Positions 1-64,000 of a stretch of DNA of 64,000 bases are shown in pieces. Position numbers and translations under genes: made by a program. Each line of letters opens with the position of its first letter. The first letter of the stretch is position 1. This DNA is from Candidatus Latescibacterota bacterium (GTDB taxonomy: Bacteria; Latescibacterota; UBA2968; UBA8231). Where the stretch lies: assembly GCA_965200315.1 (NCBI GenBank), contig OZ241362.1, positions 1,568,001 through 1,632,000 of the forward strand. Reading direction: 5' to 3'. The notes under the pieces were generated by a model that was not told the DNA's origin, did not search any database, and was given only the letters and a program-made list of their open reading frames with translations.

Positions 1-175
1 TAGGCGACAGCATGTCTGCAGCCCAACCCCGCGCTCGACGGCCATTGCCCAACTCTAGGTCCATGGCCACATGCAGCGCAGTCAGGCTGTCAGCGACCAC
101 GTTGCCGAACTTAAACGGCATCCGCATCCGCATCTCGCGCACGTAAAATTCGATATTTTTTATCGCCACTAACAT
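1..175 (-). CDS. Enolase/mandelate-racemase-superfamily-like protein, N-terminal part (runs off the window)
   Basis: Manual translation from ATG at 175: MLVAIKNIEFYVREMRMRMPFKFGNVVADSLTALHVAMDLELGNGRRARGWAADMLSP. Starts 4 bp after the argH stop. Confidence 0.55.
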   Translation of the reverse strand, partial: MLVAIKNIEFYVREMRMRMPFKFGNVVADSLTALHVAMDLELGNGRRARGWAADMLSP

Positions 176-179
176 TCTG

Positions 180-1565
180 TCAACTCCCGGCCCATGCTTG
201 CCGCGCTTTCTCCATCTGTTCGACCACGGCCTCGGGGCCGGTGCCGCCCTCTATATTACGACGCGCCAAGCTGTGGCGCACGTCGAGCAGGCCGAGTGCA
301 TCCGCGCCGAAATCCGCGCTGTGGGCACACAGTTCTTCCAAGCTAAGGTCAGTGAGGGCGCGGCCTTGCTCTAGCGCAGCCCGCACCAAGCAGCCGACGA
401 CGCGATGGGCTTCGCGGAAAGGCACACCTTGGCCCACCAAATAGTCGGCCAAATCCGTTGCCAAGGCCGTAGAATCCACCGCGGACTCCATCCGCTCGGC
501 GCGCACCTCCATGCTCTCCCAAGCACCGGCGAAAACCTCCAAGCAAATGGCCGACGTTTCCAGCGCATCGAACAGCGGCTCCTTGTCTTCCTGCAGATCC
601 TTGGCATACGTCAACGGCACGGCCTTCATCGTCGTCAGCAACGCCATCAGGCTGCCGTACACCCGGCCGGTCTTGCCGCGTACCAGCTCTAGCGAGTCTG
701 GATTTTTCTTTTGTGGCATCATGCTAGAGCCGGTCGCGAAGTGATCGTCGAGCTCGACAAAACCAAACTCGGCCGACGACCAGAGGATCAAATCCTCGCA
801 GAAGCGGCTCAAGTGCATCATTAGGATCGCCAGCGCGGACAGGGTCTCGAGCAGAAAATCGCGGTCGCTGACCGCGTCGAGGCTGTTGGGGGTCACCTGC
901 GAAAACCCGAGTTCGCGGGCAAGGAAGGCCCGGTCGAGCGGAAACGCGCTCCCAGCCAACGCCCCGGAACCCAGCGGCAGAAAGTCGGCCCGCCGCCAAG
1001 CATCCCCCAGCCGCCCGCGGTCGCGCTCCAGCATCCAAAATAGCGACAGCGCGTAGTGTGGGAAAAGGATCGGTTGCGCCTGCTGTACGTGCGTGTAGCC
1101 GGGCAACACCACGCGGCTGTGTTGCTCGCCCGACGCCAGCAGCACACCTTGCAAATGGCGAATCTGCGCCTGAAGCGATGCAATCGCGCCCCGCAGGTAG
1201 AGCCGCTCATCTAAGTTGACTTGGTCGTTGCGACTGCGCCCGGTATGCAGCTTCCCTCCGACTGGCCCGATCAGCTCGGTCAGCCGCTGCTCTACCGCCA
1301 TGTGGATGTCTTCAAGCGCGTCCGGGAGCGCACAATCCGTGGCTGAAAATTCTTCCCGTACCTGCTTTAGCCCCACTTCGATCTGCTCTAGCTCCTCCGC
1401 GCTGAGGACACCGGCTCGCTGCAGGGCGCGGGCGTAGGCCACGCTGCCCGCAACATCGGCCTCCAACAGCTTGCGGTCGAAGCCAATCGAGGCGTTGAAG
1501 CGCTCCATCAGCTCGGCCGGCGCCGACTGAAACCGCCCGCCCCAAGGCGTTTGTACCGCGGCCAT
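180..1565 (-). CDS. argH: Argininosuccinate lyase
   Basis: WGGRF, HTGRSRNDQV and GSSMMPQKKNPD signatures; arg operon context. Confidence 0.97.
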   Translation of the reverse strand: MAAVQTPWGGRFQSAPAELMERFNASIGFDRKLLEADVAGSVAYARALQRAGVLSAEELEQIEVGLKQVREEFSATDCALPDALEDIHMAVEQRLTELIGPVGGKLHTGRSRNDQVNLDERLYLRGAIASLQAQIRHLQGVLLASGEQHSRVVLPGYTHVQQAQPILFPHYALSLFWMLERDRGRLGDAWRRADFLPLGSGALAGSAFPLDRAFLARELGFSQVTPNSLDAVSDRDFLLETLSALAILMMHLSRFCEDLILWSSAEFGFVELDDHFATGSSMMPQKKNPDSLELVRGKTGRVYGSLMALLTTMKAVPLTYAKDLQEDKEPLFDALETSAICLEVFAGAWESMEVRAERMESAVDSTALATDLADYLVGQGVPFREAHRVVGCLVRAALEQGRALTDLSLEELCAHSADFGADALGLLDVRHSLARRNIEGGTGPEAVVEQMEKARQAWAGS

Positions 1566-2761
1566 CAGACACCTTGGCGCAAGATCTCGTCGAATACATC
1601 TACTACTTCGTCGATGCGATCCTGCTCGACGACCAGCGGTGGCAGGAAGCGCACCACATCGGCCCCAGCTGTGGCCACCAAGATGTCGCGCTGGCGGAAG
1701 GCGGCCAGATAGTCGGCGGCCGGCTGGCTAGTGACGGCGCCGACTATTAGCCCTCTGCCGCGAACTTCGGCGATGTGCTCAGGCCAGCGCTGTTGCAGCT
1801 TTTGTAGGCGGCCGAGCAGGTGTTCGCCTTTTTCGCGCACCCCGTCGATAAAACCCGGCTCCAACAGCTTGCCCAAGACCGCGTTCGCCGCGGCGCAAGC
1901 CACGGGATTGGCACCGAACGTCGCGGCGTGGTCGCCGGCCTCAATGGCGTCGGCCACTTTCTGCCGCAAGAGCGCGACGCCGATTGGCAAACCGCCGCCG
2001 AGCGCCTTAGCCAAGGTCATAATATCTGGCTCAACCTCGTATTGTTGATAGGCCCATAGCGATCCCAAGCGCCCGCACCCCACTTGGATCTCGTCGAAGA
2101 CCAGCAGCATATCCCGCTCGTCGCACAGGTGCCGCAGCCCGGTGAGAAACTCCGCCGTCGCGGCGTGGATCCCACCCTCGGCCTGCACCGGCTCGACCAA
2201 AATCGCGCAGGTCTGATCCGAGACCAGTGATTCTACAGAGGCCAAATCGTTGAATTGGGCGAAGTCAATACCCGGCAGCAACGGCCCAAACCCCTTGTGG
2301 TACTTGGGCTGGCCGGTCGTGGAGATGGACCCGTACGTCCGCCCGTGAAAGGAGTTTTCAAAGGCAATGAGGCGATTTTTGGGCGAGTCGTGGGTGGTGT
2401 TGCCCCACTTGCGGCAGAACTTGAGCGACGCCTCCCACGCCTCGGTGCCGCTGTTGCAGAAGAACACCCGGTCGGCAAACGAGTGCTCGACCAGCCGCTG
2501 CGCTACTTGTACCGAGGGGATTGTGTGGTAGAGGTTGGACACGTGCATCAACTTGGCGGCCTGGGTCTGAATGGCCTTGAGCACCTCGTAGTCGCCGTAG
2601 CCCAACGCATTGACCGCCAAGCCGCTGACAAAATCGAGATAGCGGTTGCCGTCCATGTCGAAGAGATAGACCCCATTGCCCCGCTCTAGTACGAACTCGG
2701 GCCGGCCGTAGGTCTGTAAAATGTATTGCGCCTCGCCTTTGATAATGTCTTGGGTTTTCAT
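1565..2761 (-). CDS. argD: Acetylornithine aminotransferase
   Basis: Class III aminotransferase motifs FFCNSGTEA, SFHGRT, FDEIQVG, TLAKALGGG; arg operon. Confidence 0.93.
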   Translation of the reverse strand: MKTQDIIKGEAQYILQTYGRPEFVLERGNGVYLFDMDGNRYLDFVSGLAVNALGYGDYEVLKAIQTQAAKLMHVSNLYHTIPSVQVAQRLVEHSFADRVFFCNSGTEAWEASLKFCRKWGNTTHDSPKNRLIAFENSFHGRTYGSISTTGQPKYHKGFGPLLPGIDFAQFNDLASVESLVSDQTCAILVEPVQAEGGIHAATAEFLTGLRHLCDERDMLLVFDEIQVGCGRLGSLWAYQQYEVEPDIMTLAKALGGGLPIGVALLRQKVADAIEAGDHAATFGANPVACAAANAVLGKLLEPGFIDGVREKGEHLLGRLQKLQQRWPEHIAEVRGRGLIVGAVTSQPAADYLAAFRQRDILVATAGADVVRFLPPLVVEQDRIDEVVDVFDEILRQGV

Positions 2762-2776
2762 GGTTTCTCCGTCGTC

Positions 2777-3664
2777 CTACTGGACAATTTGGGTGCCAAT
2801 GCCCTTCCGAGTGTAAAACTCGAGCAACATCGCATGCGGCACACGCCCGTCAATAACGTGGGTTTTGCGTACGCCAGCTTTGACGGACTTGACACAAGCT
2901 TCGACTTTGGGAATCATCCCACCGCTGATCACGCCTTGGTCCATTAGCTCGCTCACCTCAGAGACGCGCACGGTTGACAGCAGGGACGCATCGTCTGCGA
3001 GATCGCGCATAATGCCTTGCACGTCCGTCAAAAAGACTAACTTTTCAGCGTGCAGGGCCGCGGCGATTCCCCCGGCCGCCGTATCGGCATTGACGTTAAA
3101 GCCCTCGCCCTCCGGGCCGCGGCCAATCGGTGCAACCACCGGAATCATACCCTTGGCTATCAAGTCCAATAAAGGCGCGGTGTCCACGTGCTGGACATCG
3201 CCGACATAGCCGATGTCCAAGGGACCGCCATCGGTTTGGACCCAGTGCTTGCGCACCTGCATAATCCCAGCGTCCTTGGCCGAGACGCCCACGGCCCGCC
3301 CGTCTAGCGCACCAATCTCGCGGACGATCCGCGCATTAACCTCGCCAAAGAGCACATCTTCGACCACCTTCATCGTGGCTGCGTCTGTCACCCGCAATCC
3401 AGCTACGCGCTGGCTTTCAAGGCCTAGCTCTTGCAGGCGGCGGGTGATGGCCGGGCCGCCGCCGTGGACCACGACCGGACAGATGCCGACCGCCTGCATG
3501 AAGACGATGTCCTTATATACGGTGTCCCCGCTGCCCATCGTGCTGCCGCCGTATTTGACGACCATCACTTTGCCGCAAAATTCCTGTAAGTACGGCAGGG
3601 CCTCAATCAGAGTTTCGGCTTTGCCGATCTGGATCTGCAAGTCCTGCAAGATCTCGGCGTTCAT
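2777..3664 (-). CDS. argB: Acetylglutamate kinase
   Basis: VVKYGG, VHGGGP, NVNADTAA, GGMIPKV. Likely ATG at 3664 overlapping the argR stop. Confidence 0.96.
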   Translation of the reverse strand: MNAEILQDLQIQIGKAETLIEALPYLQEFCGKVMVVKYGGSTMGSGDTVYKDIVFMQAVGICPVVVHGGGPAITRRLQELGLESQRVAGLRVTDAATMKVVEDVLFGEVNARIVREIGALDGRAVGVSAKDAGIMQVRKHWVQTDGGPLDIGYVGDVQHVDTAPLLDLIAKGMIPVVAPIGRGPEGEGFNVNADTAAGGIAAALHAEKLVFLTDVQGIMRDLADDASLLSTVRVSEVSELMDQGVISGGMIPKVEACVKSVKAGVRKTHVIDGRVPHAMLLEFYTRKGIGTQIVQ

Positions 3665-4131
3665 CAGTTGTCCTCGCCGCACACCGCGTTGATCTTATCG
3701 ACTAACTTAGCCGCATCTTGCTCGAAACGAGTGACGATAAAGATCGTGTTTTCGCCGGCCAACGTACCCACGACCTCGGTCCAACTCATGCGATCGATGG
3801 CCTCGCAGACGCTTTGGGCGTGCCCCGACGCGGTCCGCACCAGCACCATGTTGATTACCTGTTCAATTTGGACTAAAAAATCCTGCAACTCTCTTTCTAG
3901 AATGTGCAGGTCGCGCAACGTGGCTCCAGCTTCGGGCAGCGTATAGCGAAATCCTCCATCGGCCTGCGGCACCCGCACTACGCCTATTTCTCGCAAGTCT
4001 TTCGACAAAGTTGACTGGCTGACCTCAATACCCTGTTGCTGGAGAACTTCGGCCAATTTTTCGTGCGTATCAATGGCCCTTCTGTAGAGCAGGTCCCGTA
4101 TGCGGGTCTGCCGCATCTGTTTATTTCTCAT
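3664..4131 (-). CDS. argR: Arginine repressor
   Basis: VSQSTLSKDLREIG winged HTH; C-terminal VGTLAGENTIF. Confidence 0.93.
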   Translation of the reverse strand: MRNKQMRQTRIRDLLYRRAIDTHEKLAEVLQQQGIEVSQSTLSKDLREIGVVRVPQADGGFRYTLPEAGATLRDLHILERELQDFLVQIEQVINMVLVRTASGHAQSVCEAIDRMSWTEVVGTLAGENTIFIVTRFEQDAAKLVDKINAVCGEDN

Positions 4132-4146
4132 AATTTTTATTATTTA

Positions 4147-4191
4147 ATTGAAATAAAAATTCAAAGTAGAGTACCGCCAAGGCCGTGTCAA
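4147..4191 (-). promoter_or_regulatory. Sigma70-type promoter of the arg operon with overlapping ARG-box-like operator
   Basis: Minus strand TTGACA (4186-4191), 17-bp spacer, TACTTT (4163-4168), overlapped by TTTGAATTTTTATTTCAA. Confidence 0.7.
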
Positions 4192-4207
4192 GCAAAACGC
4201 AGCCGCA

Positions 4208-4990
4208 CTACGCCCGACCCGAGGCCATCTGCTCTTGTAGGCGCAGCGTAAGCTGCCGGCGGTCCAGCCCCCGCCAAAAGACTCCGCCAATGGCCAGCGA
4301 AATGGTGCTGTTCTCCTCGGAGACGACGATAATCACCGCGTCCGATTCCTGTGACAGACCCAATGCTGCCCGATGGCGGGTTCCCAACCGCTGGTCTTCG
4401 ACCTGTTCGGCCAAGGGCAAGGTGCAACGGGCCGCCACCAAACGCTCTCCTTGAATAACGACAGCTCGGTCGTGCAGTGGGGTGCGCGGGCTGAAGATCG
4501 TGGCCAGCAAATCGCCCGACACTTCCGAGTTCAGGGGCACTCCGGTCTCAATGACCGGCCTGAGCTGGACTTGGCGCACCAACACGATTAGTGCCCCGTA
4601 CCCCAAGTCGGCCAAGCGCTCCACTCCACTGACGACCTCGTCGATGACCCGTGCCCGCTCGGCCTTGTAAAACCAGCTAAACGCCGGGGTCTGACCCAAG
4701 ACTTGGAGGAGCCGTCGCAGTTCGGGCTGGAAGAGGATGACCAGCAGGATTAGCAAGATAGAACGCACCTGCTCCAAAAGCCAAGACAGAGCGTTCATCT
4801 TGAGCCAAGGCGCGGCCAAGGCCACGATCACCAGCAGCAGCAGCCCAGCCACCATGTGCGCGGCTCGGGTTTCCTGGATTAGAGAGAGCAAGCGGAAGAC
4901 GATAAAGGCTACCAGCAGTATATCCACCACCGAGGTCAGCGAGACGGGCAGAAAGCCAAAGAGGTGGAACAGGACCGGGTCTTTTAGCAC
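4208..4990 (-). CDS. dacA: Diadenylate cyclase CdaA/DacA family (DGA motif reads DRA)
   Basis: Three N-terminal TM helices, ILFQPELRR, GALIV, TPLHDRAV, GTRHRAA; follows folP. Confidence 0.9.
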   Translation of the reverse strand: MLKDPVLFHLFGFLPVSLTSVVDILLVAFIVFRLLSLIQETRAAHMVAGLLLLVIVALAAPWLKMNALSWLLEQVRSILLILLVILFQPELRRLLQVLGQTPAFSWFYKAERARVIDEVVSGVERLADLGYGALIVLVRQVQLRPVIETGVPLNSEVSGDLLATIFSPRTPLHDRAVVIQGERLVAARCTLPLAEQVEDQRLGTRHRAALGLSQESDAVIIVVSEENSTISLAIGGVFWRGLDRRQLTLRLQEQMASGRA

Positions 4991-5832
4991 GGTGCTTGGC
5001 CCCGCACGGCCTCGACTAAGCGGACGGCCCGCAGCGTCGCGGCCACGTCGTGGACTCGCAGGATGTGGACGCCGGCCCTAGCCGCTAGAGCCGCCGCCGC
5101 CAAGCTGCCCTCCAAGCTCTCGGCGACCGAGAGCCCGAGTGTTTTCCAGATAAAGGATTTGCGCGAAGCCCCCACTACCAATGGGCACTCCAAACCCAAG
5201 AAGTGCTCTAACATCCCTAACAAGGCGAGGTTGCCCTCCGGCGACTTGCCAAACCCCAAACCCGGATCCACGGCCACGCGCTCGACGCCTTGGGCATGGG
5301 CAACACATACGCGCTCTTCTAGGAAGGAGTACACTGCCCCGGGTAAGTCGTCGTAGTGAGTATTCTGCTGCATGGTGGCCGCCGTGCCCCGGCGGTGCAT
5401 CAGAACCATGGGGGCTTGAGCCTGTGCGGCGACCTCGGCCATAGCCGGATCGTGCCGCAGGGCGCTAATGTCGTTGATAATATCGGCCCCCGCCTCAAGG
5501 GCCCGGTGCGCCACTTCAGCCTTGACCGTGTCAACCGAGATGGGCACATCGCTCTGGCGGCGGAGACCCTCAATGACCGGGAGAACCCGGGCGCACTCCT
5601 CGGCGACTGAGACCGCCTCGGCGACCCCGTACATCGGCGGCCGCGACGATTCACCGCCGATATCGACGATTGCCGCCCCTTCCTCCACCATCTCTAAGCC
5701 GCGCTCCACCGCAGCCTGCGGCTCGCAGTAGCACCCCCCGTCGTAAAACGAATCGGGCGTCGCATTGAGGACGCCCATGATCTGTACTTGGTCGGAAAAG
5801 TGGAGGGTGCGACTTCCCAACTCCCAGATCAC
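4984..5832 (-). CDS. folP: Dihydropteroate synthase
   Basis: MGVLNATPDSFYDGG, DIGGESSRP, DPGLGFGK, SRKSF, RVHDV. Confidence 0.96.
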   Translation of the reverse strand: MIWELGSRTLHFSDQVQIMGVLNATPDSFYDGGCYCEPQAAVERGLEMVEEGAAIVDIGGESSRPPMYGVAEAVSVAEECARVLPVIEGLRRQSDVPISVDTVKAEVAHRALEAGADIINDISALRHDPAMAEVAAQAQAPMVLMHRRGTAATMQQNTHYDDLPGAVYSFLEERVCVAHAQGVERVAVDPGLGFGKSPEGNLALLGMLEHFLGLECPLVVGASRKSFIWKTLGLSVAESLEGSLAAAALAARAGVHILRVHDVAATLRAVRLVEAVRGQAPC

Positions 5833-7766
5833 GCCTCATTCTCGTCGCTTAAGGCGCGCACCGGTTTGCGGGCGAGAGGCTCTCCAGCCAAGACTTGGTC
5901 GATCTCCGCGTCGTCGAGGACTTCGTATGCGAGGAGGGCGCGGGTCAAGGAGTGCAACTTGTCCTCCTTTTCCCCGAGGATGCGCAACGCCGTTTCCTCG
6001 GCCTCTACCACCAACTTGCGGATCTCGCGATCAACGGCTTGGGCGGTCTCTTCACTCAAGTGGCGGCTGCGGGTGAATTCCTTGCCGAGGAAGACCTCGT
6101 CGTCGCCGCCGCCCAATGAGAGAGGACCGAGCTCTTCGTTCATACCCCAATCGCAGACCATCGAACGGGCCAAGCGCGTCACTTGCTGGTAGTCGCCTTG
6201 GGCTCCGGTTGAGCGCTCGGCAAAGATCAATTTCTCAGCGGCGCAACCGCCCAGCGCCGTCGCCAAGTGCGCCTTGAGCCGCGTCTCGGTCAGCGAACGC
6301 CGCTCGTCAGCGAGAAAGGAGACCATGCCCATGGCCTGCCCGCGCGGGATAATGGTGGCCTTGCCAATGGCCGGACCGCCTTTGAGGCTCTTGGCGACCA
6401 AAGCGTGGCCCGCTTCGTGGTAGGCCGACAGCCGCTGATCCTCCTCGGTCAGGACCATGCTGCGGCGCTCGGCCCCAAGCATCACCTTGTCTTTGGCCGC
6501 CTCAAAGTCGCCCATGTCAACGGTCTTGCGGTCGCGCCGCGAGGCCAGCAAGGCCGCTTCGTTGACCAAGTTCTCCAAGTCGGCCCCAGAAAGCCCGGGG
6601 GTGCCCTGCGCCACCTTTTGCAAATCGACGTCCGGATCCAGCGGCACTTTGCGCACGTGAACCTTGAGCACACCCTCCCGACCTCTGACGTCGGGCAGGT
6701 CAACCACCACCCGGCGATCGAAACGGCCGGGCCGCAAAAGCGCTGGGTCGAGCACATCGGGACGATTGGTCGCGGCGATGAGAATGACGCCGTCGTTGGA
6801 CTCAAAACCGTCCATTTCCACTAGAAGCTGGTTGAGGGTCTGCTCGCGCTCGTCGTGGCCGCCGCCAATGCCTGCGCCTCGGTGGCGACCCACCGCGTCG
6901 ATCTCATCGACGAAAATTAGGCACGGAGCATTGGTCTTGCCCTGTTCAAAAAGGTCGCGCACACGCGAAGCGCCAACGCCGACGAACATCTCGACGAAGT
7001 CCGAACCACTAATCGAAAAGAAGGGCACACCCGCTTCGCCAGCCACCGCACGCGCCAAGTGCGTCTTGCCCGTACCCGGCGGCCCGACCATCAAGACGCC
7101 CTTGGGAATCCGCCCGCCGAGGCGCTGAAACCGGTGGGGATCCTTGAGAAATTCAATGATCTCCTCCAACTCCTTCTTGGCCTCGTCGGCCCCAGCCACG
7201 TCGGCAAAGGTCGCCTTGTGCTTGTCTTCCAACAGGAGTTTGGCCCGACTTTTGCCAAAGGAAAACAGCCCGCGCGCACCGCCCTGCATCTGCCGCAACA
7301 TAAATATCCAGAAGGCGATAAACAGCAGCCACGGCAAAAAGCTGAAGAGGAAATTGTACCACCGGAAGGGTTCTTCCTCAAAGCGAAAATCGACCCCTTT
7401 TTCTCCCCACTCGCGCTTGGTCTCCGCGTCTATTGGGCCCAAGTTGACTACAAAGCGGCTCCCCTCGTGCAAGACGCCCTCAAACTCGCGCTCACCGACG
7501 ATGACCGCCTCGGCAATGCGGCCATCGTCCAAGTATTGGCGGTATTCCTTGTAGGAGACCAGCTGAGGATCGGAGGGTTTGCTGCCAACGAATTTGGCGA
7601 TGGAGATCATCACCAACACAAAGAAGAGCCAAAACGCTTGGGTTCGCGAGGGGCGTCGCCAGCGGCGCGGCCTGTCTTCGCCATCGCCCTCTTGGCGGTC
7701 CAGCCCACGGTCGTCCTTAAAGCGCGTAGGTCGCTCCTCCTCGGCCTGCTTTTTTCGTCCCTCCAT
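5829..7766 (-). CDS. ftsH: ATP-dependent zinc metalloprotease FtsH
   Basis: Two TM helices, [30 protein letters not shown]. Confidence 0.98.
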
Positions 7767-7781
7767 GACAGATACTCTAGG

Positions 7782-9155
7782 TCAATCGCCGTCCCAATGC
7801 CTCAGCGTACACAAGGCGATGCGGCGCGTAGTGGATTTTATTCTGAAAGCATGACTAGAACGCAGCGGCGCGACCCAAGCTATTTCCTCCCCTCGGGCCA
7901 GCACCAGCACTTCGTCGCGCACGATTTTCGGCCACTTGGCGTCAATGAGAAAGTCGCTCAACTTCTTGTGACCTTTCATGCCCAGCGGCTGGAAGCGATC
8001 ACCCGGCCGCTGGCTGCGCACTTGCACCCGTGTGCCGAGGCGATCCGCGTCTAAAGCCACTTGCGCACCCCCTAGCCGGGCCTTATCAAAGCGATCCGGG
8101 GAGACGACTTGGACGCGGATTTTTACGCCGTACTCTCTTAGCACCAGTGCGCCGGGTATATCGAAGCAACGCACGACCAGCGGCCGCTGCCCGCCGCGCA
8201 GGATATAGCGCGTACCGCAACCCTGCCCCCGCAGACCAGCACCCAACACCCGCAGACGCTTGTCGTCGGCCTCAATCCAGCCCCGCACTTGCTCGACGCG
8301 GACAAAATCAAAAGGGCCATCCGCGGCGGCGAGGCCCTGGAGCACGCCGCGCAGTATGCGCCTTTGTATGGCTATATGATAAGCGAGAAGCCTAGTCCTA
8401 TCAAGGGCCACCTTGTCGTTGCAATGCTCACAAACCACTGTATCTAAAGCCTCTTGGGTTAACTCCGCGAGTAGATCGTCCTCGGCTTTGAGAAGCGCGG
8501 CGGTGCGATTTAGAACCTCGGCGATGTTGGGATTATAGCTCTCGAGCAAGGGCATTAGTTCCCCGCGCACCCGATTGCGCAAAAAGCGCGAGTCGCGGTT
8601 GGAGGGATCCTCTCGGTAGCGCAAGCTCCGCTGGTGTGCGTATTTTTCGATCTCAGCGCGCCGCACGCGCAGCAGCGGCCGCAGATAGCGTCCCTGGCGT
8701 ACAATCTCCATCCCGCCTAAGCCGGTGGCACCGCTACCGCGTAACAAGCGCAAGATCACGGTCTCGGCTTGATCATCGCCTTGGTGCCCCAAGGCGATGA
8801 ACTCAGCCCCGGTCCGGTCGGCGACTTGGTCGAGAAAGGCGTAACGCTGCCGCCGACCCGCTTCCTCCAGCGACCGGCCCTCGGTTCGGGCGTAAGCCTC
8901 CACGTCGCGCCGCTCTATCGAGTAGGGCAGCCCGCGACGCTGCGCCTCTTCGGCGACAAAGCGGCTGTCGGCCGCCGAATCCGGCCGCAGCGCATGGTCC
9001 AAGTGCGCCACATGCAACCGGTACCCTAAGCCATCCAAGACATCGAGCAGTACCGTCGAATCGACGCCGCCCGACACAGCGACTACTATGCCGGCCCCGG
9101 CCTCCAATCCCGCTTCCTGTAGCACTTGCCGCACACTGGCGACTATGGCTTCCAT
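7782..9155 (-). CDS. tilS: tRNA(Ile)-lysidine synthetase
   Basis: VAVSGGVDS PP-loop, HQGDDQAET, RNRVR. Likely ATG at 9155. Confidence 0.95.
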   Translation of the reverse strand: MEAIVASVRQVLQEAGLEAGAGIVVAVSGGVDSTVLLDVLDGLGYRLHVAHLDHALRPDSAADSRFVAEEAQRRGLPYSIERRDVEAYARTEGRSLEEAGRRQRYAFLDQVADRTGAEFIALGHQGDDQAETVILRLLRGSGATGLGGMEIVRQGRYLRPLLRVRRAEIEKYAHQRSLRYREDPSNRDSRFLRNRVRGELMPLLESYNPNIAEVLNRTAALLKAEDDLLAELTQEALDTVVCEHCNDKVALDRTRLLAYHIAIQRRILRGVLQGLAAADGPFDFVRVEQVRGWIEADDKRLRVLGAGLRGQGCGTRYILRGGQRPLVVRCFDIPGALVLREYGVKIRVQVVSPDRFDKARLGGAQVALDADRLGTRVQVRSQRPGDRFQPLGMKGHKKLSDFLIDAKWPKIVRDEVLVLARGEEIAWVAPLRSSHAFRIKSTTRRIALCTLRHWDGD

Positions 9156-9234
9156 GGCCTTTGTTCCCGTCGCACGAAAACAGAAAATTACCCCAAGCAA
9201 GTAATGGAGGGCAAATTAGACGAAGAGGCGCCCC

Positions 9235-9268
9235 TTGACAAAATGAACTAATGTGCAGTATATATAAT
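9235..9268 (+). promoter_or_regulatory. lexA promoter with candidate SOS box
   Basis: TTGACA 9235-9240; TATATA/TATAAT 9259-9268; near-palindrome TGAACTAATGTGCA (9244-9257) in the spacer. Confidence 0.65.
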
Positions 9269-9314
9269 TTCAGGTCTTCTTTCACCTTTCCTCCCCAGTT
9301 ATGGAGGTACACTC

Positions 9315-9941
9315 ATGCCCAAACCCCTCACCGAGCGCCAACAAGCAATTTACGACTTCATTGCCGCTGCAATTCGCTCCGGGGGTCCGCCCACGATCCG
9401 CGAAATCATGGATGTCTTTGGCATCAACTCCACCAATGGAGTACGCACTACTTTGGAGACTTTGGAAAAAAAAGGCTACATCCGCCGCCGGGCACGCCGC
9501 TCCCGGGGCATAGAGCTCGTCGATTACGTCAGGCCGGCCTCCCTTTCCACTGATTTGCGCGAAGTGCCCCTAATTGGCCGAGTCGCTGCGGGCACCCCCA
9601 TCCTCGCCACCCAAAACATCGAGAACACGCTCAATGTCGATGCATCGCTCGTCCCCGCTTCGGGCGCTGTCTTCGCGCTGCGCATCCACGGCGAGAGCAT
9701 GTGCAACGCCGGTATTCTCGACGGCGACATCGTCATCGCCCGCCAGCAAGACCGCGCCGAGCACGGCGATATCGTCGTCGCGCTGCTCGGCGACGAAGCC
9801 ACGGTTAAGCGCTATGCTCCCGGCCCCGACGGCATCCGGCTCCTGCCTGAAAACGAGGCGTTCAACCCCATTGTCGTCCCGCCCGACGCCGACGGGTTCA
9901 GCATCGCTGGCAAAGTTGTGGGCCTCATGCGTCGTTTCTAG
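9315..9941 (+). CDS. lexA: SOS repressor LexA
   Basis: LTERQ..PPTIREI HTH, VAAG cleavage site, GESM Ser and TVKR Lys. Confidence 0.97.
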   Translation: MPKPLTERQQAIYDFIAAAIRSGGPPTIREIMDVFGINSTNGVRTTLETLEKKGYIRRRARRSRGIELVDYVRPASLSTDLREVPLIGRVAAGTPILATQNIENTLNVDASLVPASGAVFALRIHGESMCNAGILDGDIVIARQQDRAEHGDIVVALLGDEATVKRYAPGPDGIRLLPENEAFNPIVVPPDADGFSIAGKVVGLMRRF

Positions 9942-9949
9942 GGTGCGGT

Positions 9950-11281
9950 TTGGTGGATGCTGCTTTGCGGCGCACCCACGTGCGCGCCATTTTTGACGCC
10001 GGGGTCGCGGCCGCCGATCCCGGCCGCTGCATCCACCAAACTCTCGCGGTCACAGGCGATGAGTTGCGCTGTGGCCCGCTCCGCTTCCCCCTCGATACCA
10101 TTTCTTGCCTGCGCCTAGTCGGCGCTGGCAAGGCCACTGCGGCCATGGCCGCAGCCACCGAAGCAATCCTCGGCGACCTCATTGAGTGCGGAGCCATCAA
10201 CACCAAGTACGGCCACGCGCTGCCGTTGACGCGGCTCGAGACCTTTGAAGCCGGGCATCCGGTCCCAGACGAAGCTGGCGTAGCTGGTGCGCTTCGCCAG
10301 CTCGAGCTGCTAGCAAACTTAGATCCCGATGCGCTGGTCCTCGGCCTCTTCTCCGGCGGCGGCTCGGCTCTGCTACCCGCCCCAGCCGAGGGCCTAGCCT
10401 TGGCGGAAAAGCAAGAAACCACCCGCCTTTTGCTCGCCTGCGGCGCGACCATCGACGAAATCAATGCCCTGCGCAAACACCTCTCGGCCATCAAGGGTGG
10501 GCTGCTCGCTCGGGTAGCGACACCGGCTCGCGTGGTCGCCCTCATGCTCTCGGACGTCATCGGCGATCCCCTCGACACCATTGCCTCCGGTCCAACCCAC
10601 CCAGACGCCACGACTTTTGGCGATTGCCTAGCGATCGTCGATCGCTACGACCTGCGCCACCAGCTCCCCGCTCCAGTCCGTCAGCACCTTGAAGCCGGTG
10701 CCCGAGGGGAGCGGCCGGAAACCCCCAAACCTAAAGACCCTTGTTTTGCCCGCGCCGACAGCTTGGTCATTGGCAACAGCCGCTTGGCCATCAACGCGGC
10801 CGCGCACAAAGCCAGCGCACTTGGCTACGAGGTGTGCGTCCTCACCAGCCGCTTACAAGGCGAGGCGCGCCAAGCCGCCGCCGCCTTGGCCTCCATCGCC
10901 CAAGAAACCGCCGAAGCGGACCATCCCATCGCTCGGCCCGCCTGTCTCATCGCCGGCGGCGAGACGACCGTGACCTTGCGCGGTGATGGCAAGGGCGGGC
11001 GCAACCAAGAATTGGCCTTAGCCGCAGCCTTACAACTCGACGGCTGGTCCGCCATCACCTTACTCTCCGGCGGCACCGACGGCACCGACGGCCCCACCGA
11101 CGCCGCCGGCGCTATAGCCGACGGCCAGACCTTGAGCCGTGCCCGCACCCAAGGTCTCGACGCCCGCGTCTTTCTCGACCGCCACGACTCCTATCCCTTC
11201 TTCGCGGCGTTGGACGACCTCGTCATCACGGGGCCTACGGGCACCAACGTCATGGATCTGCAAATCATCCTCATAGCCTGA
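9950..11281 (+). CDS. Glycerate 2-kinase / hydroxypyruvate reductase (MOFRL family)
   Basis: GAGKA, AGHPVPD, SGGGSAL, GGETTV, GGRNQE, GTDGTDG, TGTNVMD. Confidence 0.92.
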   Translation: MVDAALRRTHVRAIFDAGVAAADPGRCIHQTLAVTGDELRCGPLRFPLDTISCLRLVGAGKATAAMAAATEAILGDLIECGAINTKYGHALPLTRLETFEAGHPVPDEAGVAGALRQLELLANLDPDALVLGLFSGGGSALLPAPAEGLALAEKQETTRLLLACGATIDEINALRKHLSAIKGGLLARVATPARVVALMLSDVIGDPLDTIASGPTHPDATTFGDCLAIVDRYDLRHQLPAPVRQHLEAGARGERPETPKPKDPCFARADSLVIGNSRLAINAAAHKASALGYEVCVLTSRLQGEARQAAAALASIAQETAEADHPIARPACLIAGGETTVTLRGDGKGGRNQELALAAALQLDGWSAITLLSGGTDGTDGPTDAAGAIADGQTLSRARTQGLDARVFLDRHDSYPFFAALDDLVITGPTGTNVMDLQIILIA

Positions 11282-11321
11282 AAATCGGCCACCCTTGCAA
11301 GCGATGATGCAGTGAGCCGAT

Positions 11322-11350
11322 TTGACACTCGGGCACCCTTCCGCTAGCTT
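11322..11350 (+). promoter_or_regulatory. Sigma70-type promoter
   Basis: TTGACA 11322-11327, 17-bp spacer, TAGCTT 11345-11350, 10 bp before ATG 11361. Confidence 0.6.
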
Positions 11351-11360
11351 TTTACGACCC

Positions 11361-12287
11361 ATGATCAAGAGTCTCCTTCCCCTTGCATTAGCCCTGCTGC
11401 TGACCGGGGCTGCACACGCTGCCTCGCGCTACGCCGGTGAGTTCCTCGGCTTGGGTGCAGGTGCCCGCTCTGCGGCCTTGGGCAGTGCCTATGTAGCCCT
11501 CGCCGACGACGCCACTGCGGGCTATTGGAATGCGGCTGGCCTATCCGCCCTCAGCGATCGCCAAGTTCACCTGACGCATTCCGAGCACTTCTCCGGCCTC
11601 ATCCAGCGCGATTTTGTCGCCATCGCCCGACCGGGCCGACTTTTGCACGGCATGGCCCTGAGCTTGGTGCGCATGGGCATCGACGACATCCACTTTACCG
11701 AGTTGCCAGATCCCCTCCAGTCCCCCAGCACCGACAATCGCCCTCACATCGCCTCGACCGAGCAAAGCGTGGATTACGCCCTGTATCTGTCGGGCAGTCG
11801 CCGGCTCGGTGCATACCTATCCCTCGGGCTAAGCGCCAAGGCCATTTACCGCCAAGTCGCCTCCATCAACGCCTACGGCTTCGGCCTTGACCTAGGCGTA
11901 CGCTATCAATTGAGCCACCAGATCGCGCTGGCGGCGAACATGCGCGACATTACCACCACGCCCATCGCCTGGAATACGGACAGCAGCGATCGCATCCAGC
12001 CTTCGCTGCTCTTGGGAATAGCGTACGCCATACCCATTGGCGGAGGCCAGACTACCGCCCTCCTATCCACCCGCTCCGGCGGCGACGCGGCGACCGCTGA
12101 CGTCCCGCTCAACGCCGGCCTAGAATACCGCCACCATTACATCACCCTGCGGGCCGGACTAGAGGAAGGCCGCCAAGCCTTTGGCCTAGGGCTTACCCCC
12201 CACCACAATCTCGACCTCGACCTCGCCTATTTGCAGCACGATGCGCTCGAAGCAACCTACCAGTTGTCCGCCAGCTTCCGCTTCTGA
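11361..12287 (+). CDS. PorV/PorQ-family outer-membrane beta-barrel protein
   Basis: Signal peptide; FLGLGAGARSAALGSAYVALADDATAGYWNAAGL; C-terminal Phe. Confidence 0.8.
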   Translation: MIKSLLPLALALLLTGAAHAASRYAGEFLGLGAGARSAALGSAYVALADDATAGYWNAAGLSALSDRQVHLTHSEHFSGLIQRDFVAIARPGRLLHGMALSLVRMGIDDIHFTELPDPLQSPSTDNRPHIASTEQSVDYALYLSGSRRLGAYLSLGLSAKAIYRQVASINAYGFGLDLGVRYQLSHQIALAANMRDITTTPIAWNTDSSDRIQPSLLLGIAYAIPIGGGQTTALLSTRSGGDAATADVPLNAGLEYRHHYITLRAGLEEGRQAFGLGLTPHHNLDLDLAYLQHDALEATYQLSASFRF

Positions 12288-13167
12288 GCAACCCCGCGTC
12301 GGCTACGTAGCCCTAGCCGGTCGCCCCAACGCGGGTAAATCCACCCTTTTCAACGCCTTTTTGGGCCAACGGCTCTCCATCGTCACCGCCAAACCGCAGA
12401 CGACGCGCAGCCGCATCCTCGGTATCCTCACTCGTCCACAGAGCCAGATAATTTTCTTTGACACGCCGGGCCTGCTAGAGTCCTCCTACAAGCTGCACGA
12501 GGCCATGGCCCACCAGATCGACCAAGCCGTGCGCCAAGCCGACCTAGTCTTGCTGCTATTTGACGCCTCCCGTCCCAAAGACCGCAGCACACTAGTAAAG
12601 CACTTCTTAGCGCACACCCGGGCACCCGTCTTGGCTGCGCTCAACAAAATTGACCTAGTACAACCCACCCAGCTAGACGCGCTGCAAAAAGGCCTCGCGG
12701 ACGAGTTCGGCATCGCCAGTCCGACCCCAGTATCCGCCCTGCGCGGCGACGGTCTCGGCAAATTGCTGTCGCACTTAGAGGCCCAGCTACCCTGCGGCCC
12801 CAAGCTCTATCCAGACGATATGGTGGCCGAACAACCCGAGCGATTTTTTGCCGCCGAACACATCCGCGAGGTAGCTTTTGAGCACCTCGAAGACGAGCTA
12901 CCTTACGCCATCAACATCCACATCGAGGAATTCCGCCAGCGCCCAGGCCGCAAGACGTACATTCGCGCCATTATCTACGTCGGGCGCGAAAGCCAGAAGG
13001 GCATCGTCATCGGCCAGAAGGGCATGCGCCTGCGATCAATTGGACGCCAAGCACGCGCCGCCTTGGAGGAACTACTCGACGCGCCCGTCTATGTAGAGCT
13101 GTGGGTAAAAGTCCGCCCAGACTGGCGCAACAAAGAGCGCGATTTGCGGGAATTTGGGTATCGCTAG
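12241..13167 (+). CDS. era: GTPase Era (start uncertain; the only ATG overlaps the upstream gene by 47 bp)
   Basis: GRPNAGKST, KPQTTR, DTPG, NKID, C-terminal KH domain SQKGIVIG..LWVKV. Confidence 0.95.
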   Translation: MRSKQPTSCPPASASEQPRVGYVALAGRPNAGKSTLFNAFLGQRLSIVTAKPQTTRSRILGILTRPQSQIIFFDTPGLLESSYKLHEAMAHQIDQAVRQADLVLLLFDASRPKDRSTLVKHFLAHTRAPVLAALNKIDLVQPTQLDALQKGLADEFGIASPTPVSALRGDGLGKLLSHLEAQLPCGPKLYPDDMVAEQPERFFAAEHIREVAFEHLEDELPYAINIHIEEFRQRPGRKTYIRAIIYVGRESQKGIVIGQKGMRLRSIGRQARAALEELLDAPVYVELWVKVRPDWRNKERDLREFGYR

Positions 13168-13196
13168 GGACAAGACGCGGGGATTAGGCATGGCTC

Positions 13197-16100
13197 TCAG
13201 TCCAAGTCATTCGATCCATCTGTTATGTCTAATTCGCAGGTATCAACTAATTCATTGAGAATTGCATGCCCCCTTCCACGCTTCTCGAAAATGTTTGCCG
13301 CTTCTAAATGCGGCAATTTCTTCACAGTCTCCACCGTCTCCACGCTCACCGCGATTACCTTCTGAAGCAGCTTGACGATGTATTGCGGGTCGTCAGCGCG
13401 GTTCGGATCGTTGACAATGCCGCTGCGCTTGTCTGTCTTGACGGCGTATTGATCGACGACCCATTCCAACGCCGACCGATTACCCAGCCGATAGTCCAAC
13501 GCTTCCGGTGGAATCCCGGCAAGCGTCAAGAAATCGTTATATCTGATCTGCGTCTTGTCTTTGGACAGCTGCATCTTTTCGACGCGCCAGTCGAGCGGCA
13601 AGTCCGGGTTTTCGACAAACTCAAGCGGATGTTCCGGTACGTCGTCATAGCCGACGTGCATCTCGGCCAACCGCTTGCCCATTTTCACATAAGCCCAAAA
13701 ATCCGGCTCGTAGGGAATGCGTGGCAATTCTAACTTGAGATTGGCTCGATAGCACTCGCGGTATGCCGGGTGGTGCAACAGCGCGTACACATAGTGAAAG
13801 ATGTCCCATTTGCTAATGTTGTCGTCTTGGTAGTTCAAGCGAAAACGCGCCAGCACTATATCTGTTATATTCTCGCGGCGATTCGCGCCGTCTTCGCCGT
13901 ACGTATAGAAGGGGAAGCATTGAGAGCTATCAAGGGATGTTAGTGAAAGATTGGAGATTGTGTCCGTGCAAAAACACCAATAATCAGCGCGTCCTCCAGC
14001 TCCCGGAACAACTATCGTTTGATTTTCCGTCTCACTCTTAGGTGTGGGAAAAATAGCTGGAAATACTCCCACCCTATCGTTGATTGCGTTGTGAAAATAG
14101 AGATGAGATTTTGTAAAGGGTCGATAGAGTGAATGCCGTATTCTCTCCTCTGCAAACTCTGCGGTTTTTCCTCCTCTCAACTTATTTTTTAGTGTTGAAC
14201 TCCACTTAATTTTTGCGTTATCACACTCTACAAAATCATCGACTTTTTTCTTGCGCTCTGTCCGTTTCCATCTATCGACCTCTGCGTTATAAGTTCCAAT
14301 CATCCGCTGGATGTTCTCAGCGAGCGCGTCTCGGTCGAAATTGTACACCCAAGCGTCTCGACCTGTATTGACACCGCTACTATACGTCTGAAAAATCACC
14401 GCTTCCTTGCTCTCTCCCGCCTTCGCTTCTTTAGTACCCATAGGCAGAAACGCAGCAAATTCCCTGTTGTGCAGCCCCTCGGTAAGCCAAGAATGTCGCT
14501 CGTCCGGCACAATCTCCTTCCATTCTACATTCCCACAATGTCCCTTCTTGTCGAGATAGCTATACTTCTCTTCCTTGCGCCAGTCCCTATCGACACAAGA
14601 ATAGAAAATTTTCGCCGCTGTCTCCACGTCCCCTCGGCTCTTTACAAAAAAGTTAATACTCACTCCAACCTGAATCCCAAAGACATTGTGCGTCGTGCCA
14701 GAGAGCTTTGGATTCTTGCGAACATTCCCGCCCAAGTCGAGCACGTACATTGTGGAGAAATCGTCTACGAGATGCTTCCGCATCCCATCAAACGCTACCC
14801 CGTCGAGAAAACCATTATTCGTTACGAATGCAACAATCCCTTCCGCGCCGATTCGATCCGCAGCCCACCGAATCGCCTTTACGTACGGGTCTTGTAGCTG
14901 TCTCTTGAGCGTCGCCTGCGAGTCTTTCGCATAGGTATTCCTCACCCGTGTATCCATCGCATTGTACTTTCGATTCTTGTTGTTGTCATTCTCGTTGACC
15001 TGACCGACGTTGTACGGCGGATTGCCAATGACAACGAACATATCCGTTTCCTTTTGCTTCTCAACTCGCGCCGTATTCTCCGCCGTGAATAGGGCCATTT
15101 GCTCATCTTCTGCCAACTCAAACGTATCCACTAAGCATATCCCTTCAAACGGTTGATAATATCCCGTTGCCTCATAAGACTCATGTTCAATGTTCATAGA
15201 CGCTATGTAATACGGTAGAAGCATCACCTCATTGCAATGAAGTTCAGACGAGTACTTGTCTTCGAGTGCGGTCCGGCGAATTGCACACATCGTGCGGACG
15301 ATGAAATTGCCCGTGCCGACAAATGGGTCGATAATGTGAACGCCGGCGTCGGAAAGCGAGCGGTCAAACTCGGTCTTTAGAATGTGCTCAACGCTCTTTA
15401 CCATAAAATCGACAATCGGCTGCGGCGTATACACAATGCCATGCGTATCGGCCACTGCAACCGAGAAGCCCTGAAAAAATTGCTCGTACACGGTGTTGAG
15501 GAAGTGTTGTTTTTTCGAAAAGTCATTGATCGTTTCCGCCGTGCGCTCAATGGCACTATAGAAGCGATTGAGGCTTTCGAGAAAATCGCGCTTACTAAAC
15601 GACTGCGAAGTAAGTGCGTCGATGACTTTTTCGATTTCGTTGGCGATAACGTTGCGGCGAGTGAAATCGGGATTGCTAAAGACGGTTCGGAAAATGCGCT
15701 CGGTCAAAAGATGCTGAATGAGCATCTCCTCGACAGCGGCTTCCGAGAGATTGGGGTTGATCGAGGAGCGACACTTTTCGAGGAAGTCTGCAAAGACGGC
15801 GGTAAACCGGCCGTTGGTCCGTCGTTCCTGTTGAATTTTCGCTGCCAATCCACGCCCGATATCGGGCACCTTGTCTTTGAACTGCGCGACCGCCTCTTCC
15901 CATTCGGCGATCGCCTGCGGACGGTATAAAAAGAAGGCTTCGAGCGTTTCAACCAGTCGTTTTGGATCGGTTAGGTCCTCGTCTAAAATGCGCTCGCCAT
16001 TCTGCCAAAGAATCGCCCGTTTTGGCGTTTGGAATAGGATATTGTCGCTGGGATAACTTGCTGCAAACTTGCGCTGCACTTCGGTTGGCAGATCGTCGTG

Positions 16101-16367
16101 AATGTCCTTTGCTTCCCAATAGCCGTGCGTCAAGTTGAAAGCATCAATTAACGCTCCGTCGATGACGATCCTCCTATTGCGACCCAGAGAAATTGAATGC
16201 TCCGGTACGAGCGTCCACTGAACTTGCCGCCCACACGATTCGAGCAGCGACTGAAACGCCGAGCGCACGGCCCCTTCATGCGCCACCCCGAGCCGCTCAA
16301 ACTCCGCGAGCGACTTATAGTATGCTTTGACCGGCTGGTGTGTGGATTTGAGATTGAGCTTCGGCAT
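13197..16367 (-). CDS. Single-polypeptide restriction-modification enzyme (nuclease-like N-terminus, N6-adenine MTase, type ISP-like specificity domain)
   Basis: IDG..YWEAKD, YTPQPIVDF, IDPFVGTGNF, VIGNPPY, YRPFTK, SALEWVVDQY. Visibly more AT-rich than the flanks and oriented opposite to them. Confidence 0.85.
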   Translation of the reverse strand: MPKLNLKSTHQPVKAYYKSLAEFERLGVAHEGAVRSAFQSLLESCGRQVQWTLVPEHSISLGRNRRIVIDGALIDAFNLTHGYWEAKDIHDDLPTEVQRKFAASYPSDNILFQTPKRAILWQNGERILDEDLTDPKRLVETLEAFFLYRPQAIAEWEEAVAQFKDKVPDIGRGLAAKIQQERRTNGRFTAVFADFLEKCRSSINPNLSEAAVEEMLIQHLLTERIFRTVFSNPDFTRRNVIANEIEKVIDALTSQSFSKRDFLESLNRFYSAIERTAETINDFSKKQHFLNTVYEQFFQGFSVAVADTHGIVYTPQPIVDFMVKSVEHILKTEFDRSLSDAGVHIIDPFVGTGNFIVRTMCAIRRTALEDKYSSELHCNEVMLLPYYIASMNIEHESYEATGYYQPFEGICLVDTFELAEDEQMALFTAENTARVEKQKETDMFVVIGNPPYNVGQVNENDNNKNRKYNAMDTRVRNTYAKDSQATLKRQLQDPYVKAIRWAADRIGAEGIVAFVTNNGFLDGVAFDGMRKHLVDDFSTMYVLDLGGNVRKNPKLSGTTHNVFGIQVGVSINFFVKSRGDVETAAKIFYSCVDRDWRKEEKYSYLDKKGHCGNVEWKEIVPDERHSWLTEGLHNREFAAFLPMGTKEAKAGESKEAVIFQTYSSGVNTGRDAWVYNFDRDALAENIQRMIGTYNAEVDRWKRTERKKKVDDFVECDNAKIKWSSTLKNKLRGGKTAEFAEERIRHSLYRPFTKSHLYFHNAINDRVGVFPAIFPTPKSETENQTIVVPGAGGRADYWCFCTDTISNLSLTSLDSSQCFPFYTYGEDGANRRENITDIVLARFRLNYQDDNISKWDIFHYVYALLHHPAYRECYRANLKLELPRIPYEPDFWAYVKMGKRLAEMHVGYDDVPEHPLEFVENPDLPLDWRVEKMQLSKDKTQIRYNDFLTLAGIPPEALDYRLGNRSALEWVVDQYAVKTDKRSGIVNDPNRADDPQYIVKLLQKVIAVSVETVETVKKLPHLEAANIFEKRGRGHAILNELVDTCELDITDGSNDLD

Positions 16368-16464
16368 GGTAGAGGCTCCATTCGGTGTTCGGTGCCTGCG
16401 GCAACCTATTGCTCACAATTAAAGTTGGTGTATGTTTTCTAACAATAGCAAAAAAGGAGTCCCC

Positions 16465-17772
16465 ATGAACGTCCTAGTCGTCGGCAAAGGAGGGCGCGAA
16501 CATGCCCTCGTGTGGAAACTGGCGCAGAGCCAGCGCATCGACAAACTCTACGCGGCCCCCGGCAACCCCGGCATGGCTACCCTCGCTGAATGCGTCGATA
16601 TTCGCGTCGATACTCCCGTGGCCGAGCGCGAAAAACTCGGCGGCGAAATCGAGCGTCTAGTCGCCTTTGCCCACGAGCAGCAAATCGAGCTGACCGTCGT
16701 CGGCCCAGACGACGCGCTAGCCGGCGGCATTGTCGATCGCTTCCGCGCCAGCGGCCTAACGATCTTCGGCCCCACGGAAGCTGCCGCCCGCATCGAGAGC
16801 AGCAAGGTCTTCGCCAAAGAACTGATGGAGCGCGTCGGCGTCCCCACCGCTCGGCACCAGAGCTTCACCGATAGCCAAGCCGCCAGTGCCTATATCCGCG
16901 AGCAGGGCCCCCCGATCGTGGTCAAGGCCAGCGGCCTAGCCGCCGGCAAGGGCGCGGTCGTCTGCCACAGCGTAGATCACGCCCTCGCAGCAGCGCACGA
17001 CATGCTCGACGAAGGCGTCTTAGGCGGGGCTGGCCAGCACATCGTCGTCGAGGAATACATGACCGGCGAGGAAGCCTCGATCTTTGCAATCTGCGACGGC
17101 GAGCATTTTATCACCCTGACGCCCGCTCAAGACCACAAGCCCATCTACGACAGCGACAAAGGCCCCAACACCGGCGGCATGGGGGCCTATGCGCCGGCCC
17201 CCGTGATGACGCCGGCCCTAGTGAGCCAAGCCGAGGAGCGCATCATTCGGCCCGTACTCGCCGAAATGCGCCGGCTGGGCACTCCGTACCAAGGAGTGCT
17301 TTACTGCGGGCTGATGTGTACCGACGCTGGCGTCAAGGTCGTAGAGTTCAACGCCCGCTTCGGCGATCCCGAATGCCAGATCCTCATGCCCCTGCTCAAA
17401 ACCGACCTCGTCGATGTGCTCACCGCCGCCTGCGATGGCCGCTTGGATCAGGTGCAAGTCGAATACGCGACCGGCGCGGCCGTCTGCGTGGTCATGGCTT
17501 CGGACGGCTATCCGCAAGCTTATGAGAAGGGCTTTGATATCCGCGGCTTGGAGGCGTTTGCCGACCGCAACGATGTCGTCGTCTTTCACGCCGGCACAGC
17601 CCAGCGCGATGGTCGCTTTATTACAGATGGCGGCCGGGTGCTCGGCGTGACGACCACGGGTAGCGATATTCAAGCTGCCGTCGTCAAAGCCTACTCAGCA
17701 GTAGATCAAATCGCCTTTGACAACGCCTACTGCCGCCGCGACATCGCCTATCGGGCGTTGGGTCGCGCCTGA
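16465..17772 (+). CDS. purD: Phosphoribosylamine-glycine ligase
   Basis: GKGGREHAL, GLAAGKG, QDHK, GPNTGGMG, EFNARFGDPE; AAGGAG RBS. Confidence 0.97.
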   Translation: MNVLVVGKGGREHALVWKLAQSQRIDKLYAAPGNPGMATLAECVDIRVDTPVAEREKLGGEIERLVAFAHEQQIELTVVGPDDALAGGIVDRFRASGLTIFGPTEAAARIESSKVFAKELMERVGVPTARHQSFTDSQAASAYIREQGPPIVVKASGLAAGKGAVVCHSVDHALAAAHDMLDEGVLGGAGQHIVVEEYMTGEEASIFAICDGEHFITLTPAQDHKPIYDSDKGPNTGGMGAYAPAPVMTPALVSQAEERIIRPVLAEMRRLGTPYQGVLYCGLMCTDAGVKVVEFNARFGDPECQILMPLLKTDLVDVLTAACDGRLDQVQVEYATGAAVCVVMASDGYPQAYEKGFDIRGLEAFADRNDVVVFHAGTAQRDGRFITDGGRVLGVTTTGSDIQAAVVKAYSAVDQIAFDNAYCRRDIAYRALGRA

Positions 17773-17782
17773 AGCTCTTGCC

Positions 17783-18154
17783 ATGTCCAACGATGCACTC
17801 CGCCTGCGCAACATGCGCTTTTTTGCCTATCACGGGCTTTTCCCCGAAGAGACCGCACTCGGCCAGCACTACGAGGTCGATGTCGAACTCTACGGCGATT
17901 TTCGCCAAGCAGGGCGCAGCGACGACATCGACGCGGCGATCAACTATCCAGAGGTGTACGCGCTGGTGGCCGATGTAGTCACCGGCGAGCCCTGCAAATT
18001 GGTCGAAGCCCTCGCCGAGCGCATCGCCGAGAAGGTGGGCACCCACTGCGCCCCGGTCGAACTCATCGTCCGCGTGCGCAAACCCAACCCCCCGGTCGCC
18101 GCGCACTTTGACGGCGTCGAAGTCGAAATACGCCGGTCCTATAGCAGGGCGTAA
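17783..18154 (+). CDS. folB: Dihydroneopterin aldolase
   Basis: FFAYHGLFPEE, INYPEV, LVEALAERIA, VRKPNPP. Confidence 0.93.
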   Translation: MSNDALRLRNMRFFAYHGLFPEETALGQHYEVDVELYGDFRQAGRSDDIDAAINYPEVYALVADVVTGEPCKLVEALAERIAEKVGTHCAPVELIVRVRKPNPPVAAHFDGVEVEIRRSYSRA

Positions 18155-18244
18155 TGATTTGAACGATTCGAGCTGTGGATCGTCTCGTGAATACGATTCT
18201 GCGTCTAGCTGCGGATCAGCTTGTGAATGATGGAGGATTGCTAT

Positions 18245-18769
18245 ATGCCTGAGCGAGCCTATATAGCCATCGGCAGCAACCTCGGCGACCGCCGTGCGTA
18301 CCTCGAAGCCGGGCTCAGAGAAGTCGCCGCACTCTCCGGTACACGCCTCATAGCCGTCTCCCGCGCCTACGAAACCCGACCGCTGGGACCCGTCGAGCAA
18401 CCGGATTTCCTCAATGCCGTCTTCGCCATAGAAACCTCGCTCGCTCCCGAGCCACTGTTAGCCGCCCTGCTCGCCGCCGAAAAAAAGCACCAGCGGCAAC
18501 GCCGCATTCACTGGGGACCGCGCACCCTCGACCTCGACCTGTTGCTCTATGGAGAACGCGTCGTCGAAAGCGCAGAGCTGACTCTGCCGCATCCGCACAT
18601 GCACGAGCGCAGCTTTGTGCTGGTGCCTCTCTGCGAAATCTCCCCGCACCTTAGCCATCCAATAACCGGTCAGCCATTTGCTGCGTACCTCTCTGCACTC
18701 AACTGTCGCGAAGCCAAGGCCGTCGGCCCCCTCGCTCGCCCCGAAGAGATCCGTCTTGCAACGCATTGA
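18245..18769 (+). CDS. folK: 6-hydroxymethyl-7,8-dihydropterin pyrophosphokinase
   Basis: YIAIGSNLGD, FLNAV, WGPRTLDLDLL, PHP..ERSFVLVPL. Confidence 0.96.
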   Translation: MPERAYIAIGSNLGDRRAYLEAGLREVAALSGTRLIAVSRAYETRPLGPVEQPDFLNAVFAIETSLAPEPLLAALLAAEKKHQRQRRIHWGPRTLDLDLLLYGERVVESAELTLPHPHMHERSFVLVPLCEISPHLSHPITGQPFAAYLSALNCREAKAVGPLARPEEIRLATH

Positions 18770-19601
18770 TTCCATCGTGGAAATGCAGGCTCAATCCGAC
18801 GCTTGGCGCGGCGCGGGCCTATGTGTCGGGCTGGTGCCGACGATGGGTTTTTTGCACGAGGGACATCTCAGCTTGGTCGATCACAGCCTCGAAGCCGCGG
18901 ACCGCACGGTCGTCAGCATCTTCGTCAACCCGCTGCAATTTGGGCCGCAAGAAGACTTCGCCATTTATCCGCGCGACATGGAGCGCGACCTCGACCTGCT
19001 GTCTCGCCGAGGAGTCGATGCGAGCTTCCATCCCGCAACAGCGGAATTCTATCCCGCCGACTTCTCGACCTCCGTCGAAGTCGAAGAACTAACTAAGGGT
19101 TTGTGCGGCCCCTTCCGGCCCGGGCATTTTCGCGGCGTCACCACCGTAGTGACCAAGCTATTCACTGCCGTCAAACCACACCTAGCCGTCTTCGGCCAGA
19201 AAGACTACCAGCAGGCGACCATAGTTCGTCGGCTAGTGCGCGATTTGAACTTGGATTTGCGCGTCGAGGTTGCTCCCACCGTGCGCGAAGCAGACGGCTT
19301 GGCCATGAGCTCGCGCAACGTCCTGCTCAGCGCAGAAGAGCGACAGCGTACATCAGCTCTCTACGAAGCGCTCACAATGGGCCGCGAACGGATCGAACAG
19401 GGCGAACGCGACGCCAGTCGGATCGTCGCCGAGATGCGGGCGCATATCGAGCGATCACTCGACGCGTCCATTGACTACATTTCCATCGTGCACCCGGACA
19501 CGCTCGAAGAAATGGCCCATATCACCGGCCCGGTCGTCATCGCCCTCGCCGTGCGCCTGTCCAACGTCCGGCTGATTGACAACATCGCGGCGACTCCCTA
19601 A
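18756..19601 (+). CDS. panC: Pantothenate synthetase
   Basis: VPTMGFLHEGH, FVNPLQF, RPGHFRGV, FGQKDYQQ, AMSSRN, RLIDN. Probable TTG start at 18756. Confidence 0.96.
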   Translation: MQRIDSIVEMQAQSDAWRGAGLCVGLVPTMGFLHEGHLSLVDHSLEAADRTVVSIFVNPLQFGPQEDFAIYPRDMERDLDLLSRRGVDASFHPATAEFYPADFSTSVEVEELTKGLCGPFRPGHFRGVTTVVTKLFTAVKPHLAVFGQKDYQQATIVRRLVRDLNLDLRVEVAPTVREADGLAMSSRNVLLSAEERQRTSALYEALTMGRERIEQGERDASRIVAEMRAHIERSLDASIDYISIVHPDTLEEMAHITGPVVIALAVRLSNVRLIDNIAATP

Positions 19602-19714
19602 GTATGGGGGTTTTCAAACTTCAAACTACCTTGGAATTTTGGAATTGGGAGCGCAGCCGTTATATTTTCAACGGACGGGATCGGCCCGCCCGCAAACTCG
19701 AAAGGAAGCCATAA

Positions 19715-20002
19715 ATGAACGAGTTTGAAACCAAAGTTCACCAACACGACATCACGTTAGCCCGCTTGGAAACGCTGATTGAGCAGAGCGACCGCCGCTT
19801 TGACACCCTTGAAGACAAAATTAACAACTCCGAGAAAAACACCACCGCCCGCATCAATAGCTCCGAACAAAATACAGCCGCCCGGTTTGACGTTGTTGAA
19901 CGAAAAATCGACAGCCCCGAGCGGCGCATGAATTGGTTTCTCGGCCTGTTGTTCACCAGTTGGCTATCGACTATCGGCGTGATTCTGTATAAGCTCCAGT
20001 AA
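19715..20002 (+). CDS. Small coiled-coil protein with C-terminal TM anchor (DUF1640/CCDC90/Bdr-like)
   Basis: AAAGGAAG RBS; 11-aa repeats KINNSEKNTTA/RINSSEQNTAA; hydrophobic tail WFLGLLFTSWLSTIGVILY. Confidence 0.7.
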   Translation: MNEFETKVHQHDITLARLETLIEQSDRRFDTLEDKINNSEKNTTARINSSEQNTAARFDVVERKIDSPERRMNWFLGLLFTSWLSTIGVILYKLQ

Positions 20003-20023
20003 CTGATAGCCATAATCTGAGTT

Positions 20024-20059
20024 GAATCGCCATCGTCGCCTATCAGACGATGGCGATTC
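20024..20059. terminator. Hairpin, likely terminator between convergent genes
   Basis: GAATCGCCATCGTC-N8-GACGATGGCGATTC, perfect 14-bp stem. Confidence 0.7.
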
Positions 20060-20072
20060 TCATTTGTAGCCT

Positions 20073-21656
20073 TCACCGCACCAACATCAACCGGCGCGTC
20101 CGCGTTTCCCCTCCGACCTTCAACACAGCCCAATACGCCCCGCTGGCTGCACGCTCACCGCTCCAGTGCGCCAAGTGGTGCCCGGCCGCGAGCCGCTCCG
20201 CCACCAAAAGGGCCGTGCGCTGGCCTAAGGCATTGTAGATCGCCAGTTCGACTTCCGCTTCCCTTGTCAAGCGAAAGGGCAGGTTCACCGCGCTGTTGGC
20301 CGGGTTCGGATAAGCCGGAGCCAAGTCGCTACTCCCGGCTCTTTCCTCTGTCTGCATGGCTACGACTGTAGGCGTAAAATACCGGGCCGCGAGGGCAAAC
20401 CCTCCGCCCGTTGGCGAGGTCCTGCCGACGATGACCGCTGCGCTATCTACATCCGCGACCTGCACCTGCCCAGCGTTGTCCGCGCTGAGTTCCATCGCGA
20501 TCAGTTCGCCGCGCTGGTCGCGCATGGCGTACACCCACGCGGCATATTCCCCCTCGGCCGCGCCAGCGAAATCAACGGCTATCTCGCCCTCCGAGCGAAT
20601 AATAACATTGGCTGCGCCCCATTGGCTGCCGACCTCGCCGGCCAGTTCCGCGAAAGGCACATCAGGCGCTGCAACTGCGGAGGCGCGGCGGCCGCGTAGG
20701 GCCTCGTACCCACCCGCGTAGTTAGCCGCAATCCACAAACGCCAAGCACCCGCGTAGTTCTCAACCCAGTTTTGGTTTTTGAAGGCGTCGTCAATGCCCA
20801 AAATGCCGTTGCGCGGCTCGGCGACGATTTGGCGAATCAGTCCTGCACCATAGTGCTCGGCCAAAAACGAGGCGAACAGATAGGTTTTGCCGTAATTCGC
20901 CGCCTCGGTCACCCAATGAGTTAGATTGATACTGGGATCTGCGAGAAAACTCGGCACCATGCTCGGATCGGCCTCGGGAAAACCCACCAACTCTTCGGCG
21001 TACCCAGCAAGCCCTTCGTCAATCCATGCCTCCTCGTCGGAATCGCGGCCCCAATGAATGAGGTGCTGGAATTCGTGCGCTAAGGTTGCGTGGGCGAGAT
21101 AGGCACTGAAGGCCAGCTTGTTCGCGTCGAGATAGACCGTATCGCGCCGAAGTTCGGGCAACAGTGCCTCAGACACCTTACTGTCAAAATAGCCGACTAT
21201 GTTGCCGGGAAGGTCCAAGATCAAGATGAAGATGCGGGGGTCGCCATCCTTATCGGCAGGCTCGCCAAAGGCATCGACCGCTATTTCAAATATTCCACGC
21301 TCAGGATCAGCCGGAGTCGCCGCGTCGAAAAGCGCGCCCAGCTTATCCACATCCGGCTGGGCTGCGATAATGTCCCACTGGCTCTCCTCGACGAAGATAT
21401 AGCAGTGCGTCCCCTTGTAGCGGCAAGTAGCCAACTTGAGCACGAATTCAGTCGGCACGTAAAAATCGAGCTGGGTCCCCACCTCAATGGGGCCTATTTC
21501 TTGCCTTGCGCCAACGGCCTTGGGGGCCAACTCAGGGAAAGACACGCGGTGCTGATCGAGCCAGCGCGTCCCGCATATCCGCTCTTCGGCTACAGCCGCC
21601 AGCGGCAGCGAGAGCATCCACGCAGCCAAGGCCGTACGCAAGAGGAGGCAGACCAT
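20073..21656 (-). CDS. Secreted zinc metallopeptidase (gluzincin, M30-like) with C-terminal T9SS/FlgD-type sorting domain
   Basis: Signal peptide, AHEFQH, WIDEGLA, C-terminal PAYPNPAN..IYNALGQ..ASGAY. Confidence 0.78.
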   Translation of the reverse strand: MVCLLLRTALAAWMLSLPLAAVAEERICGTRWLDQHRVSFPELAPKAVGARQEIGPIEVGTQLDFYVPTEFVLKLATCRYKGTHCYIFVEESQWDIIAAQPDVDKLGALFDAATPADPERGIFEIAVDAFGEPADKDGDPRIFILILDLPGNIVGYFDSKVSEALLPELRRDTVYLDANKLAFSAYLAHATLAHEFQHLIHWGRDSDEEAWIDEGLAGYAEELVGFPEADPSMVPSFLADPSINLTHWVTEAANYGKTYLFASFLAEHYGAGLIRQIVAEPRNGILGIDDAFKNQNWVENYAGAWRLWIAANYAGGYEALRGRRASAVAAPDVPFAELAGEVGSQWGAANVIIRSEGEIAVDFAGAAEGEYAAWVYAMRDQRGELIAMELSADNAGQVQVADVDSAAVIVGRTSPTGGGFALAARYFTPTVVAMQTEERAGSSDLAPAYPNPANSAVNLPFRLTREAEVELAIYNALGQRTALLVAERLAAGHHLAHWSGERAASGAYWAVLKVGGETRTRRLMLVR

Positions 21657-22261
21657 CAGTAGAAATGCCGCACGAGGAAAAACGCCGCTCCCCTAGGCCC
21701 TACTGCCACCTTGGGTGCGAAACCGGTCTGAGCTTGATCCGCGCTGGCCACCCGTGCCGCATGGATGGCGGCCACGAGGTGATTGACGACCACCAATCCC
21801 GTTACATAGAGCGCCTGCCGCTGCGCATGCTGGCTCGCATTGCGCAACTCTCGGTAGTGCTGGCGTGACTCGTCGCGATCCCATTCCCAGAAAAAATCCG
21901 CTTCTACCGGATAGAGCTCGGCGTCTGGGCCGTCCTCGTAGCGGGCGAACTGGTTGTGCTCCAACCGGCTCGCATAAAACCCCAAGTCGTCGAAATAGTC
22001 GCGCCCCTTGCCCTTGGGCCGTGCGTTCGCGCGTTCGGCCGCATACGCCTGGTACCGATCGCGGCGCACCTCGCCCAGCCACTCAAAACCCCAATAGCTG
22101 CCCCAAAGCGCTAGTTCAGCAGCCAAGAAGCCGCCGCCGCCGCCGCGAGCGTACTTCTGCCCCCAACCGGGCACTACGAGAGAGCGCCAAAATGCCCCTT
22201 GGGCCTTCCCGGCCTCAGCCACGCCGGGCAGCAACAAAACCAATGCGATCCAGTGCCACAT
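21656..22261 (-). CDS. DUF5683-like membrane/exported protein
   Basis: AFWRSLVVPGWGQKY motif; VVVNHLVAAIHAA. Likely ATG at 22261. Confidence 0.65.
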   Translation of the reverse strand: MWHWIALVLLLPGVAEAGKAQGAFWRSLVVPGWGQKYARGGGGGFLAAELALWGSYWGFEWLGEVRRDRYQAYAAERANARPKGKGRDYFDDLGFYASRLEHNQFARYEDGPDAELYPVEADFFWEWDRDESRQHYRELRNASQHAQRQALYVTGLVVVNHLVAAIHAARVASADQAQTGFAPKVAVGPRGAAFFLVRHFY

Positions 22262-22265
22262 AAAC

Positions 22266-23162
22266 TCAATCCAATGGCTTGTAAGCCACGAGCATGGGCA
22301 CGTGCGCCCGCACCCACGGCTGCATGACCAACGCCAAGCGCGTCCGCCGCCGCAGGGCCGCTTGGTCCGCACCCGCAGCGCGCGATCGCGCCACCCGCGC
22401 CGCGTCAATGGCACTGAGAACGTGGTTGATCAGGATGACCCCGCTTATAGTGGAGGCTCGCTTGAGAAAGCGATTGCTCTCGTCGCGTTGGTCTTCGTAG
22501 CGGAGCCGGCGCTCGGAGTGGAAACTTTCAACTGAATCGACATCGGCCGGCGCAGCAGCATTGCCGGTACTGCGCCTCACTAGATCATCCCAACCGGCTA
22601 CATATTGATCGTATTTGCCAATCAACTCGTAGTATTGCTGGATCTGGCTCGGCGCACACCCGCCAAAATCCGCCTTCCCCGACTGCTGCATCGCTGAAAT
22701 GTACACATCGACGACCTCGCTACTACAAGGCAGTGCGTGTGTGATCGACGAATTGTTCGAAATCGCCGAGCCGCGCCAAGCCAAGTAATTGAGCGGATCC
22801 CAGTGTTCGTCGGCCACGGCCCGGAACTCTTCCTCCAAGTCGTTGCCCTTGCCCTTCCAAGCCACCCACATGCCCACTAGCGCGGCTTCGGCCCCCAAGA
22901 ACGCCAACCCCCGCTTCTTGGACCCCGCATACCACTCGCCCAACCCCGGCACCAGCGCGGAAAGCAAAAACGCCCGCTTCGACGACTTGCCCTCGCGCAC
23001 CTGCGTACGCGGTGCCGGCTCGGGATCAGCATCGCCTTCTACTGCCTGCAATCCCACCAAGAACGCCTGCCCCTCTTCGCTCAAAATACTCGGCAATCCC
23101 TCGGCCCGGACGCCGGCGGCAGTTAGCACGGCAACCACTAGCGCGATTCCTGTCCTCGTCAT
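22266..23162 (-). CDS. DUF5683-like membrane/exported protein (paralog)
   Basis: RAFLLSALVPGLGEWYAG, QQYYELIGKYDQY, ILINHVLSAIDAA. Likely ATG at 23162 with AAGGAG RBS. Confidence 0.68.
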   Translation of the reverse strand: MTRTGIALVVAVLTAAGVRAEGLPSILSEEGQAFLVGLQAVEGDADPEPAPRTQVREGKSSKRAFLLSALVPGLGEWYAGSKKRGLAFLGAEAALVGMWVAWKGKGNDLEEEFRAVADEHWDPLNYLAWRGSAISNNSSITHALPCSSEVVDVYISAMQQSGKADFGGCAPSQIQQYYELIGKYDQYVAGWDDLVRRSTGNAAAPADVDSVESFHSERRLRYEDQRDESNRFLKRASTISGVILINHVLSAIDAARVARSRAAGADQAALRRRTRLALVMQPWVRAHVPMLVAYKPLD

Positions 23163-23214
23163 ACTTGCTCCTTTCCATTGCGGCAGCACCCAAAACGCGA
23201 CCAGCTATTATACC

Positions 23215-23564
23215 CTAGTCGCCTTCACGTTCGAGATGATTTCTCAATACATTCTTGACGTAGGCCAGCGTTTCTTCTCCAACTTTTTCTGCGGTTTCTT
23301 TCAATTGGTCATACTCGATTACTTCCTCACCTACCCAAAGGATATCCAGCCTGCGAATCTCTCGCATCGCTACATGACTATAGGATTCTGGAAATGAACG
23401 TCCCTAATTGCTCTTGGCGGATGGTTGTAGCCATAAGTATCCTTAAGTTCCTCTGTCGTGATTTGTCCATTCTCAAGAATGTGTTCAATGACCGTTCTAG
23501 GTCTTGTCGCCTTCACACTCTCCAGCAGTTCTAGGAATTCTGGAGGGTAGTTCTTTTTGCTCAT
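23215..23564 (-). pseudogene. Restriction endonuclease remnant with internal deletion and frameshift
   Basis: N-part ..TRPRTVIEHIL..YGYNHPPRAIRDV joins out of frame, near 23398, to C-part FPESYSHVAMREIRRLDILW..REGD*. Translationally coupled to the MTase. Confidence 0.72.
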
Positions 23565-24478
23565 TCCACAGCGAGCGCCTGCTGAATTTGCGGTATTCTA
23601 TCACGTCTCTGACCATCGTTCAAGCGTTCCACTAAAGCGGGCGAAAGATACAGAGATTCGACGGTCTCGCTCTTGTCGCCCAAGAGTGTCGCTTGGCTCG
23701 AGCGACCAGCGCGAATGTGCAAGTGAGCTAGGGAAAGCGAACGGGGAAGCGGCTTGCCGTGACTTTTTTCGCCGGTTTTCCCGTCGTAGCTCGCCATGTA
23801 AGAAAGCCCCCGGTCGTTCATGGCTTGGAGCGCGTCTGCAAACTCGGCATAACTCAGCCCGCTACAATACCTGTGATCTCTCGTAAAGGACGTACCCTGA
23901 TAGGGCGGGTCCATGTAAATGAGATCCTCTTTCTCGGCCTCCGCGACCACCTTGCGGAAATCTACTGCGGAAAGCGTGGTTTTTCCGGCAAGCAGCGCGT
24001 GAACGCCGAGTATCTGGCGCTGCATAAGTATGGGACGCATGCCCGACCGTCGGTTGTCCGCGCTTTGATTGAACAGGCCCTCGGCACTGTACCGCACCGA
24101 GCCTTTTACTATGCGCGCCAGCAGATAAAGCAAATGATGAGGTCGGTGTTCAGCATTGAATTTGTCGCGGATGCCGCGGAAGAAGGCCCTTTTGTCCAAG
24201 TGCTGTTCCGTCCACAACTGCTCGTAGTTTTTGCTTAGCTCATTTGGCCGCTGCAAAATTTCTTCCCACAGCGCCATCAAAGGTTCGTTTAAATCATTGA
24301 GCCAAAATCGCTTTGCGAGCCTGTGCGCGGCAGCAGCAATAGAAATGGCACCAGACCCGCAAAAAGGCTCAATGAGGGAATCAACATCACGCGGAAAATG
24401 CGCGAGGATGTGCTGTGCAATGCCGCGCTTACTACCCTGATAGGGGAATGGATGCGGAATTGCCATCTGCTGTAACAT
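23561..24478 (-). CDS. DNA adenine methyltransferase (Dam/D12 class)
   Basis: PYQGSKR, EPFCGSGA, YMDPPY. Start at ATG 24478 or 24466. Confidence 0.9.
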   Translation of the reverse strand: MLQQMAIPHPFPYQGSKRGIAQHILAHFPRDVDSLIEPFCGSGAISIAAAAHRLAKRFWLNDLNEPLMALWEEILQRPNELSKNYEQLWTEQHLDKRAFFRGIRDKFNAEHRPHHLLYLLARIVKGSVRYSAEGLFNQSADNRRSGMRPILMQRQILGVHALLAGKTTLSAVDFRKVVAEAEKEDLIYMDPPYQGTSFTRDHRYCSGLSYAEFADALQAMNDRGLSYMASYDGKTGEKSHGKPLPRSLSLAHLHIRAGRSSQATLLGDKSETVESLYLSPALVERLNDGQRRDRIPQIQQALAVE

Positions 24479-24576
24479 CTCTATCTCTTCTGCATCACGA
24501 CAATGCGGTTTGAGCTTGCTGATTATCAAACTGGCGTTGCAATTGTCGCAATGTGTGCCCCTAACAATCTGCGTTT

Positions 24577-27500
24577 CTACAAATACCCAAACAACACCGT
24601 AAAATAAGACTTCCACCGCCCCTTATCGGGCACCTCGTCAATCCCATACGCCACATCCACCTGCACTCGCATAGGCACGCTGTAATAAGAAATCAAGTCA
24701 AAGCGCAACTGCCCCCCCACATCCCGCAACGGGCCGTCGCGTCCATACCGTTCGTTCCACTCGCCTATGTTCCAGTCCCACGCCTTACCAATACTAGTGT
24801 ACACCGCGCCATACACTTTGTCGAAATATAGCTGTGCAACGCGCTGGCCCATATCCGGCAGCAGGGGAAAGCGCAGCGTCGCCGTGCCCATCAGGGCCTT
24901 GCGCCCCTCAATGCTGTAAAAAGTATAGCCCTTCATAAAATTGAGGCCGCCGAGGTGATAGTCGAAGAAATCGCCGACCCGCGTCGTGTCGTTCGTGTCG
25001 TTCACTACGTCGCTGTCGATCCAGCCGCCGTATAACCGCAGGCCCAAGCGAGTATTGCCGGGCATGCTCATCTGCTCTTTCCAATCGACGGTAAACTGGT
25101 TGTAGAACAGCTTGATATAGTTCTCGTCGATAAAAGATGCCTGCTGGTTAAAGCCGTCGATGAAATAATTAAACATCCGGTCGTAGCGCACGTAGAGTTG
25201 GCGGCCCACCGGGCTTATATCGCGGTCCCGCCGCCGCGCAATCATCTCCATCCTATAGGTCAACCCCAGCCCAAAGCCATTGAGATAGGTATAGCCAAAA
25301 GGCCGCTGGGCAGTGCGCTCAAATCCGACCTGTCCGTCGCCTTTGCAGACGAGACAGTCGCTCTCAACGCTGGCGTCGGAGCGGTCGTACGTGGCCGAGG
25401 CCGTCAACTCCCCATGGCGACCCAATTTGCCGCGCACCCCCACGCTAAACTGGCTCAAGCTGTAGTTGACGGCGTTGACAACGATCGTCCGCGCCTCCGT
25501 GCTGTCGCCGCGAGCCGAGCGTCGGCGCTGATTGAATAGCTGTAAAAAGAAAGTGGGACGGAATCCCTTAAACTCGTATATGGCGAACAAATCGCGGTCG
25601 GCGTTAGCTGGCGCGACGACACCCCCAACGAATATGCTCTGGCGGTCGAGCACATCTCCAGCACTGAGGTACGCACCCGCTTTGAAATTCCCCTCGTCAA
25701 TAAACAACCTCGGCAGGATCCCGGTCTTGAGAAAGTCGATGCCATACGCTTGCGGCGCGCTTGGCAACGCGGGCACTGGTATACCGTCCCAATCCAGCGG
25801 CAGATCTTGAGAAAACCACGCCTCTTCAGCCGCCACCGGCGTCCCCTCGTCGTGCAACCGGCGAATCTCAAAGCCATCCGCCGTATAAGCCGCAAAGACG
25901 ACCGCGCCGTCCGAGCCGCCCGATGGGTTAAACGCTCCGCCAACAGTATTAGTTATCTGCCGTAGCGCACTCGTTGCCAAGTTCAGAGCATAGATATTGA
26001 AAATGCCGCTGAAATCCGACGCAAACACGAGTTCCGCGCCGTCCGCGCTCCACGCTGGGTCGCGGTCCGTACCCGGCGTGGCAATGGCGAGGTCGAAGGT
26101 GCCTTCGGCGAGCAGGTCTCCCCCTGAGTCCAATTCCACCACGGCTATATCGCGCTGTCCTTCGCGCGAAATCGCAAACGCCAGCTTGCGTCCGTCGGGC
26201 GAAAAGCGCGGCGTGTAAAGCTGGGTGCCGTCCGCAAAATGGGTTAGATAGCGCAGGTCCGTGCCGTCGGCCCGCATCATCGCCAAGTTGTTGCTAGTGC
26301 CCTTGTTCTGCACGAAAACGATCCACTCGCCGTCGGGCGAATAGGTCGGATACAGCGCACGCAGCCCGTGCGTCAGCCGCTTGACGCGCGGCGTCTCCGG
26401 TGCCGTGCCGCTGACCATAGCCGGCACTAACCACAGCATATTGCGCCAAAAACTAGGACCAGCGGCCGCGGAATCCCATTCGTAGATATCCGCCTGCCGC
26501 GAACCGTATTTGTCCGCCCGGTCAATGCGCGAAAAGAGCAGCTTGCGCCCATCCGGCGACCAATCTACGGTCGAAGCCGCCGCCGGGAAAGCTGCAATTT
26601 CCTCCTCGCCGGTAGCGAGGTCGCGCACTATCAAACCGTGCGGATAGTGGTGCCGCTTGCCCGTCGATAGATACGCCAATTGCTCGCCATTGGGTGCCAA
26701 CCGTGGCCGCAGATTAGAAAAGCCGACATCCACGATCCGCTCGCCCTCGCGCAGCGGCCCCAACGCCGCTACCTGCGCCTGATAGTCCTGCCGCATGGAC
26801 GTGATCCACTCGCCGTACAGCTCGTCCGTGCTCTTGCCCAAGACCTTTTTGCACGCCCCATCAATGGCCAGTGTGTGCCACTGCGATGCAGCCCGATACA
26901 GTTCGGCGATCTTTTCTTCGCCGTACATCTCGGCGATGTAGCGCACCAATCCAAAGCCGTGGTCGTACACGTATTCGTTGCCAAAGCCCTGCTTGCCAAA
27001 GACGCCCATCTGGTCGAAGGATAGCTGCTCGTCCGCCAGCACCAAGGAGCGGAGCACCATGTCGCGATTGGCGTCCCAGCGGTCGTGCCCCGTAGTCGCC
27101 GTTCCGTACTGAGCCGCACCCTCGGCCAACCACATGGGCACCACCGTGCCCATCACCGGATAGGAGGCGATGACCTCTGGGTAGCCAATGAGAATGTCCG
27201 GCCGGTTCTTCTCCCGCTGGTAGCCAAAGTACTGCAAGTAGAGCGCGGGGACGCGCTGCACGCCTTTGCGCGCAGCACCCAGCGAAATGATGTGGGCAAA
27301 TTCGTGGGTAATTACGTTGCGCAGCCAGTCTGAACTGCCGCGCAAGTCAAAGTCGTGGTCGAGTGACGTAGCCCAAATCTCAATGGTGTCTTGATAAAAG
27401 AAAGCCGCGCCATTGGCGTAATCGTCGTGGTCCTTGAGCACGATCCGCACGCGCCCGTCAGGCTCGTACCCATACAGCTCGGTAATGGGCGCGTACGCGG

Positions 27501-27663
27501 CTTCGGCAATGTGTGCCGCCCGCGCCGCCGCTCCTGCCAACCCTTCGTGGTAGAAAATGCGGAAGTGCTCGGTCTCCACCACCTGCCACGCTAGCTCTGG
27601 GTGGTTTTGGGCCAAGGACGCACTCACCCAACCAAGCAGCAGACAAAGCACCAACTCCCTCAC
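24577..27663 (-). CDS. Outer-membrane protein: gluzincin peptidase-like domain, PD40/TolB-like propeller and Omp85-like barrel
   Basis: Signal peptide, THEFAH..WLAEG, repeats WSPDG/YSPDG/FSPDG/WSADG, amphipathic beta-strand C-terminal third. Confidence 0.75.
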   Translation of the reverse strand: MRELVLCLLLGWVSASLAQNHPELAWQVVETEHFRIFYHEGLAGAAARAAHIAEAAYAPITELYGYEPDGRVRIVLKDHDDYANGAAFFYQDTIEIWATSLDHDFDLRGSSDWLRNVITHEFAHIISLGAARKGVQRVPALYLQYFGYQREKNRPDILIGYPEVIASYPVMGTVVPMWLAEGAAQYGTATTGHDRWDANRDMVLRSLVLADEQLSFDQMGVFGKQGFGNEYVYDHGFGLVRYIAEMYGEEKIAELYRAASQWHTLAIDGACKKVLGKSTDELYGEWITSMRQDYQAQVAALGPLREGERIVDVGFSNLRPRLAPNGEQLAYLSTGKRHHYPHGLIVRDLATGEEEIAAFPAAASTVDWSPDGRKLLFSRIDRADKYGSRQADIYEWDSAAAGPSFWRNMLWLVPAMVSGTAPETPRVKRLTHGLRALYPTYSPDGEWIVFVQNKGTSNNLAMMRADGTDLRYLTHFADGTQLYTPRFSPDGRKLAFAISREGQRDIAVVELDSGGDLLAEGTFDLAIATPGTDRDPAWSADGAELVFASDFSGIFNIYALNLATSALRQITNTVGGAFNPSGGSDGAVVFAAYTADGFEIRRLHDEGTPVAAEEAWFSQDLPLDWDGIPVPALPSAPQAYGIDFLKTGILPRLFIDEGNFKAGAYLSAGDVLDRQSIFVGGVVAPANADRDLFAIYEFKGFRPTFFLQLFNQRRRSARGDSTEARTIVVNAVNYSLSQFSVGVRGKLGRHGELTASATYDRSDASVESDCLVCKGDGQVGFERTAQRPFGYTYLNGFGLGLTYRMEMIARRRDRDISPVGRQLYVRYDRMFNYFIDGFNQQASFIDENYIKLFYNQFTVDWKEQMSMPGNTRLGLRLYGGWIDSDVVNDTNDTTRVGDFFDYHLGGLNFMKGYTFYSIEGRKALMGTATLRFPLLPDMGQRVAQLYFDKVYGAVYTSIGKAWDWNIGEWNERYGRDGPLRDVGGQLRFDLISYYSVPMRVQVDVAYGIDEVPDKGRWKSYFTVLFGYL

Positions 27664-30383
27664 TGACTCACCGCCATTCTGACCACGGCTTCTCCGCGCC
27701 GGCCGTCGTCACCGTGCGCGATCAATCGGCATAGATACAAGCCGCTCGCATAGCCTTGCACCGACCACGTGATTTCGCGCTCACCGGCTTCCAAGCCGTC
27801 GCTGCGGAGCTTGCCAACGTGCCCGCCCAACGCATCGAATACCTCCAATTCGATGCGGCCGGCCGCGCTCAGCGCAAAGCGCAAATGTGCTTCTTCATTC
27901 GGGCCGACTGGATTGGGATAGCAATAGACCCGGCCTAGCAAGGGCCCATCGGGCCTTACAACGGACCGACCAGCCACCAGCGCGGTCCGCGACCCCGCCG
28001 CATCGGCACCGGCCTGCGGCCAATGGGCCGGTCCTCCGGTGTACTGCGCCGCTACCCGCTGTAAATCCCACGCATACACAGCCGTGCTATCCAAGGCCGC
28101 TAGCACCACGCGGCCATCGCCATCTAAGTCCACCACCACCGGCGACCCCGTCGGTGGAGCGGCCATCAGCAGAGGAAAACCCGGCAAGAGTAGCCCATCG
28201 TCATCTACGCCAAAAATTCCGCTGTGGCCGGCAACAAATATCTCCTGCTTACCGTCGGCATCCACGTCGCAAAGCACCGGCTCAAAGACGAGATCGCCGA
28301 CCTCGGCAAAACGCGGCAAGGCCGTGGGAAAGCCGGCTTGGCGCAATCCGTCGGTGCGCAGGGCGTGTATCGGTCCACCGCACGCAAGCAAAACCACCTC
28401 TAACAGGCCATCGCCGTCCAAATCGCCCAAGACCGGCGGCGTGAAGAGCGAATCGCCCAATTCGACGACCTGTGATCCGATCGCAACCTGTCCCCCAGCC
28501 GTGGCGAAGACCCGCTCGACTTGGCCGTCGCCGTCCAAATCGCCTACAGCCGAGGGCACCATCGGCGGACTTTGTTCTTTTAACTCGCCACTTATGGCAT
28601 CTATCGAGTAGGTCTGTTCCGCTCCGACGAGCAGCGAGCCCGCGCTGAAACGCACGTCCAACGGCACCTCGTCTAGCGCGAATTGCCATAGTGGTTGATC
28701 GCCCCCAACGTCCCACGCGCTAATCTCTGAGTCGCGCCGCAAAAAAACCTCGGGCCGGCCATCGCTGTCGCCGTTCCCAACCGCCAGCAACCGCGTCTCT
28801 GGTACTCGCCACGCCGCCACGCCATCTTCGGTCGCATAGCCGACTCCACCCCCGGCCTCAAAGAGCAACTCTGCTATTCCGTCGCCGTCCAGATCCGCGG
28901 CTTGCAGCTGACCATCGCCCGGTAAATCCCGCGGCCAGTCCGGGCGCACACGCCCAAAGCGTATGGCCACCTGCATGGTATCGCCGGGCGCGGAAAGCAC
29001 TTCGATCTCAATGCCGGTCTCCCACTCCCGATTGCTGCGCGAATCGGGTCGCGTCGCCGGGCCGAACAGCGTTTGTCCGCCGATAAAGAAGGGGTCGTTG
29101 TGCCATCCATCGACTTGCAACTCCCACGCACGGAGCGGATTGCCAATGTCGCGGTCCCCGTCGGCTTCCTCCAAGGCAATCCCCTTCCAATGGAGTTGAT
29201 TGTTCGCGGCATTGGGGTCCGCAGCACGTGCCATCACGCCCTCATCTACGTGCCATATCAGCACTCCCGACCCCGGGACAAAGGCGTCGTATTCGTCCAT
29301 CGCCATCCACACGCTCTCTTCTATGGAGACCTGATCGGGGTCGATCCACACCTTATCTTTATCTTTGTCTTCACCCTCCACAACGCCGCGCTGTCCGCGC
29401 TGTTGCCTATTCTCCAGCAAGAAGTATTCGCGTGCGTCAATGGGTATGCGCACGGCCTTGGGGAGCACCCCGCTGCGGTCGGTCGCCAGCAGCGATAGCA
29501 CGGTGTCGCGCCGCACCACCACCGGCTCGATCCATCCCAACTGCATCTTGCTCCAAGCCATGGGATGCGGCGGCGCAAAGCCAATCACCCATGCGAGACT
29601 GTCGGTCCGCACGTAGCCCGAAGCATTGGCCCCCACATCCATCAAGCTCCAGCCTCCTAGGGCCGGCAGCCCAGCGGCGAAATTGGACAACCCGGGCAGG
29701 CCCAACTGGTGGCCAAAAAACTTGGCCAGCAAGCCATTGAGCCCGGCCCGACCGTTGAGGCTGGGCGATTCTGGCAGGATCCACGCCTCCTCGACCTCCA
29801 CGCCCCCCACGGTCAGCGGGCCACCGTTAAAACGCACAAAATCGCTCTCGGCTAGGAAGACCGAGCGAATGTCGTTCAGTTGGCCAGTCTCGTAGCCGAC
29901 CCCGGCGTGGAACACGAGGAAGCTGTTGAATTCGTCCAAGCGCGGGCCGTCGGGATCGGCCCGCGCAGCGTGTAAGGCATCGCGCAACAACTCGATCCAC
30001 TTCGCGCCGATCTCCTCGGTCGTGCGTCCGTTGCCGTAGTGGAGCATGGATTGGGGAAGTGTGTACGCCTGCTGTGCGACGCGGGGAAACACCTCGGAGG
30101 AAATCGCCACCCGACCTGCGGAGACGACCTCGTAGTAGCGCGCCAACGCGGTCAAATGCCGCTCGAAATAAGCGCGGTCGTGCGGCGGCAGGTCGTAGGG
30201 CAGCGCGTAATCCTCAGCCGATTCCTCGGCTGAGCGCAGATCAAACGCGCCGATACCAGTGGTCGTCAATTCGTCGGGATTTTCGTGCGGAAAATCCACG
30301 CGCAAGGCCAAAATTCGCCACTCGGCGTCAGCGTCGGTGGTCGCTGACAACAGCAGTGAGAAGCAAAAGCCTAACAGGAGCAA
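27660..30383 (-). CDS. M6/immune-inhibitor-A-like protein (degenerate zinc motif) with FG-GAP repeats and C-terminal sorting domain
   Basis: ILALRVDF, VFHAG, KFFGHQLGLPGL, WSLMD, AWSKMQLGW, EYFLLENR, DLDGDG repeats, YCYPNP..ASGLY. Confidence 0.78.
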   Translation of the reverse strand: MLLLGFCFSLLLSATTDADAEWRILALRVDFPHENPDELTTTGIGAFDLRSAEESAEDYALPYDLPPHDRAYFERHLTALARYYEVVSAGRVAISSEVFPRVAQQAYTLPQSMLHYGNGRTTEEIGAKWIELLRDALHAARADPDGPRLDEFNSFLVFHAGVGYETGQLNDIRSVFLAESDFVRFNGGPLTVGGVEVEEAWILPESPSLNGRAGLNGLLAKFFGHQLGLPGLSNFAAGLPALGGWSLMDVGANASGYVRTDSLAWVIGFAPPHPMAWSKMQLGWIEPVVVRRDTVLSLLATDRSGVLPKAVRIPIDAREYFLLENRQQRGQRGVVEGEDKDKDKVWIDPDQVSIEESVWMAMDEYDAFVPGSGVLIWHVDEGVMARAADPNAANNQLHWKGIALEEADGDRDIGNPLRAWELQVDGWHNDPFFIGGQTLFGPATRPDSRSNREWETGIEIEVLSAPGDTMQVAIRFGRVRPDWPRDLPGDGQLQAADLDGDGIAELLFEAGGGVGYATEDGVAAWRVPETRLLAVGNGDSDGRPEVFLRRDSEISAWDVGGDQPLWQFALDEVPLDVRFSAGSLLVGAEQTYSIDAISGELKEQSPPMVPSAVGDLDGDGQVERVFATAGGQVAIGSQVVELGDSLFTPPVLGDLDGDGLLEVVLLACGGPIHALRTDGLRQAGFPTALPRFAEVGDLVFEPVLCDVDADGKQEIFVAGHSGIFGVDDDGLLLPGFPLLMAAPPTGSPVVVDLDGDGRVVLAALDSTAVYAWDLQRVAAQYTGGPAHWPQAGADAAGSRTALVAGRSVVRPDGPLLGRVYCYPNPVGPNEEAHLRFALSAAGRIELEVFDALGGHVGKLRSDGLEAGEREITWSVQGYASGLYLCRLIAHGDDGRRGEAVVRMAVSQ

Positions 30384-30471
30384 GGGAGCTAAATCGCAGT
30401 GTCGCCGCTCGACGCGGCAACGGCTCGACTGAGCTCGCCGAAGACAAAACCAGCGTCCGATGGGAACACCC

Positions 30472-31524
30472 TCAGAAAATGATGTTCATGGAAATGGGCG
30501 TATTGTCTCCCACCACCGTCTCTTCACTGCCGATTATATACGCCACGTCAAACTGGAAGCGGTTGTACTTTAGCCCAACGCCAAAGGTCTTGGTATTTAC
30601 CTCGCCGTCGTAATCGTACGAAAGACCGGCTCGCAACGCGATAAACGCCTCGCCTTCGCGTGCGGAAAGGCCATATTGGTATTCACCGCCCACGTGCAGA
30701 TCCATCTCCTTGAACTCGTTGTTCAGGCCCTCGTCGGCCCACGCCTTGGCCAAGTTGCTGACAAAAGACCCATCGGCAATCAGAGGCTTGTACAGGTCAA
30801 AGGAGAACATCAGGTCGTTGTATTGGGTATCCATCACGTCGTAGGCCACTCCGACGATGATATGTTGGGGCAGCGGATCGGCCTGATCGGCGTCGATATA
30901 GGCGATCTTGGGGCCTAGGTTGCGCAGGGCCGCGCCAAAGCTGAGGCTGGAAACGGGTTTCCATAAAAAACCCAAATCCGCGGCAAAGCTGTTGCCCACA
31001 CCTCGGCCTCGCTCAATGCCAGCCCCCGCATCGGCCAAGTTGCTGCGGATGAACTTCAGGCCGATGCCAGCGGACGTATTGTCGCCGATCTGCGCCCCGT
31101 AGGCCGCAGACACAGCCACGTCATAGCTGCGGAAGGTGCCTTGTTGGTTGCCGCGTTCGTCTGTGCGAATCTGCTCGCCTAGATTTAGCAGCGCGACATT
31201 GAAGCCAAAGTTGCCCCACCCCTCTACGGGCTGGGAATAGGCCAGAAACTCGTAGGACAAGTCGTCGGCCAGCTTCGGCAGCCACTTGGTGTGCGAAAGG
31301 TGGAGCTTTTTCTTGCTCTGCCCGACAAGCGCAGCTGGGTTGAAGTAGCTCGCCGTAGCGTCATCGGCCACCGCCACGTACGATTCGCCCATGGCAATGG
31401 CGCGGGAGCCCGGCTCGATCAACAACAGAAGCGGAGCACTGCGGCTCTCGGGCGTGGCCCAAGCCCCATCGGGCAATGCGCCGACGCAAAGGCCAGCCAA
31501 CAGCAGGGTCGTCAGTTTCCTCAT
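30472..31524 (-). CDS. porV: PorV-like outer-membrane shuttle protein
   Basis: LLIEPGSRAIAMGESYVAVADDATASYFNPAAL, KWLPKLADD, KFIRSNL, NLGPKIAY; directly follows porU. Confidence 0.82.
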   Translation of the reverse strand: MRKLTTLLLAGLCVGALPDGAWATPESRSAPLLLLIEPGSRAIAMGESYVAVADDATASYFNPAALVGQSKKKLHLSHTKWLPKLADDLSYEFLAYSQPVEGWGNFGFNVALLNLGEQIRTDERGNQQGTFRSYDVAVSAAYGAQIGDNTSAGIGLKFIRSNLADAGAGIERGRGVGNSFAADLGFLWKPVSSLSFGAALRNLGPKIAYIDADQADPLPQHIIVGVAYDVMDTQYNDLMFSFDLYKPLIADGSFVSNLAKAWADEGLNNEFKEMDLHVGGEYQYGLSAREGEAFIALRAGLSYDYDGEVNTKTFGVGLKYNRFQFDVAYIIGSEETVVGDNTPISMNIIF

Positions 31525-31622
31525 AGCGGAGTCCTCCTCAGCTCGGAATAAAATATAAAAATGATGCCTCCTAAGTACTTAAAGACGATCTCACTGCTGC
31601 AAAGGCACTCCTCTCGCCATGC

Positions 31623-34600
31623 TCACTTGGCGACCTGCAAGACGGCGCGGTGCGCGACCGCAGCACCGCTTTCCCGCTCGGCTTCTATCCGATAAATATA
31701 CGCGCCGTTGGCCAAACCCGCCGATGGCGTCCAAGGCACTTGGTTGTAGCCAGCGTGCGTCTGCCCGTCTAGCCGCTCTATCAGCCGACCAGCCAGCGAA
31801 AAGACCTCTATCTGCACCGCATGCACGGCGTCTTCTAGAGTATACGTGAAGTAGCCGCTATCGCGCATGGGATTCGGATAAAACAGGACGTCGGCAAGAC
31901 CCGCATCGCCTTCGTCGTCTCCGACTTCGACAATCACAGTCGTACGCGACGAATTGTTGAAATTGTCCCAAGCCTTCAGGCGGATTTCGCGTTGGCCGGC
32001 TTCCAATTCGGGCAGGGGAAATTCGATCACCCCTTGCCGATAATCCCCGCCCTGCGCGCTGTACAGCTCGGTCAAGGTGAACAACTCGCCGTCGATGGCC
32101 AGCTCGATTTCGTGTCCGGTCTCTCCGGTGATGTTGATGCCGCTGGGATCCGCAATCGAGGCCAACAACACCGTCTGCCGCGGAATCGTGCGGCCTTTGG
32201 CTCCCTCAAAGCGCAGGGAAATTTCCGGCCCTTCCACATCCGCTTCCACCCCTTCGGCCGTGCCCGCTAGCACCAGTCCGTCCGCCGCGCCAAAGGCTGC
32301 CGGGCTATTATCGCTCCAGACGTAGGCACTGATGCGGCCGTTTTCTCCGCCATAAGTAATGTCTTTAGGGACCCGGAACGCGGCGTTGAAGCGGCCCTCG
32401 GCTACTGGAAAGCGGCCGCGAAACATGGGGGCACCACTCTGCTGGTAGGTATAGCCCTCCAAGTCGCTCTCTTCACTCGAATCAAAGGCCTGCAACCACA
32501 CTTGGCCCGCATAGCCGATGGCCGACTCACCAGCCGCGTTGAGGATTTGGCCGGCGATGGGCACTTCGCCGAGGGCACTGAGCGAATCGGCCACATCGAT
32601 CTGCACCTGAAAGCGCGGCGTGGCCAAGCGCGTCGCCGGGTCGCCGAAAAGCGAGTAGCGCTGAATGTTGCGGAACCAAGAGTAGGCGCTGGGAGCATCG
32701 GGGGAATACCGCGACAACGGCAATAGCGATAGCTTACCCTCGGTGAGGGCTAGCCCAATCGGCACATGCTTCCGCTCAGTGTGGTACATATGCTCGTAGA
32801 ACTGATTGGCCAACTGGACATTGCTAGGGTGATACCCCACCCGGGTCGCGCAAATCATGCCGATCACGCCCCCGTTTTCCTTCTTCAGCAACGCCTCGGG
32901 GATGGAGAGGCGCACGGGATCGTCGAACACCCCAACTTGACTCGCAGCCGTGAAAAATAAGGGCAGGCGAGCGCCGTTTTTGAGTTTGTCCAAATCGCGG
33001 GCCAGCAAGAACATACTCTCGTGAGCCAGCACGTTAAAGCTGCCGTGCCCCAAATAAGTCACAGTGAGCGCGCCCTCGTTGAAGAGCCGGATAAACTCGT
33101 CGCGGGCCCGCGGTTTCTCCCGTCCCTCTAAGGGAAATTGGGCTATGTAGAGTTTGATCAAGTCCAACGAATTGGGCAGGATGTTGCGGGCCATGTCTTC
33201 GCTATCTCGGATAAACATCGCCTCGACCCTGCCCGGACTATCTCGATTGAGCAAGTCGTCCGAGATTAATGCCTGTCGGCTCTGCCAAGGCCCCACTTCG
33301 GGTGCGCGGTCATAGGCGATGATTTTATCGACGACCACGTCGGCCTCGGCCGCCGTCTGCACCGTCAGCCGCCCAATAGCCATGTCGGGGTACAAATCGC
33401 CGCCTACCACGCGCGTGTACCACTCGTCGTACGTGCTGTCGCCGTCTTGGAACGGCGGGATCCAATTGCCCTGACTGAGGGCCGAATTGTTTTTGTAATC
33501 GTACGATCCATCGCCAATCAAGGCCACAAATAGCGGCGCGGGATCCCAGTGCTCGGCCGCGTAGGCGAGAAAATTGCGGATCGCCGCCGGGTCTAAAAGG
33601 CCGCCGGAAAATTCGTCGTAGATGTCTTGTACGTCGATGGCCATTGTCCGTAGGGGCGGCCCGAAGCGGTCGTCTTCAGCACGCCATTGTGCCAAGCGCT
33701 CGGCCGCAGCGCGAAAGTCGCGGTGGTAAATCGCCACCCAATCGGCCCCCCAAGCCCCGGTCGTCAAATTGCCGGGCCAGTCGAGTTCGATCTGCACCGG
33801 TCGCTTCCAAGTCGCTGGACCGCCCACTGCGTAATGACGCGGCACCTCCCCGGGCCGATCCTGAAAAATTACCGTCCCGGCCTGCGCGTCGTACGCGAAG
33901 TCCACGATCTCGGCCAAACCCGCAGACACCTCAAAGACGCGAGGCTGCTCGGCGGCCAAACCCGCGAGGCGGAATTGCGTGGTGCCCGTCAGCGGATAGG
34001 TGAAGAACAGTTCGCCGCGCTCGGCGACAAAGCCCCGGCTGTACTCCACTTCGTACCAGTCGAAGCGCGACGGATCGCCGGAGTGAAAAATCCCCAAGTG
34101 ATTCAGCCCCTCCTGCGCCCCCATCGCCGTCCACAGCGTATCGGATGCAAAGAATCTGTTGGTTGTAAAAGTCACCGTTCCGATGGTCTCTTCGTTCCAG
34201 CGCACCTCAAGTCGCGGCCGCGTCTTAGGCACCCCGATAAAGCCCAAACGCACAGCCACCGGATCGGAGGCGGCCTGCCGCACCACCACCGGAAAATTGC
34301 GCGCATTGCCGCGAAAATCCTCCCAGTACCAAGTGTAGCCGGACTTGATGCTATAAATCTGGTGGAGGACGAACTGTTCGGCTTCTTCGTGGATTCGCAC
34401 TCGATAGCTCGTGGGCTGCAGAGGATCGGACGCGGCTAAGGCACCGCTCCTCTGCTCGGCCCGCCGCCCCTCGCTCCCACCGCCAAAACCCAGCCAGTAC
34501 GTGTTTTCGCGCGTATAAAGATTGTGCCGATACTGAAACGAACGGCTATCTTGCGAGTATTCCCAGCGGCTGACCGGCTCGGCCCAAAACAAGACGAAGT

Positions 34601-35339
34601 CATCCGCGTCCAAACGGCCATCGCCCCCGTCTTCTACGACTAAGCCCACTTCCGACATGGCTTGAGGCGGGTTTATCTCGTGGATGGGCAAGGCTTTTCC
34701 GCCTCCGTAGTACAGGCGCAAACTCGCTGGCTCGACGTCGCCGATTGCCACTCCAGCGGCCTCTAAGTCGGCTCCCGATATCCGGTACATTCCCTCTTCT
34801 GCGACGAAGATCCGCAGCCAAGTTCCTTCCTGCAACGCGGCTTTGCGCGCTGGCCGCCGCTTGGGTGGCAATCGCCAGTTCTCGGCTTGCTCGGGATTGA
34901 CGAGCAGCCCTCGGTAGAATGCTTCGCCCCAAGGATCGGCGACGCGAGAGCCGCTGCTGCCGGTCACGTGCAGGTCAACGACGATGCGATCGTACAAGGT
35001 CCGCGTCCCGTCTGCTTCGACGCGCGGGGCAAACGCCACCGGAACGATGCGCTGGCGACGCGCAAAACCGCTCTCGCCGAGGAAGACCGGGCCGGGCGTG
35101 GGCGCGTCGTCTTCAGCGGCGCGATCCGTCCGCGCCACGCGGGCTTCAACCAACTCCAAGCGAACCTGTCCGTCGGTTGGGACGCCGATCAAGGCACCGT
35201 GCCCCTGCTCTAATTCTCGGCCTTCGGGCAGCCAAACCAACCGCAGGTGCTGCGGCGTCTGTTCGCTTACGCGCAATTCCGCCATGGCCGCACTCCCGCA
35301 AAAAAGCGCGAGCACCCAAAAGCAGCATTTGAATCTCAT
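31623..35339 (-). CDS. porU: PorU-like C25 (gingipain-fold) sortase with C-terminal sorting domain
   Basis: IYDEFSGG..DPAAIRNFL, LIGDGSYDYKN, AIGRL, YLGHG, LFGDPA, SGINITG, LKAWDNFNNS, FYPNP. Confidence 0.85.
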   Translation of the reverse strand: MRFKCCFWVLALFCGSAAMAELRVSEQTPQHLRLVWLPEGRELEQGHGALIGVPTDGQVRLELVEARVARTDRAAEDDAPTPGPVFLGESGFARRQRIVPVAFAPRVEADGTRTLYDRIVVDLHVTGSSGSRVADPWGEAFYRGLLVNPEQAENWRLPPKRRPARKAALQEGTWLRIFVAEEGMYRISGADLEAAGVAIGDVEPASLRLYYGGGKALPIHEINPPQAMSEVGLVVEDGGDGRLDADDFVLFWAEPVSRWEYSQDSRSFQYRHNLYTRENTYWLGFGGGSEGRRAEQRSGALAASDPLQPTSYRVRIHEEAEQFVLHQIYSIKSGYTWYWEDFRGNARNFPVVVRQAASDPVAVRLGFIGVPKTRPRLEVRWNEETIGTVTFTTNRFFASDTLWTAMGAQEGLNHLGIFHSGDPSRFDWYEVEYSRGFVAERGELFFTYPLTGTTQFRLAGLAAEQPRVFEVSAGLAEIVDFAYDAQAGTVIFQDRPGEVPRHYAVGGPATWKRPVQIELDWPGNLTTGAWGADWVAIYHRDFRAAAERLAQWRAEDDRFGPPLRTMAIDVQDIYDEFSGGLLDPAAIRNFLAYAAEHWDPAPLFVALIGDGSYDYKNNSALSQGNWIPPFQDGDSTYDEWYTRVVGGDLYPDMAIGRLTVQTAAEADVVVDKIIAYDRAPEVGPWQSRQALISDDLLNRDSPGRVEAMFIRDSEDMARNILPNSLDLIKLYIAQFPLEGREKPRARDEFIRLFNEGALTVTYLGHGSFNVLAHESMFLLARDLDKLKNGARLPLFFTAASQVGVFDDPVRLSIPEALLKKENGGVIGMICATRVGYHPSNVQLANQFYEHMYHTERKHVPIGLALTEGKLSLLPLSRYSPDAPSAYSWFRNIQRYSLFGDPATRLATPRFQVQIDVADSLSALGEVPIAGQILNAAGESAIGYAGQVWLQAFDSSEESDLEGYTYQQSGAPMFRGRFPVAEGRFNAAFRVPKDITYGGENGRISAYVWSDNSPAAFGAADGLVLAGTAEGVEADVEGPEISLRFEGAKGRTIPRQTVLLASIADPSGINITGETGHEIELAIDGELFTLTELYSAQGGDYRQGVIEFPLPELEAGQREIRLKAWDNFNNSSRTTVIVEVGDDEGDAGLADVLFYPNPMRDSGYFTYTLEDAVHAVQIEVFSLAGRLIERLDGQTHAGYNQVPWTPSAGLANGAYIYRIEAERESGAAVAHRAVLQVAK

Positions 35340-35521
35340 AAAATCGTAATGGTATAGGTGGGATTGGTCATTTGGCTCAGTACAACTACGGTCTTAGCTG
35401 GGTGGGCGGAGAAAACGCGTACGCAGAGTAGGTGGCGTGTAGTGTACTTAGGTCATTTGGTTATGGCGATTCGCTTTTGTAAGGTCATTCCAAGCCCCTT
35501 TTTTGTCAAGGGCATCTCATC

Positions 35522-35550
35522 TTGACTTATCGGCTCCGCGCCGCTATGTT
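35522..35550 (+). promoter_or_regulatory. Sigma70-type promoter of rpmB
   Basis: TTGACT, 17-bp spacer, TATGTT. Confidence 0.6.
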
Positions 35551-35577
35551 TTATGGTTTCTTAACAGGGAGGCACTC

Positions 35578-35805
35578 ATGGCCAGACAATGCAGCCTGAC
35601 CAAAGTCAAGGGCCTAGTTGGCAACAACGTCAGCCACTCGCAGCGCAAAACCAAGCGCGTCCAACAGCCCAATCTCATCAAAAAGCGCATCTTCATTCCC
35701 GAGGAAAACCGCACCGTCACCCTACGCCTGACCGCCCGCGCCCTCCGCACATTAAACAAAAAAGGCGTCTATCAGTTCCTAAAAGAAAACGGGATCAAGG
35801 TCTGA
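35578..35805 (+). CDS. rpmB: 50S ribosomal protein L28
   Basis: MARQCSLT..GNNVSHSQRKTKR..PNL; GGGAGG RBS. Confidence 0.96.
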   Translation: MARQCSLTKVKGLVGNNVSHSQRKTKRVQQPNLIKKRIFIPEENRTVTLRLTARALRTLNKKGVYQFLKENGIKV

Positions 35806-35834
35806 GCGGGCAAAAGCCCGCGCCTTCCGCGTAG

Positions 35835-36950
35835 ATGAACCACGGCGAAGACGCAGCCGACGCCATCCAAGAGCGAGTTCGCCAAGCCCTAGCCGAAAAC
35901 GCGGCCCTAAAAATTTTTGCCGGCCGCACCAAGTCCTTTCTCGGACGCCGACACGACGGAACCTCACTCGACCTCACCGCTCTGACCGGCATCGTTAGCT
36001 ACGAGCCAAACGAGTTGGTCCTAGTCGCTCGCCCGGGCACCAAGCTGAGCGAAATAGAAGCCCTGTGCCGTAACGAAAACCAGTACTTTGCTTTTGAACC
36101 GCCCGCTTGGGGTGCGGCCGCGACCATCGGTGGCACGGTCGCCTGCAACCTCTCGGGGCCGCGGCGCTTCAAGATGGGCGCACTGCGCGATCACTTGCTC
36201 GGTGCCGAGCTAATCGACGGCCGCGGTGAGCGAATTCGCACCGGCGGCAAAGTCGTCAAAAACGTCACGGGCTACGATCTGTCCAAGGTGCTGGCTGGGT
36301 CCTTTGGGACGCTGGGAGTACTCACCGAAGTCTGCCTCAAGGTCTGGCCGCGTCCCGAAACCCAAGCAACCCTATTCATTCACGGGCTGACGCCCTCAGC
36401 AGCATTGGCGCGAATTCTCGCTTGGGCGGCGCGACCTTTCCAGATCACGGGCCTAGTTTGCAACGCCGACCGGTTAGCTGCCCGCGTCGAAGGCCCAGAG
36501 CCAGCAGTGCGGGCACAGCTAACAACGCTGCGCGAAGAAGAATCAGCCGAGTCGGAGATAATAGAAGAGGCCGAATCGCACACCTTCTGGCGGCGCTGGC
36601 GCGAGCTTGAATGGCTGGTCCCGGCCGAGGGCCAGCAGCGCTGGCGCTTTTCTGGACCGCCGACCAAAATGGCGCAATTAATGAAAGCGCTAGAGGCCGA
36701 GGGGCTGAGCCGCTGGGGGCTGGACTGGGCCGGCGGCTTGCTCTGGGCATTGTTACCCGTGGCCGCCCAACCCGCGCGTTTGCATCGCACCGCTGCACAC
36801 CACCAAGCCAGCGGCTGGCGCTTTGCAGCCGACGAACACAACGAAGACGCCTTTACCCCGCTCAGCGCCGGCGCGACGCGCATGAATCAGATGCTCAAGC
36901 GCTCCCTCGACCCCCAAGGCATTTTCAACCGAGGCAAGATGTACGCCTAG
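35835..36950 (+). CDS. glcE: Glycolate oxidase FAD-binding subunit GlcE-like
   Basis: GIVSYEPNEL, ATIGGTVACNLSGPRR, GGKVVKNVTGYDL, DWAGGL, DPQGIFN. Confidence 0.85.
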   Translation: MNHGEDAADAIQERVRQALAENAALKIFAGRTKSFLGRRHDGTSLDLTALTGIVSYEPNELVLVARPGTKLSEIEALCRNENQYFAFEPPAWGAAATIGGTVACNLSGPRRFKMGALRDHLLGAELIDGRGERIRTGGKVVKNVTGYDLSKVLAGSFGTLGVLTEVCLKVWPRPETQATLFIHGLTPSAALARILAWAARPFQITGLVCNADRLAARVEGPEPAVRAQLTTLREEESAESEIIEEAESHTFWRRWRELEWLVPAEGQQRWRFSGPPTKMAQLMKALEAEGLSRWGLDWAGGLLWALLPVAAQPARLHRTAAHHQASGWRFAADEHNEDAFTPLSAGATRMNQMLKRSLDPQGIFNRGKMYA

Positions 36951-38131
36951 TATATCTCGCCTGGACGATAGTCCGGCGGCGGCATTTCCCGTTCGCTAAG
37001 CCACAACGCCCGCCCAACCCGCGCCTGAACGTATTGATAGTCATAGCTCGTGTCTGGAGCGGCGATGTTGCCCTGCGAGGGATACTGGGCAATCGCCTCC
37101 TCGACAAGATCCACGCCCAACCCGGGCGCATCCGGCACCGCGATATGGCTATCGATCACTTCGGGCTGGCCGGTCATCACCTCGTAGCGCTGCGGCACAT
37201 CGTCGGTTAGGTGCTCCAAGATCAGGAAGTTGGGCAACGTGGCCATTAGGTGTACGGCTGCCATTTCGGCCACCGGCCCCAACGAGCCGTCGTGCGGGGC
37301 CACCGTGCAGTAGTGCGCCTCGGCCATAGCCGCAATTTTCTTCATCTGCCCCAAACCCCCAGCGCGGCCCGTATCCGGCTGTACTACATCAATGATCTCG
37401 CGCTCAATCAGCTCCTTTACCCCCCAAATAGTGGCGTGGCGTTCACCCGCGGCCATGGGAATATCCACTGCGTCGGCGACCCGAGCGAGAGCGTTGATGT
37501 TTTCAGGGGCTACTGGATCCTCGTAAAACAGCAAGTCGTAGTCTTCAAGCGCGCGACCCAAGGCAATGGCGTCGCGCGTCGTCAGCCAAGGCGGGCCGTG
37601 GACATCGACCATGAGATCCACCTCGTCGCCGACTTCTTTGCGGATGGCGGCGACCGTTTCGACGCAGTTGTTGATCCCCCCGGTTTTGATCGCCGTATAG
37701 CCTTGATCGACCAAGGCGCGTGCCCGCTCTTTCTCGTGAGCGTGAGTATAGACCCGCACCCGGTCGCGCATCTTGCCGCCCAAGAGATTCCACACCGGCT
37801 GCCCAAGGGCCTTACCCTTGATGTCCCACAGGGCCATCTCAATGCCGGTCATGGCACCAGAGCCGACGATGCCGGTCATGCCGTGGCCCATCATTGCCAC
37901 CTGCATCTTGCCCCACAGTCGCTCAATGTGGAAGGGATCTTCGCCGATCATCAAAGGCGTTAGATCGTGGATGGCCGTTTCGACCACGCGCGGCCAGCCC
38001 GAAGCCTCGCCCACGCCGTAGATGCCAGCGTCGGTTTCGACCTTGACGAAGAGCCAGTTGCGCGCCGACCAACCGCTTGCCTGCGGAGGCGCACACTGCA
38101 TCAAATAGGTCTTAATCTGGGTAATTTTCAC
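36947..38131 (-). CDS. Mandelate racemase/muconate-lactonizing family enzyme (galactonate dehydratase-like)
   Basis: NWLFVKVETDAGIYGVGE, ALWDIKGK, MVDVHG, YEDP, AAGE, QPD. Likely GTG at 38131. Confidence 0.88.
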   Translation of the reverse strand: MKITQIKTYLMQCAPPQASGWSARNWLFVKVETDAGIYGVGEASGWPRVVETAIHDLTPLMIGEDPFHIERLWGKMQVAMMGHGMTGIVGSGAMTGIEMALWDIKGKALGQPVWNLLGGKMRDRVRVYTHAHEKERARALVDQGYTAIKTGGINNCVETVAAIRKEVGDEVDLMVDVHGPPWLTTRDAIALGRALEDYDLLFYEDPVAPENINALARVADAVDIPMAAGERHATIWGVKELIEREIIDVVQPDTGRAGGLGQMKKIAAMAEAHYCTVAPHDGSLGPVAEMAAVHLMATLPNFLILEHLTDDVPQRYEVMTGQPEVIDSHIAVPDAPGLGVDLVEEAIAQYPSQGNIAAPDTSYDYQYVQARVGRALWLSEREMPPPDYRPGEIY

Positions 38132-38213
38132 AGCGATCTCCCGGTGTTGCGATGGAGCAACAAGTATAAGCCATACCTCAAAATCAATCCATTGCCAGCA
38201 CCCCATGCACAGA

Positions 38214-38242
38214 TTGACAGGCATATTTTCAATACTTAGCTT
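38214..38242 (+). promoter_or_regulatory. Sigma70-type promoter
   Basis: TTGACA, 17-bp spacer, TAGCTT in an AT-rich intergenic region. Confidence 0.6.
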
Positions 38243-38300
38243 CTAAATTTTCTATTTAATTTTATTTTTTAGTGATTTAATTCCGACAGATGCCTTTCTC

Positions 38301-39269
38301 ATGGATCCCTGTATAGGTCTGATCGATCAAGAACTGGCCCGGTTTGAAAAGCGGCTCAACGCCGAACTCAATGCCGATGTCGAGCTGGTTCACGTCATTG
38401 CCCGCTACATGGCCACCCTCAAGGGCAAGCGCCTCCGGCCGGCCCTCATCCTGCTCGTGGCCAAAGCGTCTGGCCGCTGGAACGAACAGCTAATCGACAC
38501 GGCTGTGGCCGTCGAAATGATTCACGCCGCCACCATGGCTCACGACGACGTAGTGGACTCAGCAACCATGCGCCGGGGCCGCGAGACGGTCAACGAGCGT
38601 TGGACCGGGCAGATCGCCGTGCTCATGGGTGACTTTCTGTTCGCACGCGCCCTGCGCCTGCTGATCGAGATCGGCAATCTGCAGGTCCTGAGCGCAGTCG
38701 CGTACGCCACCGAGCGGCTGAGCATAGGCGAAATTTTTGAAATCCAGATCGGCACACAGTGCGACACGCGCGAAGAGTCGTATTTTGCCATGGTCAGCGA
38801 CAAAACGGCTTCCCTGATCTCGGCCGCAACGCGGATTGGCGCTATTCTCTCCGGCGCATCAGACGAGATCGTGCAATCTATGGGGCGCTACGGAGAATCG
38901 CTCGGCCGTGCCTTCCAAGTCGCCGACGACATTCTCGATCTCACCAGCGATCAGGCGACCATGGGCAAGCCCGTCGGGCACGACCTGCGCGAAGGCAAGA
39001 TCACCTTGCCACTGATACGCGCCTTACAGCAAGCGCCCTCAGAAGCGCGGGCCGAGATGGAGGCCCTTTTGGCCCGGCCGGACAAGGACGAAGCCGAATG
39101 GAAGCAGATCGTGGCCTTTGTCGAACAGTACCGAGGGGTCGCCGCCGCCGTCAAAACCGCGCACGAATATGCCGCCCAAGCTCAGGAATGCCTAAAAGTA
39201 CTGGCCCCATCCCCGGCTCGCGCCGCACTAGAACGAGCCGTGCAGCTCGTCGTCGAACGCAACAATTGA
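38301..39269 (+). CDS. Long-chain polyprenyl diphosphate synthase (IspB/HepT-like)
   Basis: GKRLRP, HDDVVD..RRG, FQVADDILD, GKPVGHDLREGKITLP. Confidence 0.92.
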   Translation: MDPCIGLIDQELARFEKRLNAELNADVELVHVIARYMATLKGKRLRPALILLVAKASGRWNEQLIDTAVAVEMIHAATMAHDDVVDSATMRRGRETVNERWTGQIAVLMGDFLFARALRLLIEIGNLQVLSAVAYATERLSIGEIFEIQIGTQCDTREESYFAMVSDKTASLISAATRIGAILSGASDEIVQSMGRYGESLGRAFQVADDILDLTSDQATMGKPVGHDLREGKITLPLIRALQQAPSEARAEMEALLARPDKDEAEWKQIVAFVEQYRGVAAAVKTAHEYAAQAQECLKVLAPSPARAALERAVQLVVERNN

Positions 39270-39280
39270 CAGACTAGCCC

Positions 39281-40327
39281 ATGCTCAAGCTGCTCAAGCG
39301 CAGTCTGCTAGCCCTAGGCGGCTTGGCCGTGGTCCTGTACTTTCTGCCGTCGTCCCAGCCCGCCGCGCCGGTGCGCGCCGACCGCCTCTTGTTGGGCACC
39401 CTCGTCACGGTCAAGCTCTACGGAGACGAAGCTGTGGTTCGCCCGCACCTAGAGGCGGCGTACGCGGAGATCGCCCGCGTCGATTCGGCGATGAGCCACT
39501 ACCGGGCGGACGGTGCCTTGCGGCGGCTAGAACAGCAGGCGCAACTCGCTCCAACGCGAGGCTCGGCCGGGCTGATTGCGGTCTTGACGCGCAGCCAGCA
39601 CTTCGCCGCGTTGACCGATGGAGCTTTTGACTGCACGGTGGGGGCGTTGACGAGCCTGTGGAACTCCCCCGATGCGGCAGCGCCGCCTGCCCCGGCGCAG
39701 ATTGATTCGGTGCTGGCACTGGTAGGCTACGAAGGGTTGGAGGTTGCGGCCCAGTCGTTTCGGATCAACAAGCCGGGGCTGCGGTTGGATTTGGGAGCGG
39801 CGGCCAAAGGCTACGCGGTTGACCAAGCCGTGGCGGCCATACAGGAGTTGCAAGTGGAAGCCGGGGTGATTGAGGCCGGGGGCGATATTCGCTATTGGGG
39901 CGAAAAGCCGGACGGGCGGCCTTGGCTCTTTGGGGTGCAGCATCCGCGCGACCCAGAGCAATACATAGCAGTAGAAGACCTCGGGCTCACGGCGATCGCG
40001 ACCTCCGGCGACTACGAGCAGTACTTTGATTGGGAGGGCGAGCGCTATCACCACTTGCTCGACCCCAAGACCGGCTATCCAGCGCGGGCTAGCATAAGTG
40101 CCACTGTGTGGGCCGCGACCGCACTGGACGCCGACATTCTGTCAACCGCGGTCTTCGTCTTAGGGCCGGAGCAAGGGCTGGCACTCGTCGATGGCCTACC
40201 GGCTGTCGAGGGCTTTATTTTCTTTGTGCGAGACGGGCAGCTCATGCACAGGGCATCAACCGGGCTGCGCGACCGCTTTCGCTTTTGCAATAGCAACAAA
40301 CCTTCGCCGGGCTGTGCTCGGCACTAG
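39281..40327 (+). CDS. apbE: FAD:protein FMN transferase
   Basis: TDGAFD, DLGAAAKGY, AGGDI, ATSGDYE, HHLLDPKTG. Confidence 0.92.
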   Translation: MLKLLKRSLLALGGLAVVLYFLPSSQPAAPVRADRLLLGTLVTVKLYGDEAVVRPHLEAAYAEIARVDSAMSHYRADGALRRLEQQAQLAPTRGSAGLIAVLTRSQHFAALTDGAFDCTVGALTSLWNSPDAAAPPAPAQIDSVLALVGYEGLEVAAQSFRINKPGLRLDLGAAAKGYAVDQAVAAIQELQVEAGVIEAGGDIRYWGEKPDGRPWLFGVQHPRDPEQYIAVEDLGLTAIATSGDYEQYFDWEGERYHHLLDPKTGYPARASISATVWAATALDADILSTAVFVLGPEQGLALVDGLPAVEGFIFFVRDGQLMHRASTGLRDRFRFCNSNKPSPGCARH

Positions 40328-40346
40328 CGGAGTAAAGACCAAATTT

Positions 40347-42869
40347 ATGAAACGCAATCGGAAACTCGTGCTGATCGTGGCACTGATCGCCGCCGCAGTA
40401 TACTACCTGCTGCCGAGCGTGGAATTTTATAGCATGGCGGATGACGAGCGAGAGGCCATGGAGCTAAAATCTCCCGGGCAACTCGTCGATCTGAAAAAGC
40501 GCTCGCTCAACTTGGGACTGGACTTGCAGGGTGGTATTCACCTTGTCCTAGAGGTTAAGACCGAGGGGATGGAGCAGCAGGAAGCCCAAGATGCGGTTGC
40601 CCAAGCCCAGGAAGTCATCCGCAACCGCATCGATCAGTTTGGGGTGGCCGAGCCGACTATCCAGCGCCAAGGCGAAAACCGCATCATCATCGAGCTGCCC
40701 GGCGTCCAAGACGTGCAGCGCGCCAAGGATCTAGTAGGCCAGACCGCGCTGCTCGAATTCCAGCTCCTCGAACCCGCTGAGGACCGCACTCGCCTGATCC
40801 AGCGCATTGACCAAGTGCTGGCTCCGAAAGAAGAGGGAGAGGAGGAAGAAGAAGACCTCCTCCTTTCCTCCACCACAGAAAGCACCCCTCTCTCCTCCAT
40901 GCTCAGCCCTGCCGGCGAAGACCTCACGGTCTCGGGCCGCGACTTGCAGCGCGTCAAGAACTTACTCAACACTCCAGAAGCGCGAGAACTCATCCCCGCA
41001 GACGTGGAATTCCTCTTTTCGAGCAAGCCCGCCGGAGCCGAGGGCAATGAGTTCTACTTCCTCTACTTGGTGCGCAAAAAGCCGGAGATGACCGGGCACA
41101 TGATTCAGGACGCCTTTGTCTCCATCGGCCAAGTCGTCGAATACATGGGTCAGCCCATCGTCAATTTCTCGACCACCGACGAAGGAGTGCGGCTCTTCAG
41201 CCGTATCACAGGTTCGCACATCGGCGATCGCATGGCCATCGTCCTCGACGAATCGGTGTACTCGGCCCCGGTCATCCAGAACAAAATCAGCGAGGGGCGC
41301 GGCATCATCACCGGCAGCGGCACCCAAGAAGAAGCCAAAGATCTCGCCATCGTGCTGCGGGCCGGTGCCCTACCAGCCGAGGTCGAGATCATCGAAGATC
41401 GCACGGTCGGCCCCTCGCTCGGGCGCGACTCCATCGAGCAAGGCAAGACCGCAGCCCTATACAGCATGGTGCTGATAGTAATTTTTATGGTCCTCTACTA
41501 CCGAGCAGCCGGGCTGATAGCCGACTGCGCCCTCTTGCTCAACATGCTCTTCATCATGGCGGTACTGGCCGGTTTTCACGCCACGCTGACCTTGCCCGGC
41601 ATTGCTGGCATCATCCTGACCATCGGCATGGCCGTCGACGCCAATGTGCTGATCTTCGAGCGCATCCGCGAAGAGCTGCGCTCGGGCAAGACCGTTCGCG
41701 CGGCCATAGATTCCGGCTATGGCCACGCGCTTTCGGCCATCATCGACGCCAATGTGACTACGTTCCTAGTCGGTATCGTGCTCTACCAGTTCGGCACCGG
41801 GCCGATCCGCGGCTTTGCTTTGACCCTGTGCATCGGCATTATCTCCAGCCTCTTTACGGCCTTTTTTGTAACCCGCACGATCTTCGAGCTGATCACCCGG
41901 AAGTCGGAGCAATCGCGCTTGAGCATCGGGCCGGTCGCGCTCTTTGCCAACCTGAACATCCGCTTCCTTTCGCTGCGCAACATTGGTTTCGGAGCCTCGG
42001 CGGCAGTGCTGCTCATCGGCATCGTCTCCATCTTGGGCATCAATGGCATCCGCAAGGGCATTGACTTTGCCGGTGGCACCTTGCTGGAGTTGCACTTCGA
42101 TCCAGCCATCCAAGTCGAGGACATCCGCAGCCAGCTCGGTCGCGTCCCCGTGGGCGATGCCGAAATCGACCTGAGCAAGAGCGAGATCAAGCAGTTCGGG
42201 TCGGAAAACGACATCCTCATCCGCGTCAGCGAGAGCGGGGCAGGCACTGAGGTGGCCGATGGCATCATGGGGGTACTCAAGGCCGGATTTGCCAGCAGTA
42301 TCGAAGAAATGGAGTGGATCCGCCGCCAAGAAAAGGTCGGCCCCAAAATCGGTAGCGAACTCAGCAGCGCGGCCGTGCGCGCCGTGCTGGTGGCCTTGGC
42401 GCTGATCCTGATCTACATGGCTTGGCGCTTCCACCGCTTCCTCTACGGCATCGCCGCGGTCGTCGCGCTCTTCCACGACGTGCTCATCACCCTCGGGCTA
42501 CTCTCGCTCTTCGACATTGAGATTACCCTCGCGGTGGTCGCCGCGCTGCTAGCTATCGTCGGGTACTCGCTCAACGACACGATCGTGGTCTTCGATCGCA
42601 TCCGCGAAAACTTGCACACGGTCCGCCGGCAGGGCTTTGACGGCACGGTCAACCAGAGTATCAACGAGTGCCTGAGCCGCACACTGATCACCTCGGCGAC
42701 GACCCTCTTGGCAGTGCTGGTGCTGATGATCTTTGGCGGCGAGGTCAACCGCGACTTTACCATCACCTTGATGATCGGCGTCGTGGTCGGCACCTATTCG
42801 TCTGTATTCGTCGCCAGCCCAGTGCTCTATCTAGGCCAACAGCGGGCCGCCGCCAAAGGCTCCGACTAA
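40347..42869 (+). CDS. secDF: Fused protein translocase subunit SecDF
   Basis: LGLDLQGG, RIDQFGVAEP, GMAVDANVLIFERIREE, GIDFAGG, GYSLNDTIVVFDRIRE. Confidence 0.96.
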   Translation: MKRNRKLVLIVALIAAAVYYLLPSVEFYSMADDEREAMELKSPGQLVDLKKRSLNLGLDLQGGIHLVLEVKTEGMEQQEAQDAVAQAQEVIRNRIDQFGVAEPTIQRQGENRIIIELPGVQDVQRAKDLVGQTALLEFQLLEPAEDRTRLIQRIDQVLAPKEEGEEEEEDLLLSSTTESTPLSSMLSPAGEDLTVSGRDLQRVKNLLNTPEARELIPADVEFLFSSKPAGAEGNEFYFLYLVRKKPEMTGHMIQDAFVSIGQVVEYMGQPIVNFSTTDEGVRLFSRITGSHIGDRMAIVLDESVYSAPVIQNKISEGRGIITGSGTQEEAKDLAIVLRAGALPAEVEIIEDRTVGPSLGRDSIEQGKTAALYSMVLIVIFMVLYYRAAGLIADCALLLNMLFIMAVLAGFHATLTLPGIAGIILTIGMAVDANVLIFERIREELRSGKTVRAAIDSGYGHALSAIIDANVTTFLVGIVLYQFGTGPIRGFALTLCIGIISSLFTAFFVTRTIFELITRKSEQSRLSIGPVALFANLNIRFLSLRNIGFGASAAVLLIGIVSILGINGIRKGIDFAGGTLLELHFDPAIQVEDIRSQLGRVPVGDAEIDLSKSEIKQFGSENDILIRVSESGAGTEVADGIMGVLKAGFASSIEEMEWIRRQEKVGPKIGSELSSAAVRAVLVALALILIYMAWRFHRFLYGIAAVVALFHDVLITLGLLSLFDIEITLAVVAALLAIVGYSLNDTIVVFDRIRENLHTVRRQGFDGTVNQSINECLSRTLITSATTLLAVLVLMIFGGEVNRDFTITLMIGVVVGTYSSVFVASPVLYLGQQRAAAKGSD

Positions 42870-42897
42870 AGCGAGTTGGGCGGGACCGCCTCTCGCC

Positions 42898-44109
42898 ATG
42901 AAAACGATAGTAGTAGCTGCCTTTGTCTTGCTGTTGATCTACTACGGACCGCCACAGGATCGTTCCAGCCCCTTTGACGTCGCGTGGATGCTGGGTGCGC
43001 TGGCTCTCTTGGCCGCGACTGGAGGCCAATTGGCGCAGGCGACCCGCCTACCAGCACTGGTGGGCTGGATCGGGGCCGGGATGTTGCTGGGCACTGGCGG
43101 CTTGCAACTCGTCGATATAGGCGCATTCTCCCTGCACCAATTGCTATTTCTCACGGCGGGCCTCGGGGTCGGGTTCCAAGTAGGGCTACACTTAGTATGG
43201 CCAACGTACGCTTGGCGCATGCTTGGGTTGGTAGCTGCGGTGACCGCGCTGGTCTTTGCCGCGGTCACCGCGGCCATCGCATTGCTCGGGCTGCCTTGGG
43301 AGCAAGCCGTACTCCTCGGCGCATTGGCCAGCTTGTGGGGGCCTTTCACCGGCGTACCGGAATTTGGCCGGCGCGGCGCACTAGTGCTGGCCGTGCTAGG
43401 GACGGGTTGCGCCCTCGGGGCGTTGGGTGGAGCACTGATTCTGCTGGAAACCGGAGCCTCGGGATGGGTCGGGCGCGTCGGCCTTTCGCTTGTAGCTGGC
43501 GGCGGGCTGGGGCTGGGGCTGCGCCTTTTAAGGAGGTTCGCCACTCCAAGCGCGACCATAGTCTCCGGCCTAGTCGGGGCGTTTTTTTTAACGGCTCTCG
43601 CACTGGAGCTCCTCGGGCTGATGGCGCTGCTCTGCGGGTTGGTGGCGGGACTCGTACAGGACAAGCAGCAAAGCCGCCGCGTCCGGTTGCTACTACACCG
43701 GGGCGCACCGGTGGCCTTCATGCTCTTTTTCGCACTCTTGGGGACCGCGCTCGATCTCGGCGCACTGTGGCCGCCCGCAGACGGGCTGTACGAGGCCGCG
43801 CTCGTCCTAGTGACCGTGCCGCTACTTTTGCGGGGACTGGCTCCCATAGCGTACTACCCGCTACCCGGCCCCTATCGAGGGCGGCACATTGGCTGGCGGC
43901 TCCTGCCGCGCGGCGCATTGCTGTTCGAGTTGTTCTGCGGCCCGCACGGGCTGGCCCCCTACGTAGGGGCCGAGGGTCTGTTGGCGCAGGCCGTGCTCTT
44001 GGACATTCTCGTTTCGACCTTGCTTTTCTCCTCCTCGTCATTGCTCGTAGATGCGAGCCTTGTCCCCGCGGAAAAGGCTCGCCCCTCAGAAGAAGAAGCG
44101 GCGACCTGA
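42898..44109 (+). CDS. Polytopic membrane protein, divergent cation:proton antiporter-like
   Basis: About 12 hydrophobic segments; RLPALVGWIGAGMLLG, FMLFFALLGTALDL, LLPRG. Confidence 0.6.
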   Translation: MKTIVVAAFVLLLIYYGPPQDRSSPFDVAWMLGALALLAATGGQLAQATRLPALVGWIGAGMLLGTGGLQLVDIGAFSLHQLLFLTAGLGVGFQVGLHLVWPTYAWRMLGLVAAVTALVFAAVTAAIALLGLPWEQAVLLGALASLWGPFTGVPEFGRRGALVLAVLGTGCALGALGGALILLETGASGWVGRVGLSLVAGGGLGLGLRLLRRFATPSATIVSGLVGAFFLTALALELLGLMALLCGLVAGLVQDKQQSRRVRLLLHRGAPVAFMLFFALLGTALDLGALWPPADGLYEAALVLVTVPLLLRGLAPIAYYPLPGPYRGRHIGWRLLPRGALLFELFCGPHGLAPYVGAEGLLAQAVLLDILVSTLLFSSSSLLVDASLVPAEKARPSEEEAAT

Positions 44110-44175
44110 GCCAAGCCGCTGTTGGTTTGTGTCCAACTAATCTGATTTGTATTTTTAGCAGTTTAGATATTTAGT

Positions 44176-44868
44176 ATGGACCACATTCGCGACAACTGGG
44201 AATTACTGCACACCCGCATTGAGCGGGCGGCCGAACGCAGCGGGCGCACAGCAAGCGCGATTGAGGTCGTCGCCGTCAGCAAAACGCGCAGCGCCGGCGA
44301 AATCGAAGCCGCTTACGCCTGCGGCTTGCGCAGCGTGGGCGAAAATCGCATCCAAGAAGCAGCGGTCAAGCGCCCGCAGGTCGCCGCGCCCCTCGCTTGG
44401 CACTTTGTCGGCCACTTGCAGACGAATAAAGCCGGGCTGGCCGTCGAGCTTTTCGACCTCGTGCAGTCGGTTGATTCCGCCCGGTTAGCGCGGGCACTCA
44501 GCCGCCGGGCCGAGCAGGCCGGCCGCACCATCGAGGTGCTCTTGCAGGTAAACACGGCCGGTAGTCTGAGCCAAGGAGGAGTAGCACCCGACCAGCTCGT
44601 CGATCTAGTCGCAGTCCTCGCGCCGCTGCCGCACTTGCAGATTCGCGGCCTGATGACCATTGCCGCTCACAGCGAGGACGAAGCCACCGTCCGGGGCTGC
44701 TTTCGGGCCTTGCGCGAGCTCGGCGAAAAAGTCGCCGAGTGCGGGCTGGCGGGCGTATCCGTGGACTACCTGTCCATGGGCATGAGCGGCGACTTTGAAC
44801 TCGCCATCGCCGAAGGGGCCAATCTGTTGCGCCTCGGCACGGCCATCTTCGGCCCGCGGCCGACCTGA
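44176..44868 (+). CDS. yggS: PLP homeostasis protein
   Basis: VAVSKT, GENRIQE, WHFVGHLQTNK, GLMT, LSMGMSGD, RLGTAIFG. Confidence 0.95.
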   Translation: MDHIRDNWELLHTRIERAAERSGRTASAIEVVAVSKTRSAGEIEAAYACGLRSVGENRIQEAAVKRPQVAAPLAWHFVGHLQTNKAGLAVELFDLVQSVDSARLARALSRRAEQAGRTIEVLLQVNTAGSLSQGGVAPDQLVDLVAVLAPLPHLQIRGLMTIAAHSEDEATVRGCFRALRELGEKVAECGLAGVSVDYLSMGMSGDFELAIAEGANLLRLGTAIFGPRPT

Positions 44869-44884
44869 TACACAGGAGATAATC

Positions 44885-45178
44885 GTGTTCGATTTCGGCG
44901 GTTTTTTCACAGACGTCAAGGGCCTCCTCATCGGCCTCATCGAGATCTACAGCTATGTGGTCCTCATTCGGGTGCTGATCTCGTGGTTCAACCCCAGCCC
45001 CCACAACCCACTCGTCCAATTCCTGCGCGGCGTCACCGATCCGGCCCTCGATACAGTGCGCTCCTTCTTGCCGAGGTTTTTTTGGTCGACCGGCATAGAC
45101 TTCACGCCGATAGTCCTGTTTTTCCTGCTCAAGCTCATCGTCATCTTTCTCCACCGTCTATTTCCCGCAGCCGGATGA
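44885..45178 (+). CDS. yggT: YggT family membrane protein
   Basis: RVLISWF..NPLVQFLRGVTDP..IDFTPIV; GTG start with AGGAG RBS. Confidence 0.88.
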   Translation: MFDFGGFFTDVKGLLIGLIEIYSYVVLIRVLISWFNPSPHNPLVQFLRGVTDPALDTVRSFLPRFFWSTGIDFTPIVLFFLLKLIVIFLHRLFPAAG

Positions 45179-48100
45179 GCATGGCACCCCAAACCCCTTT
45201 TGCCCCGGTCCCGTCCCAAGTCGATTTTCCCGCTCAGGAGCGCCGCATCCTCGACTTCTGGCGCGATGGCGACCTGTATCGCAAATCCGTCGATGCCCGT
45301 TCCGTTGAGCAGCCCTTTCGGTTCTACGACGGGCCGCCCTTTGCGACCGGTCTGCCCCACTACGGACACCTGCTGGCGTCCATCACCAAGGACGTAGTGC
45401 CCCGCTACTGGACGATGCGCGGCTACCGGGTCGAGCGACGCTGGGGCTGGGACTGCCACGGCCTGCCCGTTGAAAACGAAGCCGAGCAGCAGCTCGGGCT
45501 CGGGTCGCGACGCGACATTCTCGAATACGGCGTGTCCCAGTTCAACGAAGCCTGCCGAGACTTGGTGTTGCGCTACACGGCTGAGTGGCAAAGGCTAATC
45601 GAGCGACTAGGGCGCTGGGTTGACTGGAACCACCAGTACCGGACCATGGACCCCGATTTCATGGAGTCCGTGTGGTGGGTGTTCAAGTCGCTGTGGGACA
45701 AAGGGCTCGTCTATGAGGGCTACAAGTCCCTCGCCTACTGCCCCCGCTGCGCGACACCGCTGTCGAACTTCGAGGTCAACCAAGGCTATCAAGATACTCA
45801 GGACCCGTCGATTACAGTGCGCTTCCGCGTCGCTGGCGAGCCGCGTTTGTCCCTGCTCGCTTGGACGACGACCCCGTGGACTCTACCCTCCAACATGGGC
45901 TTGGCCATCGGCCGCGACATCGACTACGTGCGCGTCACCACCGGCGACGGAGAGCAATTGATCCTCGCCGCTTCCCTCGTCGAAGGCCTCTTTCGCCGGC
46001 ACGACAGCGAGATCGCCGAGGTAACGCCTGTCGCTGTCGAAAATCTCATCGAATTGCGCTACGAGCCTCTGTTCAACTACTTCGCCGACCGCGACGACGA
46101 GGGCGCTTTCCGCGTCGTAACGGCCGACTTTGTATCTACTGACGACGGCACTGGCATCGTCCACATTGCCCCGGGGTTCGGCGAGGACGATTACCAACTC
46201 GGTCTGGCCGAGGGCTTGCCCGTGGTCTGCCCCATCGACGCCGACTGCTGCTTCACCGACGAAATCCCAGACTTTGCGGGCACTTTTGTAAAGGACGCAG
46301 ATACGCCCCTCATCCGCCGCTTGCGCACCTCGGGCCAGCTATTCTCCGAGGGTTCCATCGAGCACGCCTACCCATTCTGCTGGCGCTGCGATTCGCCCCT
46401 CATCTACCGCACGATCTCCACTTGGTTCGTAAAAATCGAAGGCGAGGTAAAGGAGAAGATGCTCGCCGCCAATCAGCAGATCTGGTGGATTCCCGAGCAC
46501 ATCCGCGATGGCCGCTTCGGCAAGGGCGTTGAGTCGGCACCGGACTGGGCCGTCAGCCGCAATCGCTACTGGGGCACACCACTGCCGATCTGGCGCAACG
46601 AGGAAACGGGCGAAGCCGTGTGCGTCGGCAGCCGCCAAGAGCTGTGCCAACTTACCGGACGCGATGTCGACGACCTGCACAAGCACTTCATCGACGACCT
46701 CGAGATTCCAGCGCCGTCTGGAAACGGCTCGCTGTGGCGCGTGCCCGAAGTCCTCGACTGCTGGTTCGAGTCTGGGTCCATGCCGTACGCACAGAGTCAC
46801 TACCCCTTTGGGCGGCGCGAGGACTTTGAAGCCTCTTTCCCAGCCGACTTCATCTCCGAAAACCTCGACCAGACCCGCGGATGGTTCTACACCCTGACGA
46901 TCCTCGCCGCGGCCCTGTTTGACAAGCCGGCTTTCCACAACTGCATCGTCGGCGGCATGTTGCTTGCGGCCGACGGCCGCAAGCTGAGCAAGCGGCTGAA
47001 GAACTATCCCGATCCGGCTGAAATGCTCGATACCTACGGCGCCGACGCCCTGCGCCTCTATCTGCTCAACTCGCCAGCCATGAAGGCCGAGGAGATGCGC
47101 CTTACCGAAGAGGGCATCAAGCAGAGCCTGCGCGATGTCATCATTCCCTTGTGGAATGCCTATAGCTTCTTTGTCACCTACGCGACTATTGACGGTTGGA
47201 CGCCAAACGAGAGCCGCGTACAGCCGCTCGACCACCGCCTCGACCGCTGGATTCTCTCGGAATTGCAGACCTTGCTCCGCGACCTGAACGCCGAAATGGA
47301 AGCCTACCGGCTCTATCGCACAGTACCGGCGATGGTGGCTTTTATCGAGAAGCTGACCAACTGGTACATCCGCCGCAGCCGCCGTCGCTTCTGGAAGTCC
47401 GAAGACGACCAAGACAAGCAGGCCGCGTACGACACCCTCTACCGGGTGCTGGTGACCTTCATCAAAGCCCTCGCGCCGGTCTTGCCCTTTATCACCGAGA
47501 GCATCTACCAAAACTTGGTGCGCCGCGTGGGTGCCGAGGCACCCGAAAGCATCCATCTGTGCGATATGCCCCAAGCCGACGAACACTTGCGCGACGCCGC
47601 CTTAGAGCAGCAAATGGAACTGGCGACGCGGGCCGTGGTCTTGGGCCGCTCGCTGCGCAGCAAACACGCGCTCAAGGTGCGCCAGCCGTTGCGGCACCTC
47701 TATCTTTTGCCTCCCAACGGACACAGCCACCACGAGCTAGAGCAGATGACCGACCTGCTAGCCGACGAACTCAACGTCAAGGAGGTGGTGCTGGTGGACG
47801 ACGAGACCGAACTCAGCGAGGTCTCCTACCGGCCCGATTTCCGCGCCTTAGGGCCGCGCTTCGGCAAGCAGATGCCAGCGGTTGCCGCCCGCATCCAAGC
47901 TCTGACGGCTGAGGATGTACACCTCCTCGAAAGCGGTGGCCAGGTTTCGGTAGCCGGCGGCGAGATCGGGCTGGACGACATCGTCGTGCAGCGCCGGGAG
48001 AAAGACGGCGTGGTGGTAGCCCTCGACAACAATCTCGGGGTGGGGTTGGATGTCCAACTCGACGACGAGCTAATCGCCGAATGCACTGCGCGCGAATTCG

Positions 48101-48336
48101 TCAACCGCGTGCAGAACATGCGCAAAGAGGCCGGGCTGGATGTCGCCGACCGCATTCACGTCTGGGTGCGAGGCGAGGCCGCTTTGGAGGAAGCAGTTCA
48201 GCAGCACGGCCCGTACATCGCCGCCGAGATCCTAGCGCTGGCCCTCCACACCGGCGACCTGCCTCAGGCGGCGCTCTTGCAGCAGGAGCGGCAGGTCAAC
48301 GGCCACGATAGCACCATTGCCATAGTTAGGGCCTAA
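45175..48336 (+). CDS. ileS: Isoleucine-tRNA ligase (type 2)
   Basis: DGPPFATGLPHYGH, GWDCHGLP, WTTTPWTLP, DQTRGWFY, KLSKR. Confidence 0.97.
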   Translation: MSMAPQTPFAPVPSQVDFPAQERRILDFWRDGDLYRKSVDARSVEQPFRFYDGPPFATGLPHYGHLLASITKDVVPRYWTMRGYRVERRWGWDCHGLPVENEAEQQLGLGSRRDILEYGVSQFNEACRDLVLRYTAEWQRLIERLGRWVDWNHQYRTMDPDFMESVWWVFKSLWDKGLVYEGYKSLAYCPRCATPLSNFEVNQGYQDTQDPSITVRFRVAGEPRLSLLAWTTTPWTLPSNMGLAIGRDIDYVRVTTGDGEQLILAASLVEGLFRRHDSEIAEVTPVAVENLIELRYEPLFNYFADRDDEGAFRVVTADFVSTDDGTGIVHIAPGFGEDDYQLGLAEGLPVVCPIDADCCFTDEIPDFAGTFVKDADTPLIRRLRTSGQLFSEGSIEHAYPFCWRCDSPLIYRTISTWFVKIEGEVKEKMLAANQQIWWIPEHIRDGRFGKGVESAPDWAVSRNRYWGTPLPIWRNEETGEAVCVGSRQELCQLTGRDVDDLHKHFIDDLEIPAPSGNGSLWRVPEVLDCWFESGSMPYAQSHYPFGRREDFEASFPADFISENLDQTRGWFYTLTILAAALFDKPAFHNCIVGGMLLAADGRKLSKRLKNYPDPAEMLDTYGADALRLYLLNSPAMKAEEMRLTEEGIKQSLRDVIIPLWNAYSFFVTYATIDGWTPNESRVQPLDHRLDRWILSELQTLLRDLNAEMEAYRLYRTVPAMVAFIEKLTNWYIRRSRRRFWKSEDDQDKQAAYDTLYRVLVTFIKALAPVLPFITESIYQNLVRRVGAEAPESIHLCDMPQADEHLRDAALEQQMELATRAVVLGRSLRSKHALKVRQPLRHLYLLPPNGHSHHELEQMTDLLADELNVKEVVLVDDETELSEVSYRPDFRALGPRFGKQMPAVAARIQALTAEDVHLLESGGQVSVAGGEIGLDDIVVQRREKDGVVVALDNNLGVGLDVQLDDELIAECTAREFVNRVQNMRKEAGLDVADRIHVWVRGEAALEEAVQQHGPYIAAEILALALHTGDLPQAALLQQERQVNGHDSTIAIVRA

Positions 48337-48355
48337 GCAGAGAGGGAAAAATAAA

Positions 48356-48760
48356 ATGGACCACGAATCCAAGCAGATGGAGCAAAAAGACCTCGATTTT
48401 TTCAAAAAATTGCTCCTTGAAAAAATCGCCCAGACCTCAGCCGATGTCGAAGCTATCGAAAACACCTCGCGCAATGACGCCCGGGAAACGGCCTCTGAGG
48501 ACCGCTCGACCTATTCGCTGCACATGGCCGACCACGGGACCGACGCCATGGAGCGGGAAAAATCCCTGCTCCTCGCCCAGCGCGGTGGCGATTACATCGA
48601 CTACTTAAACAAGGCCCTAGAGCGCATTGAGGACGGCACTTTTGGTATATGCCGCACCTGCAAAAGGCCAATCGGCCGCGGCCGCCTAGAGGCCGTGCCC
48701 ACCGCCACCCAGTGCATTAGCTGCAAATCCAAGCGCGAGGGGGCGTCGGACTTAGAGTGA
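48356..48760 (+). CDS. DksA/TraR C4 zinc-finger protein
   Basis: HMADHGTD, ALERIEDGTFGICRTC..RLEAVP..CISC. Confidence 0.9.
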   Translation: MDHESKQMEQKDLDFFKKLLLEKIAQTSADVEAIENTSRNDARETASEDRSTYSLHMADHGTDAMEREKSLLLAQRGGDYIDYLNKALERIEDGTFGICRTCKRPIGRGRLEAVPTATQCISCKSKREGASDLE

Positions 48761-49272
48761 ATTTCCTGTGGATCATACCACTGGCCGTGGCCCTCGATCA
48801 AGCTAGCAAATTCATCGTCCGCGGATCCATGACACTGTACCAGTCCGAGCCTGTATTGGGCGACTTTTTTCGCCTGACCTACATCCACAACCCCGGCGCG
48901 GCCTTCGGGCTGAATATGGGCAGCCCGCTTTTGCACACGGCCTTCTCGCTCCTCGCACTCGGCATCCTCGTTTACCTCTATCGCTCGCTGGCCGCCAACG
49001 AGCAGCTTTTGCGCCTAGCCCTCTGCCTGGTATTAGGCGGTGCCGTGGGCAATATCATCGACCGCCTGTACTTGGGAGAAGTGGTGGATTTTTTTGACTT
49101 CGGCCTCGGGGATTTGCGCTGGCCGATCTTCAACTTTGCCGATTCCTTCGTCACCGTCGGCGTCTTGCTCTTGGCCTTGGGCTACTCGCGCCGCGAAAAG
49201 ACGGACGCCTGTCGAGCGCCTGAAGAGGAAAATTCCCATGGACCTCGCCGTCCCCGTCGAATCAGCCGCTGA
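48757..49272 (+). CDS. lspA: Lipoprotein signal peptidase
   Basis: LDQASK, NPGAAFG, GAVGNIIDR, VVDF, FNFADS. Confidence 0.95.
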   Translation: MNFLWIIPLAVALDQASKFIVRGSMTLYQSEPVLGDFFRLTYIHNPGAAFGLNMGSPLLHTAFSLLALGILVYLYRSLAANEQLLRLALCLVLGGAVGNIIDRLYLGEVVDFFDFGLGDLRWPIFNFADSFVTVGVLLLALGYSRREKTDACRAPEEENSHGPRRPRRISR

Positions 49273-50191
49273 GCGACTCGATCTTTTCCTCCGCACCCAC
49301 TGTCCCCAACATTCGCGCAGCAGCATCCAAGCACTCATCAAGGCCGGAGCGATCCGCGTCAACGGCAAAAAGACGCGCCCGGCCTATTTGGTCCAGCCCA
49401 GAGACGAAATCGCCATCGAACTGCCCGAGCGCGAGCCCACAACCGCACACCCTGAGCCACTCCCCCTATCCATCGCGTACGAAGACGACGACCTGCTGGT
49501 CGTGAACAAGGCGGCCGGCATGACCGTGCATCCGGCTCCGGGTGCGACCGAGGGCACCCTCGTCAATGCGCTGTTGCACCACTGCCGCGAGCTGTCGGGC
49601 ATCAACGGTGCGCTCCGTCCGGGAATCGTCCATCGGCTCGACAAGGAAACCAGCGGCTTGATGCTAGTGGCCAAGCGCGACACCGCCCACCGACAGCTCG
49701 CCCACAGCCTGCAAGCGCGGCGGATTGAGCGGTGCTACCTCGCCCTTGTATGGGGGGGGATGCGGGAAGTTGAGGGCCGGATTGAGGCCCCGATTGGCCG
49801 CCACCCCAAGAACCGCAAAAAGATGGCCGTAATCGCCGGAGGTCGAGCCGCGACCACGAACCTCAAAATTGCCGAGCGCTTCCCCTTTACCAATCTAATC
49901 GAATGCCGCCTAGAAACCGGACGCACGCATCAAATCCGCGTACATCTGGCTCATATCGGCCATCCAGTCTTCGGCGACCCCGTGTACGGAGGCCGCGATC
50001 AGGCGCGGGGCATCCGCCCGGAATTCCAGCGTCAAGCCAAGTGGATGCTGAGCTTGATCAAACGCCAAGCCCTGCACGCCAAAAAACTGCGCTTTGCGCA
50101 TCCGACCACCGGAGAGATGATGGAGTTTACTGCGCCGCCGCCGGAGGACATGCAGGCCGTGTTAGAGGCAGCGCGGATGGAGAGCGGATAG
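49238..50191 (+). CDS. rluD: RluD-type pseudouridine synthase
   Basis: S4 domain, VNKAAG, GIVHRLDKETSG, LETGRTHQIRVH, RQALHA. Confidence 0.9.
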   Translation: MDLAVPVESAAERLDLFLRTHCPQHSRSSIQALIKAGAIRVNGKKTRPAYLVQPRDEIAIELPEREPTTAHPEPLPLSIAYEDDDLLVVNKAAGMTVHPAPGATEGTLVNALLHHCRELSGINGALRPGIVHRLDKETSGLMLVAKRDTAHRQLAHSLQARRIERCYLALVWGGMREVEGRIEAPIGRHPKNRKKMAVIAGGRAATTNLKIAERFPFTNLIECRLETGRTHQIRVHLAHIGHPVFGDPVYGGRDQARGIRPEFQRQAKWMLSLIKRQALHAKKLRFAHPTTGEMMEFTAPPPEDMQAVLEAARMESG

Positions 50192-50230
50192 CGCGCGACG
50201 GCCCTAGAAAACCGACGAGGAGAACGGCCT

Positions 50231-51592
50231 GTGGACTTTCGACTCAATGACGCCGAGATGCTCGCTTTTATCGTGCGAGGGTATCATATCTTCCATCCGG
50301 CTATCGACGCGGATATACACCAAGCAGTTTGCGCACAGACTCGCGCCGCCTTTGTCGAGGGCAAAAATCCCGGTAACGCCATCTACGAACGAGTCCCGGC
50401 ACTGGAGCAGGTATTGTCGCATCCGCAGGTGGTGGGGGCGCTGACGAGCATCTTGGGTGCGGATTATCAGATGCTCTGCCACCGCCATGCCCACCTGACC
50501 AAACCCGGCCAAGCAGCCGGCGGGTTTCACCAAGACGGGACGCCGCGGACCTTGCGGGGCTGGACTCGCCCCTGGCGCTATGGACACCGGCCGCGCAAGG
50601 TGCTGCTGGTGTACTTCCCCCATGCGGTGCCCAAAGAGTTGGGACCAACGACCTTGGTCCCTGGCTCTCAGTACTATCGGCAACGGCCCGAAGCAATGGA
50701 GGCTTTGGAATGCGGAGTCGAGGGCGAGGCCGGGGTAATGGCCATCTGCCACTTCTCGTCTTGGCATCGGGCCGGAGCTAATACGAGCGATACCGAGCGG
50801 ATCATGCTCAAATTTGTCTTCGACCGCCGGAGCGAACCGCACGAACCAAGCTGGAAGGCCGTAGCCTCCTACCATCCCGACTTTGCCGCAACCGTGCGCC
50901 AATGGTCGGCACTGCCCGACGGGCGCTTGTTGTGCCTGCCCAAGGCTTGGCAGACCATTTGGAATTGGCTTGGCGGCCGCGGGGCCGAACGGCTCGGCGG
51001 CTCGGAGGCGCTGGCACCGCTATTCAAAGGTTTGGCCTCTGAACAGGAGCACGAGGCCCTAGAGGCGGCCTATGGTCTGGGCGGACAAGTAGATACTGAC
51101 CAAGCACGGGCTTTAGTCGCCCGGATGCGCCACGGAGACGAGCAAGAGCGCGAGATGGCCGCGGTGGCGCTGAGTGCGGCAGGCCGCGTCGCCGTGGATG
51201 CGCTGCGCGAGGCGCTGGCAGCTCCCGATCCGTGGCTGCGAGCGATGGCCGCGGACATCGCGGGTGATCTGGGACGCGAAAGCCTAGCGCTAGTGCCCGA
51301 TATCGAGCGCGTCCTAGACGACGAAGATGTCTGGGTGCGGCACAATGCGCTACAGGCGCTAGCGCTATGGGGCCGGGAGGCGCACGGTGCGGAGGAGCGA
51401 GTAGTAGAGGCACTGACCGATGCCGAGCTTTTTGTCCGCTTCAACGCCCTCGGCGCACTGATGAGCATGCGTCCTTTGGATGCGCGGTGTGCTGAGTGGT
51501 TTAAGCACGTCGCCGCCACCGATGAAGCGCATCCCCAATGGCGGGCACAAGATGCGTTGGCGCGGTGGGACAACGCTGCGCTGCGCTATTAG
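50231..51592 (+). CDS. PhyH-like Fe(II)/2OG dioxygenase fused to HEAT repeats
   Basis: FHQDG (HxD), GPTTLVPGS, WHRA; C-terminal DPWLR/DEDVWVR/DAELFVR repeats. Confidence 0.78.
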   Translation: MDFRLNDAEMLAFIVRGYHIFHPAIDADIHQAVCAQTRAAFVEGKNPGNAIYERVPALEQVLSHPQVVGALTSILGADYQMLCHRHAHLTKPGQAAGGFHQDGTPRTLRGWTRPWRYGHRPRKVLLVYFPHAVPKELGPTTLVPGSQYYRQRPEAMEALECGVEGEAGVMAICHFSSWHRAGANTSDTERIMLKFVFDRRSEPHEPSWKAVASYHPDFAATVRQWSALPDGRLLCLPKAWQTIWNWLGGRGAERLGGSEALAPLFKGLASEQEHEALEAAYGLGGQVDTDQARALVARMRHGDEQEREMAAVALSAAGRVAVDALREALAAPDPWLRAMAADIAGDLGRESLALVPDIERVLDDEDVWVRHNALQALALWGREAHGAEERVVEALTDAELFVRFNALGALMSMRPLDARCAEWFKHVAATDEAHPQWRAQDALARWDNAALRY

Positions 51593-51612
51593 CTGCGCCG
51601 AAAGGAAAAATC

Positions 51613-53028
51613 ATGCACGAGCTCAACCTATTAAGAGCCGGGGCGTCGATGATCGACATCACCCCGCCCGCAGGTACGCATTTAGCAGGCAGCGGGGCTG
51701 GCGAGCACCGCCCGGCCCAAGCCGTGATGGATCCGCTCTTTGCCAAGGCTATCGTCTTTGAGGCCGGCGAGCAGCGCGTCTGCATGGTGATCTTGGATCT
51801 CACCATTGTCACCAGCGACTACACGGACCAAATCCGCGCCGCCATCAGCGAGCAAACGGACATCGCATCCGAGGCGATCATGGTCCAAGCGACCCAAACG
51901 CACTCCGCCCCGAGCCTCGGTTACTTCATGCTGGACCCAGATTTCCCATTGGAGACCACCGCCGAGACCGAGTATCTGCGCGGAGCCGAGCGCACCTACG
52001 GCGACCGGGTCGCTACTGCCGCAGCCGAAGCGGCAGTCGAAGCGGCGGACAAGCTGCAACCTGCACGCATCGGTTTGGGGCGCGGCGTGTTGGGGGATTT
52101 GGCCTTCAATCGCCGCGGCATACGCCGGGACGGCACCATCGCCATGCCCAAGCCACTAGGTCGGGAGCAGCAGCCGTTTGGGATCGCGGATGTCTGCTAC
52201 CTCGAAGGGCCGATGGACCCGGAAGTCGGCGTGTGCTGCGTCCAAGATATGAATATGAAGCCGCTGGCCTTTCTCCTGCACTACACCTGCCATCCGGTCA
52301 ATGCGTTTGGATATCCCGAGACCTACCGGGCCGTGTCGGCGGATTGGCCTGGCGCTTGGACGCGACAGATGCAGCAGCTATTCGGCTCTGACGCCGTGCC
52401 ATTGGTCGTCAACGGCTGTTGCGGCAACATCAACCCCTGGCATCCCTTTGACCCAGATTGCCGGCCGGATCACCAGAGAATGGGGCGCGAATTGGCCCAG
52501 ATGAGCGAACGAATCGTGCACAATATGGCATTTGCCAACGACGCGGCATTGGATTGTAGAGTCAAAAAGATCGGCCTGCCCTTGCGCGATATTCCGGCCA
52601 AGCGGTTGCGCGAGGTCAACGCGATTCTCGCTGAGAATCCGCAACCGCCGCGCAGAGCAAACGGCGAAGTGGATCCTCACTGGTTCCGGGCCGCATCGAC
52701 CCACAGCGTCGAACTATGCCGACAGCGAGACGGCGAGTTCCCCTATGAGATTCAGGCTTTCCGCATCGGCGACCTCGGCGTAATTGGCCTACCTGGGGAA
52801 CCTTTTGTCGAAGGACAACTCGCGCTCAAAACGAACTCAGCGGCCCCTTTTCTCTTTCCAGCGCACCTCACCACTCACTATGTCGGCTACCTGCCGACGC
52901 GAGCAGCCTATGCCCGAGGCGGACACGAGGCCAACGAAGACGTTACCTACTGGGCCAAGCTTGCCCCCGGCAGCCTCGAAACGGTCGTCGAACAGGCCCG
53001 GACGCTGGTAGAAGAATTATTCGCATGA
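51613..53028 (+). CDS. Neutral/alkaline ceramidase-like hydrolase
   Basis: IDITPP, DPLFAKA, ATQTHSAP, YTCHP, SADWPG, GCCGNINP, LPGEPF, GYLPT. Confidence 0.75.
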   Translation: MHELNLLRAGASMIDITPPAGTHLAGSGAGEHRPAQAVMDPLFAKAIVFEAGEQRVCMVILDLTIVTSDYTDQIRAAISEQTDIASEAIMVQATQTHSAPSLGYFMLDPDFPLETTAETEYLRGAERTYGDRVATAAAEAAVEAADKLQPARIGLGRGVLGDLAFNRRGIRRDGTIAMPKPLGREQQPFGIADVCYLEGPMDPEVGVCCVQDMNMKPLAFLLHYTCHPVNAFGYPETYRAVSADWPGAWTRQMQQLFGSDAVPLVVNGCCGNINPWHPFDPDCRPDHQRMGRELAQMSERIVHNMAFANDAALDCRVKKIGLPLRDIPAKRLREVNAILAENPQPPRRANGEVDPHWFRAASTHSVELCRQRDGEFPYEIQAFRIGDLGVIGLPGEPFVEGQLALKTNSAAPFLFPAHLTTHYVGYLPTRAAYARGGHEANEDVTYWAKLAPGSLETVVEQARTLVEELFA

Positions 53029-55082
53029 ACCATTTATCAAACGCATCCCTCGTCGCCGCAATAACCCTATTCATTGGTGCGGTCCCCTCCTTGGCTGAAG
53101 AAGGAATGCAGCCGCGAGTCGCGATCATCACTGGCGAATTTCGGGAGCCCCGCTCGCGGGAAATCGGAATCCAATACGACTCTGCTCTGTCCCCGGCGCA
53201 GACTACGTCCCGCATCGTCCTAGACGAGCAGAACCGCTTCTCCCTCTCAGTGCCCACTGCTTGGGGGACCCTCGTCATCGGACGGTACGAAAGCGGGTTC
53301 CCTAGCTTGTGGCAGCTACTGAAATTCATGGTCTTTGACAAGCGAGATCTGTTCACCTTCTATGTCGAACCCGGCGACAGTTTGCACATCGTCGTGAAGG
53401 AGGGCTTTTTCGGGCCTTCCTATTCGTTTAGCGGCTCAGGAGCCGACAATAACCGCTTCGTGGTCGAATGGATGTCCGAATTCGGTCCCTTCAGTCTAGA
53501 CTACAAGGCGCTAGAAATCGCGGATTTCAAGCGCCAAATAGATCAGCGGCGGCAAGACCAGTTCGAGTTTCTGGGCGAGGGACGCGAGGAATACGCACTC
53601 ACCCCGGGATTTGTCGATTATGCTACGGCATTCATCAATTACGAATGGGCCCAACGCATGGTTTCCTACCCGAGGCGTTACTATCGCGCCAATGGACGCA
53701 AGAACAAAGCTATTGTGCCGGCCTACTACGACTTCCTGCTAGATGTTCCTCTAGCGGACGAAAAGGCCATAGGCACGCCAGATTATGACACATTTGTGGG
53801 GCTTGCGCTCGACTGGTTTGCAAAGATGGAAAAGGAAGATAGAGAGGAACGCAAATTTCCTGCCATGTCTAAGCGGCTGAAACTGTCACAGTACGGCTTG
53901 TCGGATTCGGCCCAAGCTCGATTTGATTCAATCTACCAAAAGAACAACGCTCCTATCCTAGGCCTGTCACAGCGAATCGATTTGTCTCGGTACGGTCTGT
54001 CGGATTCGCTCCAAGCGCAGCTCGATTCAAGTTACGAAAAGGCCGAAAAACCAAAACTGTCCGAACAATTCGACTTGGCGCGGCTGGGCGCGTCGCAAGC
54101 AAAGCAAGCCCGCCTCGACTCGCTGTATGCACAGACCAGATCCTTTAGGGAAAGTACCTATCCAAGTGAAGACGCGCCGAGAGTCGATACTACGGACGGA
54201 AAGGTGGTCTTTCACCTCGCCAAAAAAGGACAGTGGCAAGATTTCGCCAAGACGCGCAAGCTATCCGAGAAAATCGATATGTCGGGATTGGGTCTGTCGG
54301 ATTCGCTCCAAGCGCAGCTCGATTCAAGTTACGCAAACCACAAATCTCGTAAGCTGTCGGACATCATCGATCTAGCGCAGTTCGATTTGTCGGCAACAGC
54401 TCAAGCCCGCCTCGACTCGCTGTTCGCCGAACCACTAGGCTGGACGACCTATGATTTTGCGCAGCGATATGACCAAGCGAAAAAATCCATGGAGGGGCGG
54501 GTGCTATACTGGTATCTGGCTGGGCAGGTAATCAAGGGATTTGAGGGTGGTAGCGAGCAATTTGAGCGAGCCCGCGAAAAGTGGGAGGATTTCAAGAAAA
54601 TCAACCCGTACCCAGAATACACCGCGGAGATCGCAGCGGCGTTGCACAAGGCCCTTCGTCTGCGCCCTCGGCAACCTGCCCCCGATTTTACCCTCTCCGA
54701 CCTCGACGGCCAACCAGTATCCCTGAGTCAGTTCAAAGAGAAGGCGGTATTCTTGGATTTCTGGGCAAGTTGGTGCGGACCGTGTATCAGTAACTTGGCT
54801 TTTCTCCGGCAGATCAAAGCGCAAATGGCTGACCAGCAGGTCGTGTTCCTCAATATCTCGTTGGACGAAAGCGATTCCGCTTGGCGCAAGGCCATCGCCG
54901 AACACGGGATCAAAGGCGTCCACGTGCGGGCGCACGGATGGGGATCCGAAGTGGCGAAAAGCTATAACGTGACGAGGCTGCCCGAGTACTATATAGTGGA
55001 CGCGCAGGGATTGATTGCGGAGCATCCATCTACAGTACGCGATACAGACGAGATTATAGCAACGATCGAAAAGAGCTTGTGA
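53025..55082 (+). CDS. Exported TlpA-like thiol-disulfide oxidoreductase with long N-terminal region and internal repeats
   Basis: Signal peptide; APDFTL, LDFWASWCGPC. Confidence 0.82.
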   Translation: MNHLSNASLVAAITLFIGAVPSLAEEGMQPRVAIITGEFREPRSREIGIQYDSALSPAQTTSRIVLDEQNRFSLSVPTAWGTLVIGRYESGFPSLWQLLKFMVFDKRDLFTFYVEPGDSLHIVVKEGFFGPSYSFSGSGADNNRFVVEWMSEFGPFSLDYKALEIADFKRQIDQRRQDQFEFLGEGREEYALTPGFVDYATAFINYEWAQRMVSYPRRYYRANGRKNKAIVPAYYDFLLDVPLADEKAIGTPDYDTFVGLALDWFAKMEKEDREERKFPAMSKRLKLSQYGLSDSAQARFDSIYQKNNAPILGLSQRIDLSRYGLSDSLQAQLDSSYEKAEKPKLSEQFDLARLGASQAKQARLDSLYAQTRSFRESTYPSEDAPRVDTTDGKVVFHLAKKGQWQDFAKTRKLSEKIDMSGLGLSDSLQAQLDSSYANHKSRKLSDIIDLAQFDLSATAQARLDSLFAEPLGWTTYDFAQRYDQAKKSMEGRVLYWYLAGQVIKGFEGGSEQFERAREKWEDFKKINPYPEYTAEIAAALHKALRLRPRQPAPDFTLSDLDGQPVSLSQFKEKAVFLDFWASWCGPCISNLAFLRQIKAQMADQQVVFLNISLDESDSAWRKAIAEHGIKGVHVRAHGWGSEVAKSYNVTRLPEYYIVDAQGLIAEHPSTVRDTDEIIATIEKSL
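53865..54425 (+). repeat. Five copies of a ~24-aa coding repeat, including a 297-bp-period duplication
   Basis: Consensus LSxxIDLSxxGLSDSxQAxLDSxY; identical 43-mers at 53994-54036 and 54291-54333. Confidence 0.85.
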
Positions 55083-55138
55083 AGGAGAAAGACAGGCGTT
55101 TACGTGCGGGTAGATGGGAACCAAGTTTCTAAACAGCG

Positions 55139-55810
55139 CTAGTCGCTAAACGCCTTGAACGCTAGCCCGGCAATCGCTAAGATCGTCGTTATCTGGAGCG
55201 GCACAACCCAGCGGTATAATCGGTCAATTTTGGTCTCCAGCGACTCCCGAGTAGCGTCGATTTTACCGTCCAGTGCCGCATGGGTGGCGTCGATTTTGGT
55301 CTCCAGCGACTCCCGAGTGGTGTCAATTTTGCCGTCCAATGCCGCATGGGTGGCGTCAATTTTACCGTCCAGTGCCACGCGATTAGCGTCAATTTTGGTC
55401 TCCAGCGACTCCCGAGTAGCGTCAATTTTGCCGTCCAGTGCCGCATGGGTGGCGTCAATTTTACCGTCCAGTGCCACGCGATTAGCGTCAATTTTGGTCT
55501 CCAGCGACTCCCGAGTAGCGTCGATTTTGCCGTCCAGTGCCGCATGGGTGGCGTCGATTTTGGTCTCCAGCGACTCCCGAGTAGCGTCAATTTTGCCATC
55601 GAGCCCCTCACGGGTGGCGTCGATTTTGCCGTCCAGTGCCACGCGATTAGCGTTAATTTCGCCATCGAGCCCCTCCCGCGTCGCGTCGATTTTGGTTTCG
55701 ATGCGCCCTAGCCGCACGTCGATTTGCTCGACAATGCCCTCCAGCCGGGCGATGCGCCCCTCGTGGTCTAATGGATACGGACGCTCTGGCGGCGGATGGT
55801 GCTCACTCAC
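55139..55810 (-). CDS. KID-repeat coiled-coil protein with C-terminal TM anchor (Bdr/DUF1640-like)
   Basis: GGAGG RBS, GTG start, 14 x 11-aa repeats, hydrophobic tail. Confidence 0.82.
   Translation of the reverse strand: MSEHHPPPERPYPLDHEGRIARLEGIVEQIDVRLGRIETKIDATREGLDGEINANRVALDGKIDATREGLDGKIDATRESLETKIDATHAALDGKIDATRESLETKIDANRVALDGKIDATHAALDGKIDATRESLETKIDANRVALDGKIDATHAALDGKIDTTRESLETKIDATHAALDGKIDATRESLETKIDRLYRWVVPLQITTILAIAGLAFKAFSD
55232..55693 (-). repeat. 33-bp coding tandem repeat x14
   Basis: Units KIDATREGLDG, KIDANRVALDG, KIDATRESLET, KIDATHAALDG. Confidence 0.95.
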
Positions 55811-55867
55811 GATCCGACCTCCTCGGTGTTAAAGCGTGAACAGCGCGAAACCCCCTGCACCGGATAT

Positions 55868-55883
55868 TGCAAGATCCATGCCA
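55868..55883 (-). promoter_or_regulatory. Sigma54 (-24/-12) promoter
   Basis: Minus strand TGGCATGGATCTTGCA matches TGGCAC-N5-TTGCW with one mismatch; 57 bp upstream of the KID gene. Confidence 0.7.
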
Positions 55884-56059
55884 CGGCGACCGTGCAGTGG
55901 GGAGGACGGGGCCGTGCGGGTCAGACTGTATCGGGCACAACCCATCCATGAGACCTTTAGGAAGCACCCTCTAAGGGTAGTGAGTCGGGTTGAAAATTTC
56001 AATCCCTTGGTAAAGCTGGGTATCCACGGGTGATCAACTATATGGATGCTCCCACCTCG

Positions 56060-57091
56060 TCAGCTACTAAACCCAATTTCGCGCTCCCCCCTGTCGGCCG
56101 CCTCCTGAATGCGAATGACGTTACGCGTCGAGTGCAGTACCGCAGCGGTGTCGAGGCCGTTGGTGGGCACTTCGCCGGCGATATCGTCGAGGAAGGAGCG
56201 CAGGTAGCCGCCCCGTTGAGCCGGGGGTAGCGGCTCGACATGCACGGTGGCGTCTTCCCTGCCGAGCACTTGAATATCCTTGGCCGTAGTCGCAGTCTCG
56301 ATTACTCCATCCCTTCCCCAAAACGCAGTTCGCCAGTAATAGGGCATCGTATAGCCCGCCCTATCGGGTGCGAAGTACGACACGTCGCCTAAGACCCCGC
56401 AGCCGTTGTCCATCTCCAGCATCATCTGCCCGGCATCCTGCATGTGAAGGTCTTGGGGAACAAAGGCCCGCCAGCAGCGGGCGGCGTTGATTTTCGCCCA
56501 CTGGCGGCCTGTGACCCAAGGCAAAGCGTCGATGGCGTGGATGCCAATATCGGTGATGGTGCCGCCGTGCTTGCCCTGTTCAAAATACCAGCCGGGCCGC
56601 TCGCCCAAGAGCAGCGGGTGTTGGCCACCAAAAGCGATGGCGTGAACTTCGCCAATGCGGCCGGCTTGGATCAGGTTGCGCGCGCCGATAAACGCAGCCG
56701 CATCGCGCATGGTCAACATGCAGCCGACTTTGAGGTTTTTCTCGTGCGCCAGCACCTCAATGCGGTCGAGATCGGCCATCCGAGTACACAGAGGTTTGTC
56801 GCTGATAACGTGTTTGCCGCGGGCGAGGGCTTCGATTAGCACGGGGCCGCGACCGGCGAAATAGGTGCCAGTCGCGACAATATCGCAGTCCACCTCGTCG
56901 AGCATCTGCTCGATCCGGTCGTGGGTGATTGCGGCAGTGCCCTTTGCGTGGATTTCGGCGCACGTCTCCGCGTGTTCCTCGCACGCAGCTACCACTTCGA
57001 GTGCGGGCGAGGCGCAGGCTAGTGAGTAGAGGTCGAAAATGTGACCGTGGCAGAAGCCGGCGAAGGCAATTTTGTGAGGGGCTTCACTCAT
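56060..57091 (-). CDS. Gfo/Idh/MocA family oxidoreductase
   Basis: IAFAGFCHGH, GKHVISDKPL, GGTITDIGIHAID. Confidence 0.88.
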   Translation of the reverse strand: MSEAPHKIAFAGFCHGHIFDLYSLACASPALEVVAACEEHAETCAEIHAKGTAAITHDRIEQMLDEVDCDIVATGTYFAGRGPVLIEALARGKHVISDKPLCTRMADLDRIEVLAHEKNLKVGCMLTMRDAAAFIGARNLIQAGRIGEVHAIAFGGQHPLLLGERPGWYFEQGKHGGTITDIGIHAIDALPWVTGRQWAKINAARCWRAFVPQDLHMQDAGQMMLEMDNGCGVLGDVSYFAPDRAGYTMPYYWRTAFWGRDGVIETATTAKDIQVLGREDATVHVEPLPPAQRGGYLRSFLDDIAGEVPTNGLDTAAVLHSTRNVIRIQEAADRGEREIGFSS

Positions 57092-57103
57092 CCCTACCTC
57101 TGA

Positions 57104-57236
57104 TCACGATTCCTCTTCCTCGTCGCCGTACGAGTGCCCGCCGAAAATGGCCCGCAGTTCGGCCGCGGAGGTGGCTTGGCGCATCTGGGCCATGCGCACG
57201 GCCTCGTGTTTTTGCAGAGCGCGGACGTTTTCCAGC
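57104..57236 (-). repeat. Direct repeat, copy 1: orphaned 3' end of the RraA-family gene
   Basis: 133 bp matching 57616-57748 with 4 mismatches, including the stop codon. Confidence 0.95.
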
Positions 57237-57246
57237 CACAGACCAG

Positions 57247-57534
57247 CTAGCCGAACAGTTTTAAGGCCCCGATTAGGCCCCACGTCGCCACGTGCAGGGC
57301 AATGACCCACCGCAAGAGCTCTTTGCGCGTGTCGCCAATGGCTTGGCGGTTGGCGTCAAGCTTCGTTTCAAGCTCTTTGCGCGTGTCGCCAATGGCTTGG
57401 CGGTTGGCGTCAAGCTTCGTTTCGACGCGACCTAGCCGGACATCGACTTGCTCAATAATACCTTCGAGTCGGGCGATGCGCCCTTCGTGATCTAACGGAT
57501 AGGGCCGCTCCGGCGGCAAAGAGGGCTCAGTCAT
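57247..57534 (-). CDS. Short paralog of the KID-repeat tail-anchored coiled-coil protein
   Basis: Shares PPERPYPLDHEGRIARLEGI with 55139-55810; 2 x 54-bp repeat ETKLDANRQAIGDTRKEL (57316-57423); AAGGAG RBS. Confidence 0.82.
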   Translation of the reverse strand: MTEPSLPPERPYPLDHEGRIARLEGIIEQVDVRLGRVETKLDANRQAIGDTRKELETKLDANRQAIGDTRKELLRWVIALHVATWGLIGALKLFG

Positions 57535-57615
57535 AATCGAAGCTCCTTTTAATACTTAGAGAATATAGGGACCGGTGGTTAGAATCATAGGGGTACTCAT
57601 ATCAAGCACCGTGTC

Positions 57616-57748
57616 TCACGATTCCTCTTCCTCGTCGCCGTACGAGTGCCCGCCGAAAATGGCCCGCAGTTCGGCCGCGGAGGTGGCTTGGCGCATCTGG
57701 GCCATGCGCTCGGCCTCGTGTTTTTGCAGGGCGCACACGTTTTCCAGC
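57616..57748 (-). repeat. Direct repeat, copy 2: current 3' end of the RraA-family gene
   Basis: Offset 512 bp from copy 1. Confidence 0.95.
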
Positions 57749-58344
57749 ACCGCGCTGAGCTTGTCGGCGGGGAATTTCACCGCGCCGTTTTCATCCATGT
57801 GGATGATCTCGCCGGGTGCCACGTCCATGCTGGCGACCGAGACCGGCACATTGACCGCGTGGATGGCTTGGGCACCGTGACCCGCGGTGACGCCGCTGAG
57901 CAAGTACTGGAACTTCATCGGGCGAATCTCGTCGATGTCGCGCGAGGGCCCGTTGGAAATCGCGCCGACGCAGCCAATGGCCTGCATGGCCGTGGTCATG
58001 TTGCCGCCGGCTAGGCCGACCTTGCCTTGGATTTCGGGCGGGAATTTCTGCTGGAAGACCAAGATCGTCGGCTTGGGCGAGGCGTCGAGGGCGTCGAGAA
58101 CGTCCATGAAGCTAACGCCATTGTAATTGGGGTCGGGCAGGCCGTAGGTGCAAGTGACCGCGTAGCCGACCGTGGGGCCGAGCTCGGGATACATACAGCG
58201 CAGCGACTGATCGGTGTACCAGTTTTCGCTCCAGGGATTGTATAGCCCCAAGCACAAGGGATCGCCCGGATAGGTGGCGACGACATTGGTAATGGAAGGC
58301 GTGTCGAAGTTTTTCAGCTCGTCGAGCATTTCTTGTTCAGTCAT
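57616..58344 (-). CDS. RraA/HMG-aldolase family protein
   Basis: DTPSITN, TVGYAVT, GGNMTTA..GCVGAISNGPSRDIDE, VAPGEIIHMDENGAV. Confidence 0.85.
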   Translation of the reverse strand: MTEQEMLDELKNFDTPSITNVVATYPGDPLCLGLYNPWSENWYTDQSLRCMYPELGPTVGYAVTCTYGLPDPNYNGVSFMDVLDALDASPKPTILVFQQKFPPEIQGKVGLAGGNMTTAMQAIGCVGAISNGPSRDIDEIRPMKFQYLLSGVTAGHGAQAIHAVNVPVSVASMDVAPGEIIHMDENGAVKFPADKLSAVLENVCALQKHEAERMAQMRQATSAAELRAIFGGHSYGDEEEES

Positions 58345-58777
58345 TAGAAGCTCCTGATTGGGTAATAGAAAAGATCAACCCGCGTCCATCGCGTTCCTCA
58401 TTTTGCACACGGTAAAATAGATGCGCAGAGATAATGAGCATCGCGAGTACGATCGCAAGTTTGCCGCCTAGTAAGTCCCCAACGAACAAGGCTGGCAAGG
58501 TCGCTATAATTCCGCTGATTAATGCCGCGCTGTACAGCAGGAAAACGTGCCACCACTTAAAATGCCAACGGCTCAGAGCACTTCCTCCTTGCGTCGTCGC
58601 TTTCTTCTTTAGTGCATGATAAAAGAGGATAGCAGATGCGAAGAGCATCGCGAGGCCGATCAAATAGGCACCTATTACGCCTATCTCACTCTCAGTAATG
58701 GCCGTCACAGCATTGATGATGATCAGCGCACCATACAGTGCGAAAAAATGCCACCGCTCAACGTTCCAATGGCTCAT
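58337..58777 (-). CDS. Hypothetical 4-TM membrane protein with internal two-fold repeat
   Basis: MSHWNVERWHFFALY versus LSRWHFKWWHVFLLY; AGGAG RBS; more AT-rich than the flanks. Confidence 0.62.
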   Translation of the reverse strand: MSHWNVERWHFFALYGALIIINAVTAITESEIGVIGAYLIGLAMLFASAILFYHALKKKATTQGGSALSRWHFKWWHVFLLYSAALISGIIATLPALFVGDLLGGKLAIVLAMLIISAHLFYRVQNEERDGRGLIFSITQSGASND

Positions 58778-58803
58778 GGCAATCGCTCCTATTTACAGTG
58801 GTT

Positions 58804-59616
58804 CTAGTGCTGATCGCGGCGCGGCAATATCGGCTGATTCTTCAGCTCGCGGATTAGCTCTACAAGCCCCTCGGTCGCCGCTGCTAAAAACTTTTCGCCC
58901 TTTTCCTTGGTAGCTTTAGTCGCGTCGCCTACTACCCCGCTGGCCGTCTGCTGGCTCCAGTAGGGTATCAGCCGCGCACCCGATCCCTCGGGGTGCGTGC
59001 CACCCAACAGGTCGGTGCGGAAACTCGGCGACAGCGGCGAGCGCTCGTCAACGGCCTTGTCCATTTCCACGAGTTCCGGCTTGAGCGCGAGATAGAGCGA
59101 GGTTTCGTATTCGCCACCGTGCGAAGTTCCGCCGTAGGACGAGTCGCGCAGTTCGTTGCCCACGGTCTTGGCGCGGCGTATATCCCAGTGATTGACCGAG
59201 GCGCAGAGGATCTGGCCCTCGTACTCGAGGACGGTGAGGCGGGCCGCCAAGTCGAGCGGCGAGGTGTTGGAGCCGTGGCCATTGACGAGGAGGATGCGCT
59301 TAAAGCCGTGGTGGGCCAAGCTGCAACACACGTCCTTGACGTAGCGGATAAAGGTGTCCCACTCAATAGTCAGGGTGCCGTGGAAATCCATGTGGTGCGG
59401 ACTGTAGCCGTGGGTGACGGGCGGGGCGAGCACGGCTTCTTCCGGGATGCGAGCCACGGCGCGCTCGCAGATGCCGTGGCACAGCACCACGTCCGTATCC
59501 ACCGGCAGATGCGGGCCGTGGTCTTCGTGGGTGGCAACGGGCAGCACGGCCACGCGGCCAGCGGCCGCGGCGTCACGGGTCTCGTTCCAGATCATTTCAG
59601 CGTAGCGATATTTCAC
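58804..59616 (-). CDS. Creatininase family amidohydrolase
   Basis: EDHGPHLPVDTD, GYSPHH, VNGHGSN, HGGEYETS, SGVVGDA. Confidence 0.9.
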   Translation of the reverse strand: MKYRYAEMIWNETRDAAAAGRVAVLPVATHEDHGPHLPVDTDVVLCHGICERAVARIPEEAVLAPPVTHGYSPHHMDFHGTLTIEWDTFIRYVKDVCCSLAHHGFKRILLVNGHGSNTSPLDLAARLTVLEYEGQILCASVNHWDIRRAKTVGNELRDSSYGGTSHGGEYETSLYLALKPELVEMDKAVDERSPLSPSFRTDLLGGTHPEGSGARLIPYWSQQTASGVVGDATKATKEKGEKFLAAATEGLVELIRELKNQPILPRRDQH

Positions 59617-59702
59617 GAGTTTCGCTCCTCACAGCAGTAGGGTTGGATCGGAGATGTGGAAAGAAGTACGCAATTGGCACAGCAGGGGCAAGTTGCCGTT
59701 CC

Positions 59703-59731
59703 TCGACAGTTTTTGGCATCCCTTCTATATT
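59703..59731 (+). promoter_or_regulatory. Sigma70-type promoter of ddl
   Basis: TCGACA, 17-bp spacer, TATATT. Confidence 0.5.
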
Positions 59732-59773
59732 GTTAGAAGAGGCAACTTAACCTAACCGAAGGAACAGCAATAC

Positions 59774-60868
59774 ATGGGTCGCAAGATACGCCTCGGTGTG
59801 CTCTGCGGCGGGCGCTCGGCCGAGCACGAGGTCTCGGTCATCTCGGCGCGCTCGATGTTGGAAGCCATCGACAAGGACAAGTACGAACTAGTGATGATCG
59901 GCATCTCCAAAGAAGGACGCTGGCTGTCCGCCGCAGACACTCAGCAGCTTCTGGCGTCCGGTCAAGTCCACGAGGATGGGCTAACGCCGGTGGCGCTGGA
60001 CTATCTAGGAACGCGCACACTCGTGGCGCAGCAAGGCGATTGGCAGGACCAACCGCTCGACGCAATCTTCCCCCTCCTGCACGGCCCCTACGGCGAAGAC
60101 GGCACTGTGCAGGGCCTGATGGAACTAGCCAACATAGCGTATGTGGGGGCCGGGGTCGTCGGCTCGGCCGTGGGCATGGACAAGGAGCTGATGAAGCGGG
60201 TTTTCAAAGCCGAAGGGCTACCGCAAGTGGACTACCAGGTAGTGCGGCGCAGTCGGTGGGAAAAGGACCGCGCCGGGATGCACGCCGCGATCGAAGCCGC
60301 GCTGGCCTACCCCGTCTTCGTCAAGCCGGTGAATCTTGGTTCGAGCGTCGGGGTGAGCAAGGCCCGCAATGAGGCCGAATTGGAGCAGGCCATCGACAAA
60401 GCAGCGCAATACGACTACAAGATCGTGGTCGAGGCCGAAGCGAGCGGCTGCCGCGAGGTCGAAGTGGCTATCTTGGGCAACGAGTCGCCAGAAGCGTCCA
60501 TCACCGGTGAAATCGTACCGGGCAACGACTTTTACGACTACAACGCCAAATACATCGACGACAACTCCGATCTGATCATTCCGGCGCGCACCTCGCCAGC
60601 CACCCAAGAGGCCGTGCGCGAGCTGGGCATTCGGGCCTTTCAGGCGGTGGAAGCCTGGGGATTGGCGCGGGTGGATTTTTTCGTGCGCGAAAGCGACGAG
60701 GCGATTTTCATCAACGAGATCAACACCATGCCGGGGTTTACGCCCATCAGCATGTATCCCAAGCTGTGGGAGGCGAGCGGCGTGAGCTACGGGATGTTGA
60801 TCGACCGCTTGGTCCAGTTGGGGATCGAGCGGCACGAGGACAAGCAGAAGACGAAGACGGCGCGGTAA
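59774..60868 (+). CDS. ddl: D-alanine-D-alanine ligase
   Basis: GGRSAEHEVS, LHGPYGEDG, GSSVG, FYDYNAKY, NEINTMPGFT. Confidence 0.96.
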   Translation: MGRKIRLGVLCGGRSAEHEVSVISARSMLEAIDKDKYELVMIGISKEGRWLSAADTQQLLASGQVHEDGLTPVALDYLGTRTLVAQQGDWQDQPLDAIFPLLHGPYGEDGTVQGLMELANIAYVGAGVVGSAVGMDKELMKRVFKAEGLPQVDYQVVRRSRWEKDRAGMHAAIEAALAYPVFVKPVNLGSSVGVSKARNEAELEQAIDKAAQYDYKIVVEAEASGCREVEVAILGNESPEASITGEIVPGNDFYDYNAKYIDDNSDLIIPARTSPATQEAVRELGIRAFQAVEAWGLARVDFFVRESDEAIFINEINTMPGFTPISMYPKLWEASGVSYGMLIDRLVQLGIERHEDKQKTKTAR

Positions 60869-60872
60869 GTCC

Positions 60873-61580
60873 ATGCAGAAAACGCGGTGGGAAAAGGGCA
60901 ACGTCAGCAACCTAATTTCGTTTGCCCTGTTGGTGGCGGGCCTTTGGGGGCGCGTTGAGGGGATCGCTGGCAGCGAGTGGGTGCTAGCGGTTGGATTGTT
61001 TGGCTTTGCTGGCGGCGCGACCAACTGGTTGGCCGTGAAGATGCTCTTCGACCGCGTGCCTTTGCTGTACGGATCGGGGGTAATTCCGGCGCGATTTCGC
61101 GCCATCCGGGAAGCGGTCAAAGACGCCATCATGCGCTACTTCTTCGACGAGGAGTATCTAGAGCGATTCTTCGCCGAGCGGATGGCTGGAGACGATGTGG
61201 GGGAAAAGGTGCAAAAGGTGCTAGCGTCCGAAGAAGTTGACGCAATCATCGACCGCAAGCTCGAAGAGCTGGCCGAATCACCGCAAGGAATGATGCTTCA
61301 GTTGGTGGGGACGCAGACGGTCAAGCCGCTGGTCAAGCAGTTCGTGATCGGGTTCGGGAGCGAGATCGCGCCGCTTTTGGCCAGCGAAGCGGGCACAGAA
61401 GTCGGAGCGATGCGGACGCAGGTTGACGGATTGCTGGAGACCAAGTTAGAGGAGCTAACGCCCGACCGCGTCAAGGAGATGATGGAGGAAGTAATCCGCG
61501 AGCACTTGGGCTGGCTAATCGTCTGGGGCAATGTGTTCGGCGGCACTATTGGACTATTATCTAAAGCACTGGGGTATTGA
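60873..61580 (+). CDS. DUF445 family membrane protein
   Basis: GGATNWLAVKMLF; HLGWLIVWGNVFGGTIG. Confidence 0.8.
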   Translation: MQKTRWEKGNVSNLISFALLVAGLWGRVEGIAGSEWVLAVGLFGFAGGATNWLAVKMLFDRVPLLYGSGVIPARFRAIREAVKDAIMRYFFDEEYLERFFAERMAGDDVGEKVQKVLASEEVDAIIDRKLEELAESPQGMMLQLVGTQTVKPLVKQFVIGFGSEIAPLLASEAGTEVGAMRTQVDGLLETKLEELTPDRVKEMMEEVIREHLGWLIVWGNVFGGTIGLLSKALGY

Positions 61581-62389
61581 AAATGAGTCAATGGAATCTA
61601 CAGGGCGAAGTGGCAGCGGTCATCGGCGGCACCGGCGTATTGGGCGGGGCAATGGTCCAAGGCTTGGCCAAGGCCGGAGCCTCCGTAGCAGTGTTGGGGC
61701 GAGATCACGCCCGGGGGAATAAACGAGTAGCAGCCATAGAAGCAGCAGGAGGCACGGGCGTTTTCGCCGCCTGCGACGCCACGGATAAGGCATCGCTCAA
61801 GGCAGCCCATGCAGCGGTGGTCGCGGCGTTAGGTCCCGTCAACGTGCTACTCAACGCCGCCGGTGGCAATCAGCCACAGGTGACCTTGAACGACGACCTA
61901 GATTTTGCCGCGATAACGACCGACGATTGGCAGCGCTGTTTCGACCTGAACTTGGGGGCCGGCGCGCTGTTACCCTGCCAAGAATTCGGATCGGCCATGG
62001 TCGCACGGGGCCGGGGCAGCATCATCAACATCGCTTCGGTCGCCGCCCACCTGCCGGTTTCGCGAGTGGTGGCATACTCCGCGGCCAAAGCGGCCGTATT
62101 GAACCTAACGCAGTTTCTCGCGCGGGAGTGGGCCGACAAAGGCGTACGGGTCAACTCCATCACTCCGGGCTTTTTCCCCGCCGAGCAAAACCGCCGCCTG
62201 CTCTTTGCAGAAGACGGCACCCCAACCGAGCGCGGCCAACAAATCCTCTCCCACACGCCCATGAACCGCTTTGGCCACCCCGAGGAACTAGTCGGCGCAG
62301 CCGTGTTCCTCGCGTCGGATGCGGCCAGCGGCTTCGTCACCGGCACGGACATCCGCGTTGACGGGGGGTTTTTGACGACGACGATCTAA
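61577..62389 (+). CDS. Short-chain dehydrogenase (sugar-acid oxidoreductase-like)
   Basis: GGTGVLG, NAAGGN, YSAAK, ITPGFF, VDGGF. Confidence 0.9.
   Translation: MKMSQWNLQGEVAAVIGGTGVLGGAMVQGLAKAGASVAVLGRDHARGNKRVAAIEAAGGTGVFAACDATDKASLKAAHAAVVAALGPVNVLLNAAGGNQPQVTLNDDLDFAAITTDDWQRCFDLNLGAGALLPCQEFGSAMVARGRGSIINIASVAAHLPVSRVVAYSAAKAAVLNLTQFLAREWADKGVRVNSITPGFFPAEQNRRLLFAEDGTPTERGQQILSHTPMNRFGHPEELVGAAVFLASDAASGFVTGTDIRVDGGFLTTTI
62352..62389 (+). repeat. Direct repeat, copy 1 of the SDR 3' end
   Basis: TCCGCGTTGACGGGGGGTTTTTGACGACGACGATCTAA. Confidence 0.85.
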
Positions 62390-62391
62390 AA

Positions 62392-62757
62392 TCAAATATC
62401 TTCGATGGCGTCTGGCTCAGGCATCTGTGCAAATTGGACGGCCTTGATAGTCGCAGTACCTTCGAGCAAGGCTCGAGCTAGACGGTGCCCGCCGTCCATC
62501 AGACGGCCGTTCTCGTTTATAACAACGGGGAATTCGGTGTTGGCCTCGTTGATCCGTTTGCAGTGAGCGGCCACCTCTCGGATGGTCGGCGGACGATTCG
62601 CACCAAACCAGCAGTTCTGGTCCAGTTCCTGAAAACTCTCCACCTCGACTGCAAATTCGGGTAGTTCTTGGGCTAGCTTCCATAGCCGGTCCGTGTACCA
62701 GATGTACCTCTTACCCTTGATTTCCGTCGAGTGGGTTTGTCGTCTATGCCTCTGCAA
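62392..62757 (-). CDS. Small ParB/Srx-like domain protein
   Basis: FPVVI..LMDGGHRLARA; AAGGAGAG RBS, TTG start. Confidence 0.68.
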   Translation of the reverse strand: MQRHRRQTHSTEIKGKRYIWYTDRLWKLAQELPEFAVEVESFQELDQNCWFGANRPPTIREVAAHCKRINEANTEFPVVINENGRLMDGGHRLARALLEGTATIKAVQFAQMPEPDAIEDI

Positions 62758-62779
62758 TGCTTCTCTCCTTTTGGCTTTC

Positions 62780-62824
62780 GCTTAACGTTCTCGGCACCCT
62801 CGAACCAAGGGTGCCGCGTTAGCT
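62780..62824 (-). mobile_element. Short attC-like recombination site
   Basis: Minus strand AGCTAAC-G-CGGCACCCT-N7-AGGGTGCCG-AGAAC-GTTAAGC between two co-oriented small genes. Confidence 0.5.
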
Positions 62825-62841
62825 GAAGTTGATCTGTCTAG

Positions 62842-63456
62842 CTAATCAACGAGATGCTCCTTGATAGAGTCGAACCACTCTGCAAATGGTTCCTGCAATT
62901 GAGGATCTTCGGTCAACGGATGCCACATTAGGACAAACTTGTGGTGATCAGAAAAGACTTCCCACTCAAGCTCATCACTTGCCGTGCAACGCAATTGATA
63001 GTGCTTGCGCTCAACAGTGGTCGTCAGAGCATCTTCTGGTATCCAGCCAGTTATTTGAAACGAGATTCTATCCGAACCGAGCCGCTCTTTTTCCACATAA
63101 TTGATTTGTACAAAACCGTTTTCAGCCTCTCGTGTACCAACGCGAATACCTCTTCGAATTGTGACCCAATCGAAACTGCCAGTGTCTGGTCGAGAATATA
63201 CAGTGGAAGTCTTCTCGATGACGGCTGTGTTGGGAGGTAGCTTCTCCCGTTCCGACAAAAGTTCCGCGACAACATGCAGTGCGGCTAGGCCCGTTTCTTC
63301 GCGGGCCTCCCGGAGTGCCGCGGCGACAAAGGATTCTCCCTTTTCCACTGTCCCGGCAGGTATTTGATTGCCGGCGTAGGGGTGCTTTAGTAGGAGAACG
63401 TGCTTTCGACTGTCCAAGCTACGCGTTATAAAACAAGTGACCTTGCCCAGCGACAT
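62842..63456 (-). CDS. NUDIX hydrolase
   Basis: PAGTVEKGESFVAAALREAREETGL Nudix box; more AT-rich than the flanks. Confidence 0.85.
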   Translation of the reverse strand: MSLGKVTCFITRSLDSRKHVLLLKHPYAGNQIPAGTVEKGESFVAAALREAREETGLAALHVVAELLSEREKLPPNTAVIEKTSTVYSRPDTGSFDWVTIRRGIRVGTREAENGFVQINYVEKERLGSDRISFQITGWIPEDALTTTVERKHYQLRCTASDELEWEVFSDHHKFVLMWHPLTEDPQLQEPFAEWFDSIKEHLVD

Positions 63457-63515
63457 ATCACATTATTCTCTGCATTCCTGATTCAATTTCAGCTAACTAT
63501 TTGTATCCGAACAAG

Positions 63516-63550
63516 TCCGCGTTGACGGGGGATTTTTGCCGACGATCTAA
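63516..63550 (+). repeat. Direct repeat, copy 2: orphaned SDR 3' end
   Basis: TCCGCGTTGACGGGGGATTTTTGCCGACGATCTAA, encoding RVDGGFLPTI*; 2 mismatches and a 3-bp indel versus copy 1. Confidence 0.85.
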
Positions 63551-63553
63551 CGC

Positions 63554-64000
63554 CTATTTCCACAGCAGGCGGAGGTAAAACAGCGGATTGGTCAGCATCT
63601 TGCGCGGCACGGCGTCGGCCATCATGCCGCAGATCAGGTCGCTGACCTCGGCATTTTTGGCGGCCTTGCGAATGACCAAATTCATCAAGTAGGGCCAGCG
63701 GCCCAAATGGTGCAGCTTGGTGCTCAGCTTCAGTTCGCTGCCCAGCGCATTCCACAGCCGATCCTCATAGCACCGCAAAAAGCCAGCCGAATAATCCCCG
63801 GCCTCCCGGGCTTGAGCCGCAGTCCCTACGGCAAAACGGGCCGAGTACACGGCATTGCCAATGCCCTCGCCCGTGAACGGGTCGATCAAACCGGCTGCGT
63901 CGCCCAAGAGCAGAAAGCCATTCCCGTGCGCTAGTCGCCGCCGCGAGCCAACCGGCAAATTCCAACCGACCGGAGCCTCAAGAGGGCGGGCGTCGCGGAA
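63554..64000 (-). CDS. Geranylgeranyl reductase family FAD oxidoreductase, C-terminal part
   Basis: LLLGDAAGLIDPFTGEGIGNAV; runs off the window. Confidence 0.85.
   Translation of the reverse strand, partial: FRDARPLEAPVGWNLPVGSRRRLAHGNGFLLLGDAAGLIDPFTGEGIGNAVYSARFAVGTAAQAREAGDYSAGFLRCYEDRLWNALGSELKLSTKLHHLGRWPYLMNLVIRKAAKNAEVSDLICGMMADAVPRKMLTNPLFYLRLLWK

Follow-up and report, generated by a model that had tools for sequence, protein, structure and literature searches.

How do small cargo segments come to lie between two copies of a gene's 3' end when no recombinase accompanies them? This question is raised by two structures in a 64,000-nucleotide stretch (the window) of contig OZ241362.1 from a Candidatus Latescibacterota bacterium. 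The host is a sponge-associated bacterium. In both structures an intact gene is followed by cargo and then by an orphan copy of the gene's own end (Table 1). The original prediction attributed both to one general, integrase-free route. This was supported, and none of the refutations considered for it (no further cases, merging of strains in the assembly, remnants of integrase-bearing islands) succeeded. It is probable, at roughly 0.7, that each structure is the scar of an event in which genes were gained through a homologous anchor and no recombinase took part.

Table 1. Features of the two gene-end repeats and their surroundings (positions in the window).
Feature	Position	Strand	Remark
Coiled-coil protein, 223 aa	55139..55810	-	follows Gfo as backbone gene in most relatives
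Gfo/Idh/MocA oxidoreductase	56060..57091	-	backbone gene downstream of the RraA-like gene
Repeat 1, orphan copy: last 133 nt of the RraA-like gene (44 codons + stop)	57104-57236	-	
Cargo 1, 379 bp	57237..57615	-	
RraA-like/aldolase-family gene, intact, 242 aa	57616..58344	-	ORF list, Pfam
Repeat 1, gene-side copy: last 133 nt of the RraA-like gene including stop	57616-57748	-	
SDR oxidoreductase, intact, 270 aa	61577..62389	+	NCBIfam D-mannonate oxidoreductase subfamily
Repeat 2, gene-side copy: last 38 nt of SDR	62352-62389	+	
Cargo 2, 1126 bp	62390..63515	-	
Cargo 2 ORF, 121 aa	62392..62757	-	no Pfam match, weak ParB_N-like lead
Cargo 2 NUDIX hydrolase	62842..63456	-	
Repeat 2, orphan copy: last 35 nt of SDR	63516-63550	+	
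Geranylgeranyl-reductase-family gene, 3' part	63554..64000	-	convergent backbone gene; continues past the window, 413 aa in the genome

Both gene-end direct repeats, the intact host genes and the tight spacing of the orphans were confirmed. In a self-comparison of the sequence the copies of repeat 1 were identical at 129 of 133 positions, gapless and spaced by 512 nt. The copies of repeat 2 (38 and 35 nt) differ by two mismatches and one in-frame 3-nt gap; microhomology at this SDR junction is at most 1-2 nt. Between the RraA orphan and the Gfo/Idh/MocA start at 57091 there are 12 nt, and the TAA of the SDR orphan lies 3 nt from the convergent reductase stop at 63554; both distances are ancestral. 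In relatives the anchor and the downstream gene are directly adjacent, which means that neither repeat arose by chance. Empty sites, as anticipated, exist for both cases. The RraA-Gfo site is empty in 14 of 24 same-genus genomes, with the two query pieces overlapping by 131-144 nt; in relative G002 the empty site runs colinear with the RraA orphan and the DNA downstream of it. Cargo 1 was found at this site in none of 40 relatives searched. The SDR-reductase site is empty in relative G043. There the query pieces overlap by 38 nt and the intact SDR end sits exactly where our genome (G000) has the SDR orphan. From the four differences between the RraA copies it appears equivocal which copy is derived: a GT/CC doublet is derived on the gene side, one difference is derived in the orphan and one is polymorphic.

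The predicted single-gene cargo was borne out at the RraA site only. Cargo 1 has one ORF of 95 aa (57247..57534, minus strand) with a conserved N-terminus followed by repeats and a hydrophobic C-terminus; within it two exact copies of a 53-nt repeat, spaced by 54 nt (18 codons), occupy 57317-57423. The spacer of 81 nt at 57535-57615 carries an AAGGAG ribosome-binding site, and a second copy of it was not found in the whole genome. The gene at 55139..55810, which consists of 33-nt (11-residue) repeats, is a paralogue of the cargo 1 gene. The two agree at 77% over their first 141 nt, a stretch which includes 13 nt upstream of the start. Paralogues are located at 2128848, 4580834 and 1623683 of G000. 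At the SDR site the 121-aa ORF and the NUDIX gene share the minus strand, and cargo 2 is therefore a two-gene cargo. Its last ~26 nt (63490-63515) equal the left arm of a hairpin that opens the 'J element' of relatives.

Logan contigs from four public runs in two studies had the same structure as the assembly. Unitigs at flank depth bridged the RraA orphan and cargo 1 (57168-57346) as well as cargo 1 and the RraA gene (57394-57645), and the identical 94-nt core of repeat 1 had about twice the depth of the flanks. A single contig of 9833 nt covered 57680-64000 including the whole SDR case. A 0.4% variant strain with the same structure was also among the contigs. The agreement across the four runs excluded an assembly artefact, and both structures thus withstood the check for merged strains.

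Further cases were present throughout the genome. Local same-strand matches downstream of gene ends stopped within -6 to +10 nt of the stop codon in 23 of 98 instances; seven mirror-image controls gave 5/90, 2/10, 1/6, 6/94, 3/70, 4/11 and 2/16. After curation 17 loci were left. The repeats measure 26 to 316 nt, belong to unrelated genes and end 0-8 nt past the stop, also at loci with an intergenic gap of 93-535 nt. Six further loci have empty sites. At 12 of the 16 curated loci with computed GC content the cargo was below its flanks by at least 0.03. The mostly low-GC cargo comprises toxin-antitoxin, Fic, Abi-like or methylase genes (YefM/YoeB, MazF, a HicB-like protein, DUF2442/DUF4160, a SoFic-like Fic protein, an AbiLi-like PDC-M38, a DNA methylase) and a Schlafen-domain protein; it looks horizontally acquired. 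A donor-like arrangement, i.e. the same cargo and anchor without an orphan, was present in nine relatives for locus L016 and in three each for L024 and L028. L017 is of another kind, a long-standing pair of tandem paralogues that 17 relatives have too. The matches at 1945386 and 2569179 look like tandem duplications.

The name 'gene-end replacement' implies that the two copies differ in origin. At L015 the cargo is 94-97% identical to relatives and the gene about 88-90%; the gene-side copy was closer to the relatives than the orphan in 26/26. At L022 it was closer in 19/25, with 6 ties. At L016 (cargo 83-86%, gene 91-92%) the orphan was closer in 21/22, and at L024 (cargo 87%, gene 92-94%) in 25/27 with 2 ties. 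Hence at all four testable loci the gene-side copy matched the divergence of the cargo and the orphan that of the native gene. This indicated that the cargo came with its own gene end, as the name had it. The imported tract of L015 begins within ~4 nt of the 5' edge of the repeat. At L016 both copies agree throughout their first 68 nt, all seven differences being confined to the last 30 nt. These limits place a homologous crossover inside the repeat. Such a crossover would fit a circular (Campbell-type) or template-switch event better than a linear one, or else would require later gene conversion between the copies. The simplest linear form of homology-facilitated illegitimate recombination (HFIR) predicts a tract reaching upstream of the repeat, and L015 and L016 appear to go against it. 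Differences between copies are distributed over the codon positions as 37/29/72, a split which does not tell a pair of coding alleles apart from a single decaying copy.

To judge from the genomes compared, the SDR site is a hotspot within the genus, with orphan arrays and many different right-hand junctions. These lie at about -270, -252, -69, -61/-55/-52, -42 and -35, the last being that of G000. In G022 and G011 orphan-free joints are located just past the SDR stop (roughly 2-6 nt, by eye). Arrays of 2-3 orphans are present in G001, G012 and G023. Such variable junctions and arrays fit homology-anchored, recombinase-independent insertion. One junction recurs, in which the J element meets the SDR end at about -55. 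A single G001 array has it three times, with different cargo between, and it is also present in G010, G013 and G012. Together with an adjoining element of 66-110 nt this junction is common to six SDR orphans from four relatives, which is unlike the outcome of independent illegitimate joints. The J element was not found in the RraA case nor in the other G000 cases; the only full copy found in G000 is located elsewhere in the genome.

We propose the following course of events. In the incoming DNA, from a related bacterium, the cargo would immediately follow that bacterium's own version of the anchor's 3' end. One joint would be formed by ordinary homologous recombination within this end. At the other joint the far end of the cargo would be linked illegitimately to the recipient, at a point that precedes the anchor stop by some tens to some hundreds of nt. 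In the product an intact anchor, its end partly imported, would be followed by the cargo and this by the native end, now a displaced orphan that retains the downstream gene's original context. The repeat would halt at the stop codon because the homology between donor and recipient halts there, and joints past the stop would leave no repeat. Homologous recombination alone would then suffice to pass on, stack or delete a cassette that lies between two gene-end copies. We infer the uptake route and the enzymes, i.e. RecA-type recombination plus an illegitimate join, and likewise the intermediate, which may be linear, circular or a replication template switch; the 'small circles through homology' of the original prediction are a live sub-variant. 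ComEC and DprA are encoded in the genome, which is weak evidence because both are present in 10-11 of 14 control genomes.

The original prediction noted no recombinase in the window, and none was found among 13 ORFs in a Pfam scan of 53025-64000. The genome has four matches to PF00589 (tyrosine recombinase), none of them inside the window or within 50 kb of a case; genome searches with PF00239 (serine recombinase) and PF00078 (reverse transcriptase) returned 0 matches each. The larger SDR-site islands of relatives had no tyrosine or serine recombinase among 78 ORFs, which include two DDE transposases, so that the cassettes did not turn out to be remnants of larger integrase-bearing islands. 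At 16 cargo ends no common word or terminal inverted repeat exceeded the shuffled expectation. A trans-acting recombinase had been suggested as one route. The repeats would then be attL/attR-like sequences of a dedicated site-specific or integron-like system, with J as its recombination site. The SDR arrays, in which a 66-110-nt element and a 52-61-nt gene end separate different cargo, do look superficially integron-like, and the four tyrosine recombinases could be candidates. However, none is near any case, cargo ends lack a common motif, repeat lengths range from 26 to 316 nt at unrelated targets, right junctions differ at a single anchor (SDR) and J is missing from the RraA and other G000 cases. 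Further, copies of different origin are not expected from a site-specific crossover at a fixed core. Thus, this suggestion did not hold up, and such a system is very improbable.

A possible, though rather doubtful, variant of homology-anchored acquisition has another intermediate: cassettes between repeats would themselves be mobile without a recombinase. The copies would recombine into a circle of one copy plus cargo, and one Campbell-type homologous crossover with an intact gene end in another genome would rebuild the repeats and stack cassettes. The crossovers within the repeat at L015 and L016 and the recurrent J-SDR junction (about -55; G001 array, G010, G013, G012) are in line with this. 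Circles of this type were proposed for rhs in the account of Jackson et al. (2009; PMC2935791), and an invade-amplify-release cycle for RM systems between long repeats in that of Furuta et al. (2010; PMC2853133). Against it, neither a circle joint nor a single-copy junction was seen in the contigs of the four runs, a weak point because contigs drop rare variants. A Campbell product at L016 would have donor sequence in the first 68 nt of the orphan, yet the copies are identical there, and the model leaves the origin of the first repeat-bearing circle unexplained. In addition, RecA-type recombination works poorly on repeats as short as 26-40 nt. Alternatively, a staggered or two-nick break in the gene end, perhaps provoked by a nuclease or toxin of selfish cargo, would be repaired by fill-in to the left and right of the insert, and copies that start identical would diverge later. 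Double-strand breakage was suggested behind the long target duplications of RM systems (Furuta et al., 2010; PMC2853133). Identical or near-identical repeats (26/26, 36/37, 27/28, 314/316) agree with a de novo duplication, and those of 314/316, 26/26 and 36/37, all elsewhere in the genome, may have arisen in this way. As a general explanation it is unlikely: at 3 of 4 tested loci the functional copy has more unique changes than the presumably neutral orphan; the L015 orphan is ~10% diverged while its cargo is 94-97% identical to relatives, which implies that the copies already differed at insertion; a random staggered break does not explain a repeat end 0-8 nt past the stop; and Ku is absent. 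A regional tandem duplication with loss or replacement of one copy accounts for some screen matches (L017; 1945386; 2569179). For the two window cases it has practically no standing, as has an artefact. Both cargos are unrelated to the adjoining backbone genes and not at the site in relatives, and the empty sites together with the independent contigs (flank depth, 2x on the repeat core, four runs in two studies) refute both.

Homology-anchored acquisition, the preferred reading, shares features with known systems. Phage 21 and e14 in icd and tRNA-gene islands are integrative elements which restore the 3' end of their target; they encode a tyrosine integrase and have a fixed att core and one target. 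As here, they carry a substitute 3' end, leave the target intact and turn the old end into a direct repeat. In contrast, our cases lack an integrase and a core, involve many targets and have junctions that vary even at one target. Insertion with long target duplication was reportedly described by Nobusato et al. in 2000. In the account of Furuta, Abe & Kobayashi (2010, NAR; PMC2853133), with repeats of 45-423 bp in its tables, selfish modules lie between direct repeats >30 bp, the target is single-copy in the empty-site genome, transposase or integrase is lacking, repeat lengths vary widely, some repeats overlap a gene's 3' end and cargo GC is atypical. All this is as in our cases; the architecture is in print under that name and is not new. 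Yet that screen required R and M genes, whereas here toxin-antitoxin, Fic, Abi-like, methylase and NUDIX genes and a small coiled-coil protein are carried. Here the repeat ends at the anchor stop codon as a rule, and the copies demonstrably differ in origin, which argues against a simple target duplication.

The displacement of 3' ends by HFIR or circular intermediates is likewise in print. As described for rhs (Jackson et al., 2009; PMC2935791) and Vibrio cholerae T6SS arrays (Kirchberger et al., 2017; PMC5361080), DNA enters by homology to the upstream gene, the old 3' part is displaced downstream and retained as an orphan, and repeated events produce arrays; no integrase takes part, and HFIR or a circular intermediate plus homologous recombination was proposed. 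There the incoming end is a different toxin tip and changes the function of the gene, and the anchors are polymorphic toxin genes. Here the anchors are ordinary metabolic genes and the same gene end comes in, which leaves the gene as it was and produces a direct repeat. HFIR itself, known from transformable bacteria (de Vries & Wackernagel, 2002; Prudhomme et al., 2002; Meier & Wackernagel, 2003; all cited in PMC5361080) and also the subject of an E. coli conjugation study (PMC3240628), resembles our cases: homology anchors the incoming DNA on one side, the other joint is illegitimate and shows little or no microhomology, and foreign DNA thereby enters beside a conserved gene. The crossover at our two resolved loci is inside the repeat, for which textbook linear replacement needs a second step. 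The scar, found at about 17 places, shows addition of accessory and defence genes without an integrase.

Behind an RraA-like gene and behind an SDR gene the window carries an insert enclosed by two direct copies of the anchor gene's end. One is the gene-side copy within the 3' end of the intact gene, the other an orphan stranded beyond the cargo. The RraA cargo of 379 bp contains a single ORF. Its 95-aa product begins with a conserved N-terminus and closes with a hydrophobic tail; two 53-nt copies of a repeat, identical and spaced by 54 nt (18 codons), encode a stretch of it. An 81-nt spacer beside the ORF does not occur elsewhere in G000, the window's own genome. The SDR cargo of 1126 bp has two minus-strand genes, one for a 121-aa protein and one for a NUDIX hydrolase. 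Single-gene cargo, as in the original prediction, thus applies to the first cassette and not to the second. A distance of 3 nt separates the SDR orphan from the stop of a geranylgeranyl-reductase-family gene that runs convergently. Neither cargo had a defence match in Pfam or PADLOC; PADLOC/NCBIfam named only the NUDIX protein. The nearest Atlas clusters of the 121-aa protein are viral hypothetical proteins, 16-44% with ParB_N (score 0.93, a lead only), and copies of its gene are present at other loci in four relatives (G044, G021, G022 and G011).

Repeat copies, cargo genes, J copies (hairpin-starting sequences adjoining SDR orphans) and further repeated features. Positions are those of the window unless a locus (L) or a genome contig is named.
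Feature	Position	Strand	Remarks
RraA gene-side copy	57616-57748	minus	last 133 nt of RraA-like gene, stop included
RraA orphan	57104-57236		129/133 identical to gene-side copy, no gap; 12 nt upstream of Gfo/Idh/MocA start codon
RraA cargo, 95-aa ORF	57247..57534
SDR gene-side copy	62352-62389		last 38 nt of SDR gene
SDR orphan	63516-63550		35 nt; two mismatches and one in-frame 3-nt gap vs gene-side copy
SDR cargo, 121-aa ORF	62392-62757	minus	carries 'DGGHR' stretch
J, partial	~63490-63515		hairpin left arm only, directly joined to SDR orphan
J copies, L070 (G001)	917-1009, 3429-3548, 13251-13356		relatives' SDR site
J copies, L071; L075; L073	932-1042; 981-1099; 7627-7693		relatives' SDR site
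J copy	G000:C1:3254488-3254596		in front of thioredoxin-like gene
Element of ~135-150 nt	G000:C1:3254338-3254487		beside J copy
Element of ~125 nt	L022 1395-1518 (G000:C1:2656798-2656921)		between orphan gene end and next gene, HicB-like locus
Element of ~125 nt, further copies	G000:C1:3411583-3411706, 4524853-4524973, 210368-210441
Coiled-coil family, 223-aa repeat protein	55139..55810
Coiled-coil family, copies elsewhere in G000	C1:2128848-2128963, 4580834-4580985
Coiled-coil family, two tandem copies in G007	L011 3344-5902		downstream of RraA
Gfo fragments in G007 (C2, L011)	~3269-3308, 4983-5022, 5934-5990		41, 41, 57 nt; between RraA and the tandem coiled-coil genes
685-aa protein	53025-55082	plus	C-terminal redoxin/thioredoxin-like domain; internal direct repeats of 77-163 nt mid-protein (53866-54423)

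Both structures are real. In 14 of 24 same-genus genomes Gfo directly follows the RraA-like gene, and at these empty sites the two halves of the query overlap by 131-144 nt, i.e. by the length of the repeat. None of the 40 relatives searched has the RraA cargo at the RraA-Gfo site. The SDR site is empty in G043, where the SDR stop stands directly against the reductase stop. The G000 genome, a single contig of 5.36 Mb including the window, was checked independently against Logan contigs assembled from four public runs (two studies: sponge metagenomes and 'organism B'). There unitigs bridge from orphan to cargo and from cargo to gene at flank depth in the RraA case, and the identical 94-nt core of the RraA repeat has about twice the flank depth. 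The entire SDR case is on one 9.8-kb contig and is also found in a strain differing at 25 positions. The same structure in contigs of four runs rules out an assembly artefact. No contig of these runs skips the cargo as an empty-site or circle variant would; contigs drop rare variants and are uninformative on excision.

How frequent such structures are in the genome was examined by a census of 4366 crudely called genes. For each gene, the final 240 nt together with 40 nt of flank were compared to the genome, the first 240 nt serving as control, and matches up to 6 kb away were kept. Among same-strand matches downstream of gene ends, 23 of 98 have their boundary between -6 and +10 nt relative to where the stop codon ends. 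As controls, seven mirror-image classes (upstream, inverted, gene starts) gave 5/90, 2/10, 1/6, 6/94, 3/70, 4/11 and 2/16. Curation removed six of the 23 matches: two at one small gene at 1075088, where repeats of 23-24 nt lie among small ORFs; 1449230 (L017), an old pair of tandem paralogues; two likely tandem duplications, one at 1945386 with a 135-bp 'cargo' and internal tandem repeats, the other at 2569179 with tandem paralogues; and 4273710 (L030), where relatives share 140 nt past the repeat and the region is rearranged. A single repeat pair, picked up from each of two convergent genes, accounted for two further matches. Adding the SDR case brings the curated total to 17 loci. The SDR case itself was missed by the screen as its ungapped core ends 8 nt before the stop, hence the census count is a lower bound. 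Across the loci the anchors are unrelated genes, the repeats have 26-316 nt and are 86-100% identical and gapless (apart from one 3-nt gap in the SDR pair), and the cargos span 0.35-4.4 kb. The repeats end 0-8 nt past the stop even when the next gene is 93-535 nt away; therefore, tight gene spacing does not explain the boundary.

GC content was computed at 16 curated loci, and in 12 of them the cargo lies at least 0.03 below the flanks. Annotation by Pfam and PADLOC yielded toxin-antitoxin-type genes (YefM/YoeB with an HTH protein, MazF/PemK, a HicB-like UPF0150 protein), DUF2442/DUF4160, an XRE regulator, a Schlafen/AlbA_2 protein, an AbiLi-like PDC-M38 pair and two Fic proteins (SoFic and PDC-S04 models), one of them beside HsdM fragments. 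A 716-aa DNA methylase is also cargo; among the loci outside the window L026 alone has a DNA methylase. Two loci carry metabolic genes (UxuA, PhyH), here in cargo of high GC.

Which of the two repeat copies is native? A fresh duplication would place unique changes in the neutral orphan, which is not what is seen. At L016 all seven differences are in the last 30 of 98 nt, the orphan there has the state of almost all 22 relatives, and in 21 of 22 comparisons the relative resembles it more than the gene-side copy. The orphan is likewise closer at L024 (25 of 27, two ties). The reverse was seen at L015, where the gene-side copy is closer in 26/26, and at L022 (19/25, six ties). Simple derived-state polarity gave opposite answers at L015 and L016 and was replaced by comparison with the divergence of the cargo. 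This divergence exceeds that of the core at L016 and L024 (83-87% vs 91-94% identity). At L015 the cargo is 94-97% identical to relatives, the gene is about 88-90% identical, and the orphan diverges by 8-15%, matching the gene just upstream; at L022 the cargo is slightly closer than the core. Thus, in 4/4 tested loci the gene-side copy follows the cargo. This indicates that the copies have different histories: the gene end next to the cargo was brought in with it, and the native end, now displaced, survives as the orphan. The RraA repeat has only four differences (T/A, C/T, GT/CC) that point both ways, and the 35-nt SDR orphan has too few sites for polarity. The distribution of repeat differences by codon position, 37/29/72, is too weakly skewed to decide.

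Next, enzymes that might have mediated the insertions were considered. Four genes for tyrosine recombinases are present in G000 (near 0.42, 1.22, 1.69 and 4.97 Mb); they all lie outside the window, and none within 50 kb of any case. Serine recombinases and reverse transcriptases (RVT_1) are absent from the genome. Pfam detected no recombinase in 13 ORFs scanned between 53025 and 64000 and neither transposase nor recombinase in either window insert, in agreement with the original prediction of a recombinase-free window. A site-specific integrative element would leave attL/attR-like duplications at gene ends; it is not supported, since a recombinase in or beside the element and a common core are lacking and the anchors are unrelated. 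Nor is a recombinase acting in trans, which had been offered as one route, supported: the first and last 80 nt of 16 cargos (120 pairs) share no word beyond shuffled expectation, and the enzymes are more than 50 kb from the cases. DNA transposons or MITEs duplicate a target of fixed length and have terminal inverted repeats. Here duplications range from 26 to 316 nt, and the longest terminal inverted match in the 16 cargos is 0-8 nt. A diversity-generating retroelement, considered for the RraA repeat, is rejected by the missing RVT_1 and by mismatches that are not adenine-specific. ComEC and DprA are encoded but are no evidence for competence since 10-11 of 14 control genomes have them as well. 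The other proposal, a general integrase-free route behind arbitrary genes, is supported, with 17 loci and no recombinase near any of them.

The data fit a homology-anchored insertion without a recombinase. One crossover would occur in the 3' end of the anchor and one illegitimate joint close by; a repeat would arise only if the joint falls upstream of the stop. In textbook linear homology-facilitated illegitimate recombination (HFIR) the homologous crossover must lie upstream of the illegitimate joint, so that the imported tract extends upstream beyond the duplicated segment. L015 and L016 look different: at L015 the start of the imported tract is about 4 nt or less from the edge of the repeat, at L016 the tract is only the last 30 of 98 nt. 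A template switch, in which synthesis would exit the recipient inside the gene end, copy the donor end plus cargo and re-enter further upstream, fits both loci. A Campbell-type circle, entering by a single homologous crossover, fits L015 and for L016 needs later gene conversion. The L016 junction shows no microhomology against G042, which can only stand in for the donor, and the SDR joint of G000 has at most 1-2 nt.

Donor-like states are present in relatives. The same cargo at the same anchor but without an orphan was found in nine relatives for L016 and in three each for L024 and L028; G008 shares the L021 cargo, but its right junction differs. At L028, G005 has the anchor gene, 539 nt and then a 50-nt gene-end copy joined to the MazF cargo; from these coordinates we infer a displaced unit of gene end and MazF cargo. 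The SDR site is a hotspot with islands of 0 to 14.5 kb in relatives, carrying methyltransferases, APH-type kinases, a GH5 enzyme, GNAT, AraC, an aldehyde dehydrogenase, a HigB/HigA pair and NUDIX. Among 78 ORFs in these islands there is no tyrosine or serine recombinase; two DDE transposases were found. Orphan SDR ends of 42, 51-61, 69, 252 and 270 nt occur at the hotspot, some in arrays (three in G001, two in G012, two to three in G023). No orphan is left in G022 and G011, whose NUDIX cassette adjoins the SDR gene just past its stop.

Six of these orphans, three in G001 and one each in G010, G013 and G012, share one joint and an adjoining conserved J element of 66-110 nt. J begins with a hairpin, lies directly between the cargo and 52-61-nt orphan SDR ends, and stands upstream of unrelated, divergently oriented genes (NUDIX, a methyltransferase and an unknown). 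Its region has no Rfam match. Reuse of one junction is expected of homologous re-insertion of repeat-flanked cassettes, not of independent illegitimate events. J may mark a cassette boundary or act as a portable promoter or leader. Because only the left arm of the hairpin is left in the window, joined to the orphan, the 35-nt orphan of G000 may be a shortened unit of this type.

Other repeated sequences were encountered on the way. The element of about 135-150 nt beside the G000 J copy is multi-copy, with copies 72-87% alike at 25 or more other places in G000 (e.g. 1141298, 4755000, 972068, 3886197), and another one lies at the MazF locus, within 566 extra nt past the orphan. The element of about 125 nt at the HicB-like locus recurs in relatives and matches on both strands, i.e. 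it is partly palindromic and MITE- or REP-like. The RraA cargo gene has three further family members in G000. This small family codes for small membrane-anchored coiled-coil proteins with a common N-terminal part of about 47 residues. Internal repeats vary within the family: one member has at least 12 copies of a 33-nt unit, another has 54-nt units. The 95-aa member has no Pfam family; its Atlas look-alikes include DUF1640-like clusters (0.92, a lead only). In G007 the Gfo gene is absent downstream of RraA and three fragments are left between RraA and two tandem coiled-coil genes. Hence the RraA locus, too, was reshuffled repeatedly in the genus.

The architecture as such is in print, and the claim of a new mechanism is not supported. 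Work on 'insertion with long target duplication' of restriction-modification systems describes repeats of 45-423 bp without mobility genes, some overlapping gene 3' ends, mostly in naturally competent species, and proposes an invade-amplify-release cycle (Furuta, Abe and Kobayashi, 2010; PMC2853133). The likeness extends to repeats above 30 bp, empty sites, the lack of a mobile-element gene and inserts below 20 kb; both window inserts are in this size range with direct repeats above 30 bp (133 nt; 35/38 nt). The R and M homologues expected in such inserts are missing from the window cargos. For rhs, displacement of the C-terminal part by way of a circular intermediate has been described (Jackson et al., 2009; PMC2935791), and HFIR has been invoked for orphan arrays in T6SS clusters of V. 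cholerae (Kirchberger et al., 2017; PMC5361080). The orphan arrays from successive events at the SDR anchor resemble such 3'-end displacement; linear HFIR differs in that at L015 and L016 the imported tract does not reach upstream past the duplicated segment. With the mechanism already published, the window cases add examples, not a new principle.

We give perhaps one chance in five to a wider reading, in which gene-end repeats would make accessory genes recombinase-free cassettes that leave as a circle or linear piece and enter related genomes at the same gene by homologous recombination. The SDR arrays would then be integron-like, with a start module of about 125-165 nt (SDR end plus J) that may be a portable promoter for unrelated genes. 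Integron gene cassettes would come with an IntI integrase, attI and, at cassette ends, imperfectly palindromic attC sites; no tyrosine recombinase is near any case, and J begins with a hairpin.

Most accessory and defence genes in bacterial hotspots have no visible mobility gene, and their arrival is usually inferred from the flanking core genes. Orphan gene ends record single acquisitions directly and in datable form, as a footprint that shows the homologous side, the position of the illegitimate joint and what arrived. The census of stop-ending gene-end repeats with mirror-image controls is usable on any genome. One complete genome of an uncultured sponge symbiont contained about 17 such footprints, mostly at toxin-antitoxin and candidate anti-phage genes. 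Homology-anchored insertion is thus a main route of gene gain in this lineage and not a rarity.
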